Shown here one piece after another: positions 1 through 64,000 of a stretch of DNA of 64,000 bases. The stretch lies in NCBI GenBank assembly GCA_043228905.1, contig JBHGNT010000021.1, positions 5,890,001-5,954,000 on the forward strand, in the 5' to 3' direction. The notes beneath the pieces are model-generated. The model saw only the letters and a program-made list of their open reading frames with translations. It had not been told where the DNA came from and searched no databases. The DNA is from Azolla caroliniana (lineage: Eukaryota > Plantae > Polypodiophyta). Positions within the stretch are counted from its first letter, which is position 1; each line of letters begins with the position of its first letter. The position numbers and the translations under genes are program-made.

Positions 1-299
1 AGGATTCTTGATGAGCCCCGAAGAGCAAAACAATGCTGATGTCGATCCATGAAGACAATCAAAAGAATAAGCATAAGAAGAAGAAGAAGCAATGTCGATA
101 ATCCATTATGATGATAAAAAACAAGCAAATGGTCATGAAAGGCTACGAGGAAAAAGAAGAAGCAATAGTGATACGCACCCATGAGAGAATATGAGGGAAA
201 AAGAAGAAGCAACGTTGATATCTCTATCCATAAAAAGAGCAACATTGATATTCGCCCATGAAAAGCTATGGGTAAAAGAAGCTATGGTGATATCCATCC

Positions 300-2648
300 A
301 TGAAGAACTCTCACTCCAGAGGGAGACTAGTGGTGAAAGACCCTAAGGAAATTCCTGCTTTAGTAGATTTAATAAAGACTTGTGCCGAGAAAAAGAATAT
401 ACATGAAGGAGAGAGGCTACATGCTCAAATTCGCGAAAAGGGCTTCCTTGAAAAGAGTCCACATCTATTTACCTCTTTAATTGACATGTATGCTAAATTG
501 GGCATTCTTGGAAAAGCACAAGAAGTGCACGATGAACTCCCAATTCGGGATTTAGACACTTGGAATGCTCTCATTAGAGGGTATTCCCAACAAGGGCGAG
601 GTTATGAAGCATGGAATTGTTTCCTAGGTATGCAGATTGAGGGTCTATCTCCAGATGTGGTCACTTTTATTTGCCTTTTTAAGGCTTGTGGAAGTATAGG
701 GAATGTTGACAAAGGGAAGCTAATACACGAGGAGATTCTTAGAAGGGGCTTATTGGAGAAACATATTGCATTAGGAAATGCTTTGGTGGATATGTATGCA
801 AAATGTGGTATGCTTGAAAAAGCCTTGCACATGGTTAATGAGCTTCCTTCTCGAACTATAGCCTCCTGGAATACATTAATTTCAGCATATACCCAACAGG
901 GACAAGCCTATGAAGCATTGAATTGTTTTAAGAGGATGGAAAGGGATGGTCTCTTTCCTAATGCAATCACTTTTGTGTGTACCTTGAAAGCTTGTGGGAG
1001 CATAGGAGCTATTGGAAAGGGAAAAGAAATCCACGGTGAGATTATTAGAAGGAGACTTTTAGAGAATAACATTGTTCTTGGGAATGCTTTGGTGGATATG
1101 TATGCCAAATGTGGTGTTCTAGCCAAAGCACAAGAAGTTCTGGATGGTCTTCTGATACGCAATACAGTTTCTTGGTCTTCTCTAATTGCAGGCTATTCTC
1201 AACAAGGACAAGATCATGAAGCATTGAATTGTTTTGAACGGATGCAAAGTGAGGGCCATTACGGAGACGAGGTCACTTTTGTAAGTATATTGAAGGTATG
1301 TGCAACTTCAAGATATATTGAGAAAGGGAAACAAATTCATGATGAGATTGTCGCCAGAGGTTTGCCAACAAAAAACATTACGCTTGGGAATGCATTAGTG
1401 GATATGTATGCCAAATGTGGTATGATGACAAAAGCACAAGAATTGCATGGGAAGCTTTATGTTAAAAATGTAGTGTCTTGGAACTCACTAATTGCAGGGT
1501 ATGCTGAACAGGGACAAGGCCATGAAGCAATAAAATGTTTTGAACAGATGCAAAGAGAGGGTTTCTCTCCAGATGTAATCACTTTTGTTTGCACTTTGAA
1601 AGCATGCGGGAGGGTAGGGGATGTTGAAAAAGGAAAACAAGTTCATGAAGAGATCATTAAAAAAAAGTTGCTAGAGAATAATATTGTTCTTGGCACTGCA
1701 TTGGTGGATATGTATGTGAAATGTGGTGTGCTTGCAAAAGCACAAGATGTTCTTGGGAGGCTTTCTGCTCGAAATGAGGTCTGCTGGTCAGCAGTAATTG
1801 CTGGATATATCCAACAAGGGTTATGCCATGAAGCGATAAATTGTTTTGAATGGATGCAAAAAGAGGGCTTCTCACCAAATGCTGTTACTTTGATTTGCAT
1901 TCTGAAAGCATGTGGCAACGTAGGAGCTATTGTTAAAGGTAAACTGATCCACAATGTGATTATTAGTAGTGGTTTGTTAGAGAAAGACATTGCTATTGGC
2001 ACGGCTTTGGTGGATATGTATGCAAGATGTGGTATGATTGCACAAGCAAGAGAAGTGCTTGAAGAGATTCCTGTTCGAAACATAGTTTCTTGGTCTGCAT
2101 TAATTGCCGGTTATGCTCAACACGGGCAAGTATATGAGGCAATGGATTGTTTTGAATGGATGCAATGTGAAGGCTTTTTGCCAAATGATGTAACCTTCTT
2201 ATGTTTGCTGAACGCATGTAGTCAATCAGGACGATTGAAAGAGGCTCAAATATATTTTGACAATATGAGAAAAAGATATGGCATTACACCCAACTTAGAG
2301 CACCATACTTGCATGGTGGTGCTACTTGGATATGCTGGGCATTTTAATGAGGCAGTGGCGTTGATAGAGACAATGCCATCATTTGATCATGTTGTGGTTT
2401 GGCTTGCACTTTTGGGTGCTTGTAGAAAATGGGGAAATCAAAAGCTTTCAAGATTGGCTTTTGATCAAATTATCCAATTAGATAGTAAATGTGGTGCAGC
2501 TTATGCCCTTATGTCTAATGTTTATGCAGATGCTGGCATGAAGGAAGATGCTGAAAAAGTGGAAGCCATGAGCGTGAAAAATGCTGATTGGAGAAAGCAA
2601 GGAGATAGTAACGTTTATGTTCATAAATTGCTTTTATGGGACTGTTGA
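300..2648 (+). CDS. PLS-class pentatricopeptide repeat protein (E subgroup, no DYW seen); putative organellar RNA-editing factor
   Basis: Intronless 782-aa ORF with about 6 P-L-S triplets (GNALVDMYAKCG / VSWNSLIAGYAQQG / TFVCTLKACG), then P2-L2-S2 (PNLEHHTCMV) and E motif (WLALLGACRKWGN...AAYALMSNVYA). Confidence 0.93.
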   Translation: MKNSHSRGRLVVKDPKEIPALVDLIKTCAEKKNIHEGERLHAQIREKGFLEKSPHLFTSLIDMYAKLGILGKAQEVHDELPIRDLDTWNALIRGYSQQGRGYEAWNCFLGMQIEGLSPDVVTFICLFKACGSIGNVDKGKLIHEEILRRGLLEKHIALGNALVDMYAKCGMLEKALHMVNELPSRTIASWNTLISAYTQQGQAYEALNCFKRMERDGLFPNAITFVCTLKACGSIGAIGKGKEIHGEIIRRRLLENNIVLGNALVDMYAKCGVLAKAQEVLDGLLIRNTVSWSSLIAGYSQQGQDHEALNCFERMQSEGHYGDEVTFVSILKVCATSRYIEKGKQIHDEIVARGLPTKNITLGNALVDMYAKCGMMTKAQELHGKLYVKNVVSWNSLIAGYAEQGQGHEAIKCFEQMQREGFSPDVITFVCTLKACGRVGDVEKGKQVHEEIIKKKLLENNIVLGTALVDMYVKCGVLAKAQDVLGRLSARNEVCWSAVIAGYIQQGLCHEAINCFEWMQKEGFSPNAVTLICILKACGNVGAIVKGKLIHNVIISSGLLEKDIAIGTALVDMYARCGMIAQAREVLEEIPVRNIVSWSALIAGYAQHGQVYEAMDCFEWMQCEGFLPNDVTFLCLLNACSQSGRLKEAQIYFDNMRKRYGITPNLEHHTCMVVLLGYAGHFNEAVALIETMPSFDHVVVWLALLGACRKWGNQKLSRLAFDQIIQLDSKCGAAYALMSNVYADAGMKEDAEKVEAMSVKNADWRKQGDSNVYVHKLLLWDC

Positions 2649-4432
2649 TGGTGATAAAATTGCACTATTCAACTTGACATTGAAATGTTTCACGGGTTCA
2701 TATTGGAAAGCTGGCTAGCTTAATCATCAAATGAAAAGAGTACGTGCGGAACAAATGTAAATTCTATGACAAAATCTACCATTAATGATATACAAAACAT
2801 GGAATTGGTTTTACAATATGCAATTCCAATGCCCTCTTATATCAAGGAAACCTTTCCTCCTGACAGTGGAAGGAGACTTGTTGGAGGTTTGAGTTCCAGA
2901 TTGTTGGGACAATATGTACATGTATGCCTGGCTTACAAAGGAACAGATTAGTTTTGAACATTCTGATCACAACGTGTGGGTAAGAAATATCACCAGCAAT
3001 GTGAAATGAATGAATATGCAAAGGCTCTTGAAGAAGCAAATGGTTGCATATTTATTAGGCACTAATGGAACACCATAAGCAAGCTAAGGTAGACAGCATC
3101 AAAGAATATAAATAAAGAAAAGGGCGAAACAAGACAAAGGCAAGGCAAATTTGGGGCCAAGTTCGGCGAGTTTTGCTAGTGGAATACATTATGCTATCTC
3201 TTGAGTCTTGACAAAAATACTAGTGCATGAACAAAACTGAAATAATAGTAAGATAAAACCAATCATTAAAAGGAGGTATTATTTCTCACCTTCTTCCCAT
3301 CATCCAGAATGCCAGATTTCTATCAATGATACCTTTCCAACCTCTGAGAAGATATCCTGAGCATTTTACCTCTGATTTTTCATATGCATGGCTTACATGG
3401 ACTAATCTTCCATTGTCCAGAGTTTGTTTATATTTTGAAGCCATTTGAGATCATTTCTCAGAATTGCAGTAGTTGAATTATGTGCTCCCTACCAATTACA
3501 TTTGGGGAAAAATACCAAGATACCCACCAATAACTTGTTGGGTATTTACCAAAATACCTCTCAGTTTTAAAAAATGACCACAATACCACTATGTAGTAAT
3601 AAGATTTGTACTCTTTTCCCCTTGAATTTAATCAAAGATTTTTTGATGATGGGAAGAATGAAATAACCGTTTAGACTTAGAAAAGATTTGTTGATTTCAT
3701 TCTTTTCTAAAGTCTAAACAGTTTTCTCTAGCATAATGGATTTCATTTATCACTTCTAACACATGATTTTGTGTTATACTGTTTGTCATGACCTAAAGAG
3801 TTATTGGGTTATTCCAAGATGTCTCTAGGTGTGTGGGCAAGAGATGGATATACACCATAGCACTATATACAACCATGCCCTATGGTTGGGAGGATAAGCA
3901 TTTATTCCAAGATGTCTCTTCTTATTCTGAGAGGGAGAACACAAAGAGAGAAAGAGAGAGAGCACGACTAGGTTGTGACACTATCACATTTAGAATCCGC
4001 AATCTTCAATTACAGGAATTTGAGCTTCACTTTTTGAGGCTTGTTGACAAGGGGCACATACTTTTTGCAATCTTTGATTGAAAAGTCCAGAAATGTCTGT
4101 TAAATTTGTTATATCATTGTTTAACATCTGCTTTTAGAAATGCCTCTTCACAAATCTAAAATGAATCCTTTGAAATCTTGTGAACACAAGCAATGTGAAT
4201 ACCAATGTGATATAGTACAAATCTCATAGGGACATATAAAACATAAAGACTTGTGTACATCTCCAACCAGATCCATAGCTTGTTTGTTTTTATTGAGATT
4301 TAAGTAATGTTATAGCATGCTGATTCATGGATAAAGGTGTTATCTTATTTTTACATAATGCACATTCTAATTTACATCAGTATCATATCAGAAGACATAA
4401 TCATGATATCTTCTTGTGAGGTGGTCCTGGTA

Positions 4433-6373
4433 TTAATTATCTTCCTGTATATGCATATCTTGGGTTTGATAACGTATGATATCTCCAGTAGAAAATGGAT
4501 AAACATTTCCATTTGAATCAATCCATGTACTATTCACTAGGCTCTTGCAAAGAGCCAATTTATTTCTCATGGTGTCAACCTTTTGTGCATCCTCCTGCAA
4601 GCCAGCAGCTATATAAATGCTAGCCATAAGGACATAGACTGCAGCACAAGTATTATCTAGTTGTACAGTCTGATCAAAAGCCAATCTTCCAAGCTTCACA
4701 TTTCCCCATTTCTTACAAGCAGCCAATAAAGCAACCCAAACTGGGTGGCAGTCGAAAGATTCCATTGTCTTAATCACTGAGATTGCTTTATCGAATTGAC
4801 CAGAACACCCAAAAATCATGACCATGCAAGTATGGTGTTCAATACTTGGTGAAATGCCATATTTATTGCTCATACTTAGATAATATGTTTCAGCCTCATC
4901 CATTAGTCCTGCATGGCTACATGCATTAAGCACACACAGAAAAGTCACTGAATTGGGTGAGAGGCCATCCCTTTCCATCCTTTCCAGACACTTCAATGCT
5001 TCATAACCTTGACTGTGTTGTGCATACCCTGCTATTAGGGCAGACCAAGAGACCACATTTCTAACAGGAAGATCTTCAAGCACTTCTTGTGCTTTTGCAA
5101 GTGCACCACATTTGGCATACATGTCCACCAAAGCAGTGCCGAGCACGATGTTATTTGCTATCAAACCTCGATTTACAATCTCATTGTGAAACTTCTTACC
5201 TTTATCAATAGCTCCAATGTGTCCACATGCTTTCAAGATACAAACAAAGGTAATCTCATCTGGGAAGAAGTTCTCACTTTGCATACGTTCAAAACAGTTC
5301 AATGCTTTGTGACCTTGCCCCCCTTCTACATACCCTGCAATAAGCACTGACCAAGAAACTTTATTTCGAAGTGGTAGCTCTTCAAGAACTTTATGCGCTA
5401 TTGCAATATCACCACATTTGACATACATATCTACCAAAGTGGTGCCAAGCATGATATTGTTCTTCAACAAACCCCTACTTATAACCTCATCATGAATATG
5501 TTTGCCTCTATCTATAGCTCTAATGGCACCACAAGACTTCAAGATGCAAACAAAGGTGATTGCATCTGGAGAAAATCCTTGGTTTCTCATATGTTCGAGA
5601 CAGTTCAGAGCTTCATAACCTTGTCCTTGTTGTGCATATCCTGATATAAGTGCATTCCATGAGACTACATTTCGAACACGAAGTTCATCATGAACTTCTT
5701 GTGCTTTTGCAAGCATACCACATTTGGCATACATGTCCACCAAAGCATTTCCAAGGACAATATCATTATCTAGCAAACAAGACGTCACAATCTTATCATG
5801 AATTGCCATGCCTTTGTCAATAGCTCGTATGCTACCACAAGCTTTCAAGATGCAAGAAAAGGTGATTGCATTTGGTGTGAGACCTTCCCTTTGCATTTGT
5901 TCGAAAAAGTTCAGCGCTTCATGGCTTTTTCCTTGTTGGGCATATCCTACAATAAGTGAAGACCAAGACACCACATTCCGAATTGGAAGCTTATCATGCA
6001 CTTGGTGTGCTTTGGCAAGCATACCACATTTAGCATACATATCAACCAAGGCATTTCCAAGCACAACATTGTCATGTAACAAGCCCTTATTAATTATATC
6101 ATTGTGAATTTCCTTCCCTTTGTTGATAGCCCTTAAGATCCCACATGCCTTTATTATATACACCAATGTAGCTACATCAGGAGAGGCACCATCATTTTGC
6201 ATTTGTTCAAAACAATTCAATGCTTCATAAGCTCTTCCTTCCTGGGCGTACCCAGTTATAAGTGATGACCAAGTTGCTAGATTTCTGAAGAGAATCTCAT
6301 GTAAGGCTTGTTGAGGTTTTTCAAGCATACCACTTTTTCCATACATGGTGATCATACCGTTGTCTAATTTCAA
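4433..6373 (-). CDS. PLS-class PPR protein (E/E+ subgroup); 5' end uncertain, possibly frameshifted
   Basis: 646-aa ORF with the same PLS triplets, E motif (WVALLAACKKWGN) and E+-like tail (STWIDSNGNVYPFSTGD). The track start is a TTG, and PPR-like sequence continues upstream in another frame. Confidence 0.88.
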   Translation of the reverse strand: MKLDNGMITMYGKSGMLEKPQQALHEILFRNLATWSSLITGYAQEGRAYEALNCFEQMQNDGASPDVATLVYIIKACGILRAINKGKEIHNDIINKGLLHDNVVLGNALVDMYAKCGMLAKAHQVHDKLPIRNVVSWSSLIVGYAQQGKSHEALNFFEQMQREGLTPNAITFSCILKACGSIRAIDKGMAIHDKIVTSCLLDNDIVLGNALVDMYAKCGMLAKAQEVHDELRVRNVVSWNALISGYAQQGQGYEALNCLEHMRNQGFSPDAITFVCILKSCGAIRAIDRGKHIHDEVISRGLLKNNIMLGTTLVDMYVKCGDIAIAHKVLEELPLRNKVSWSVLIAGYVEGGQGHKALNCFERMQSENFFPDEITFVCILKACGHIGAIDKGKKFHNEIVNRGLIANNIVLGTALVDMYAKCGALAKAQEVLEDLPVRNVVSWSALIAGYAQHSQGYEALKCLERMERDGLSPNSVTFLCVLNACSHAGLMDEAETYYLSMSNKYGISPSIEHHTCMVMIFGCSGQFDKAISVIKTMESFDCHPVWVALLAACKKWGNVKLGRLAFDQTVQLDNTCAAVYVLMASIYIAAGLQEDAQKVDTMRNKLALCKSLVNSTWIDSNGNVYPFSTGDIIRYQTQDMHIQEDN

Positions 6374-6733
6374 ATCCCCCCCCTCTTTATAATTTCACCA
6401 TGTATTACAATACCTCTACCGATTTCCTTTTGTGGTGAACAAGTTCTAAACAAACGCTAAAAAAAGAAGCATACTCTCTTTTTCTTTTTCCACATGCATT
6501 TGTGATATCTTTGCTTTATGTTTTTTACGCAGAACACTCCATGGATTCACATTACTATTCTCAACAAGATCAATCCTTGGAGGTTTTCCTGCGTGATGAT
6601 GTGTGCTGGGTCTAAAATGGGTCACTTCTTCCATGGAGAAACCATTGAATTTCCAATGGCTTTGTGTGAAAACAGAAGAATCCAGAGATTTTGGGTTTAA
6701 AGTTTACTTCGAGCCTTTAATCCATCAGGACTG

Positions 6734-7150
6734 CTCTAAACATAACAAACTCCATAATTAAAACCTTCATCACTACAAATGTAAGGAACCATTTGTGTAT
6801 ATAGATCTAAAATATGATGAAATTCTGTAATTAACCCCACCTTTAACTCTAAACATAACAAATAAATTAACCGTCACTACAAATGTAAGGAACCATTTGT
6901 GTATATAGATCTAAAATATGATGAAATTCTGTAAATAACCCCACCTTTAACTCTAAACATAACAAATAAATTACCCTTCACTACAAATGTAAGGAACCAT
7001 TTGTCTATATAGATCTAAAATATGATGAAATTCTATAAATAACCCCACCTGTAACTCTAAACATAACAAATGAATTAACCTTCACTACAAATGTAAGGAA
7101 CCATTTGTCTAAATAGATCTAAAATATGATGAAATTTTGTAAATAACTCT
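6734..7150. repeat. Minisatellite, about 4 copies of a 104-bp unit
   Basis: Units start at 6734, 6847, 6951 and 7055 (ctctaaacataacaaa...cactacaaatgtaaggaaccatttg...gatctaaaatatgatgaaatt). Confidence 0.95.
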
Positions 7151-7295
7151 ATCACAAGGCTTAAGCCTTGAATGGATTCTTATGTACTACAAGTAAAAAT
7201 GTGCAATGTGTGGAGTTGTATGTTGGTAAATATATGTGTCTTCATGTACACATATTGTGTATGTGCACGCACAAACACATGTGTGTATGTGTGGC

Positions 7296-7297
<2 letters not shown>

Positions 7298-7326
<29 letters not shown>
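7298..7326. repeat. (TG)n microsatellite in a TG-rich low-complexity tract
   Basis: Direct reading. Confidence 0.95.
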
Positions 7327-7328
<2 letters not shown>

Positions 7329-8652
7329 ATGTATGTGCATGTGTGAGTGTTTCTGTGTTTGTGTCTTAGAGAGTGCAAACATCCAAATTACATTTATGGT
7401 GGGCCAGACTCTTGTAAGGAGACCAGGCCAGTACCACGTACGACTTGAAGCCCATAACAATAGTATGGGATGGATGCCGTTCACAACTCAGGTCTGACTC
7501 GATCCCTTTGGATGAGGGTGGCCTGTTGTTGGATCAACTCCCTTCTTTCTCTCACTGTCACTTTAATTCCTAATATGTTTCACGACGTGATCCTACTATA
7601 GACACATATTGTAATGGAAGCTATCATTCACGTCTAGATTATGGCGTCAAGAACTCCGAAGGACTACCTGGGGTCCTTCAACATGACAAAAAGCTTTGGT
7701 TTCATAGAAAATGTTAGGTTACTCACAATATAATAGAACTTGTTGTCGTTAAAGGAAATTCCTTTGGAGGTTCTTACTTGGACAGTCTATGTGTAGGAGT
7801 ATTATGGCAATTGTATGTGTGATACATGGATGTGTTATGGAGCGTAAACTATATATCCAATATATTCAATCACGACATTGTTCTTATATTTGCTACAAGA
7901 GTAAAGATTTGTCGAGGTTTTTATGTGTTAGATCAAGGGCTTATATATTCGCACAGCCAACAATGATCACAAAAAGGCACCGCCATGTCAACGCCTTGTC
8001 AATAAGAGGCGCTCAATGCCATATAATCAATAATATCATGCCAACAACATTTTTAAGATGGTACATGACACAAATCTTGATGACTCGAAGGCAAAAGTAG
8101 AAAAGGTGGATACAAAACAAAACCACAAAAAAGGATAATTGATTGTTTGAAAGCCACAAGATTTATAGAAATGATTGAAAATCGTCAAAAATAGAACCAA
8201 ACACGTACTCATCCAAGTTGAATAAAATGCCTTCTCCTATCAAGAAAAGTCTTGGATGTTGATGTCAATTGACACTTCCTCTACTTGCTTCAAATATGTC
8301 ACTCTTCCACAATGGCTCGATTGGCACAACATATGCTTGTTCTTGATCACTAGTTCGTCTTACTAAAGCCTTCAAAAGGTATTCTATAAGTCATAAAGAA
8401 TATTTTAGAACTTCATGACCAACAACCTCTTGCCTTTTCAAGCGTGCATTGCACCCAAGCTGATGATATTGAACATATCCATATTGCACATAAATTTGAT
8501 AGAAAATCCTAAATACATCCTTGATCATTTTGAACCTTGGAAAAATGTTGATTGATCTGTTGATAAGATTGTCATTGCCACATGTATGTGATACGAACAT
8601 GAAAGACTAATGTTTCATATCCCATAGAGTTATCCATAGACAAAGTACTCAT

Positions 8653-9018
8653 TACCTCGTATGTTATCCGACTAGTTTTTGTTGTTTGGTTGCACATCAT
8701 GGCCTCACCAAGTCTTAAATGATTTCGTTTGAGTGGACAAAGAACTCGAATTTGTAGATGTTTCTCAACCAACCAGACTATGTTTGACACTTGAACTAAC
8801 TTTCATGCTTTCAACTATGTCAACCTTTACATTCTTATACCTCATATGTTATCCGACTAGTTTTTGTTTGGTTGCACATCATGGCCTCACCAAGTCTTAA
8901 ATGATTTCGTTTGAGTGGACAAAGAACTCGAATTTGTAGATGTTTCTCAACCAACCATACTATGTTTGACACTGTAACTAACTTTCATGCTTTCAACTAT
9001 GTCAACCTTACATTCTTA
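8653..9018. repeat. Tandem duplication, 2 x ~185 bp
   Basis: tacctc(g/a)tatgttatccgactag...caacctt(t)acattctta starts at 8653 and again at 8838; the copies are near-identical. Confidence 0.93.
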
Positions 9019-10203
9019 TTATATCTAAAAAGATGCAGAAAAGACAAGTATATGGTGACCTATTGGGTGACCTTTATTGTGGGCTCTCAATTTACACTGA
9101 GCTTCCCACAAATGGTATAATGCATAGCAAAAAAAGAAAGTGAGAGGTTCATGTGTCAATTATGTTGTGCACCTCGTGACATTGATGTTTTAGTGTATCC
9201 TATGATGTCAATGGTTTAGTGCACCTTGAGCTATCCACGACTCATTAATGAAATATATGATAGGCTGCTCCTTAAATAAGTTGTCTAGGCATTGGACAAC
9301 CACGTATGGAGGCTCCTTAAATGATAGGCTGCTCCTTATAGAATACAATTGGTTAAAAAAAATTGGTCTTTAAATATTAGGTCAACATTCACACAAATAT
9401 TAACCACCTAATTCCCTCACATGTTATGGTTTGTGTTAGTACATATATGTATATTATATGATCTCAATAAATGAGGAGGCTTATGGTCTTCTTTCATTTG
9501 ACATGATTTTCAATGATCCTTAAGCAATAATTACAATGACATCCAATGATTCTTAATTCTAGTCGTGAAATGCTTTTGTTTGATTGGTTGATCAATAGAG
9601 CACATCCCCTCTAGTTCAAGACTTTCATCCATGTAAGTTTGCAACCATGAAAGTCTTCGTATATAATACCTCTTGTATTATATCAATCATGAAACATATT
9701 ACTTGTACGTGTCTATCTAGTTGGGGCTTGGTATATGCTTCCATACGTGGTTGTCCACTTTACCTCAGATGTAGGTCTACCATTATATGATTGCATATAG
9801 GTGATATTCAAATATGCTTGTGCTAACATCAATATGATTCAAAGTCGTGAAGTGCTTTATGTTGTGTCAATAAACTGGTAGAGTGCACCCCCCTCTAACT
9901 AAAAGGCATTTCATCCATTTAACCATGATCCAAAGTCTGCGTAGAAAATACTACTTTTATTTTATCAACTATGAAATATTTTCTTCGTACTTGTCTAAAA
10001 TTTAGGTCCACCTTTATATCATTGGCAATAAGTTAAAACCATTGTATTATGAAAAATTATATATAGCTTTCTCTGTCTCATCATTTGAACCTTTTAAGCT
10101 ATGTATAAAGCAAATTTGTGTTGAAAAGGTTCAAATTATAAGGTGCAAATTTATGTAATATGCATGGGCATGCGTATAACAAATTCATCACATGTCATGG
10201 GAA

Positions 10204-11777
<1,574 letters not shown>

Positions 11778-11905
11778 GTTAGTATATTAAATTGGAGTAG
11801 CGTTGATTGATGGTAGATGATAATAAATATTGAGCTTATGTTATGAACTTATGTCTAAGACTTTAATTGTAATTGACGTGTTCTTCATGGAATGAGCCCT
11901 CATCC

Positions 11906-11914
11906 TTTTTATAG
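11906..11914 (-). promoter_or_regulatory. Probable TATA box of the peroxidase gene
   Basis: CTATAAAAA on the minus strand about 130 bp upstream of the ATG. Confidence 0.55.
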
Positions 11915-11963
11915 CAAAATTGACTTCACTGTTTCTTCCTCATAATGAAGGGGTCCTTTCAAA

Positions 11964-11964
11964 T

Positions 11965-12022
<58 letters not shown>
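11964..12022. repeat. (CT)n(CA)n compound microsatellite
   Basis: Direct reading. Confidence 0.95.
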
Positions 12023-12029
<7 letters not shown>

Positions 12030-13837
12030 ATGGTGGAAGCCATGGCCCATCCTCACCATGATGGCATCATGAAACTACTTATTTTAATTGGGCTTAAGCC
12101 TAACTTTTGACCATGACCAATTTGTCTCCACCATCACATAGCTAATTTACCACTAATAACATAACACTTTGTTGTGTTTTTTAAAATAATTCTCCTTAGT
12201 GCCCATCAAACTCCACTCGATCTATGATCCACATAATTCAATGCAAATATTTTACAAGTGGTGACATATTATGCATGTGAAATAATTAGGGAACATACTG
12301 TCCACCATCAAAACAAAGATAAAGGTCGGTTGTGGCTTGAATAACTTTAAGATTCTCCAACTTTTTACCCTACTCTTTTTGACTCACTCTTAATCATTCT
12401 TCCCATGTAGAGTCTAGTGACATGTTTTTCACTAGTGACTAATCTCTTATAGGTCAAGGTCAACTCCACTCATGAGAGTAGAAACAAAAAGCTTCTTTCA
12501 TGGAAAAGTTAGCATATTCTTGAGCTTATAAAATATAAATTGAATTTTGTTACACACACAAAGGGCTACACCTTGGGCCCAAACCACACTAGAGATTCCA
12601 TTTCCATAAACGGCCCACATATACAATAAAAACATCATATTTTACGCAATTAATATTCATAACCTCAAAGTTAACTATTTTCATTTGTGTTTCAAATAGT
12701 TATCGCAAACATATCATGACTTTTTTTAAGACTGCCCAATGGTAGTTTCATCAAGTGTTAGTAATATTACTTAAGTGAAAAACAAGTATTCCTATCAACG
12801 TATATATTTGAAGGTCACAAAAACCCTTTAAAGATAGGGGTTTTACCCTTCTCCCAAAGTTTGATTTCTTCAGAACTATACAAATGAGAATCTACCCATG
12901 AACTTGCCATTAAACATAAGAAGTGTAGCCTACACACTAACATTCAAATGCTTTCCATATGTTACATGTTGCTTATTTCATGTCAAAAAGTATAAAACAG
13001 TAAGCATAAAAAATAACTAAATAATTGTAATCGTGATAGAATCCCAAAATGAAGTTACTAAATGCTCAATCTTTTGTGTAGAGAATGAGTGTTTTTAGTG
13101 TTTTGAACTTACGTGTAAGTTTTGAGTAATGCAATTGAGAATTCCACATCAGAAACATGAATGAAATCTCTAAGCTAAGCTATTTGAAGATAACAATAAG
13201 CTTCTATTATCCTTGTTTTTCGTGTTCTTGTGTACATTCATTCTTGTAATCATTTAAGAACATGTGTCTTGTTCTTCCGCTTCTTTTGCTATTGACTAGT
13301 TCTCCTATGTAATGATTGTTCATTATGTCCTCTCTTACTTTCTCTATCCTTCAATTCTCACTCTAACTTGTCATTGCACGTGTTTTAATATGGCAAGAAC
13401 GAGGTCAACATATTAGTTCCAAATTTGGCATTGACAAATTCCAAACCATTCAACATTTGCGGCTTACCTATCTTCAAGTAGTCAAACTATTCATAGACAT
13501 TCCACTATCCCTGAACCCCACAATCAATAGAGGAATAGAATATTTGTTTGTCCAATATTTATAACTTTATTTGCCTTTCCTTATCTTCAAATTGCTCCAC
13601 CTTCCTTTGCAAATAAGCTACACATATAAAATATTTGTTTGCCCCATATATACATTATATAAGTAGTGATTATACATTATTTCTACTCTCTTGTATAATG
13701 AAGTTTTTCATTTGAAATATACCTTGATCAATCATGAAATTACAATGTTTGAGCTTGTGATGCCAAGTTTATGAACATATGAGCTTACTCATTTATCTTC
13801 CATATATATGTTCAAATAACATGCATATTGTTTTTAA

Positions 13838-16800
13838 ATAATAATAATAATAATAATAATAATAATTTAAACTACACCATAGTTTCCATTACCAATCCAA
13901 TAAGCGTATACAAGATATAATGATACAATCTAGTGGCGGGTTCATGGAGGAAACAACCATCAAGGGGGTACATATTGCCAATCCATTTTGTCATTTCTCT
14001 CACAAAAACGAACAAATCCTTCCACTTGCATTTAAAGGATTGTTGTTTCAGAAAAATCATATCTTCATTACTAGTGAAGGAGTGATATTGACCTTTTAAA
14101 ATTGAGATAAGCATTGACCAAATTTCCTTCACACAATGAATAGGATTTTGCTTTATTTGCTGAAACACATTTTTGCATCGATCTATCCAAATATTCCATA
14201 GAACCACTGATGATATCGTAGCCCATACTGTGGCATCTACATTCAACCGGTTTGAGCTTGAGTATGGTATGTCCTTAACTTGCCTTCCCCTAGTTTGAAG
14301 GGCAAATATTATCTTTTCTCTTTCATAATTATGCTTATCCACATTTACATCCATCCAAAAGACATTTCCCCATGTAATCACATTAGGTCCATATGCAACA
14401 TCAATGAGGTGCAACATACGTTTCCAAACAGAACATGCAGCCATACAGGTCCATAAGGCATGTTTCATTGATTCCAAATGAAGCCCACAAAAAGAGCAAG
14501 TTTTGGTTCTCTCTTCCCTATGCATCCATTCCAAGACTAGAAGTGCATAATGGACACATAACCATCTAAATGTAATGATTTTGCGAGGAATCTATAGAGC
14601 CAACAACCATTTCCAAAATGCCAATACTAAATGCATAAGAATATTATTATTTAACCATACCTTAGTTGCAATCGGCATAACTGGATTCCTCCTTCATTGG
14701 AATTCCCTACCTAATTTTACATAGTAGTCAAAGAAAGAAACCATCTTACCATTAACATCTCTCCACCACCATTCCGTTGGATCCCACTCTAACTCCAATA
14801 AGGGCTTACTACCACAAACCCAAATATCCCAGAAAGGGTTTACTTTTTCAGGATGGGGATCAATAATACATACCTTCCATGTTTTTGCAATCACCCTAAT
14901 AGGTTTCCACTCCACTAAATTTAGAAGGTCATCCTCCATAGAGACCCATTGCAATTTTCCCTCTGAAACTATTATATATGCTAAGAACGATTCATTTGAT
15001 GTGTAAGCTCTTGCTCCCGTACCATACATGGTTTGAATTAAAAGAAGAAGGCAAAATCCTATTACAAGCGTTACTTATCTCTCGGAACATTAACGTACCA
15101 CCTCTTATTGATTTCAAAACTTGTTTCTTAACATCCCTAGAGGATTAATTAAAGTTTAACCAAGTACCAACATTAGCTGCAAATGCCTCATCAACTGCCG
15201 CCCAATTTAATCTGATCCTTCCCAACATATTACCATAATCATCCCTAATCAAGGGGTTCCAGCAAATTGGTTGCCTTTTCCACTCGTCCTCCCATATAGG
15301 ATGTTTATGCACAAGATTAGGCAACAAACATTTCCAAGCTCTTAACAAAGAGTTAAAAAATTTATCCGAAGTGAAAATAGAAGTCAAAGGCATATCCTCT
15401 TGCACAAACCACCACCTCATATTTCGCTTCCAATGTCCACCTCCAAACGGAACCAATTCCTTCATACGTTCATGAAGTAACAACTTCCATGGCTCATTCC
15501 CTAACATCATACTTCTCACAACAAATTTCCCAAATAATGCTCTACATTGAAACATTGGGTCTATCAACCCTAATCCGCTCTCACGAGGAGGAGATATTAT
15601 TACCTTCTACACAACTTTAGATCTTACATTTGCATCATATGCACCTCATAAGAAATTGCGGACAAGCCTTTGTACCTGAGATAGAACAAATATTGAAAAC
15701 AACCAAGATGAGAGGATATACCACATCGAAGACATAAACACTTGATTAGCAATTACAATTCTTCCAGGCAATGATAAATGCCTCGAAGACCAAAATAACA
15801 TATCGTACTTACCTCCCATGTTGAAGCCATTGAAAATCCTGATGGGGCAACCAATGTGCAACTCTATTATTCTTCATTCTTATTCCAATGGACTTATTCC
15901 AATTTATAATAGCACCTAATAGCTCACAAAATTCTTGCACCACGCATTGAACATTACGCAAATTCTATTCCCTCCCATCCACATATAAAGTTGTATCATC
16001 AACAAATTCATTATCAAGCACTTGCTTATTATCTAATCCCTATTGCAACCCTTTAATTCTTAATGCATGATTATTAAAATACACATGAAAAGCCTCAACT
16101 ATTAATAAGTATAGGAAAGGGGCCAATGGACACCCTTGCCTAATTGACGTTGAAATAGAGAAGGGAGCACCAACTTCTCCCGCCACATATACGAAGCTAG
16201 ACACATTCATATACAAGGCTCTTACCGCCACTACCCAAGCCATTGGAAATCCTAGTTGTAACATAACTTCCTCGAGGAAAGACCAATCAACTCTATCGTA
16301 TGCCTTTTCGAAGTCCAATAATAGCACCACTAGGTCAACATCCTTCTCTTTTGCCAAAGTTGTAAGCTCCCAAAACATGAAAATATTATAAAAAATAGAA
16401 CGCTCTTGCATAAAACCCGTTTGCGATTTATGAATAATATCATTTAATAACGGTTGCATACATAAAGCAAGACTCTAGCATAAATCTTATAGGCTGCCAC
16501 TTCTTAATGTCAACTACTACCCCCTCCAATTTAGGAATAAAAAAAATTAACCCTGCATTCCATTGATAAGGCATATCACCCAAAGTAAAAACCTCTTGTA
16601 ACGCTTCTGTTACACTGATTCTAATGTGATCCCAATAGCAAGGAAAAAAATCAGGAGGAAAACCATCAATGCCAGGACATACATTCTTACCTAAGGTCTT
16701 AATTGTAGCATACACCTCATGAACATTAAAAGGTTTAACTAATTCATTAACCATAGAAAGATTAACTTTCTTCTTCATAACACACCATAATGTAGATCTT

Positions 16801-17627
16801 AAGGCCAATTGCTCATGCGTAAATGATTGCCTAGTTAGCAAAGATTTATAAAAGTATGAGGCAATTCTCCTCATCTCAACATCATTCGATGTTAATGATC
16901 CATCATCTCTCTCTAATTGCCTCATTACATTCTTAGTATGACCAATTTTATTTACATGAAAAAAATCAGCATTAACCTTATTTGCAAGATGAGACCATTT
17001 CGCCGAGGATGCACGAAATTTGTGTTGAGCTATAACATCCTCAAATTGTTGCATCTCAGCATGTGTTCGATGCAATTAAGCTCCAACCCACATAGCTCGT
17101 GGGTTCTTCTCTTGTAGTTTTTGAAGAGCAACAATCGTCCACCTAGAAGCTAGCATCTTTTGTTTGGTCTAGTGTAATTGCAACAACTCTTTATCCTTAA
17201 AAAATTCAGCAATTAAATACAAAGCCTTTTGTACCTTAGAAACTATAGATAGTTGAGTCCCCATCTCATAATTCCATATACCCAAAACTTCTTCTAAAAA
17301 TATCATTCGAAAAGAAGGATATATTAGGAATTTTCGTGGAAAACCTTTTATGTTTTTAAATGCTAAACAACTTCAAAATCACCGGAGCATGGTAAGAAAA
17401 TAGAGAACCCCCAATAATCCCAACTTCTCCTCCAATATCATTAAAATAATCATCTACATATATATCCTATCTAGCCGAGATAGATTAACTCCTAATTGAC
17501 ACCTATCGGATCTAGAAAACTATAATGAGCCACTAAGTCTATGAAATGAGGGGAGGTGCCAAGCATCTTGTATCCTCAACATGAAGCATAACCTCTCCCA
17601 CGACACCAATTCACAACTTGTAAGAAT
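13838..17627 (-). mobile_element. Decayed L1-type LINE, 3' part of ORF2 (C-terminal APE endonuclease, RT, zf-RVT)
   Basis: Fragments SRLDRIY, CPGIDGFP, LLLDFEKAYDRVDW, IRQGCPLAP, CSFCGLHLESMKHALWTC with many stops and frameshifts; (TTA)n tract at the 3' end. Confidence 0.9.
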
Positions 17628-17833
17628 TGACGAGAATATGCGGAATAATCTTTGGCCACAACTGAGACTTAGATCACTTGATGATAATCAAACACAGAAA
17701 GCAGAATGAGAAATGGAAGTAAATACACAAACAGAAGAGAATGCACAAGATGTTAACGTTGTCGCGTTGTTACGCGCATGCGTGGAGAACAAGGCGGGAC
17801 CACTGGGGTCTTGGACTGAGGAATAGGTGAGGA

Positions 17834-17895
<62 letters not shown>

Positions 17896-18540
17896 GAGAG
17901 ACGCTCACTCACGTATAGACAAAGAAGCGCACGGGGACGCGGCACAACAACACAGGAGACGCGAGTTGAGAACACTAGAGTATGTATGTAGACGACTCGA
18001 ACGGTTACAGCCGATCAGGTCGGCGAGGTGGATGCCGACGCCTGATCACCCACGCACACAGGAGAGCAAGATGGAGATTCTGCCGGAAGCACACGGGCGT
18101 TCCACGGAGCAGAATCAACCTCCTGAGAACCTGCGCAAAAGAAAGCTATGGAGAACGACAGAGAAGAAGAGCTCGGTCCCAGTTCGACAACACTTCGTTC
18201 CTTCTAGCGCGCGATATCTTCTCTCCCCCGTCTCCCTCTCTTTTATAGCTCAAGGAGGGAGGGCGTTTCACCCGTTTACATCACATTAATTCTCTGTCCT
18301 TTCGGACAGAGATACTCCTCGATTTCCCTTATAGAATATTGCTACCTAGGATTTAACCTTTGTGCCTACCTATCTACTATACGACAAGGGACGTGCCCAC
18401 GTGTAAGGGCCGGTTCATACACACTATACACGGTTTGTGCCTGGGGACGGTTTTCTTCACAACATCCGCCCCCACCTAACCGCGCATCCACCGGTATGCG
18501 CCAAAACTGGGTTCCTATGGGAGAAAACCGATCCTTGCTT

Positions 18541-19683
18541 TTATTCCTCGTTTACCGGTTCATCCTCCGACTCGGGCTGCTCGTCGTCGCTGTCCATGCC
18601 CCCTAGCCCCGGCTCCCCGTCGTGCCGTTTCTTGAATGCTTTGATCGTCTTCCCCGCTACCGGTATCGCCATTCTCGTACCGTCGAGCTCCGCGAGATGG
18701 TACGTCCCATTGCCGTTGGCGCCTGTTACTACGTAAGGCCTGAACCACCTCCTTGCAAACTTCCGCGTGGCCCTGTGCTGATTGTCGAGGCTGCTGTCGT
18801 AGACTAGCACCCAGTCGCCTTCCTCGATCTTCCTTGGCCTGGCTCGGTGTGTTCGGTCAAACCGGGCTTTGTTCCTTATCCTCGCTACTCGAAGTTTCTC
18901 CGCGGCTCGCTCTACGTCCTCCGGCCTCCGCTCGAGCTGTTGAATCCGCGCCGCCAGCAGTTCCTTTTGGCTCATCTCATCCCTCCAGTTTACCGTGGCC
19001 CACGAGGAGATCGTTCGCTCTGTTGGCATGATCGGCTTCTGTCCGAACATAAGCTCGACCGGCATGAACCCGGTTACTGAACTGTGCGTAGTCCGGTCCA
19101 CCCAGAAGGCATAAGGTAGCAGCCGTGGCCAGTCCCCGACTCGGCCTCCGCACGCCCGTACTAGCGCTTTGACAATTGGCCCGTGTCCGTGCTCCACCTT
19201 CCCGTTCGCCTCCGGATTGTACGCTGTGGTGAGAGAAAGTTTGACTCCTAGCCGGTCGAACAGCTCTTCGGCCTCTTCCGCGTCCAACTCACCACGGTCA
19301 GCCACGATCTTCCCTATGCACCCGTATCGGCATACTACGTCCTCAATAAAAAACCGGCACACGGCTGCCGTCGTCTTGTTTTGCAGGGCTCGGCCTTCAA
19401 CCTGGTTCGTTAGATCTTCCCGAGCCAGCGCCAGATACCGCATCTGTCCTACCCCCATTGGCATCGTCACCAAATCCACCATCCACTTGAAGTGGACAGT
19501 CGGAGGGTAGGTCGGGTGAAGCTCGTCCCGATGTCGGATCATGGAGTGCTCCTGACAGCTTTCGCAAGTCGTCATGAACTGATGCACGTCCCGGTATAGT
19601 CCCGACCACCAATACTTCCCCTTTAGCTTTTCGAACGTGGCCCACGTTCCATGGTGTCCAGCCCACGGGCTATCGTGGTACGC
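18541..19683 (-). CDS. Gypsy A integrase (zinc-binding region, DDE core, GPY/F module; no chromodomain)
   Basis: CESCQEH, WMVDLV, IVADRGE, YNPEANGKVE, RRWFRPYVV. Continues in frame with 40253+ across the Gypsy B insertion (EDLLAA-YHDSPW). Confidence 0.88.
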   Translation of the reverse strand, partial: AYHDSPWAGHHGTWATFEKLKGKYWWSGLYRDVHQFMTTCESCQEHSMIRHRDELHPTYPPTVHFKWMVDLVTMPMGVGQMRYLALAREDLTNQVEGRALQNKTTAAVCRFFIEDVVCRYGCIGKIVADRGELDAEEAEELFDRLGVKLSLTTAYNPEANGKVEHGHGPIVKALVRACGGRVGDWPRLLPYAFWVDRTTHSSVTGFMPVELMFGQKPIMPTERTISSWATVNWRDEMSQKELLAARIQQLERRPEDVERAAEKLRVARIRNKARFDRTHRARPRKIEEGDWVLVYDSSLDNQHRATRKFARRWFRPYVVTGANGNGTYHLAELDGTRMAIPVAGKTIKAFKKRHDGEPGLGGMDSDDEQPESEDEPVNEE

Positions 19684-22600
19684 TGTCGTGAAGATCCGTC
19701 ACTACGCGCGGATCGTGAGGCGGAACCGCCGGGGTTCTGGACCAAAAGGATTTAGAGTCGATACAAGCTTTGGCGAGAAAGTACTTAAGATAGATTGGGA
19801 AAGAGAGAAGTTGAGATTACACGATTGAGAGAGATTGATTGAACTTTTAACTTTAGATTTAAGAAACAAGTTACACGATCAATTTGATAACGAATTTCTT
19901 CGTCTTAATTTTCATAAAAAAAACCGTGTTTTTTCTCCTCCCCCTTCCCTCTTTTATAGATGCTCTCATGCATATGATGCATGTGAGGGTACAAGACATG
20001 CATAAATTGCATGTTTGCCATTTGGCGCTTATGTATTACATGTGGTGCATGATAACCATGTCACTCATTTTAGTTCTCATGTATGAGAATTTACATGTAA
20101 AAGTACAATGATAGAAATATAATTTCAACTAAATAGCATGGTTTAATGGTAAGCCAATTGACTCCTAACTTGGAGGTGCAAGGTTTGAATCCTTACTTGC
20201 CCTCCTTGTATATGTAAATATGTATATATATTTATATATTTATTTATCTAGTCGCCGGACGCCGGTTCGCCGGATACTGTCGGTTACCGGTGCCTCGCCA
20301 GATGCCGTCGCGAGATGCCGTCGGATCACCGGCTCCATCGTCGGTCCGGTTTTGGTTGGCCAAAACCCTTTATGAGTAGCTAGCCCACCTCCACTCTTAG
20401 TTCAAGTTACCTTGAACTCTCTATTCTCCACACATAGACACAAAGATAATATCTTTTGCTCCACCTTATATATGATGAGAGCTGTATTTGTCGTGCCTAT
20501 GTGGGATATCTCACAATTTTCTCCTTTCCTTTTACAAACTTTATACCCTCATATCTTGACATTTAGTTGTCCGTTTCTCGTGTAATAAAGTGCATTCGAA
20601 ACGTCCATCCTTTTGTACTTAGATAAAAAATGTTATCTTCACAATTATTGTATTATGTGATTCATACTCGATTTCGTACGTTTTATGGGATTTTCACACT
20701 ATTGCCGAAAATCTTCACGACATCCACCCCCACCAAACCGCGCGTCCTTCGGTACGTGCCAAGAAGAGAAGAAGTGAGATTTCGGCTACGATGATCAATT
20801 AGATTCCTCCATGTCTTCATTTTTATCCGGCCTATTATGTTCATCGTCGAGGTAATCGAGGTCAGGATCCTTGTCTTGTCTTTTCTTGAAAAGCTTTACT
20901 CTTTTTCCCGCAATGGGTACGACCAACCTTGATCCGTCTAGTTCCACAAGGTGGTATGTGGCATTATCGTTGGCACTTGTCACCACATACGGCCCGAACC
21001 ATCTTCTTGCGAACTTCCTTGTTGTACTGTGTTGATTGTCAAGGGTGCTGTCGTAAACCAAAACCCAATCCCCTTCTTCAATCTTCTTGGGACGAAGTCG
21101 ATGTGTGTTGTCGAACCGAACTTTGTTCTTTACTCGGGTTGCCTTCATCATCTTTCGCGCTTTTTCTAAATCTTCAGGTCTTCTTTCAAGTTGCCTTATC
21201 CGCGCCACTAATAACTCTTCTCGGCTCATCTCGTTCTCCCACGGTATTGCTACCCATGAGGCGATCGTCCTTTCGATGGGCATAATCGGCTTTTGTCCAT
21301 ATATAAGCTCCGTCGGCATATACCCTGTCACCGAGCTATGTGTCGTTCTATCGGCCCACAAGGCATAGGGTAATAGTCGTGGCCAATTCCCGACTCGACT
21401 GTTGCATGCCCGTACGATGGCTTTAATGATAGGTCCATGCACTCGCTCGATCTTCCCATTTGCTTCCGGATTGTAGGCAGTCGTGAGGGAGAGCTTCACG
21501 CCTAGTCTTTCGAAGAGCTCCGTCGCTTCGTGCGCGTCCAACTCCCCTCGGTCGGCCACTATCTTCCCTACACATCCATATCGGCAAACAACATCTTCAA
21601 GTAAAAATTTACAAACGGCTGAAGTCGTCTTATTTGTCAAGGCTCGTCCTTCCACTTGATTTGTCAAGTCTTCCCTTGCCAGCGCTAAGTACTTCATTTG
21701 TCCCACTCCCATTGGCATGGAGACCAGATCCACCATCCATTTGAAGTGAATGGTGAGTGGGTATGTCGGCTTTAATTCATCACGATGACGTATATTTGAG
21801 TATATTTGGCAAGTTTCACATGTGGACACGAAATGGAGTACATCTTTGTACATGCTTGGCCACCAGTACTTCTCCTTCAATTTTTCAAACGTCGCCCATG
21901 TTCCTCTATGACCTGCCCAAGCACTCTTGTGGAATTCGATCATCAGCGTCTCTTGCTCTTCTTTCTTTACCACCACTCGACGTGGTATTCCTGTCCTTCT
22001 TTTTGGATGTCGCCAAATGAATCCTCCCTTCAAGAAGTATCGGTAAGCTTTCTTTCGGATTCGTAGGGCCTCCTCCTTTGTCAACGAAGCATCTGTCGTC
22101 AATGTTCTTAGGAATCTACCGATGAGTAACCATTCTCCTTCGTACTCGTTCTCGTTGAAGGTGTGGAGGGTTTGCGTGTCCTGGTCTTCCGCCGACAATC
22201 GAGCCATCTTGAAGAAGTTGAGGGCGACATCTTCATCTTCCGAAACCATGTTACTTCCATTTGAAAATCTTGCCCTTGACAGCATGTCAGCCATGGCGTT
22301 CTTCTTCCCTGCGATGTGACGGATCTCTGGGTTTAAAGACTTGATGTAGGCGATCCACCTTAGCATAGCAAGATCTGGGGTCGCACATCCCGAGACCATT
22401 CCGAGAATTGGGAGACAATCTGTCTCTATTATCACTCTGACCCGATCAGGTAATCTTTGTCCGTCTTCACTACCGACACAATACCCCAAAGTTTCCGCTT
22501 GACTTGGGCATATCTTTGTTGCCGTTCGTTGAGAACCTTTGCTCCGAACCGGACAGCATATCGCGCATTATCTTCACCTTCTTGATTGATGACCCACCCG

Positions 22601-24049
22601 ATTTCGGTTGGGCTCGTATCTACGGTTACGTAAATTGGTTTCCCTTCGGCATAATCGGCCTTCCTTAGTGCCGGAGCTTCAAGAAGCAGTTTCTTTAATC
22701 TTCGCATCGGCTCTATGTGCTTGTCTCGCCATTCGAACTTTATTCTTTTCTTTAGTAGTCCATATAACGGTTCGGCAACATGAGCGTAGTGAGGAATCCA
22801 TATATGATAAAACGCGCACGATCCAAGGAACCTTCGAACCTCCGTTTGGTTTTCGCATTCTTCTTTCATGTCTTGGATTGCGTTCACTTTGGATGGCGAG
22901 GGCTTCCGGCCGTATGCTCCACACAAGTGACCTACCACCAAGATCTCCGGTTGCCTGAATGCGGATTTTTCTCCCGAAAATGTCAAATTCGCATCTTCGA
23001 GCCTTTAAAGCACCTTCTCGCAATCTTTCATATGATCCGCAACGAACTTTCTACAACCTTCCTTATCTTTCGATTCATCTTTCTCCTCACCCAAACATCC
23101 TTTTATCGGAATATCATCCAAGAATGGCATCGTGATGTCCGGAATGCAATCCTTCAAGACTTTATTCATGGCATTCAGCATATGAGCCACCGAGTTCGTT
23201 GCGCCTTGGGGTAAGGTACACATCCGCACAAGCCCGATCAGAGTCCTCATGGTTGTAATGTCCCGACTGTCGATCGCCAATTGGAATTGGTCATATCCGG
23301 AGTAGAGATCGCCAATGGAGTAGATGGACCGGTGTCGAGGTATTCCTCGCGGATGCGTGGAATGAGGCGGGGCCTCGGGGGTCTTGTACCAAAGAGCAAG
23401 AGACAAAGGAGAAGGGAAGGGACCCACTACGTGTGGGCATAGATTCACAGGGACACGGCCCTTCGACACAAAGACGTGAGTGGGACACCGACGCAGAGAG
23501 ACACGAATGTATGTATATATATATTAACAAGGACAAACAACAAGAAGCCCGAAGTCGGTTACAACCGAACAGGCCGGCGAACAGATGTCGATGCCTGTTC
23601 GTAAACGCTCAGAAAGAAAGGAGTAGGTTGGAGGTGCTGCCGGAAGCACTCGGGCATTCCTCAGAGCAGCGCGAGCCTCCCGAAAACCTGCACAGGAAGA
23701 AGCTACGGAGTATGGAAGAGAGAGAAGCCTCCGGCCGACAACCCGACAGCACTTCGTCCTCTCTAACCGCGATCCCCTCCTCCTCCTCGTCTCCCCCCTT
23801 TTATAGGCAAGAAAGGAGCCGTTTCCCATTAACTTCCTTCCTACCGAATCTACCTACCTAGGATCTTCTATGTACCTAATTCTCTCTTATGTACAACATA
23901 AGGAGCACGTGCATGAAGAGCCGGTTCCTACGCTCCGGTGCACCGATTCCGCTTGTGGACGGTTTTCTTCACGACATCCGCCCCCACCTAACAGCGCATC
24001 CACCGGCATGCGCCAAATTGAGTTGGGACGGAGAAAACCGGTCCAGCCT

Positions 24050-27000
24050 TCATTCCCCGCCTGTCGGTTCTTCCTCGGTTTCGGATCGTTCGTCGTCCCG
24101 GTCCAGGTTAAGCGGATCCGGCTCGTCGTCGTGACGCTTCTTGAACGCTTTGATCCGCTTCCCAGCTACCGGTATCGCCATTCTCGTGCCGTCGAGTTCC
24201 GCCAGATGGTACGTCCCGTTGTCGTTGGTGCTTTGTACCACGTAAGGCCCGAACCACCTTCTTGCGAACTTCCGTGTCGCTCAGTGCTGGTTGTCGAGGC
24301 TGTTGTCGTAGACTAGCACCCAGTCGCCTTCCTCGATCTTCTTCGGTCGGAGCCGGTGCGTTCGGTTGAACCGAGCTTTGTTCCTCATCCTTGCTTCCCG
24401 AGGCTTTCCCGCAGCCTGCTCCACGACCTCCGGCCTTCGCTCAAGCTGATGTATGCGCGCCGCCAATAGTTCCTCCCGGCTCATCTCGTCTCTCCAGTCC
24501 ACGGTTGCCCATGAGAAGATCGTACGTTCCATCGGCATGATCGGCTTCTGCCCAAACATGAGCTCTGCCGGCATGAATCCGGTTACCGAACTGTGCGTAG
24601 TTCGGTCAGCCCACAACGCGTAAGGCAGTAGCTGCGGCCAATTCCCGACTTGACCTCCGCATGCCCGAACTAATGCCTTGACGATCGGTCCGTGTCCGCG
24701 CTCCACCTTTCCATTCGCCTCCGGATTGTACGCAGTGGTAAGCGAGAGCTTGACTCTTAGCCGGTCGAACAGCTCCTCGGCCTCTTCGGCGTCCAACTCC
24801 CAGCGATCAGCCACGATCTTCCCGACGCACCCGTACCGGCATATCACGTCCTCGATCAGGAACCGACATACGGCTGCGGTCGTTTTGTTCTGAAGGGCCC
24901 GGCCTTCCACATGGTTCGTCAGATCTTCCCGAGCCAAGACCAGATACCGCATCTGTCCTACTGCCATCCGCATCGTCACTAGGTCTACCATCCATTTGAA
25001 GTGGATGGTCGGAGGGTACGTAGGGTGAAGCCCGTCCCGATGTCGGACTATGGAGTGCATCTGACAGCTCTCGCAAGTTGTCACGAACCGATGCACGTCC
25101 CGGTACAGTCCCGGCCACCAGTACTTCCCCTTTATCTTCTCGAACGTGGCCCACGTTCCTCGGTGTCCAGCCCAAGGGCTGTCGTGGTAGGCCGTCAGCA
25201 GCTCCTCCTGTTCTTCCTTCATCGCCACCACCCAGAGCGGGACGCCGTTCCTCTTCTTCGGGTGCTTCCATAAGTATCTGTCCCGGAGAAGGAATCGGTA
25301 TGCTTTCTTCCGGATCCGGTTGGCCTCATCTCTCGTCCATGACGCATCTGGCGTCATTGTCCTCAAGAAACCACCGATCTGCAGCCACTCGCCGTCGTAC
25401 TTGCTCTCGTCGAAGCCGTTAAGTGCCGGAGTGCTCATCCCATCGGTCGTCACGTACGCCGCCTCAAAGAAGTCCACGCCGACTTCTTCGTCCTCCGAAA
25501 CCATGCTGCCCTCGTCATCAAACCTCGCCCTTGAAAGCATGTCGGCCATGACGTTGTCCTTTCCGGAAATGTGCCGTATTTCCGGGTCCAGGGACTTGAT
25601 GTACGCTATCCACCTGAGCATCGCCAGGTCCGGTGTCGCGCATCCAGAAACCATGCCGAGAATTGGCAGGCAATCCGTCTCGATAATCACTTCTGTCCCG
25701 ATCAGGTAGTCTTTGTCGGCCTTTACTGCCGAAACGATACCCAAGAGTTCGCGTTTAACCTGGGCGTACCCTCGCTGTCGCTCACTGAGGACCTTCGCGC
25801 CGAATCGGATCGGGAACCGAATGCCGTCCTCGTCTTCTTGGTTGATGACCCATCCGATCCCGGACGGACTCGTATCCACCGTTACGTATACCGGGGTACC
25901 CTTCTCGTAGACAGCCTTCCGGAGTGCCGGTGCTGCCGCCAGAGCTTCCTTCAGCTTCCAGACTGACTCTGTGTGCTCGTCTCACCACTCGAATTTTCGC
26001 CCTTTCTTTAGCAACCCGTATAGCGGCTCCGCAACGTGGGCGTAATGCGGGATCCATATGTGGTAGAATGCGCATGCCCCCAGGAACCTCCGAACTTCCG
26101 TAACCGAGCTACAGTCAGTCTTCATCGCGGAGATGGCTTCTACCTTTGCCGGAGACGGCTTCCGGCCATATGGTCCACATAGGTGTCCGACCACCAGGAT
26201 TTCTGATTGCCCGAAGGCCGATTTCTCCCCGGAGAAGGTGAGCCTCACATCCTCTAGCCTTTGTAGCACCTTCTAGCAGTCGTCGATGTGTGTTGCCACG
26301 AATCGCCGGCATCCGTCCGGTCTGAGTGTTGCGTCCTTCTCTTCCACCAGGCACCCCTTGATCGGGATGTCGTCTAGAAATGGCATGGGGATGTCCGGGA
26401 TGCAATCCCTCAGTACCTTGTTCATTGCATTCACCATGTGGGCCACCGAGTTGGTCCCTCCTTGTGGCAGGGTACACATTCGCACTAGGCCGAGGGGAGT
26501 TCGCATTGTCGTAATGTCTCTGCTCTCCACGGCTAGCTGGAACTGGTCGTACCCCGAGTACAGATCACCGACCGAGTAAATCGACCTTCCATCGAAGGCC
26601 TCCGCGAACTCGTCTATGGTCGGTTCGATTCCTGCGTTCCGAATGGTCACTCTGTTGACCGGCTGTAGGTCTTGAATGAAGCGCAATGTTCCGTTTTTCT
26701 TTGGTACGGTAAACCATCGGTTCGAGTATGGGGCACTCGACGGTTCGAGAATGCCCATATCGACTTTTTGCCTCAATAGCTCCATCAACTTCGGGATGTG
26801 AGCTCTCGGTACTGGAATCGGCTTGAGATTCCACGGCACATGCGGTACCGTGAATATCACCATCGGTTCCACGATTGTCGGGTCTGCGCACCCGATCTCT
26901 TCCGGTGAGAATGCGAAGGCTTTCCCGTGCCTTTCGAGCATTCTCCGAAACTGGTCTTCCTCTGCCGGCAGTAAGAACCCGCCCCCACCTATTTTGAGCT

Positions 27001-27553
27001 CCCGGAGCGTCCCGTCGGTGAAGGTGTGTCCTATGCAGACCGGATCTCGTAAGCTGGGGTCCGACGCAACCCCTCTGATTCGGGACTCGCTGCCCTCCGG
27101 TAAGGGTGCCGCGACTGGCCTTACCTTCCGGTCCACAGTCTTGTACTTCGTGCTAACTCGGGCCGTCCGATCCGACCGGAGCTCCTGACTGAAGTTCGCG
27201 ATGACTTCGTACATCTCTTCGGAACATACCGGTATCGTCCGGTCTTCGTTAAGGTCTTCTCCGACTACCTTCCTCAGCATCCCCAAGGTGTCGTCGAAGG
27301 AGACCGCCTCCACGGCCCCGCTGATTTCCTCGTCCAGGCCGAGAACTCCGCACGCTCGAAGTCGCTCCTCCGCCCTTGCCCTTTCTCGGCCAACGATGCC
27401 GACTATCATACACCCTCCGTTGTTGGAGAAGAAGAATTTTCTACCTATCGTACAAGGTTTCTTCGGTTTCGGTTCTATCATACAGCTGTGGGGTCTTTCC
27501 CGAGTGTCCGAACTGTCTTGGCCCCACGCCTTGGCAGCCCTCTCTAAAAATCC
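24050..27553 (-). pseudogene. Gypsy C pol (RT-RNase H-IN), interrupted by in-frame stops
   Basis: DLYSGYDQF, LPQGGTNS, PFLDD, VDTSPSGIG, IETDCLP and IN motifs spread over ORFs 27481-26273, 26269-25982, 25879-24281 and 24241-24050. Confidence 0.88.
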
Positions 27554-29670
27554 TCTCGGTTCTCGCCACCGAGGGATTCGCGGTTTCGCTCGTGGTTCGG
27601 CTGCACCGTCAGAAATTGGACTAAATGGCGCCCGTCCTGGCTTTTGACCCTCGCGTAGGCCGAACCGTTGTCCAGCACCTTGGTCTCCATTCGCGCCGCC
27701 GTGATGTATGGTTCCCCTAATATGACTGGGTGCGAGGACGTCTCCTGTACGAAGAAGTGCTGGTCAATCTCGACGTCGCCGATCTTGACTCGCACGTTCG
27801 GGCAGGCCCCGTGCAGTTCCTCGGTGGCACGCGTTGCCGCCCGTATCTTCCACCCATGCTTGGTGTTGATCGGCCATTTTCCCTTCTTGTAGAAGTCCAT
27901 GGACATCAGGTTTATTTCCGAACCGTGGTCCACCAGTGCCACCACCGGTTCCTGGACATCTCCGATCTTTACCGGGGTCTCTGTGGTCGCTCGAGCCCAG
28001 TGTGGCCTCGAATAGTGGCTCTCCGCCCACTCATCTTCCAGCACCATGTCGTCGATGTGCATCGTCCGCACCTCCACCGGTCTTTCCAGTTCCGTCTCCG
28101 TCGACAGCCTCTTCCGCTTCACCAAGTCCACAATGGAGTCGTGGAACTCCTTCTTAGCGATCCCTAGCACCTCCCGCAATGACAGCTCCACTTTGCTGTC
28201 GAGGATCCGTTCTTCTAGGACCTTTCGTAGGTCCGTGGCCCTTTCTATTTCCGTCCCCAGTCGGTATCCACCCTTCCTGGGGCTATCTTGCGCGCTGGAC
28301 CCACCGGCTTCGTTCTGTCGTTGCCCGAATCGGGTCTCGTATCGTTGTGAGGGCCCGTCCACTCCGGCTTTCCCCACTTGTTTGTCTTCTACCAGAGCCT
28401 CGTAGTTCCGGCAGGCGGCTTCTACGAAGCCCGTCTTCTCCTCGACCAGGTCGCTCCACCCGGTTATTTCCCGGACCCGTCTCTCAGCGCGGTCTGCTTC
28501 ATCTTTCCTCAGTTGTGCGCCGGCGAGGCCTTCTAGCATTGCCGACCAAAATCCGTCTTTGCTCTCCTTTCGGGCCTCGCTGCCCCCGACCCGAATGCCG
28601 GCCGACGCCGAGTAGTGGATGGCCTCCACGTGTCGGGCCGCTGCCTCTTCCATCAGTCTCTTCATACCTCCTCGCCCGTCGTTTCGGTTTAGGGCCCTTC
28701 TGGTGTCGCTGGCATGCACCCGGCCTTCCCACAGGTACACCACCCGGTTCCTCAACGTCTCTGCGAAATCGCCGCAGTCCTTCCGGATGTGGCCGACCTC
28801 GTCGCACCACATGCACCTGTTCCCTGCTGCCGGCCGTCGGTTACGAGCCAGTTCGCCGCCTTCCCTTCGAGCCTGGGCGATTTGGAGATCCTTTATCGCC
28901 CGCGTCAACTCCTCCAGCGTTGCTCCTCCGGACGAGCCATTGACCATGCCGGTCGAAGCCGAACCGGTTTCGAGCCACTCCTGGGTCTCTTCCCTTCGCC
29001 CTTGCGGTGCTGGTTCAAGCCACCTTGCTGTGACCGAGCCGGCACCGGCCGCCCCGTTATCAGCCCATTCTCGCCGTTTGTCGAAACGGCTACGGACTCT
29101 CTTAACCGCAACCCAGTCGGTCATCAGCCCGTCTTCGGTTTCCAGCAAGGAGCCGACTTGATCCCGGTCCCGCTCGTCCACCGACTTGACGAACAGTAGG
29201 ACCCGGCTCGTATCCAGAACGGTTCGGTCAAGCGCCGAAAGTCGCGCAAAGCGTTCCTCAAACTCCCGGAGGAGTGCCGACGCGTTTCTTCCCTTGCCGG
29301 GGGACTCCACCCATTCCATGAAGTCCCGTTTCGAAAGCCGGAGCGCGTCGTCCAACCCGTATTTTTCTAGGAGTCGGCCTTCGAACTCCTCCCAGGTACG
29401 GCTCTCCGCCCGTACCTCGAGCACCTCCGCATGGATGCTCGGCATCGCCACTCGAGGGAACCCGGCAAGACGCCTCTCTTCCGGAATGTCCCACATCAAC
29501 ATTTCTGCCCTGTAGGACGCCAAATACTTCGTGGCATCCTTTCCGCTGAACCGGCCGATCGTACCGACGACCACCTCAATGGCTGTATCGAGGGCGCCGG
29601 TGCCCTCGCGTGCACTCAATATTCGATCCACGGCCGAAGCCATGGCCTCCGCAAGATCCGACCCCTTCAT
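27544..29670 (-). CDS. Gypsy C Gag-protease ORF
   Basis: ATG shortly after the PBS (MKGSDLAE), CCHC knuckle CMWCDEVGHIRKDC, protease LVDHGSEINLM...VILGEPY; ends EDF*. Confidence 0.88.
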   Translation of the reverse strand: MKGSDLAEAMASAVDRILSAREGTGALDTAIEVVVGTIGRFSGKDATKYLASYRAEMLMWDIPEERRLAGFPRVAMPSIHAEVLEVRAESRTWEEFEGRLLEKYGLDDALRLSKRDFMEWVESPGKGRNASALLREFEERFARLSALDRTVLDTSRVLLFVKSVDERDRDQVGSLLETEDGLMTDWVAVKRVRSRFDKRREWADNGAAGAGSVTARWLEPAPQGRREETQEWLETGSASTGMVNGSSGGATLEELTRAIKDLQIAQARREGGELARNRRPAAGNRCMWCDEVGHIRKDCGDFAETLRNRVVYLWEGRVHASDTRRALNRNDGRGGMKRLMEEAAARHVEAIHYSASAGIRVGGSEARKESKDGFWSAMLEGLAGAQLRKDEADRAERRVREITGWSDLVEEKTGFVEAACRNYEALVEDKQVGKAGVDGPSQRYETRFGQRQNEAGGSSAQDSPRKGGYRLGTEIERATDLRKVLEERILDSKVELSLREVLGIAKKEFHDSIVDLVKRKRLSTETELERPVEVRTMHIDDMVLEDEWAESHYSRPHWARATTETPVKIGDVQEPVVALVDHGSEINLMSMDFYKKGKWPINTKHGWKIRAATRATEELHGACPNVRVKIGDVEIDQHFFVQETSSHPVILGEPYITAARMETKVLDNGSAYARVKSQDGRHLVQFLTVQPNHERNRESLGGENREDF

Positions 29671-32600
29671 CTTCTGCTCTTCTGCCGCCTCGTTCACGTC
29701 GGGTTCACCAAGATGTCGAGGTATTCCTCGCGGATGCGTGGAATGAGGCGAGGCCTCGGGGGTCTTGTACCGAAGAGCAAGAGACAAAGGAGAAGGGAAG
29801 GGACCCACTACGTGTGGGCGTAGATTCACAGGGACATGGCCCTTCGACACAAAGACGCGAGTGGGACACTGACGTAGAGAGACACGAATGTATGTATATA
29901 TATATTAACAAGGACAAACAACAAGAAGCCCGAAGTCGGTTACAACCGAACAGGCCGGCAAACAGATGCCGATGCCTGTTCATAAACGCTCAGAAAGAAA
30001 GGAGTAGGTTGGAGGTGTTGCCGGAAGCACTCGGGCATTCCTCAGAGCATCGCGAGCCTCCCGAAAACCTGCACAGGAAGAAGCTACGGAGTATGGAAGA
30101 GAGAGAAGCCTTCGGCCGACAACCCGACAACACTTCGTCCTCTCTAACCGCGATCCCCTCCTCCTCCTCGTCTCCCCCCTTTTATAGGCAAGAAAGGAGC
30201 CGTTTCCCATTAACTTCCTTCCTACCGAATCTACCTACCTAGGATCTTCTATGTACCTAATTCTCTCTTATGTACAACATAAGGCGCACGTGCATGAAGA
30301 GCCGGTTCCTACGCTCCGGTGCACCGATTCCGCTTGTGGACGGTTTTCTTCATGACACCGGCTCGCAAACGCTTCGGCAAATTCGTCCACGCTCGGACCG
30401 ATTCCGGCATTTCGAATTGTCACCTTGTTGACGGGTTGAAGATCTTTTATGAATCGCAATGATCCATTCTTCTTCGGCACCGTGAACCACCTATTGGAAT
30501 AAGGAGCATTCGACGGTTTTAGAATTCCCATACTCACCTTCTCCTTTAAGAGCTCGATCAGCTTCGGAAGGTGTGCTCTCGGAACCGGTATCGGTTTCAA
30601 ATTCCAAGGCACATGAGGCACCGTGAAGATCACCATCGGCTCTATAACCTTTGGGTTGACGCATCCGATTTCTCGTGGGAAGAATGCGAAAGCCTTCCCA
30701 TGTCTCTCAAGCATATCGCGAAACATTCGGTCCTCTTCAGGGAGAAGGAAATTCTCCTTTCCAACTCGTAGCTTCCCCTTCGTCTCTTTGGTGAAGACAT
30801 GACCTATCTTCTTCGGATCTCTTAAGCTTGGATCGTTAGCGACTTCCTTCATCTTTTGCCAGCTATCTTCCGGTAGCGGAACCGCAACTAGCTTGATCTT
30901 CTTATCCACCGTTTTATATTTCGTGTTGATGTCAGCTTCCTTCATCGAGATGCCACGACGGTATTCATCGATGATAGCGTACATGTTGACGGAGATAACC
31001 GAAATCACGCATTGGTTGTGAAGATAGCTCAAGTCCACGACGTCCTCGATTTCGCCGATGGTGTCGTTAAATGAGGCTTCTTCCATAATATGAGTCACGA
31101 ACTCCCCTTCTTCTATTATGTTCTCTTCTTTCAGCATCTTCTCGAATTCTTGTATCCGGTGCTTGTGCTTCTTGTCGGGTAGTACTAGTTTACATGCGCC
31201 ACTAGGTGTGACACATGTTGCTTCTCCTTGCAATCCACACACTCTTCTTTCTTGTGGGGTCTTGTGATTGCTCGGACTATTTGTGCCCCATGCTTCAATA
31301 GTCCGCTCTAAAAATCCGAGGATTCGCCTCCGAGACTATCTCGATTCCTTTCATGATTGGCTCGCACCGTTAGGAATTGGACCGATCTTTGGTTGTCAAG
31401 ACTCTTTATTCATGCGAAGGCTGCTCCATTATCGAACACTCTGGTTTCCATCCGAGATGATGTGATATAAGGTTGCCCTAGGATGACAGGATGCGACGCC
31501 GATTCTTGTACGAAGAAGTGTTGATCCATCTCCACATCCCCGATCGTGACTTTGACATTGGGACAAGTTCCGTACAAGTCCTCCGTAGACTTTGTTGCCG
31601 TGCGAATCATCCATCCGTGGTTTGTATTGATTGGCCATCTTCCCTTTTTGTAGAAGTCGGTTGACATGAGGTTGATCTCCGAGCCGTGGTCGATCAAGGC
31701 TACAACAGTCTCTTTCTTCTCCCCGATCTTCACCGGCGTCTCCGTTGTCGCTCGTGCCCAATGAGGTCGAGTGTAGTGGCTGTCCACCATATCTTCAACG
31801 ATTTCGTCTCTTGCCATCGTTATGGCATTCGTTTTTGCTTTTTGCGGCTTCTCTTCTTCCTCGTCCGATTGTTGTCTCTTTCTCTTTACAAGGTCCACGA
31901 TCGTGTCATGGAACTCCTTCTTCGTAATGCCAAGCAATTCCCTCAAGGACAAAGTTACGTGGCTATCAAGAACTCGTTATTCGAGAATCTTCTTTAGGTC
32001 CGTCGTCTTCTCTATGTCCGAGCTTAGCTTATAGGTAGGTATAGTCCTTGTCCTCCGAGTGGGGTCTTCGACACCAACCTTCACGGGCCGCATTGTTTCT
32101 TCAACTCGTATGCTCGGCTCCCCTTTTCGGCTTGATTCTCGTTCCTCCGATTGTAAAGGTCGACTCGTCTCCGCATCGTCCTTCTTTTTCGCGTTCCTTG
32201 TTTCATGTCTTTTAGATGGGCCTTGCTCTTCTATTCTCTTTCTCTTTTCTTCGACGAACACCTCGTGGTTGTCGCACATCACCTCTGCGAGTATGGTGTT
32301 GTCGTCCACCGGATCCGACCACCCGGTTATGCTTTGCACGCTTCGGTCCGCAAGCTCTACCTCGTTCGATGTGATTTTTCCCTTCTTCTCATATTCGAGA
32401 ACGGAAGTCCAAAACTTTGCTCCCGCTCTAGCAGCTTCAGTCTTGTCTTTCCCGACTCTTATTCCGGCCGACGCAGCATAGTGCATCGCATCCACATGAG
32501 TCGCATCGGCATCCTCCATAGATCTCTTCATTCCTCCTCTTCCGAAATTCACCCGTAGGGGTCTTCTAGTCTCGCTTGAGCAGATCATGTATACGATATT

Positions 32601-34435
32601 TTGTCGAATCGCCTCTCGAAGGCTCGCACAATCCCTTCTCATGTGGTCCATGCTATCGCACCACACGCATCTAAAGGGTTCTTTTCCTTTAGGGCCCCGA
32701 CGATTCATGTTGGCTAGCGTGACCTTCTTGAACTTCTTCGCTAGCTCTTCAATCATGTCGTCATCAATCTTCTTTTCTTCCACGTTACTTTGTCTCAGCG
32801 GCTCAGCTACTTTCGGCGGTCTTGCTTTCTCCGTGGTAGTCGGTCCCGTCAAGTCGGTGTCATCAACCCATTGGCGACGCTTGTCGAGCCTATTGCATGC
32901 CCACTTCACCGCGATCCAATCCGCTATGAGCCCATTTGCTTGGGTATCATCTTTGAGAAGAGTCCCCAACTCCCGTCTATCCTTTATGTCCATAGCCTTC
33001 AAGAAGTACAAAGTCTTGTCCTCTTCAAGCAATACTTGATCCGTATTGGGGAGACGACTAAACATCTGGTCGAATTCGTCGTACACCCTCGAGACGCTCA
33101 TCTTCTTATTCTTCTTCTCTATCCACTTCATTAAGGCATGTCGAGTCATCCTCGTTGAGTCTTCAGTCACGAACTCCGCTAGTATCGTTTTCTCGAACTC
33201 GGACCATGTTGTCTTTCCTTCTTGAAGCTCGATGACGCGTCTTTGGATGTTGTTGGCGACAACTCTCTTGAAGCTTGCGATTTGACGTGCCTCGGACACG
33301 TCCCTTTGATTCATCTCCCTCTTATATGCATCAAGGAACTTCGTAACGTTCCTTCCATCGAATTGGCCCTCGAGCTCTACGACACGATCGACAGCCTTCT
33401 CCACGCTCGTGTCGTTGTCCCGAGATCTCATCATTTGCTCGACGATTAGCATCATCCTTTCGAGCTCTCCTGCTTGGTTGCTTGAGGACGCCATCTCCAA
33501 GTATTAATCTCGACTTGATCCTTCCTACCGCCTCTTTCACGTCGGGTTCACCACTTAATTATGTCGTGAAGATCCGTCACTACGCGCGGATCGTGAGGCG
33601 GAACCGCTGGGGTTCTGGACCAAAAGGATTTAGAGTCGATACAAGCTTTGGCGAGAAAGTGTTGAGAACTTGACGTTCCTTATGTCCAACGCTCGGCCAC
33701 AACCGAGATTCTTTACATACACAGAAAAAACAGGTAATGAAACGCGACACAAAAAAAAGAGGAGAAATGGTACACAGGAGGTATACGTGGAAAACCCCAA
33801 AATAGGGGAAAAAACCACGGCAGCCCACAAGCTGCAAACTGTCACTATGTAGAAATATACAACAGTGAGATCACTGAGGCAACGACCTCGTGCTCTCGGA
33901 TCTTCGCCACAGGCGGCGGTTACAACAGAGGCAACGACCTCGTCTCTCTCTCTCTCTCTCTGTACAGTTACGTGCTCTGATTTCTTCTTGCACCAACAAC
34001 AAAGAATCACTACTACTCCCTAAGAAAAACTAAAAGTTTGCCCTAAGTCATATTTATACTAATATGACTTTTCGGCTATTTACAAATGTAGCCTCGATGG
34101 GCTCCATCCGGCTCTCCGCAGTCGGGTACTCCTCATCCGGTTCATACCGGGCCTACACCATCCGACTCTCCGCAGTCGGGTACTCCTCATCCGGTTCATA
34201 CCGGGCCTACACCATCCGACTCTCCGAAGTCGGGTTCTCCCCATCCGGTTCATACCGTTTCTTTAGTACTTGTGGGCCGTATGGCCTAAGCGAGGAGTGC
34301 GAGCGTATAACCTTCGGCGGTTGGATAGTTAGGGTAAATAGTATGGTAACTAAAGAATAGTATAAAAGAGAGTAGTAGGGGAGGAGAAGAGAGAGAGAGA
34401 GAGAGAGAATTCAAATTTCAATTTATGTAAGAAAA

Positions 34436-34488
34436 GGTCTTTTGGCAAACATGTTTCGCTCTATTTGAGCTCATCAGTGCTAAAGACC
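34436..34488 (-). ncRNA. Minimal type I hammerhead ribozyme
   Basis: Minus strand reads GGUCUUUAGCA-CUGAUGA-GCUC(AAAUA)GAGC-GAAA-CAUG-UU^UGCCAAAAGACC: intact core, stem II, palindromic minimal stem III (ACAUGU), stem I. Confidence 0.88.
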
Positions 34489-34714
34489 ATATACAAAAAT
34501 GTGAGAGGCTTATATAGGGGAAGATGCAAGAAGAGTGAAGGGGAGTGGTGGGTATGGATGAGAGGGGATTTGAATGTGTATAAAGGAGGATGTGGGAGTT
34601 AGGGAGGTAGTGAATGTAGAGAGGGATAGCTTAATGAGTTTGATGGTAAGGGATGATTTGGGGATCTATTATATTTAGTTCTAGTAGAATGATAGCAATA
34701 GTAAGTGTGATGTT

Positions 34715-36640
34715 TTAATGAGGATTTGGGGATCTAATATATTTAGTTTTGACTAGATAAGAATAGAGTGATTTGGACTTGGTCCAACATATGAAAGGCT
34801 TAGGAATGTTTTTTAGTTGGGGATCTAGGCTAAGGTCGGTGTGTAAGTCTTTTAAGAACGAGTGGATACCTAATTTAGGGGAGTTTTTAGAGTACCTAAG
34901 CTTGAATATGGTAGGTGTAAGGGAAGATTTGTTTTTATGCTTATGGATGAGAGTATTCCTAAGGGAGAAAGGATGTTTATTAAAGGCTTTAAGGATGAAA
35001 TTTGGTGGGTAACCTCGGCTAATGAGTCTAAGGAAGAAACGTTTTTTCATTTCTAGGTACCCTATAGGTGTGCTTTCTCTAACTAGGTAGCGTTTTAATT
35101 CGTTCGAAATAAAATTTTGTTTGACGTGTATAGGATGGTCTGAGGAGAAGGGAAGATATTGATAGGAATTTAATGGTTTTTGGAAACAATTGAAAGAGAA
35201 CTTAGAGTACTCTAGATTGATCCAAATATCCAAGAAAGGGAGCCTAGTGGGGGATGTATGGATCGTAAGTTTAATAGAGTTATTGGTCATAAGGCTATAG
35301 AAACTGAGGTAGTCTAAGAGTTGGGGTTTCGTACCTGTCCAAACCCCGAATGCATCATCTATGTACCTAGTAAAATAGAAGAGATGGGGTGTGGTTTGTG
35401 AGTTTTCTAGGTGTGATAAGAAAAGGCATGCATAGACAACTGAGAAGTTGCTACCCATGGCCGTTCCTTTGATTTGTTGGTATACTTGGTTATCGAAGGT
35501 TAGATAGTGATACTCTAGGGTTAGAGCGCTAAGGGTATAGATAAGATTGGTCTTGGCTAAGGAAAAATGGGGAGAGATGATATGGCGAAGTGCTTTGAGT
35601 CCTAACTTAGGGGGGATGCTAGGATAAAGGGATTCTACATCAAAAGAGAAGATGAAACTGTTAGGAGGGGGGGTTAGTTGTTCTAGTTTCTGGATGAGTG
35701 AGTGTGAGTCTTTTAGGTATTGTTTTTGGAGTACTAGGATGGGTAATAGTTGAAAATGTAGCCATTTCGAGGTTTGCTCGAATATCGAGTTATTATAAGA
35801 ACAGATGGGTCTAAAGCTAATGGGTGTTTTATGGAGTTTAGGGAGAAAGTAAATATTAGATACTTGATATCCCTTTACAGGTTTATGGAGTATGTAATTA
35901 GCTTCGATAAATGAAAGTGTCCCTAGATTTTTTTGCACTATACTATTTAGGCGATATAAGAGTTCTTCTAATGGAAAATGGGTTACTTTTCTATAGGTGG
36001 TGGTATCCGAGAGGTGATTTATAGCTTTTTCATAATAGGTATCTTTGTCTAGAACACATACTCCCATGTTCTTATCAGCCGGAAGAACGATAATTTGGTT
36101 GTTTTTCCTAAGGCTCTTAAGGGCTGTGCGAAGGTGAAATGGTGTCCTAACGGGTTTGGGTTTAGGTTGTTGGAGTTTAGACAAAAGGAGGGTTTCATGT
36201 TTTTTAATAATATTTTCAAGAGGGGGATATTGAGATGGTGGATTCCAGTTAGGATTTGGTAGTTTAAATGGATTAAGGGGGGGTGAGTCCATGTCTCTAA
36301 AGAAATGTTTTAAACGTAAAGATCTACTTAAACTGGCAAATTCTTTAATGATAGTATTAGTGGAAGGTAGAGAGGATGGTGGAATGTATTTGAGTCCTAA
36401 GCTTAGTAATTGTGTTTCATTATTTGTAAGGGGGTGTTTAGATAAATTGTGAATTTTACTTTCTATTCGAAGGGTAGCACTAAGTGGTTTCCAAAACTTT
36501 TTTCGTAGTCTATTACTATTGGATTTTTTATGGCGTGGGCGGAAGGGGAAAGATGTATTTGTATTACCTAACCACATAAAAGTGTCTGGGGTGGAGGTGG
36601 TCCTATTAAGAAGATAAAATAGGCGTCTACAAGGATGCAC
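34715..36640 (-). CDS. Penelope-like reverse transcriptase (ORF2; no AUG start, probably expressed by -1 frameshift)
   Basis: PLE motifs HNLS..LT...LLSLGLKY, VLPADKNMG, YFLPKLHK, FRPICS, SFDVESLYPSIP, QQIKGTAMGS, RYIDD, PFLD, YLPFSSDHP, RGYP. Stops right after the thumb; no GIY-YIG follows. Confidence 0.93.
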   Translation of the reverse strand: MHPCRRLFYLLNRTTSTPDTFMWLGNTNTSFPFRPRHKKSNSNRLRKKFWKPLSATLRIESKIHNLSKHPLTNNETQLLSLGLKYIPPSSLPSTNTIIKEFASLSRSLRLKHFFRDMDSPPLNPFKLPNPNWNPPSQYPPLENIIKKHETLLLSKLQQPKPKPVRTPFHLRTALKSLRKNNQIIVLPADKNMGVCVLDKDTYYEKAINHLSDTTTYRKVTHFPLEELLYRLNSIVQKNLGTLSFIEANYILHKPVKGYQVSNIYFLPKLHKTPISFRPICSYNNSIFEQTSKWLHFQLLPILVLQKQYLKDSHSLIQKLEQLTPPPNSFIFSFDVESLYPSIPPKLGLKALRHIISPHFSLAKTNLIYTLSALTLEYHYLTFDNQVYQQIKGTAMGSNFSVVYACLFLSHLENSQTTPHLFYFTRYIDDAFGVWTGTKPQLLDYLSFYSLMTNNSIKLTIHTSPTRLPFLDIWINLEYSKFSFNCFQKPLNSYQYLPFSSDHPIHVKQNFISNELKRYLVRESTPIGYLEMKKRFFLRLISRGYPPNFILKAFNKHPFSLRNTLIHKHKNKSSLTPTIFKLRYSKNSPKLGIHSFLKDLHTDLSLDPQLKNIPKPFICWTKSKSLYSYLVKTKYIRSPNPH

Positions 36641-36694
36641 GGCGTGTCTAAAGTGTTTGTTAACACGCTTAGCACGCCGTGCTAGTCGTTTTTT
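36637..36694 (-). promoter_or_regulatory. Programmed -1 ribosomal frameshift signal between PLE ORF1 and RT
   Basis: In-frame A_AAA_AAC (36694-36688), 5-nt spacer, hairpin GCACGGCGUG-CUAAG-C-GUGUU(AACA)AACAC-UUUAG-A-CACGCCGUGC; the -1 frame is open into RT. Confidence 0.82.
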
Positions 36695-38949
36695 GGTCGG
36701 CTAGAAGGTGGGTTCCTATGGTGTGTGGTAGGGGGAGGATTAGTGGAGTGTGGTGTATTTCTATAATGTTTATGATTAGGATAGGAGGGAGGGGTGGTGT
36801 GGTGGGTGAAGGGGGTTTTTATATTAGAGAGGGGATAATAAGAAGGAGGTTTATTAAGATACGAGGGAGGGGTAGAGTATGAGTTAGAGGGGGGGGTTTC
36901 AACAAATGGGGTAAAGAAAAGTGGGGGGGACGAATGAAAATTAGATAAAGGAGGGGGAGGGGTAGTATGTGAATTAGGGGCAAAATAGGGGGGGGCATGA
37001 GTTAGATTATCGGGAAGTAATGCAGGGGCATGTATGAGATATGGAAATAATTGAGAGGGAGAGGGGAGGGGAGGAGGCATTTGTTCATAGAGGCTGCCTC
37101 CATATGAAGACAAAGGGGGATGTGAGGAGGGAACAAAGAAATGGGAGTAATTAGGGTTCTGAAAACGTTGTTGGTGAGGCTGTTGTGAGCATGGATGAGG
37201 GGTGGGAAGGAGGGGCGGCGCGAATGTGTGTTGGCTGCCTTGCGCAGTCCCAAATAACGCACCATGTAGGGAGGGGGGAGGGTGCACGAGATGGCTGTCC
37301 AACACAGTCCCATACTCATTTACAATAGGGGGGGGGAACGATTGATGAAAGAGGCCGCGATCAACCGTGACATGTTGCTGGTTATTGTGCAGTGGATCAC
37401 GTTTCTGTGATGTCCAATTATTGTAGGGCGTACCATGTGTACGGCGGAGAAGGGGCGGCGGCGGGAAGTTTTGTTGGCGGCTTTGATTCGTAACAGAGTG
37501 TTGAAATTGTTGTCTTGTAATGTTTGGCAGGTGCGGTTGACGATAGTATGGTGGATGGAGCTCGGGGACGGTGTTAGGAGCCGGAGGACTTATATGCGCG
37601 GGGAGATGACCGAGGCCTATCGTTGCGAAAGCTTGTGGTGAGCGAGAATGGTGCGGTTCATTATTGGCAAAGTTTGGGTTATGAAAAAGAACTTGAGGCC
37701 CTCCATGGTTGGGATAAGGTTTAAATGCTTGTTTAACCTCATTAGTTGCGGTGTTGCAGGTGAAAAGGAGGTTAGATGCTCGATGACGAGGACGTTGCGC
37801 TTGTTTGGAGTTATTATTGGAGCGGTGGTTTGGGTTAGGGTGAGAGTTAGGAAAAGGGTTAGTGGTATTTTTGGAATTAGAGTTAGTGTTTCGGTTAGAC
37901 TTAGGTTCTGGATTAGGGTTTAGGGTAAAGTTTAGATTCTTTTTGGGGTTGGGTGTGGGTGTGTGATTAGAATTTTTATTTAGGTTAATAGTATGGGGGA
38001 CAGAATCTTTAGTGTTATTTATCTCGGCTTCTACGGGAGCAATGTACGAGGGACTGTCATAAAACATTTCATTATCATTTTCTTCTTCCCCTTCATACAT
38101 TGTAATGTCTATATCTCTAATATTAGGGTTTTCATATCTATTTTGTGCTCTTGTTTTATCTCTAAGTTCCGTGGCCGTTCTCTTAAGTGTATCATCAATG
38201 TTGTGATTTAGTGCAAAATCATCACACATTTTTAGGATTTTAGAGCCGAAATCTTGTAGTAACGTATTAATCGTTTCTTGAAAATTAGCCGGCTCAACAT
38301 ATGATGATACATCCTCAAAATGTTGGGGTTCTTGAAGGATGTTAGCAAAGTTATGTAGATCCGATCTAACGGTATTAGGGAAATTATCTAGGGTTTTAGT
38401 ATAGGAGTGCACTAGTAAGTCTAGATGTTTAATATAACTACTTGTTAGATCTTTATTATATTGATTAGTGAGGGTTAGAAAGTCCTTATGCATGCTATTG
38501 TTAATTTCTTCATGATCTATCTTTAGCTTGGGGGGATGAATTCTAAGACTATTAGGGGTTAATTCATGAGAGTATAAGTTCAACATCCTATTATGGGTAT
38601 TTTTGGCTTGTTTCTTTCTTTTGAAGAGTTGTTTAAATTCGACGAATACTCTAGTTTTATATTCTTCTAAGTATTTTGAGCAAAATGATGTATTAGAAGA
38701 TGATACCTTAGTATTGGAAACCTTAGTATCAGGAGTGGAGTTGATGAGTGATGGAGAGAGAATATAATCTCGAGCACGCTTTTGTGGTCTTTTATTCGCA
38801 CTATTACGCTTGATAGGGGTCGGTGTAGCCGATGCCATCGCTGCAGACGTCATTACCGTGGGTTGAGGGAACTCTTCACTAGATGGTTGCCCGAACATTG
38901 TCGATGCAGATCCATTGTGGGTTCCTATCTCCGGTGAATGAACCTCCAT
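36682..38949 (-). CDS. PLE ORF1, 755 aa: helical/basic N-terminal half, then Asn-, Pro- and His-rich low-complexity region
   Basis: Uninterrupted ORF starting 14 nt after the 5' pseudo-LTR; the TPNSLRI segment resembles PLE N-terminal regions; function inferred only. Confidence 0.75.
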   Translation of the reverse strand: MEVHSPEIGTHNGSASTMFGQPSSEEFPQPTVMTSAAMASATPTPIKRNSANKRPQKRARDYILSPSLINSTPDTKVSNTKVSSSNTSFCSKYLEEYKTRVFVEFKQLFKRKKQAKNTHNRMLNLYSHELTPNSLRIHPPKLKIDHEEINNSMHKDFLTLTNQYNKDLTSSYIKHLDLLVHSYTKTLDNFPNTVRSDLHNFANILQEPQHFEDVSSYVEPANFQETINTLLQDFGSKILKMCDDFALNHNIDDTLKRTATELRDKTRAQNRYENPNIRDIDITMYEGEEENDNEMFYDSPSYIAPVEAEINNTKDSVPHTINLNKNSNHTPTPNPKKNLNFTLNPNPEPKSNRNTNSNSKNTTNPFPNSHPNPNHRSNNNSKQAQRPRHRASNLLFTCNTATNEVKQAFKPYPNHGGPQVLFHNPNFANNEPHHSRSPQAFATIGLGHLPAHISPPAPNTVPELHPPYYRQPHLPNITRQQFQHSVTNQSRQQNFPPPPLLRRTHGTPYNNWTSQKRDPLHNNQQHVTVDRGLFHQSFPPPIVNEYGTVLDSHLVHPPPSLHGALFGTAQGSQHTFAPPLLPTPHPCSQQPHQQRFQNPNYSHFFVPSSHPPLSSYGGSLYEQMPPPLPSPSQLFPYLIHAPALLPDNLTHAPPYFAPNSHTTPPPPLSNFHSSPPLFFTPFVETPPSNSYSTPPSYLNKPPSYYPLSNIKTPFTHHTTPPSYPNHKHYRNTPHSTNPPPTTHHRNPPSSRPKND

Positions 38950-39085
38950 GTGATATGTCGAATCTTTAGTACTTGTGGGCCGTATGGCCTAAGCGAGGAG
39001 TGCGAGCGTATAACCTTCGGCGGTTGGATAGTTAGGGTAAATAGTATGGTAACTAAAGAATAGTATAAAAGAGAGTAGTAGGGGA

Positions 39086-39130
<45 letters not shown>

Positions 39131-40699
39131 AATTTCAATTTATGTAAGAAAAGGTCTTTTGGCCTACACCATCCGACTCTCCGCAGTCGGGTACTCCTCA
39201 TCCGGTTCATACCGTGCCTACACCATCCGACTCTCCGAAGTCGGGTTCTCCCCATCCGGTTCATACCGTTTCGGCCTCGGCCGAGTTTGTTCGTCGGCAC
39301 TGTTCTTCTCCCTTCCCATCCGGAGGGACCTGTCTACCAACAGAAAGTACTTAAGATAGATTGGGAAAGAGAGAAGTTGAGATTACACGATTGAGAGAGA
39401 TTGATTGAACTTTTAACTTTAGATTTAAGAAACAAGTTACACGATCAATTTGATAACGAATTTCTTCGTCTTAATTTTCATAAAAAAAACCGTGTTTTTT
39501 CTCCTCCCCCTTCCCTCTTTTATAGATGCTCTCATGCATATGATGCATGTGAGGGTACAAGACATGCATAAATTGCATGTTTGCCATTTGGCGCTTATGT
39601 ATTACATGTGTTGCATGAAAACCATGTCACTCATTTTAGTTCTCATGTATGAGAATTTACATGTAAAAGTACAATGATAGAAATATAATTTTAACTAAAT
39701 AGCATGGCTTAATGGTAAGCCAATTGACTCTTAACTTGGAGGTGCAAGGTTCGAATCCTTACTTGCCCTACTTGTATATGTAAATATGTATATATATTTA
39801 TATATTTATTTATCTAGTCGCCGGTTCGCCGGATGTCGTCGCCGGATACCGTCGGATCACCGGCTCCATCGTCGGTCCGGTTTTGGTTGGCCAAAACCCT
39901 TTACGAGTAGCTAGCCCACCTCCACTCTTAGTTCAAGTTACCTTGAACTCTCTAGCTCCACACATAGACACAAAGATAATATCTTTTGCTCCATCTTATA
40001 TATGATGAGAACTGTATTTGTCGTGCCTATGTGGGATATCTCACAATTTTCTCCTTTCCTTTTACAAACTTTATACCCTCATATCTTGACATTTAGTTGT
40101 CCGTTTCTCGTGTAATAAAGTGCATTCGAAACGTCCATCCTTTTGTACTTAGATAAAAAATGTTATCTTCACAATTATTGTATTATGTGATTCATACTCG
40201 ATTTCGTACGTTTTATGGGATTTTCACACTATTGCCGAAAATCTTCACGACAACGCCGCCAACAAATCCTCCTATTCCTCCTTCTTCGCCACCACTCGGA
40301 GCGGGATGCCGTTCCTCTTCTTCGGGTGCTTCCATATGTATCCGTCCCGGAGAAAGAATCGGTAGGATTTCTTCCGAATCCGGTTGGCCTCGTCCGTTGT
40401 CCATGCCGCGTCCGGTGTCATTGTTTTCAAGAACCCGCCGATCTGCAGCCACTCCCCGTCGTACTTGCTCTCGTCGAAATCGTTAAGCATTGGAGAGCAT
40501 TCCTTGCCGGTGGTTACGTGAGCCGCCTCGAAGAAGTCCACGCCGACTTCCTCGTCCTCTGAAACCATGCCGCCGTCGTTTTCAAACCTCGCCCTTGAAA
40601 GCATGTCGGCCATGGCGTTGTCTTTCTCGGAAATGTGTCGTATTTCCGGATTCAGAGACTTGATGTACGCTATCCACCTGAGCATTGCCAGGTCCGGCG

Positions 40700-43600
40700 T
40701 CACTCGGCATATGTGCTCCGACGCGAAGTAGTCTTCGGAAACTTCTTCATTATCCGATTCGGTTATGTCGTCTCCGAACCGAGCCCTTAATAACGTATCC
40801 GCTACCGCGTTTTCCTTCCCCGAGATGTGTCGAACCTCCGGATTAAGCGACTTGACATATGCAACCCACCTTAGTATAGCTACATCTGGTATCGTACAAC
40901 ACCGCATCATCCCGAGTATCGGAAGACAATCCGTCTCGATCACCACTTCGGCTCCGATCAAATAATCCCAATCCGATTTTATCGCCGACACGACTCCCCA
41001 CAGTTCTCTTTTGACTTGTGCATATCCACGTTGCCTTTCGTTGAGAACCTTTGCTCCGAATCGGATCGGATACCGCGAACCATCCGAGTCGGCTTGATTG
41101 ATGACCCACCCGATACCGGTTGGACTTGTATCAACCGTTACTATGATCGGTCGGTCGTAGCTCGGCTTCTTAAGTGCTTCCGCCCTCCGAAGTGTCTTCT
41201 TCAATTTCTTCATGGCTTTGGTGTGTTCCGGTTTCCATTCGAATTTCTTACCTTTCCGCAACAAGTGGTAGAGCGGGTCCACTATATGTGCATAGTGCGG
41301 AATCCATATGTGATAGAATGCACATGCACCGAGAAACCTTCGGACTTCGGATGTTGACTCGCATACTTCCTCCATAGCTTGAATCGCATCGATCTTTGTT
41401 GGTGACGGTCTTCGGCCGTAGGGCCCACATAGATGTCCGACCACCAATATTTCTTCTTGCCCGAATGCCGATTTCTCCCCGGAAAGTGTTAGGTGCACAT
41501 CTTCTAGCTTTCGCAACACTTTCTCGCAAGCATGAATATGGTAGACCACGAACTTTCGGCATCCCCGATCATCCATAGTCTCATCTTTTTCTTCGACCGC
41601 ACATCCTTTCATCGGAATGTCATCGAGGAACGGCATCGTTATCTCCGGAATGCAGTCTCGAAGCACCTTGTTCATCGCGTTCATCATATGAGCAACCGAG
41701 TTTGTCGCTCCTTGTGGTAGTGTGCACATTCGGACTAATCCTATCAGTGTTCGCATGGTTGTGATGTCTCGGCTCTCCACGGCTAGTTGGAATTGGTCAT
41801 ACCCCGAGTATAGGTCTCCGATGGAGTATATCGCACGACCGGCAAAAGCTTCCGCAAATTCGTCCACTATCGGACCGACTACCGAGTTCCGGATCGTGAC
41901 CTTATTCACCGGTTGCAAGTCTTGGATAAATCGGAGTGACCCATTCTTCTTCGGAACCGTAAACCATCGATTTGAGTACGGAGCAGTTGATGGCTCTAGA
42001 ATCCCCATCGCCACCTTCTCCTTGAGCAAGTCAATGACTTTCGGAATATGCGCTCGTGGCACTGGAATCGGCTTCAGTTTCCACGGTACATGGTCAATCG
42101 TGAAGATCACCATCGGCTCCACTATTCTCGGATCGACGCACCCTATCTCCCTTGATGTAAATGCAAACGCTTTGCCGTGTTGCTCCAACATCTCGCGAAA
42201 CCGTTCTTCTTCTTTCTGTAATAAGAACCCACCTCCACCGATCCGAAGTTTCTTCCGGGTCTCATCCGTGAAGGCATGTCCGATATCCACGGACTTCCGA
42301 AGTGTCGGATCTCCTGAGACTTCTTTCCTCTTTTGTTCGCTATCGGCGAGTAGTGGTCCCGCGGCCGCTTTCACCTTCTTCTCCACGGTCTTGTATTTCG
42401 TACTTACCATTGCTTCTTCTTTACGGAGCGTATCCGGCTCCATTTTTGCAATGATCTCGTACATCTCGACCGATTCCACCGGGACTACCCGGTTCCCTTG
42501 CTTTTATCTTCCGCAAGCTCTTCAAGTCGTTGTAGCGTGCTCCCATAGAACACTTCCTCGACTATCCCCACGATTTCTTCATCTTCTTTTATTATTGATG
42601 CCGACCGCAACTTATCCTCCACTTGTCGGTATCCTTTCTTCAATCCTCCGGTTACGGTCGTGTAAGTAGATGCCCCATCCGGACCGATTCGTACATGTTT
42701 TGCTCCGAGAGTTTTCTCCTGTGTGGGGTATCAGGGCTTCTCGGACTATCACTTCCCCACTCCGCAACAGTCCGCTTTAAAAATCCATTCTCACTTGGGA
42801 CAAGAGTTCCCTCTTGTTCCTTTCGTGATTTGCCGGCACCGTTAGGAATTGGACGGATTTCCCACCGTTTTGGCTCCGAATTCGCGCAAAAGCCGCACCG
42901 CTATCGAGCACCTTCGTCTCCATCCGTGATGCCATGATAAAGGGTTGGCCGAGGATGACGGAATGTGAAACCTCATCTTGCACGAAGAAATTTTGGTCAA
43001 TCTCGACATCCCCGATCTTCACCGTCACATCCGGACAAGCCGCAAATAGATCTTCCGTTGCTTTGGTGGCCGCCCGAATCTTCCATCCATGGTTGGTGTT
43101 AATAGGCCACTTCCCCTTCCGGTAGAACTCCTTGGACATCAAGTTGATCTCCGATCCGTGATCAATCAATGCTAGCACGGTTTCTTTGATGTTGCCGATT
43201 CGGACCGGAGTTTCCGTAGTCGCGCGTGCCCAATGTGGCCTTGTATAGTGGGAGTTCGGAATTTCGTCCTCCACTTCGGTGTCGTTCATTAAAATGGTGT
43301 TCGCATTCACCCTTGGAGCATTTTCCTCTGTACTTTGTCTTTTTCGCTTCACGAGATCTACGAGAAGATCGTGGAACTCCTTCTTTGCTATTCCGAGTAG
43401 CTCCCGAAGCGAGAAATCTACCCGGCTATCCAAGATTCTTTCCTCGAACACTTTTTTCAAGTCGGTTTGTTGTTCTATGTCCGAGGCGAGCTTGAATGCC
43501 GGAGTCGACTTTTCTTTTCCCTTACCTCCGGAGTTCCAGCTTTCCGGTATCTTCGATGGACCAGCCGCATCCTCCGTTCGTCGTCGTTTCTCGTCCACAT

Positions 43601-45563
43601 ACACCTTATGCAATTGACACAGGGCGTATACGCTATTCTTGTCGACAGGGCACTCCCATCCCGTAGCTTCCTGAACGCCTTCCACGGTGCTTCGGATCTC
43701 GTTGGAGTCGATTTTCTCGGTGTTTTCTAGAACTTCCGGCCAAAAAGACGTCTTTGCTCTCGATGACTCCCCGACACATATTCCCGCGGTTGTCGCATAG
43801 TTGCTTCTCGCCGCCAATTCCTCCTCGAGCACCTTCTTCATGCCGCCTTTCCGGAAGTTCGGTCGGAGTGGCTTCCGAGAGTCCATCGAATGAATCCGGT
43901 TTCCCTCGTAGTAGATGAGATCCCGCCGTAGCGCCTCCTTATGCTCGTCGCAATCCCTCCGATCGTGTTCGGCGCTATCGCACCATATGCACCGTCGGTC
44001 CGTATACTTGGAGCTTGTGGGGCGGTCATCCGACTTCTTCACCATCGCGATCTTCAGATTCTCCATCTCCTTCAATAGTTGCTCCACCGTAGATGCATCA
44101 ATCCCCTTCTCGGTTGTAGTCTCTCGAGCCCTCAGTTGATGGTCTTCCAATCCGGTTCTCGGTTTCGGAATCGGTTCCGAAACCCTCTTTTCCTCGTCGG
44201 CAAGCCATTGCCCCCTCTTCGTGTATCGCGCGACGATATCCCGCACGCTTTCCCATGTTTCGGTGAGGCCGCTCTCCGTGGTCGTGTCCTCCAAGAGCAC
44301 TTCGAGATCTTTCCGGTCCCGGACGTCCACGGCTCGCAAGAACATGATCACCTTGTCCGGTATGAGGATAGCTTGATCTCTCGCGGACAACCTCCCGAAC
44401 CGGCTTTCGAATGCCGAAAACACATCAACGACCTTCAATCCCTTGTCCGGCGTCTCCACCCAATCTTCGAATCCCCTTCGCGTCGCCTTGGAGGAATCCT
44501 CGATGGCGAACGTCCTCTTTAGATCTACTTCAAACGCCTCCCATGTCGGATTTTGCTGTCGTAGCCCATGAATGCTTGCTTGAAGCCCGTCGGTCGCCAC
44601 CTGGTTGAAGGACGTCACTTGCAGTCCTTCCGATATTCCGCACCGTAGCATCTCCGCCTTGTAATCCCGAAGATACCGCAACACGTCTTTCCCGTTGAAT
44701 TGCCCGTTTCGTTGCACGAGCCGCTCCATTGAGGCCGCTATCTCCGACATCGCGCGTTGTTCTTGTAGCATGCGCTCGAACATCATCATCATGTTGCTAG
44801 CCTCTTGTTGATTTTCCATCTCCTTGCCACCCGTTTTCACGTCGGGTTCACCAGCTGTGTCGTGCCTTTCGGCTCCGGATCGTTGCGTGAGTCGGGTGGG
44901 AACCGCAGAGGTTTTGGACTAGGAGGAAGAGGAATACAACTTAAGGCTAGTTATGAATAGTAGGAAGAGAAGTAAGATAGTAATCTCGTGAATCCCACGA
45001 GTTTTGTGTATTTTAAAACAATATTTAGATTATAAGAGTAATTTAGATGGCAAAATTCGTGAATCCCACGAATATATTAGATTGATCCCACCTTGTATAT
45101 TAATCAACAACCATATACATATTTTTCTCCTCCTTATATAAAGATGGAAGAGGCTAAGCATGGCTTCATGCTTTTTCACCTAAAGTGCCCATGCACACTA
45201 AATGTGCATGTGATGTTTTGTCATTTCCTAAATATAGGGCTCGTGCACGCTAGATGTGCATGAGTCACTTTTAATGTCACGTGTAAATAAAATATTCACA
45301 CTCTAAAGAATACATGATTTTTACCTTTTAATAAAGGTATGTGTAAATAAAGGTCTTATACGTATTAAATCTATATTTATAACACTAAAGATAAGTTACT
45401 ACAATGGTAAAGTTGGGGTTTTTCTACGTGGAGGTGCATGGTTCGAATCTTGCCCTATGCACGTGATAAATTCTTTTGATATATTATTTATTTATTCATA
45501 TGTATCTAAATTCGGATATATTATTTTATGGTTTTCACGTAGTGTGTGGAATACACTACGACA
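40700..45563 (-). mobile_element. Ty3/Gypsy element D, 3'-truncated, inserted in the RT of A
   Basis: Single LTR 44858-45563 (TGTCGT...ACGACA), PBS 44836-44853, intact gag-PR ending at 42777, RT-RNase H 42479-40700; IN and 3' LTR missing. Confidence 0.88.
42777..44819 (-). CDS. Gypsy D Gag-protease ORF
   Basis: MENQQEAS start just after the PBS, CIWCDSAEHDRRDC knuckle, LIDHGSEINLM protease; ends MDF*. Confidence 0.88.
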   Translation of the reverse strand: MENQQEASNMMMMFERMLQEQRAMSEIAASMERLVQRNGQFNGKDVLRYLRDYKAEMLRCGISEGLQVTSFNQVATDGLQASIHGLRQQNPTWEAFEVDLKRTFAIEDSSKATRRGFEDWVETPDKGLKVVDVFSAFESRFGRLSARDQAILIPDKVIMFLRAVDVRDRKDLEVLLEDTTTESGLTETWESVRDIVARYTKRGQWLADEEKRVSEPIPKPRTGLEDHQLRARETTTEKGIDASTVEQLLKEMENLKIAMVKKSDDRPTSSKYTDRRCIWCDSAEHDRRDCDEHKEALRRDLIYYEGNRIHSMDSRKPLRPNFRKGGMKKVLEEELAARSNYATTAGICVGESSRAKTSFWPEVLENTEKIDSNEIRSTVEGVQEATGWECPVDKNSVYALCQLHKVYVDEKRRRTEDAAGPSKIPESWNSGGKGKEKSTPAFKLASDIEQQTDLKKVFEERILDSRVDFSLRELLGIAKKEFHDLLVDLVKRKRQSTEENAPRVNANTILMNDTEVEDEIPNSHYTRPHWARATTETPVRIGNIKETVLALIDHGSEINLMSKEFYRKGKWPINTNHGWKIRAATKATEDLFAACPDVTVKIGDVEIDQNFFVQDEVSHSVILGQPFIMASRMETKVLDSGAAFARIRSQNGGKSVQFLTVPANHERNKRELLSQVRMDF

Positions 45564-48500
45564 GCGTTCACCATGTGAGCCACCGAGTTCGTCCCTCCTT
45601 GCGGCAGGGTACACATTCGTACTAGGCCGAGAGGAGTTCACATTGTCATGATGTCCCTGCTCTCTATGGCAAGCTGGAACTGATCATACCCCGAGTAGAG
45701 ATCACCGACCGAGTAAATCGACCTTCCGGCGAAGGCCTCCGCGAACTCGTCTATTGTCGGTCCGATTCCTGCATTTCGAATGGTCACCTTGTTGACCGGC
45801 TGCAGGTCTTGAATAAAACACAACGTGCCGTCCTTCTTCGGCACAGTAAACCACCGATTCGAGTATGGGGCACTCGACGGTTCGAGGATTCCCATCTCGA
45901 CCTTCTGCTTTAACAGCTCCATCAGCTTCGGGATGTGAGCTCTGGGTACTGGAATCGGTTTGAGACTCCACCGCACATGTGGTATCGTGAATATCACCAT
46001 TGGTTCCACGACTTTCAGGTCTACGCACCCGATCTCCTCCGGTGAGAATGTGAAAGCCTTCCCGTGCCTTCCGAGCATTCCCCGAAAACGGTCCTCTTCC
46101 GCCATCAGTAGGAAGCCGCCCCCACCGATTTTGAGCTCGCGCGGCGTTATGTCAGTGAACGTGTGTCCTATGCGGGCCGGATTTTGTAAACTCGGGTCCG
46201 ACGCAACCCCCTTTATTCGCAACTCGCTGCCCTCCTACAAGGGAGCCGCGACTGGCCTCACCTTCCGGTCCACAGTCTTGTACCTTGTGTCCACCCGGGC
46301 CATCTGATCCGACTCGAGCCCTCTACTGAAGTCCGCGATGACTTCGTACATCTTTTCCGAACATACCGGAATCATCCGGTCCTCTTTAAGGACTCCTCCG
46401 ACTACCTCCCGCAGCTCCCCCAAGGTATCGTCGAAAGAGACCGCCTCCACGGCTCCGTTGATTTCTTCTCCGAGGTCGAGGACGCCACATGCCCGAAGTC
46501 GCTCCTCCGCCCTTCTCTTCTTCCGGCCAACAACGTCGACTATCGCACACCCTCCGTTGTCGGAGAACCAAAATTCCCTACTTATAACACAGGTCTTCTT
46601 CGCTATCATACACTTGTGGGGTTTTCCCGGATTGTTCGGACTATCGCGGCCCCACGCCTTGATAGCCCTCTTCAAAAATCCTCCCGGCTTTCGCCCCCGA
46701 GGGTCTCGCGGTTCCTCTCATGGTTCCGTCTCACCGTCAGGAACTGGACCGAGTGACGCCCATCCTGGCTCTTGACCCTTGCATAGGCCGAGCCGTTGTC
46801 CAGCACCTTGGTCTCCATTCGTGCTGCCGTGATGTACGATTCTCCTAGTATAACCGGATTTGAGGACGTCTCTTGCACAAAGAAGTGATGGTCAATCTCG
46901 ACATCGCCAATCTTTACTCGTACATTCGGGCAGGCTCCATGCAATTCTTCGGTGGCACGCGTCGCTGCCCGAATCTTCCACCCGTGCTTGGTGTTGATCG
47001 GCCATTTCCCCTTCTTATAGAAGTCCATGGACATCAAATTGATTTCTGAACCGTGGTCCACCAACGCCACCACCGGTTCATGAACATCTCCTATCTTCAC
47101 GGGGGTCTCCGTGGTTGCTCTGGCCCAGTGCGGCCTCGAATAGTGGCTCTCCACCAACTCGTCTTCCAGCGCCATGTCCTCTATGTGCGTTGTCCGCACC
47201 TCCACCGCCTTCTCCGGTTCGGTCTCCGTCGACAGCCTCTTCCTCTTCACCAAGTCTACGATGGAGTCGTGGAACTCCTTCTTGGCGATCCCGAGCACTT
47301 CCCTCAGCGATAGCTCCACCTTGCTGTCGAGGATTCGTTCTTCCAGGACCTTTCGCAGGTCCGTGGATCTTTCGATTTCTGTGCCCAGCCGGTACCCGCC
47401 CTTCTTGGGATTATCCTGGGCGCCGGTTACAACGGCCTCATTCCGTCTTTGCCCGAATTGAGTTTCATATCGCTGTGAGGGCCCGGCCCCTCCGGTTTTC
47501 CCTACTCGCTTGTCCTCCACCAGAGCCTCGTAGTTTTGACAAGCGGCTTCGACGAAGCCCGTCTTTTTATCCACAGGGTCACTCCACCCGGTTACCTCCC
47601 GGGCCCGTTTTTCCGCGCGGTCCACCTCTTCTTTCCTCAGTCGTGCGCCGGCGAGGCCTTCCAGCATCGTCAGCCAGAACCCGGCTTTGTTCGTCTTCGG
47701 GGCATCGCCACCTCCGACCCGAATACCAACTGACGTCGAGTAGTGGACGGTCTCAGTGTGACGAGCCGCCGCCTCCTCCATCAGCCTTTTCATACCCCCT
47801 TGCCCGACCGTTCCAAAGGTACACCACGTTGCTTCTCATTGCCTCGGCGAAGTCCCCGCAGTCCTTCTGGATGTGCCCAACCGCGTCACACCACATGCAC
47901 CTGTTTTCAGCCAGAGGTCGTCGGTCACAGGCCTGTTCGCCACCATCCCTCCGTGCCTGGGCAATCTGGAGATCCTTTACCATCCGCGTCAGCTCCTCTA
48001 GAGTTGCTCCCCCGGACGAGCCCTTGACCATGCCGGTTGAAGCCGACCCGGTCTCGAGCCAATCTCGGGTCTCTTCCCTTCGCGTTGGTGGTGTTGGCTC
48101 GAGCTTCTTTGCTGCGACTGAGCCCGCCCCTGTCGATCCTTTGTCAACCCATTCCCGCCGTTTGTCGAAACGGCCACAGACCCTTTTCACCATGGCCCAG
48201 TCGGCCGTCAGCTCGTCATCAGTCTCCAATAGGAGGCCTACCTGCTCCCGATCCTGCTCGTCAACCGACTTAACAAACAATAGGACACGGCTTGTGTCCA
48301 GAACGGTCCGGTCAAGCACCGAGAGGCGCGCGAAGCGTTCCTCAAACTCCCGAAGGAGCACTGACGCGTTCCTTCCTTTGTCGGGGGTCTCCATCCATTC
48401 CATGAAGTCCCGGTTCGAAAGTCGAAGCGCATCTTCAAGCCCGTATCTTTCGAGGAGCCGACCTTCGAACTCCTCCCAGGTCCGGCTCTCGGCCCATACC

Positions 48501-49389
48501 TCGAGCACCTCCGTATGGATACCCGGCATCGCCACTCGAGGGAATCCGGCTAGACGCCTCTCTTCCGGAATGTCCCTCATTACCATCTCAGCCCGGTAGG
48601 ACGCCAAGTAGCTCGTGGCATCCTTCCCACTAAACCGACCGATCGTACAGAAAACCGCCTCGATAGCCCTATCAAGGGCGTCGGTGCCTTCGCGCGCACT
48701 CACTATACGGTCTACAGCCGAAGCCATGGCTTCTGCAAGGTCCGACCCCCTCATCTTCTACTCCTCTGCCGCTTGTTCACGTCGGGTTCTCCAAATATGT
48801 CGCGTTGTTACACGCGTGCGTGGAGAACAAGGCGGGACCACTGGGGTCTTGGACCGAGGAATAGGTGAGGAAAGAGAGAGAGAGAGAGACGCTCACTCAC
48901 GTATAGACAAAGAAGCGCACGGGGACGCGGCACAACAACACAGGAGACGCGAGTTGAGAACACTAGAGTATGTATGTAGACGACTCGAACGGTTACAGCC
49001 GATCAGGTCGGCGAGGTGGATGCCGACGCCTGATCACCCACGCACACAGGAGAGCAAGATGGAGATTCTGCCGGAAGCGCATGGGCGTTCCACGGAGCAG
49101 AATCAGCCTCCTGAGAACCTGCGCAAAAGAAAGCTATGGAGAACGACAGAGAAGAAGAGCTCGGTCCCAGTCTGACAGCACTTCGTTCCTTCTAGCGTGC
49201 AATATCTTCTCTCCCCCGTCTCCCTCTCTTTTATAGCTCAAGGAGGGAGGTCGTTTCACCCGTTTACATCACATTAATTCTCTGTCCTTTCGGACAGAGA
49301 TACTCCTCGATTTCCCTTATAGAATATTGTTGGGATTTCGGTCCCTCCGGATGGGATGTCCGGAGATGAATGACGGCAAGCCCGGTTGC

Positions 49390-49525
49390 GGTTACGGAAC
49401 CGGATGATGAAGACCCCGGTTACGGAACCGGATGATGAAGACCCCGGTTACGGAGCCGGATGATGAAGACCCCGGTTACGGAACCGGATGATGAAGACCC
49501 CGGTTACGGAACCGGATGATGAATG
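49390..49525 (+). repeat. 28-bp tandem repeat in copia U3 (about 5 copies in the 5' LTR, 2 in the 3' LTR)
   Basis: Unit ggttacggaaccggatgatgaagacccc; the LTR length difference 647-563=84 equals 3x28. Confidence 0.93.
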
Positions 49526-50005
49526 TACCCGGAGAGAGATCCGGATGCGGAGACATATTTGTGAATATGTTTGCCAAGAGCCCTTGAGGCTATATTTGTA
49601 AATAGCCCGAAAGTCATATGTGTATAAATATGACTTAGGGCAAACAGTTTTATGTTGTTGCTCATTTTTCATGAGAAGTGAGAGCAGCCGAGAGAGAGAG
49701 TGAGAGACGAAGAGGTCGTTGCCTCTGTGTAATACCGCCGCCTGTGGCGAGGACAGCGAGCTCAAGGTTGTTGCCTTGTAGCCTCACCATTGTACATCTC
49801 TGTGTATAGTGATAGTTGGAGTTAGAGGACTCCCGTGGTTTTTTCCCATTTAGGGTTTTCCACGTAAACATCCTGTGTGCTCTTCTCTCTGTTGTTCTTC
49901 GTGCATTCTTGTATTTCCCGTTTTCTGCGAATCGATCCTGTTCCTCGGTTGTGGCCGAGCACGGAATTGCAACAAATTGGTATCAGAGCGACGGTAACAC
50001 AGAAA

Positions 50006-53000
50006 ATGGAAGGCGCCGGTAGTGGGCCTCCGGGCATGATGGTGCTGAATGCGCAGAATTACGCCGACTGGAAGATCAAGATGGAGGATCTTCTGATTGT
50101 TCGGGACCTGTACGAACCGATTGACAGGTCGGAAATACCGAAGGGGGTACTTGAGTCGGAGTGGAAGCTCCTGAACCGGAAAGCCGTAGCGACGATCCGA
50201 CAATATGTCGATGTAAGCGTTCTACAGCATGTGGCGAACGACACCAACGCATATGAGATGTGGCGGAAGCTGTCGGGCCTCTATGAGAGGAAGAATGCGT
50301 TGAACCGGACCTCCCTGATGAGGAAGATAGTGAACCTCAAGTACCGGGACGACGAGAGTATGGTGGAACACGTAAGCACGTTCATGGGATTCGTGAACCA
50401 GCTTGCGGCGATCAAGTTCCCGTTGGAGGATGCAATGCAAGCCATCATCCTGATGTGTACATTGCCGGACAGCTGGGAGAACTTGGTGGTGACTCTCAGC
50501 ACCTCCTGCACCGAAGATAACTTGTCTCTACAAACGGTAAAGACAAGTATTTTGAACGAAGAAGCGCGTCGGAGAGATAAAGAACCGGTCTCCGACTCGA
50601 AGGCGCTGCTTACCGAATCGGAACGGGGAAGACAGTGGAACCGGAGTCCGCAAAGACGGGAGAAGTCGGGGACCCGGTCGCAGTCAAGAGGAAGGCCAAC
50701 ATGCTTCCACTGTGGGAAGCCGGGGCACTTCCGGAAGAATTGTCGGCATTACCGAAAGGACAACGGAGCCGACGACACCGATTCGAAGAAGTCACCGGAG
50801 AGAAACGGTGCATACCGGGGAGCCACGGACCGGAGAGGTCCGGATCGGCGAGGGCAGGACCGGAAAGGAACAACGGCACTCGCGGCAAGTGAGGAAGAAA
50901 TCATGCTCATCACCGAAGAATGTGAACTAAACGTAGCCGGCGATGAGACGACCTGGGTGGTCGATTCCGGAACATCGTTCCACCTGACCCCGGAGAGAAG
51001 ATACTTCTCATCCTACACAGCCGGTGAGCATGGCTGTGTTCGGATGGGGAATGAAGGTACGTGCCGGATTGCCGGCATAGGAGACGTGTGGTTGACAACC
51101 CCGACCGGATGCAAAATGCTGCTGAAGGATGTTCGACACGTTCCGGAGGTTCGATTGAACCTGATTTCGGCCGGGAGGCTAGACGATGAAGGCTACACGG
51201 GTAGCATCCGGAACGGTGTCATGAAGTTCAGCAAAGGGAGCCTGATAGTGGCTCGGGCCCGGAAGGTCAACACCCTGTACCTGATGAATTCCCGGCTCTG
51301 TCCGGAGGAGCTGAACGTGGCAGCCGACACTGCCGGTGAGCTGTGGCACAAGAGACTGTGCCACATGAGTGAGAAGGGGATGAAGAGGCTTGCAGAAGAC
51401 AACCTTATTCCAGTGAAGCATGTGCACCTGGAGAAGTGCACCGACTGCCTGGCCGGTAAGCAAAACCGGACCTCTTTCCACTCAAGGCCACCGACGAGAC
51501 GTAGCGCACCATTGGAGCTGGTGCACACTGATGTGTGTCAGGTAGAAACGAAGTCACATGGCGGAGCCCAGTACTTCGTGACATTCATTGATGACCACAG
51601 CCGGAAGCTGTGGACGGCACCGTTGAAGACAAAGGACCAAGTGTTGTCCGTCTTCAAAGAACTCCACGCGAGAGTGGAAAGGGAATCCGGCAAGAAGCTG
51701 AAAGCGATACGAGCGGATAACGGAGGGGAATACCGGGGGCAGTTCCAGGAGTACTGTCGCTCGAAGGGAATCCGGCTCGAGTTTACTGTGCCGAAGACGC
51801 CGGAACTGAACGGGCTGGCCGAGAGGATGAACCGGACCATAATGGAGAGGGTCCGGAGTATGCTGGCGCATGCGAAATTACCCAAGGGGTTTTGGGCTGA
51901 GGCGATGTCGACGGCGACATACGTGATAAACAGATCACCCTCAGTACCTTTGGACGGAGACACGCCGCAGAGAGTGTGGACCGGTAGGGAAGTATCCTAC
52001 CGGCATCTGAAGGTGTTCGGGTGTCTCGCATACGTGCATGTGGCAAAGGACCGGAGAGGAAAGCTAGATCCAAAGACCCGGCCATGCATATTCCTCGGTT
52101 ACGGTGACGACGAGTTCGGCTACCGAGTATGGGACCCGGTCGACAAGAAGATATTCAGGAGTCGAGACATCATCTTCATGGAGGACAAGACACTCGCCGA
52201 CTGGGAGTCGGAGAAGAAGATGAAGAGCTCAAAGTCGACCGGTGAGGATCAACTCTACGAGGAGCAGTCCCGACCGGCAAGGGACCGGTTAGCACTCGAG
52301 GATCCGGCCGAAGACGGTGAAGAAACAGAACCGGCCGAAGAAGATGAAAATGATACCGGAACCGGCCCCGATCCCGAAATGGATTCCGATGAAGAAGAAG
52401 AATCGGAAGAACCGGTTACCGAAGCTCCCGAACGGAGATATCCTCTAAGAGAGAGAAGGGCCCCCCGGAGATTTCCGGAACCAGAGCACGTGCTGCTAAC
52501 AGACGAGGGGGAGCCGGAAAGTTTTGAAGAAGCAAAACATGACACCCAGAGCCGCAGGTGGTTGAGTGCCATGCAGGACGAGATGGATTCCCTGCATGAG
52601 AATCACACATATGAACTTGTGGAGTTGCCGAAAGGAAAGCGGGCACTTCGAAACAAGTGGGTGTTCAAGCTGAAACCGGGAGATGCCGGAAACCCCCCGA
52701 GATACAAAGCCAGGATCGTGGTGAAGGGGTTTCAGCAAAAGAAGGGCGTCGACTTCGACGAGATATTTGCCCCGGTAGTGAAGATGACCTCCATCCGGAC
52801 GGTGCTGAGCATAGCAGCAAGCATGGACCTCGAGGTAGAACAGATGGACGTGAAGACGGCATTCCTTCACGGTGACCTCGAAGAAGAGATCTACATGCAG
52901 CAACCGGAAGGATTCGAGAAGAAAGGGAAGGAGCACCTGGTATGCCGGTTGAAGAAGAGCCTTTACGGACTGAAGCAGGCTCCCCGGCAATGGTACCGGA

Positions 53001-54082
53001 AGTTCGACTCCTTCATGACCGACGAAGGGTACCACAAAACGCAGTCTGATCACTGCGTGTTTGTGAAGAAGTTTGAAGGAGGAGACTCTCTAATACTCCT
53101 CCTGTACGTGGACGACATGTTGATCGTCGGACGGGACCAGGTCAAGATACGGATGCTGAAGAAGGCTCTTCACCGAACCTTCTCAATGAAGGACTTGGGC
53201 CCGGCGAGACAAATACTAGGGATGCACATCATCCGGAACCGGAGCAAGAAGCAGTTGTGGCTGTCACAGGAAAAGTACGTGACAAAGGTGCTTAAACGGT
53301 TCAACATGTCGGAAGCAAGACCGGTCGGATCGACCCTCCCGGCAAACTGCAAGTTGTCCAGCAAGCAAAGCCCCAAGACAAAGGCTGAGAAGGAGGACAT
53401 GATGAAAGTACCATATGCCTCTGCTGTCGGAAGCTTGATGTACGCAATGGTGTGTACAAGACCAGACATTGGATACGCAGTCGGAGTGGTGAGCCGGTAC
53501 ATGAGCAATCCCGGCAAAGAGCATTGGAACGCGGTCAAGTGGATACTCCGATACCTGAAGGGCACGGCAAACGTGTGCCTCCGATTCGGCTCCGGTAAGC
53601 CTGAACTCGACGGCTTCACCGATTCGGATATGTCGGCTGATGCAGATACCAGCCGGTCCACATCAGGGTATGTGATGACCTATGCAGGGGGAGCCGTTTC
53701 GTGGCAGTCGAGGCTGCAGAAGACGGTTGCGTTGTCAACCACGGAGGCGGAGTACATGGCAGCTGTTGAAGCCGGCAAGGAAATAATATGGATGAAGGAC
53801 TTCATTAGAGAGCTCGGTATCCAGCAGGAGGAGTACCGACTCTACTGCGACAGTCAGAGTGCCATCCACCTTGCGAAGAACGCGGCTTATCACTCCCGGA
53901 CGAAGCACATCCAGCGAAGATATCACTGGATCCGGGAAAGGATAGAAGACAAGGAGTTCGAGCTGACGAAGGTCCACACGGACGAGAACGGGTCAGATAT
54001 GCTGACCAAGGTGCTCACACCCGACAAGCTGGAAGCATGCCGGAAGAGGATCGGACTGGAGAGACATCCCATGCCGAAGTGA
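50006..54082 (+). CDS. Copia Gag-PR-IN-RT-RNase H polyprotein, 1358 aa
   Basis: CFHCGKPGHFRKNC, WVVDSGTSFH, WHKRLCH, VHTDV, IRADNGGEY, QMDVKTAFLHG, SLYGLKQAPRQW, LYVDD, TRPDI, STTEAEY, RTKHI; no stops. Confidence 0.96.
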   Translation: MEGAGSGPPGMMVLNAQNYADWKIKMEDLLIVRDLYEPIDRSEIPKGVLESEWKLLNRKAVATIRQYVDVSVLQHVANDTNAYEMWRKLSGLYERKNALNRTSLMRKIVNLKYRDDESMVEHVSTFMGFVNQLAAIKFPLEDAMQAIILMCTLPDSWENLVVTLSTSCTEDNLSLQTVKTSILNEEARRRDKEPVSDSKALLTESERGRQWNRSPQRREKSGTRSQSRGRPTCFHCGKPGHFRKNCRHYRKDNGADDTDSKKSPERNGAYRGATDRRGPDRRGQDRKGTTALAASEEEIMLITEECELNVAGDETTWVVDSGTSFHLTPERRYFSSYTAGEHGCVRMGNEGTCRIAGIGDVWLTTPTGCKMLLKDVRHVPEVRLNLISAGRLDDEGYTGSIRNGVMKFSKGSLIVARARKVNTLYLMNSRLCPEELNVAADTAGELWHKRLCHMSEKGMKRLAEDNLIPVKHVHLEKCTDCLAGKQNRTSFHSRPPTRRSAPLELVHTDVCQVETKSHGGAQYFVTFIDDHSRKLWTAPLKTKDQVLSVFKELHARVERESGKKLKAIRADNGGEYRGQFQEYCRSKGIRLEFTVPKTPELNGLAERMNRTIMERVRSMLAHAKLPKGFWAEAMSTATYVINRSPSVPLDGDTPQRVWTGREVSYRHLKVFGCLAYVHVAKDRRGKLDPKTRPCIFLGYGDDEFGYRVWDPVDKKIFRSRDIIFMEDKTLADWESEKKMKSSKSTGEDQLYEEQSRPARDRLALEDPAEDGEETEPAEEDENDTGTGPDPEMDSDEEEESEEPVTEAPERRYPLRERRAPRRFPEPEHVLLTDEGEPESFEEAKHDTQSRRWLSAMQDEMDSLHENHTYELVELPKGKRALRNKWVFKLKPGDAGNPPRYKARIVVKGFQQKKGVDFDEIFAPVVKMTSIRTVLSIAASMDLEVEQMDVKTAFLHGDLEEEIYMQQPEGFEKKGKEHLVCRLKKSLYGLKQAPRQWYRKFDSFMTDEGYHKTQSDHCVFVKKFEGGDSLILLLYVDDMLIVGRDQVKIRMLKKALHRTFSMKDLGPARQILGMHIIRNRSKKQLWLSQEKYVTKVLKRFNMSEARPVGSTLPANCKLSSKQSPKTKAEKEDMMKVPYASAVGSLMYAMVCTRPDIGYAVGVVSRYMSNPGKEHWNAVKWILRYLKGTANVCLRFGSGKPELDGFTDSDMSADADTSRSTSGYVMTYAGGAVSWQSRLQKTVALSTTEAEYMAAVEAGKEIIWMKDFIRELGIQQEEYRLYCDSQSAIHLAKNAAYHSRTKHIQRRYHWIRERIEDKEFELTKVHTDENGSDMLTKVLTPDKLEACRKRIGLERHPMPK

Positions 54083-55337
54083 AGGGGGAGTTTGTTGGGA
54101 TTTCGGTCCCTCCGGATGGGATGTCCGGAGATGAATGACGGCAAGCCCGGTTGCGGTTACGGAACCGGATGATGAAGACCCCGGTTACGGAACCGGATGA
54201 TGAATGTACCCGGAGAGAGATCCGGATGCGGAGACATATTTGTGAATATGTTTGCCAAGAGCCCTTGAGGCTATATTTGTAAATAGCCCGAAAGTCATAT
54301 GTGTAAAAATATGACTTAGGGCAAACAGTTTTATGTTGTTGCTCATTTTTCATGAGAAGTGAGAGCAGCCGAGAGAGAGAGTGAGAGACGAAGAGGTCGT
54401 TGCCTCTGTGTAATACCGCCGCCTGTGGCGAGGACAGCGAGCTCAAGGTTGTTGCCTTGTAGCCTCACCATTGTACATCTCTGTGTATAGTGATAGTTGG
54501 AGTTAGAGGACTCCCGTGGTTTTTTCCCATTTAGGGTTTTCCACGTAAACATCATGTGTGCTCTTCTCTCTGTTGTTCTTCGTGCATTCTTGTATTTCCC
54601 GTTTTCTGCGAATCGATCCTGTTCCTCGGTTGTGGCCGAGCACGGAATTGCAACAAATATTGCTACTTAGGATTTCACCTTTGTGCCTACCTATCTACTA
54701 TACGACAAGGGAAGTGCCCACGTGTAAGGGCCGGTTCACACACACTATACACGGTTTGCGCCTGGGGACGGTTTTCTTCACGACAACATGGAAACCCTGA
54801 ACGGGAAAAACCACGGGAGCCCACAGACTCCAAACTATCACTACGTAGAAAGAATACAACAGGGGGCATAGAGGCAACAACCTCGTGCTCACTCTCTCTT
54901 CACCAGGCGGTGGTTACAACAGAGACTTACTTTGTTTTTGTCTCTCTCTCTCTCTCTCTCGCTCTTTCTCTTCCTCTTCTTTTGTTACACTTTGTACAAT
55001 AGTTACACCAATACCACTATACAAAACAATGACAACATAATGATACACACACATCACTCTGTTTGCCCTAGGTCATATTTATACTAATATGACATTAGGA
55101 CTATTTATAGATATAGCCCCAATGGGCTCTCAGAAACATATTTCCAGATATGTCCCTTCATCTAGTGAGAGGTTCTCACCGGGCCTGCGTCATCCGGTTC
55201 TCACCAGGTCTTCCTTGCCGGGTACTCATCATTTGGTTCTCACCGGGTCTTCCATACCGTGTACTCATCATCCGGTTCTCATCGGGTCTGTGTTGCCGGG
55301 TTCTCATATCCCATCCGGAGGGACCGAAATCCTAACA

Positions 55338-56200
55338 AGAACAACATTAGAACCACCCACTCTATCCCATGTTGCGTCAATCATATTAAAATCACCGCCC
55401 ATGCACCAAGGATCAACATGTGGAAATTGTTGGACAATTTGTGTCTAGAAACCCTTACGAGCACCCCTAACATTTGGTGCATAAATGTTCAAAAAACTGT
55501 AAACAACATCACTAATTTTAAGGAGTAGATAATGAAACGTTCCTTCCACCACTTGTTGGGAATGAAGAACAAATTGCATCCATTTATCACTAAGCATCAT
55601 ACATACACCACCTTTATTTTCCGACTGTCCACATGCCGGAATCCAATAATACCTCAAATCACCACGAAGCATATTACCATAAGACTGTATTTCACTTGCA
55701 TCTAAATGGTGTTCTTGTAACATAATCAAATCACAACTTCCAACCTGAAATTTATGAAGTTCCCTACGTATTCTAGCCTTGAATCTTCTACATAAAGCAA
55801 CTCCTAATCCGTGCACGTTCCATGATAGCACCAAAAAATTATCCATATGTTAATAATAACTTTTTTTAAACCTTACATTTACTCTCCCCCGAATGTTTCT
55901 TCAGCTCACATGCTTGTGTTGAAATTCTCAAGCCTTTAGCAACCATCTTATTAGTGGATTTGTTTACAATAGACTTATGTATGCTCAATCGAGTATGTTC
56001 TTCCTCATGATTTACACATGCACTACCACCAATGACAACCATGCTCTTAGTTCTTGATCTCGTCATACAACCTTTAAATTCTGGATGCATCCTAACATCT
56101 GATTGCAAGTCTATCACCTTTGGCACCAACTAGTGAGACTCCTCTATAGTCTCTAGGTTAGTGATCATGAGACTTTGCTCCACTACCTTATTGTTATCCT
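55338..56200 (-). mobile_element. 5' part of the same LINE (start of ORF2 APE endonuclease; upstream limit uncertain)
   Basis: LSWNVHGL, LIMLQEHH, NIYAPN, WCMGGDFNMI. Joining 55343 to 17627 restores the reading ...GGSNVVL-TSCELVSWE. Confidence 0.88.
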
Positions 56201-57299
56201 CATGCAATGGATCATCATGACATATAAGCGGGATTAATTGCAAATCCTTGTCAATAACATCTTCGAAAAATTTAGCAAAATATTGACCATCACCCTCACC
56301 TTCTAGATGATTTTATTCCTTCTCCGTATTCGGAATAGAAAGCGATATAAAATTATTGCCCGTAGGCAACCATTTCTTTTGCATAGAATCCACACTTGTA
56401 GAACTATGTTTACCTCTAAGTTCTCCCCTTTACCCAACATGCATATTGTTTTACATATCCATTAGTATGGTAGATTGTAAAACACACACAATTTCACACT
56501 ATGGTTTATCACGGGCTCTTGGTTTGGGCACGAATGTTGTACAATTGAATATGGTTAACAACAAGAAGGGACAAAGCCATGAGGAGCATCCCCCTTCGAA
56601 AAAAGTTGGGAAGAGAGAGACAAATGCATGCAACTTCTTGATTAATGATAAATCATTCCCTTCATCATGCTACAATGGGAAGTTTTTAAATATAGCCATT
56701 GTGATCTAATTCCTGTGAACTTGTTAGGTTCATTCATTGTCCTCGTGCCCTTTCATGTTTCATTGATAGTCTTCACACACATGTGAATTGTCTTCATCTA
56801 ATTTAATTTTCTATTTTACCACCTATAACAACATATAATATACATTTTATACTATCTTTAAAGGTGTAGAAAGAGATTATTGTCAAGGTCGTAATCCTCC
56901 ATAAGACTCAACAAGATGTTTCATTTATCTTAAGGCAAGATTTACTTTTGAGCAATCATGTTAACGAGAGAGAACATTTCTAGAAACAAAAGTTCTAGTA
57001 CCCACTTAGTATTAATAAACACATTTACATTGCTAATTATCCTTTTACCTAGGGAACAATATGCCCTTTTTTCAAAATTCCCTTGGAGATAGAGATATTC
57101 ATACTTTTCCATGCTTGAAAGCCCATAAACATGAACAATGGAACTCACAAAGAAAATTACAAACAAGTCTCATTGGTTGATGTAGAGGATTTAAATAAAT
57201 GTGATTCATGTATTTCCCTAAGATCACTTATATGCTTGTGTACAGAGAACATATATGTTACCGAGGAGACTGAGCTTAGTGTGCCCAAGCGGAAGAAAT

Positions 57300-59450
57300 T
57301 GTCCATGTTTGGTGCATGTGATGATTGATTGTGGGAAACATCTGTCAAATGGGTATGAAAGTTGATAGATGATCCTCATACTCAAACCTTAATCAAGGCA
57401 AAGTGTGTGGATGCAATTTTCTCTCCATATGCCTCTCAAAGCTCCCTTATTCATTCCAAGAACATGACTATATGTGCAACCTTCCAACCCATCCAGGAAC
57501 ATTTGTGGTTTGATGCTTCTTAAATGACACATTGTTGGTTGTCAAGGGTGTCTCACCTAATGGATGTGTTTCTTATTTTATGGTTCTTGACAATAGTAGA
57601 TTGCAACCTTATGCCTTTGATTGCAGTTATCTACAACACTTGCGAAATGCACTTGTCAGAGTGATTGCTAGAACTAGGAATAAATGGTTGCTTGATCCTT
57701 ATCATTCCATGTTAGGGTTTTGTCCCTCCTAAAGGGAGAAGTTGGCAGTCGAATTGGAGGAATCGATAAGCTGAATTCAGGATGGTCGATTGGATCGACC
57801 AACGAGTTGACTTGGTAGTCGACTGATTAGAGGAATAATCCAATTAAAGGAAATGGAGAGTCGATTGTATTGGATGGATGATCCAAGTGAAAGACTAGGC
57901 TGACTAGTCGGGTTGACCTGATGGTGGAAGACTAGACTGACCTGATGGTGGAAGACTAGGCCGACCTGATGGTCAATGACAAACTCCGCTAGTTGAACTA
58001 ACTGGATAACCGACATAGGAGTCGAAGTCTAGTTAAATCGACTGACTGTTGACTTGTGGGTCGGACGGTTGAGTCGACCAGTTGGCCGATTAATTACTAC
58101 TATTATTATAATATAATAATAGGTTATTTCTTTTATATATATATATATATATATAAGTGGAGCTAGGACAAAACTAGAGTGTAGAAAAGAATAGTGCAAT
58201 ATAGTAGTGTTATAGAACAAAGGAAGGAGACAAGAGAGTGAGTGAGTGTAGGCATAGTTAGTGGAACTTGCCAAAACCCTAAGTGGGGATTCTCTGATCT
58301 TCAAAGATTTGTAATCTGTTTCTCTTGTACTTCTGTCTATAGTAAAAATATGTTGCCCTATAGTTTTCCCTGTTTTAGGGTTTCCATGTAAAAGTTGTGT
58401 ACTATGTATTTTGTTTCTGTTTTGTATATTGTGGTCTATCTTTCTCGTAAATCCCAAGTCCTAATCCAATCATTCCATCACTCACATGTGTGATATGTTG
58501 TGGTTGTGCGCAAAAGAACCCGTTGCAAGATTAATATGGGATCTAGGGGGTTGGTTTTGGTCACACTCCTTGGGGGAACAGAGCATAAAAGTTCCCTTCT
58601 TTCAGTACTCAATGAAACTTGGAAGGTCATTCCTGATGTCTCTGAATGTAACGATATCAACAACTTAGAAACATTGGACTAACTGGGATATCTCAACTTT
58701 GCATTTGAAAACCTATTGGAGATGGATTTGGTCATTCAAGGGGCTAACTAAATTTATTCTCTTTAGATGGTTATTAGTGCATATGGCATTACTTGTTGGT
58801 CATTCATTGAAAGGGAATGTGACACCCAAGTTTAGGCAATGTGGCTTTTGCCATGTTGCTCAGGAGACTACCAAGCATGTCCTCTAGTCTTTTCCTTTGG
58901 CTTAGCAAGTATGGAATAAAGTCCTTTCTTTATTTGTAACGATCAATGTCGGTTGCCAGTTTTCATGGGGATCAACGATTTGGGGAGTTTTACATTCTAG
59001 CTTGATTTTGTATGAGGCAAACAATGTTCACGAGGCCATGATGGTACATAATAGAAGGTTGATATTAGTTAGTTCCTTTCAACAACCTCGAAAGTAGATG
59101 CAATCTATCTAGGTTTGGGAAATAGTGACTATGGTAACATTATGGGCATTATGGAAATGTAGATATAACTGACTTTATGATGCAACAAATCTTCATCTCT
59201 TAGATGTACTGTTTGAGATATGGGAGAACTTGCTAGCAGTAGTCAGTGGTCAATATGACAATATGCATGGTTCTCCAGAGAATGTTAATAAGAGAAGGGA
59301 GAAGTTTCTTTACTTACGGAGAAAGTTGCCCTCTTCGCAATGTCAGGTCAAGAGCCTCAATTGAACTATCAACTTCCATGGATCCTTTCTTGAATATCAG
59401 TACACCATGGCAATATACATCAACAAATTCCAACACCCTTGACAAGTTCC
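57300..59450 (+). mobile_element. Decayed LINE 3' fragment (zf-RVT region), split by a solo LTR; boundaries approximate
   Basis: YWRWIWS...FRWLLVH.AL..CGFCHVAQETTKHVL and LWALWKCR, parallel to the C-terminus of the first LINE. Confidence 0.7.
57710..58472 (+). mobile_element. Solo LTR (763 bp), copia-like
   Basis: TG...CA, perfect TSD TTCCA (57705-57709 / 58473-58477); shares ttttccc..tttagggtttcca.gtaaa with the copia E LTR; short internal repeats. Confidence 0.85.
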
Positions 59451-61949
59451 TATATTTGGTCTTGGGATTATTGTACATAAACAGTTGGAAGCTTCTGGGC
59501 AGATAAATTCAAGTTGTAGCCTTTGAGTGTTTTTTTCTTAAAAAAAGAGAACATGATTATACGTGAAAATGCGGGTGTTTGACCATTTCATGCCAAATGG
59601 AAAGGGCTAGAGTGAGTAGATGTAATGTGCTATCACTAAACAACTCTAAACTCCATTCTCGATCTGAAGATGACAATTTTGAGTGCAACGGAGATTGTCT
59701 CTTCTTTTCACATTAAATGACGTAGGCTAGAGTATGTAGATGGTATACACTACTTAGGCATCGCCAAATTCCATTTTCACAATGCGGAAACAATATTAGA
59801 ATCGGTGACTTCCTAACAAGGATATGTGTAGTATTATTGCAAATTGTTCTTAGCATCCTCATCCCATTCTAGTTGTGGGTGCATCTTTAAGGCATGTTTC
59901 AATGTTTAACATGTATTGTCCTTGGGGCTTAGAAAGATATTTGAATGCTTCAGCATTTATATGATATCTAAATATCTATTCAATTGTTAGTTAATACTTA
60001 GAATCTATAGATAACAAGGATTGAATTAAAGAAAGTTAAGAAACATAGATATTTGATTGAATGTACCAATTAACAATGTCATATGAGATCTCTTTTCTAA
60101 ATTCTATATTAACACATACAACACATATAACATGGCAACTCTTAGAAGTATTATTAGCATCATGTACGATTAAGTTTTAAGCTAATAAGTAATTCATTCA
60201 TTCCACAAGTAAGTTGATGATATTGCGAGCCTATCATCAATATGTACCGTTAGTAATGTTGTCATATAACATCTCTTATATGATATGCATGTGTCAGATA
60301 TCGTGATCATATCGTAAATGTGTAAAGTCTCAACTTTCAAGTAGTGTAGCCATTTTCCATCTCTTCAACAATTTGTTTGTGTCGCGTGCTCCCTTTAGAA
60401 AAGAGGATTTTGCTTTTACTTTTGAACTTGCTACTAGCACCCTATGCAATATAGGGCCAAATATGATTTATAACTCATAAGTGACAATAATGAAGTGAAA
60501 GATGTATATGAACACATTAGTGAACATTTTGTTGGTTACAAGCGCCCATGCAAGGATAAGATTGAGTGGATGCTAAAAGAAAAAGAAGTGGTGCACAATA
60601 CACGAGGTTGGAGGTACTACTATTTTAATATGAAAAGGAGCTCAAAAAATGCCATCAAAATGAGCAAGAGAACTCATTGTCAAGTTCACAGTATTGGAGT
60701 TCATGTGATTAGGCTTCAATGTTAATTGAGATCACAAGGTATTGATTCACAAGGGTTCATGGGAAGGCTACAACAACAAAAGGCAGTGTGGATGTCCATG
60801 TAAACTCGTCAAGCCGAAACTCGAGGAATCTACCCCATGAAATCCATCCTTATCTTGATTTCTAAATCACACCACAGAAAGGGTTAATTAATGTAGAGGA
60901 CTCATCTACCTTAATCTACCTTATTGTGATTTTTATTCCTCAAGTTTTTTATAATCTACAAGAATTACACATGCCTTAGAATTTTAACATATTTGTATTT
61001 CGAAAGAATTATATATCATGATCTTGGTGATTTTGGATGAACAAGGATGTTGGCAAAATTTATAACTTGAAAAATTGAGCACATGGGGGGAAATTCAACC
61101 CATGTTGGTTACTTTTAGTGGGAGGCAAGATTTGGACCCAAACTTCCAAATGATCCATGGATCATTGACGAGCCATTTCTATGAAGACCACACAAAAAAA
61201 AATCAGACAAGAAATCCAAGTCTCAAAGAGGAAATGAAATTTCATTAATGGTGGGATTCAAACATGCAATACTAGATGTTGGGAATTCTGGTGTTCAACC
61301 AATCAGGCAATGTTCACATTTCAGCATCCCATGGGGGTGGGAAAAGAATAAACTTTGAAGGTCGAGGGACCATTGGGTAGCTAAATTACCCGAGAGAAAA
61401 AAACCTTTGAGTGATTGCAACATTACTCAAAGGCCTTCACTTGATCATGTATTCCTTTACTCTTCCGGTAAACGGTCATGTGGAGGCTTCCACAAAGACC
61501 CTCCTGGTGGAAACCTCCATATGAGCATAGGTTAAAGGAGGGAGGGATGACAGGCGCCGTTTTGTTGCTCAATGACGAACAATAGAGAAGAAATGAGGAG
61601 CAACTCGTCCGATGCTCCTCCATATTATGCAAGTTTGCAACTATCACTATAGTTGCAAGTTAGCATTGACAATCGACGCCCAACATTAAATGCAAATCTC
61701 AAAATACCACTCCATTTCCAATAAATATTATACAGACATACAAACAAAATTAGACATACCTTAATGCAAACACACATGTGCGCACACACGCACACACAAG
61801 CTTGTATTAATACCAATAACACGAAAAATGCACATAATTATTCACGCACAATCACAAGTATACACAAGGGCACACATACTCTTATTTTTTTCTTGAAAAG
61901 ATATCCATTCATTATTGTAAACAATTTACAAAGTTGTGATTCCTAAGTG

Positions 61950-62560
61950 ATCGACGATGGGAACAACCTACCTTGGTGGTTGAAAGTGCCAAAAAGGAGT
62001 CTCATTCTTCAAGGACATAACTAGAGTAGCTTTCCACAAAGTAAGAAATTGATGGAGTTGAGCAACTTTATTGTTAGAATCTCCAATAATACAATCCTAT
62101 TGACCCTTCAAAGTATGAACCATGTCCAACCAAATATTATTTACCAATTCAGTTGATGAGGATCTAATTTGATGAAAAATGACAGAGCACCAACCCTTCC
62201 AAATGTTATATGTAGTAGTACTAAATATCTCCCATAATTATTGCACCTCCTTCCTTATCCCTAAAATTTGCAAAGACACTAATTGAAGTACATGAACACG
62301 TACATAGTGTGAAAACCATGGTCCATAGATTCAACGTTGTAATGGAAAATAGAGTAGACAAGTGATGTCCAAACCACCATTCCTCATGTGAATGCCGATG
62401 GGGAAAAGTAGTTAGCAAATATTCTAAAGAGGCGTTTCCATACCAATTGAGATTCAATGCAGTCCCATAGACAATGTTTTTGAGTTAGTGAGCACAACTA
62501 GAGGATAAACCTATCTTATGCAGCCATGTAAAGTATTTTTCGTGACTAGTTTCTTGCCCA
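61950..62560 (-). mobile_element. Decayed LINE 3' fragment; boundaries approximate
   Basis: Minus-strand KHCLWDCIESQLVW, NIWKGWCSVIF, IWLDMVHTLKGQ and WHFQPP match the C-terminal blocks of the first LINE (KHALWTC, WNIWIDRC, IWSMLISILKGQ). Confidence 0.65.
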
Positions 62561-63009
62561 TAGGTTAACCTAGAACTTACCAAGAAACTTCAGAGTAATG
62601 CACACATACTTACGTATACCATGTACACATATTCTCATACACATAGTTACACAACAAACAATCATACATTCATGCACACACACTTGGGCTAAGTTTTACA
62701 ATCATTGAATCACAACCACTTAAACACGTACAAGCTCACGTGATTCACATACACATCCACATGATTTGGTGCACATATTCATCAAGTCAAACGTGTGTAG
62801 TCTAGTTGCTTCAATGATGGGATCTTAGCCAAGTTATCCTTATTAGTCTTTTGACTGCATCTGAGCATTCGTTTGCCCATTTAAATGCATCTTCCCCTTT
62901 CCGTGATACAAACGGTTCCACAATGTGAGCGAATGTGGGGTATCAACCAATAATACAGAAATTAGAGAGAGCGACACACAAACGCCTACAAATCTTCCCA
63001 ATTGCTCGT

Positions 63010-63018
63010 ACACACACA

Positions 63019-63052
<34 letters not shown>

Positions 63053-63270
63053 TGTTCCCAATTGTACATACATATATGCAAATGGTTGCAAGATGTGAGA
63101 GTGTTATCAACCAAGAATACATAAGAGAGAGAGAGAGGCGCGCGCACACACACATACACAAACGCCCAAGAATCTTGCTAATTGTGCATATATGCCTACA
63201 TAAACTTTTGCAATTGATACAAATAGCACCAAGATGCAAGTGAATGTGTGGTATCAACCAACAATATAGA

Positions 63271-63320
<50 letters not shown>
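63010..63320. repeat. Cluster of (CA)n and (AG)n microsatellites
   Basis: Direct reading; another (AG)n at 63670-63700. Confidence 0.9.
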
Positions 63321-63323
<3 letters not shown>

Positions 63324-63667
63324 AAGATATATTAACGTCTTCTAACGCCAAAATTGGTCCATGAGACAATTGGTTTACAACAAAAAATGGGATATTTACC
63401 CATTCATTGAAAGTAAAATAAAAATAGAGTTTTAAGCTAAATAGTTCTAGTAAAATAACAAACATGTTCTACAATGAAAATGATGTTATACTAGGCCTAA
63501 TTTCATTTCCATCCAAGTCTCTCGAAGAGAAACGAGAGGTCAAAGGGTTTCGATGTGGATGTGGCCCATGGCCCCAATGTAAAAGGTACCCCAACCATAG
63601 CTTCTAGTCGACGTAGCTCACGTTCCCTTATCTTCTTAATCCTTTCTACTCCGTGTCAACTTGTATG

Positions 63668-63701
<34 letters not shown>

Positions 63702-63702
<1 letters not shown>

Positions 63703-63915
63703 ATTATATGCAAAAGTCGATGCTCATTAGATGCACCGAGAGTGATTTGGTTGATCTTGGATGGTGTGGCCCAATATTGGATCAAGGCAATGTGTGTTAG
63801 CACTTAGGTTACCCTATTGGTGTTGATATCTCGTCTCAAAGTTTTATTGGATATTGCGGACCATTTTAGACAAATTTATGCATTGGAAGTCTCAAGCATG
63901 GCTGTTTAGTACTCG
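63702..63915 (+). mobile_element. Possible LINE RT C-terminal fragment
   Basis: HLGYPIGV and LDKFMHWKSQAW resemble the YLG.P region after LINE RT; short and interrupted. Confidence 0.45.
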
Positions 63916-64000
63916 TTGTCATAGACCCACCAAGTGCGGACTAGGACAGAGCACAGATGATGGGGTGACGAACGAAAGATGAACTTGGAGCTAGATGTGA

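Follow-up and report, generated by a model that had tools for sequence, protein, structure and literature searches.

A coding-intact, endonuclease-deficient Penelope-like element inserted within other retrotransposons of the fern Azolla caroliniana

The minus strand of positions 34260-39163 of the window (the whole 64-kb stretch of Azolla caroliniana DNA analyzed here) carries two open reading frames (ORF1, 755 amino acids; ORF2, 641 amino acids), a hammerhead ribozyme (HHR), and two pseudo-long terminal repeats (pLTRs), which together constitute one copy of a Penelope-like element (PLE; Table 1). We confirm that it is an endonuclease-deficient (EN−) PLE in a plant, here a fern, and that both ORFs, at 36682-38949 and 34715-36640 on the minus strand, are uninterrupted, as an initial annotation of this DNA had stated. 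The PPR genes also mark the host as a fern. Chance cannot account for a pair of ORFs this long whose homology amounts to thousands of bits. The pLTRs are identical, which indicates that the insertion is young, and a second copy of the element (L002), 98% identical, is found elsewhere, in agreement with the recent mobility proposed earlier. Overall, this coding-intact, interstitial copy probably inserted very recently and probably represents an ancient, Coprina-type EN− lineage of streptophytes that resides in a fern host and spreads by the cycle proposed below. An exact look-up of the window's proteins gave no match. The related loci used for comparison are contigs of short-read metagenome assemblies, in which copies may be collapsed, or misjoined at (TC)n.

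Table 1. Features of the element and of its insertion site (positions in the window)
Feature	Position	Strand	Remarks
5′ pLTR	38963..39163	−	(TC)20 at 39087-39125; no TATA box, no ribozyme
ORF1, 755 aa	36682..38949	−	Helical domain and disordered tail; C-terminal PKN encoded by the slippery site
−1 slippery heptamer A_AAA_AAC	36688..36694	−	In phase with ORF1: CCA AAA AAC GAC TAG
Frameshift-stimulating stem-loop (predicted)	36637..36682	−	Begins 5 nt past the heptamer
ORF2 frame	34715..36700	−	Open from 36700; listed 641-aa ORF at 34715-36640; first ATG at 36577
TATA box TATATAAG	34509..34516	−	28 nt upstream of ribozyme helix I
Type I HHR	34427..34491	−	Helix III loop-less and palindromic (ACAUGU); predicted cut between 34448 and 34447
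3′ pLTR	34260..34446	−	(TC)13 at 34384-34408; element terminus ...GTACTAAAGA; GA (2 nt) common to target
112-nt flanking duplication, upstream copy	39161..39272	−	Two 54-nt tandem units of the solo LTR
112-nt flanking duplication, downstream copy	34150..34261	−	Third 54-nt unit follows at 34096-34149
Rest of target Copia-like solo LTR	33661..34149	−	Other end at 39273-39341

ORF2 carries the N-terminal PLE motifs, ADKN, motifs A (FDVESLY), B (GTAMG), and C (YIDD), and the thumb of a reverse transcriptase (RT). Its 144 homologues carry DUF8422 and HTH_animal in precomputed family matches; distant ones have a GIY-YIG domain (PF01541) and the closest 32 do not, consistent with the PLE-type RT first recognized in the annotation. 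The Pfam search returned a weak RVT_1 match, a PDB sequence search with ORF2 alone returned no match, and a PDB profile search returned generic RTs only. The best PDB matches of the predicted structure (pLDDT 84.8) are telomerase TERTs (3du5, E = 6e-13). When aligned with P0033, a PLE that possesses an endonuclease (EN+), ORF2 (31% identity over 597 columns) covers P0033 residues 4-588 and then stops, whereas P0033 goes on to a GIY-YIG domain at 649-730. By this alignment and the structural model, ORF2 is a PLE RT with a predicted telomerase-like fold that ends exactly where EN+ relatives start the GIY-YIG linker.

Neither GIY-YIG nor any other Pfam nuclease was found in ORF1 or ORF2, and only 224 nt separate the ORF2 stop from the HHR, which leaves no spare coding space in the element. 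ORF1 has no Pfam match; its residues from about 88 to 269 (38143-38688 in the window) are predicted to form an all-helical, coiled-coil-like domain, and the remainder is disordered, with many P, N, H, and S residues. Compared with the PDB, the ORF1 model consists of helices only, with no nuclease fold (best match, E = 0.28). The check for a nuclease fold by structure prediction is thus in line with the reported lack of GIY-YIG, with a predicted helical ORF1 and a predicted TERT-like ORF2. The negative Pfam results, the helical ORF1 model, and the lack of coding space together indicate that the element encodes no nuclease.

The dN/dS of ORF1 ranges from 0.09 in the helical domain to 0.41 in the low-complexity part, which varies in length and is little conserved among families, and a 25%-identical ORF1 homologue lies upstream of another PLE RT. 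Together, these observations argue that ORF1 is a real gene under selection. A cryptic nuclease encoded, for instance, by the disordered portion of ORF1 or within the initial 80 residues of the ORF2 frame would offer another route to integration. About 60% of ORF1 and those 80 residues are outside the structure models, and ORF1 has nearly no homologues (20 matches among 1.84 billion representatives), which would leave room for such an activity. However, these candidate regions are the low-complexity and poorly conserved ones, the conserved part of ORF1 is purely helical, and Pfam and PDB searches were negative, so that a nuclease of this kind is very improbable.

The frameshifted ORF1-RT fusion suggested initially would be produced at a canonical −1 signal that is conserved across families. 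Fern families A, A′, B, and C all carry the heptamer, as do Cryptomeria and locus L028; L012 and the degenerate copy L020 have a mutated version. The predicted hairpin that follows has a folding energy of −30.6 kcal/mol (z = −4.9), and 0 of 200 shuffled sequences fold as well. Furthermore, each family folds its own hairpin at the frameshift site, and 84% of cells in the hairpin alignment are paired, compared with 25 to 55% in slid controls. Covariation within the hairpin was not above that of shuffles, and we therefore describe the hairpin as conserved and not as covarying.

The two pLTRs share 149 nt at 100% identity and differ solely in the length of the (TC)n run (20 versus 13 units), as the annotation had observed for the complementary AG run. 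They represent the pLTR, or partial tandem, structure of PLEs, with direct repeats of about 190 to 200 nt in the window copy; tandem units are also seen in family C and in Cryptomeria. Loci L001 and L006 have (TC)n-truncated 3′ ends, which may represent priming at a microsatellite or, equally, short-read misjoins, and they are given no weight here.

The HHR matches Rfam HH9 with 27.4 bits (E = 0.0013), under the Rfam gathering score. Its catalytic core is complete and invariant, compensatory changes are present in 11 of 14 pairs of helices I and II among fern, conifer, and lycophyte copies, and helix III occurs in three versions, each of them a palindrome. The block that contains the TATA box and the HHR is conserved with family B (84% between window positions 34522-34436 and L009), and the TATA box is probably the promoter of source copies. 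This block is missing upstream of ORF1 in the window copy, which is therefore perhaps not a source copy. At its 5′ end, the window copy starts 1 nt past the site that corresponds to the predicted HHR cut, and homology to the 3′ pLTR begins at G 39163, corresponding to 34446. A 5′ junction at the cleavage site is known from this one copy; in L003, L007, and L009, the 5′ pLTR is longer and takes in the HHR. The coincidence of the predicted cut with the 5′ end of the window copy suggests that the ribozyme processing postulated earlier may take place.

The insertion site consists of nested retrotransposons. A Copia-like solo LTR of about 670 bp (33661-34260 and 39161-39341) interrupts a Ty3/gypsy LTR (33562-33660 and 39342-40266, with its partner LTR at 19684-20737). 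The solo LTR is 73% identical to the LTRs of a Copia element at 49327-54453 and is itself split by the PLE. The PLE is thus the innermost insertion, where the annotation had placed it among the innermost of the stack. The telomere proximity expected of EN− PLEs was not found within the 64-kb window, in which the element sits in this solo LTR within the Ty3/gypsy LTR and near PPR genes. Telomeric repeats are absent from the entire 64 kb and from both PLE junctions, and the description of the element as interstitial and without a flanking telomeric array therefore holds. Some interstitial EN− PLEs have been proposed to be relics of old chromosome ends that were later internalized, an idea for which family C and a Selaginella relative, both joined to (CCCTAAA)n, provide some basis. 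Here, however, the flanks are two halves of one solo LTR within one Ty3/gypsy LTR, no telomeric repeats are present, and the identical pLTRs denote a young insertion. The continuity of the target across the PLE effectively refutes a telomeric relic, which we regard as extremely improbable and have rejected.

Internal insertion is not limited to this copy. Three more 3′ junctions of family A have different flanks without telomeric repeats, and family B copies lie inside a Copia RT and beside a LINE (LINE-like ORFs in the flank of L009). No telomere-complementary repeats were found in the window family (the window copy and L001 to L008). In contrast, family C, which is the sister of the window family within ferns, ends in (CCCTAAA)n, and this repeat caps a 5′-truncated copy. 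The closest named lycophyte relative, the Selaginella moellendorffii EN− element P0023 (38% identity), has an HHR and (CCCTAAA)n at its locus, with an ORF of 905 aa upstream, and the repeat lies beside the ribozyme in both family C and this relative. The window family therefore differs from its telomeric relatives in having no telomere-complementary repeats and in inserting internally.

In the RT tree, which was built without reference Coprina RTs and without Athena sequences, the element falls in an all-EN− streptophyte clade (Closterium, Selaginella, gymnosperms, and ferns; SH-aLRT, 98%), EN+ proteins form a separate clade, and P0023 branches at the base of the fern and gymnosperm group. The whole plant clade is without an endonuclease, so that a recent deletion does not account for the EN-less PLE that the annotation had described. 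The presence of the EN− telomeric element of S. moellendorffii in this clade indirectly suggests a placement with the Coprina type.

The junctions bear on how a nuclease-less element came to be inserted. The flanking 112-nt copies (39161-39272 and 34150-34261) are 99% identical, with 1 mismatch, compared with 0 mismatches between the pLTRs. At the 5′ junction, GCC (39163-39161) is the overlap of the upstream duplication and the element's 5′ end; at the 3′ junction, element and target have 2 nt (GA) in common. The 112-nt duplication could be a target-site duplication or could have existed before the insertion. One proposal is that, in ferns, a telomere-attaching EN− PLE lineage switched to true internal integration, with loss of the telomere-complementary repeats, priming from nontelomeric 3′-OH ends (e.g., those of nascent strands where forks stall in structure-prone tandem repeats), and an exceptionally long target duplication of about 110 bp; we put this forward tentatively, as a somewhat unlikely reading. 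It is plausible, at rather less than an even chance, that repair of a double-strand break instead captured the cDNA and generated no target-site duplication, the 112 nt being an older higher-order repeat of the 54-nt minisatellite (A-B-A-B-C). The duplicated stretch is exactly two tandem-repeat units, the repeat number is unstable and is not the same in both LTRs of the related Copia element in the window, both junctions have microhomology reminiscent of end joining, and the one mismatch in the duplication contrasts with none between the pLTRs. However, the A-B pairs are 99% identical, whereas A and B differ from one another at several positions, and no other copy of the 54-nt repeat was found in the window or in 30 loci for an empty-site comparison.

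A third possibility, mobilization in trans, in which the PLE RT uses a nick made in the target by the nuclease of another element (an EN+ PLE or the APE endonuclease of a LINE), is improbable. LINE-like ORFs are present in the same host DNA (the L009 flank), and paired staggered nicks would account for a real target-site duplication. However, the 26 related loci of the same samples did not include an EN+ PLE, and the 3′ ends have no poly(A) or LINE-like tail that LINE machinery could recognize. The usual LINE duplications are, moreover, far shorter than a 112-nt stagger.

Under the cycle that we propose for the window family, transcription would start from source copies having the TATA-HHR block upstream of ORF1, and the HHR, which would need a second copy to form helix III, would remove the leader and so set the RNA 5′ end. 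Translation would yield the ORF1 protein, with its helical, coiled-coil part and disordered tail, and −1 frameshifting at A_AAA_AAC and the hairpin would yield a fusion of ORF1 and RT roughly 1,400 aa long. The nuclease-less RT would then extend a DNA 3′-OH made elsewhere, with 2 nt of homology aligning the RNA 3′ end (...CUAAAGA), and copy up to the ribozyme-made 5′ end, after which the cDNA would be joined to the target at the 3-nt microhomology. The window element would thereby use pre-existing DNA ends. The sequences directly show the element's anatomy and homology, its lack of a nuclease, the conserved frameshift signal and ribozyme, the sequences at both junctions, and the interstitial location; the promoter, cleavage in vivo, efficient frameshifting, and the source of the primer 3′-OH are inferred, as would be any part of the insertion in making the 112-nt duplication. 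Parallels exist among other retroelements. Endonuclease-independent LINE-1 and EN-less group II introns likewise use a 3′-OH that they have not made and leave junction microhomology, and in R2 and L1Tc, ribozyme processing sets the 5′ end of the template RNA. However, these analogues belong to unrelated RT clades, and endonuclease-independent L1 insertions are usually without duplications, unlike the possible duplication of about 110 nt here.

The element had been put forward as a candidate for an undescribed system, and this did not stand, because its design has been published: the Fig. 1 legend of Craig et al. (2021; PMC8557442) depicts EN− PLEs with a coiled-coil ORF1, a frameshift with RNA structure, an EN-less RT, and an HHR, with the coiled-coil ORF1 and frameshift as an optional feature. 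The window element has both the upstream coiled-coil ORF1 and the structured frameshift. Coprina EN− PLEs are described from fungi, diatoms, and S. moellendorffii (Sm1/Sm2) by Gladyshev and Arkhipova (2007), as cited in PMC8557442, PMC4209133, and PMC13159263; those of Selaginella have been known since 2007 and appear in Repbase under Coprina. Like Coprina, the window element has an RT without GIY-YIG, pLTRs, and an HHR in its terminal repeats, and its relatives, family C and the P0023 locus, carry (CCCTAAA)n. Unlike Coprina, the window family has (TC)n and no reverse-complement telomeric repeats, of which a terminal CTAAA alone is kept; it inserts inside other retrotransposons; and it has two frameshift-joined ORFs where Coprina usually has one.

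The Athena EN− PLEs and Terminons of bdelloid rotifers share the coiled-coil ORF1 upstream of the RT, the structured frameshift, the HHR, and the lack of an endonuclease (PMC8557442, Fig. 1 legend). Athena is rotifer specific and telomeric, with (ACACCC)n-type repeats and often extra ORFs. The Chlamys PLE-X elements of Chara and Selaginella (Craig et al., 2021) resemble the window element in their plant lineage, canonical HHR, and lack of a recognizable endonuclease, and the EN− families of Chara are spread genome-wide by a route that is unknown (PMC8557442). However, PLE-X proteins have a CxC motif ahead of the RT and, behind an intron, an N-terminal CxCX1-8C extension, and they belong to the IFD-bearing Naiad/Chlamys clade. 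The window element shows none of this; ORF2 has neither CxC nor a large insertion relative to the canonical PLE RT. The Selaginella PLE-X families also target 28S rDNA, whereas the target here is an LTR. The EN+ PLEs (Neptune, Nematis, Hydra, and Penelope/Poseidon, the last including the conifer Dryad) have a C-terminal GIY-YIG domain that ORF2 does not. Thus, the overall EN− PLE design was known, and what is new is a fern family that has no telomere-complementary repeats and inserts internally.

No other RTs are as closely related to telomerase as those of PLEs, and EN− PLEs serve as the model for an RT that extends chromosome ends. The known range of the EN− PLE lineage that combines an ORF1, a frameshift, and a hammerhead now takes in ferns and gymnosperms, in which annotation easily misses such elements. 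The host appears to hold two close families, one that ends in telomere-complementary repeats and one that lacks them and resides in ordinary repeats. A comparison of the two could reveal what steers an RT of this kind to a DNA end and by what means internal integration proceeds when the element has no nuclease. If the switch to internal integration is true, the presence of the telomeric sister family in the same host would make the two a natural paired system for primer choice by a telomerase-like RT.

The Penelope-like element (PLE) at 34260-39163 lies on the minus strand, and re-derivation of its ORFs and repeats reproduced exactly the coordinates and description of the initial annotation. 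The features are listed in the table. Its two pseudo-LTRs are identical apart from the length of their (TC)n runs. A Copia-like solo LTR of ~670 bp flanks the element, with one half on either side (33661-34260 and 39161-39341). This solo LTR is 73% identical to the LTRs of a Copia element at 49327-54453 and is itself inserted in one LTR of a Ty3/gypsy element (33562-33660 and 39342-40266; partner LTR at 19684-20737). The PLE is therefore the innermost and youngest insertion of the stack, in line with the proposal that it is among the innermost, and the absence of telomeric arrays from the 64-kb window agrees with its description as interstitial. The Copia element appears intact and has a gag-pol ORF of 1401 aa (49877-54082); where its LTRs align they are 100% identical, but they carry different numbers of 28/56-nt tandem units. 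Two PPR genes of the PLS class, intronless and with E motifs (300-2648 and 4433-6373), also lie in the window, in its AT-rich part; their best named relatives are proteins of the ferns Adiantum and Ceratopteris (49-54% identity), which identifies the host as a fern.

Coordinates of the element's features, with ribozyme and telomeric-repeat sites at related loci (window positions unless a locus is named)
Feature	Position	Strand	Remark
5' repeat	39163-38963	-	(TC)n, 20 units
ORF1	38949-36682	-	755 aa
ORF2	36640-34715	-	641 aa; frame open from 36700; first ATG 36577
TATA box	34516-34509	-	within 224-nt untranslated stretch
Hammerhead ribozyme	34491-34427	-	HH9-type match
3' repeat	34446-34260	-	(TC)n, 13 units
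Helix III palindromes	34449-34454; L009:5213-5277 (fern family B); L029:584-653 (Selaginella); L030:4106-4172 (Cryptomeria)		differ between lineages
Family C telomeric repeats	L018:5940-6302; L019:1-100; L014:6127-6207		

A stretch of 112 nt is duplicated around the element with one mismatch (39272-39161 and 34261-34150). It consists of two units of a 54-nt tandem repeat, of which a third unit lies downstream, and repeat number is unstable in this Copia-like LTR family. The duplication is either a very long target-site duplication or part of a preexisting array in the order A-B-A-B-C; no empty site lacking the element was found in the window or in 30 related loci.

The proposal that neither ORF carries a GIY-YIG domain held up: Pfam and PDB profile searches and predicted structures of both ORFs revealed no nuclease, and no coding space is left for one. 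ORF2 has 144 relatives in a search of 5.8 billion proteins. The closest are metagenome proteins (64-94% identity); among relatives with a named source, those of Cryptomeria (40%), Ginkgo, Selaginella moellendorffii (38%), and Closterium (about 33%) come nearest. GIY-YIG is found in none of the top 32 and is present in more distant matches among the 144. ORF2 aligns to residues 4-588 of one endonuclease-bearing (EN+) PLE protein, P0033, and stops there, while P0033 continues with a linker and then GIY-YIG (residues 649-730). The structure model of ORF2 (26 sequences; pLDDT 84.8) best matches telomerase catalytic subunits (3du5, E = 6e-13), followed by LINE-1, group II intron, and R2 reverse transcriptases (RTs), and contains no additional domain. 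The motifs ADKN, FDVESLY, GTAMG, and YIDD are all intact, and dN/dS is 0.13.

ORF1 is conserved across the fern families only at residues about 80-270, the rest being of low complexity and variable length. Strong purifying selection acts on the conserved part (dN/dS 0.09), with weaker constraint on the tail (0.41). Only 20 relatives emerged from an exhaustive HMMER search of 1.84 billion representatives, and one of them (25% identity) likewise lies directly upstream of a PLE RT. The predicted structure consists of helices at 88-269 and nothing else; profile searches of PDB and Pfam were empty, and a fold search of PDB gave helical bundles as the nearest, nonsignificant matches. The low-complexity middle is built of CCCTAA(A) units in degenerate form, translated as PNPN and the like (window 37912-37925; L009:6606-6665; L014:844-1413), and these telomere-like hexamers are commonest in telomeric family C. 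In Closterium, annotated proteins of 1000-1100 aa (P0027 and P0029-P0032) carry an ORF1-like helical and low-complexity N terminus and the RT within one reading frame.

A maximum-likelihood tree of 50 RTs chosen among the ORF2 relatives, without reference Athena, Coprina, or TERT rows, places all streptophyte RTs in one endonuclease-less (EN-) clade (98% SH-aLRT), with the EN+ proteins in a separate clade. Branching within the EN- clade is Closterium, then Selaginella, then gymnosperms with other sequences, then ferns, in which the order of families is C, (D, (B, A)), A being that of the element. Because the whole streptophyte clade is EN-, a recent loss of the endonuclease is rejected, and the concern that the element is a deletion derivative of EN-bearing sisters does not apply.

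Relative to ORF1, ORF2 is read in the -1 frame. The last ORF1 codons (CCA AAA AAC GAC TAG) hold the classical heptamer A_AAA_AAC in proper phase, and 5 nt past it comes a stem-loop (-30.6 kcal/mol, z = -4.9). Heptamer, stop, and hairpin are common to families A, A', B, and C at nucleotide identities down to 67%, with an apical stem in family C that differs in sequence and register. A column-wise covariation test of the hairpin was not significant (paired cells 84% versus 25-55% in slid controls). Cryptomeria, Selaginella, and another metagenome element show the -1 relation too, together with an in-phase heptamer and a downstream stem. This conservation supports the suggested frameshifted ORF1-RT fusion, which would be produced at the heptamer.

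The hammerhead ribozyme (HHR) match scores 27 bits (E = 0.0013), below the Rfam gathering score. Its catalytic core does not vary, and comparison of fern, conifer, and lycophyte copies reveals compensatory changes in 11 of 14 helix I/II pairs. Helix III consists of a palindrome of 6 nt with no loop, which is the mark of hammerheads acting as dimers (PMC4209133). It varies between lineages yet stays palindromic (ACAUGU, ACUAGU, ACCGGU), which implies that this predicted ribozyme, too, works as a dimer. Cleavage is predicted between 34448 and 34447, and the 5' repeat begins at the equivalent of 34446, 1 nt from the predicted cut, with GCC common to the target. This is consistent with the proposed ribozyme processing; the coincidence is seen at one junction, because in three other copies the 5' repeat is longer and contains the ribozyme. 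The HHR and the TATA box, which lies 28 nt upstream of helix I, make up the only noncoding block alignable between families A and B. This block is absent upstream of ORF1 in the window copy, which may therefore not be a source copy itself. The 3' ends vary by a few nucleotides among copies (...CTAAAG(A), ...CTAAAGATTC, ...CTGAAG, ...CTCA), without poly(A) and next to differing flanks; that of the window copy shares 2 nt (GA) with the target. In two family A' contigs (L001:4640-4700 and L006:4130-4170), the element breaks off within the (TC)n run of its 3' repeat, which could reflect microsatellite priming or a short-read mis-join. In Cryptomeria tandem PLE units, a 5S rRNA-like match directly follows the RT stop (L030:3767-3865 and 8106-8204; 38 and 32.9 bits, gathering score 38).

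The observation of an EN- PLE was thus confirmed. Its interpretation found partial support; the reading as an undescribed system was not supported, given that EN- RT, HHR, coiled-coil ORF1, and frameshift are already published. EN- PLEs of Selaginella (Coprina Sm1/Sm2) have been described since 2007 (cited in PMC4209133), and EN- PLEs with canonical HHRs are known (PMC4209133). Those with coiled-coil ORF1 and frameshift appear in Craig et al. (2021, PMC8557442), drawn with [quoted passage not shown]; genome-wide EN- families occur in Chara (PMC8557442). Features of the Chlamys PLE-X (CxC motif, IFD, and rDNA target) are absent. Unlike known EN- PLEs, the element lacks telomere-complementary repeats and is clearly interstitial. 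It is a new fern family of an already known EN- PLE type.

Twenty-six related loci, all within a single series of ENA assemblies, came out of a metagenome scan. The architecture of the element recurs in family A (L002, 98% identical) and in family A' (about 90%). Of the family B copies, one lies within a Copia RT (L011) and one adjoins a LINE (L009). The former has a 5' truncation inside ORF1 and an in-frame fusion to a Copia RVT_2 fragment (L011:445-900); in the 5' flank of the latter, a LINE-like ORF of 1153 aa lies on the opposite strand. In family C (68% amino acid identity to the element), degenerate and then perfect (CCCTAAA)n lies downstream of the HHR at the 3' end of L018, and a 5'-truncated copy, L019, is capped by (CCCTAAA)n, the published EN- PLE mode of telomere attachment (PMC8557442). 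These junctions argue that family C is an EN- PLE that attaches to telomeres and occurs in the samples that also hold the interstitial family. The Selaginella locus likewise has (CCCTAAA)n, an HHR, and a 905-aa ORF1. Together with the RT tree, the telomeric repeats of family C and Selaginella indicate that internal insertion without telomeric repeats is a derived state inside a telomere-associated lineage.
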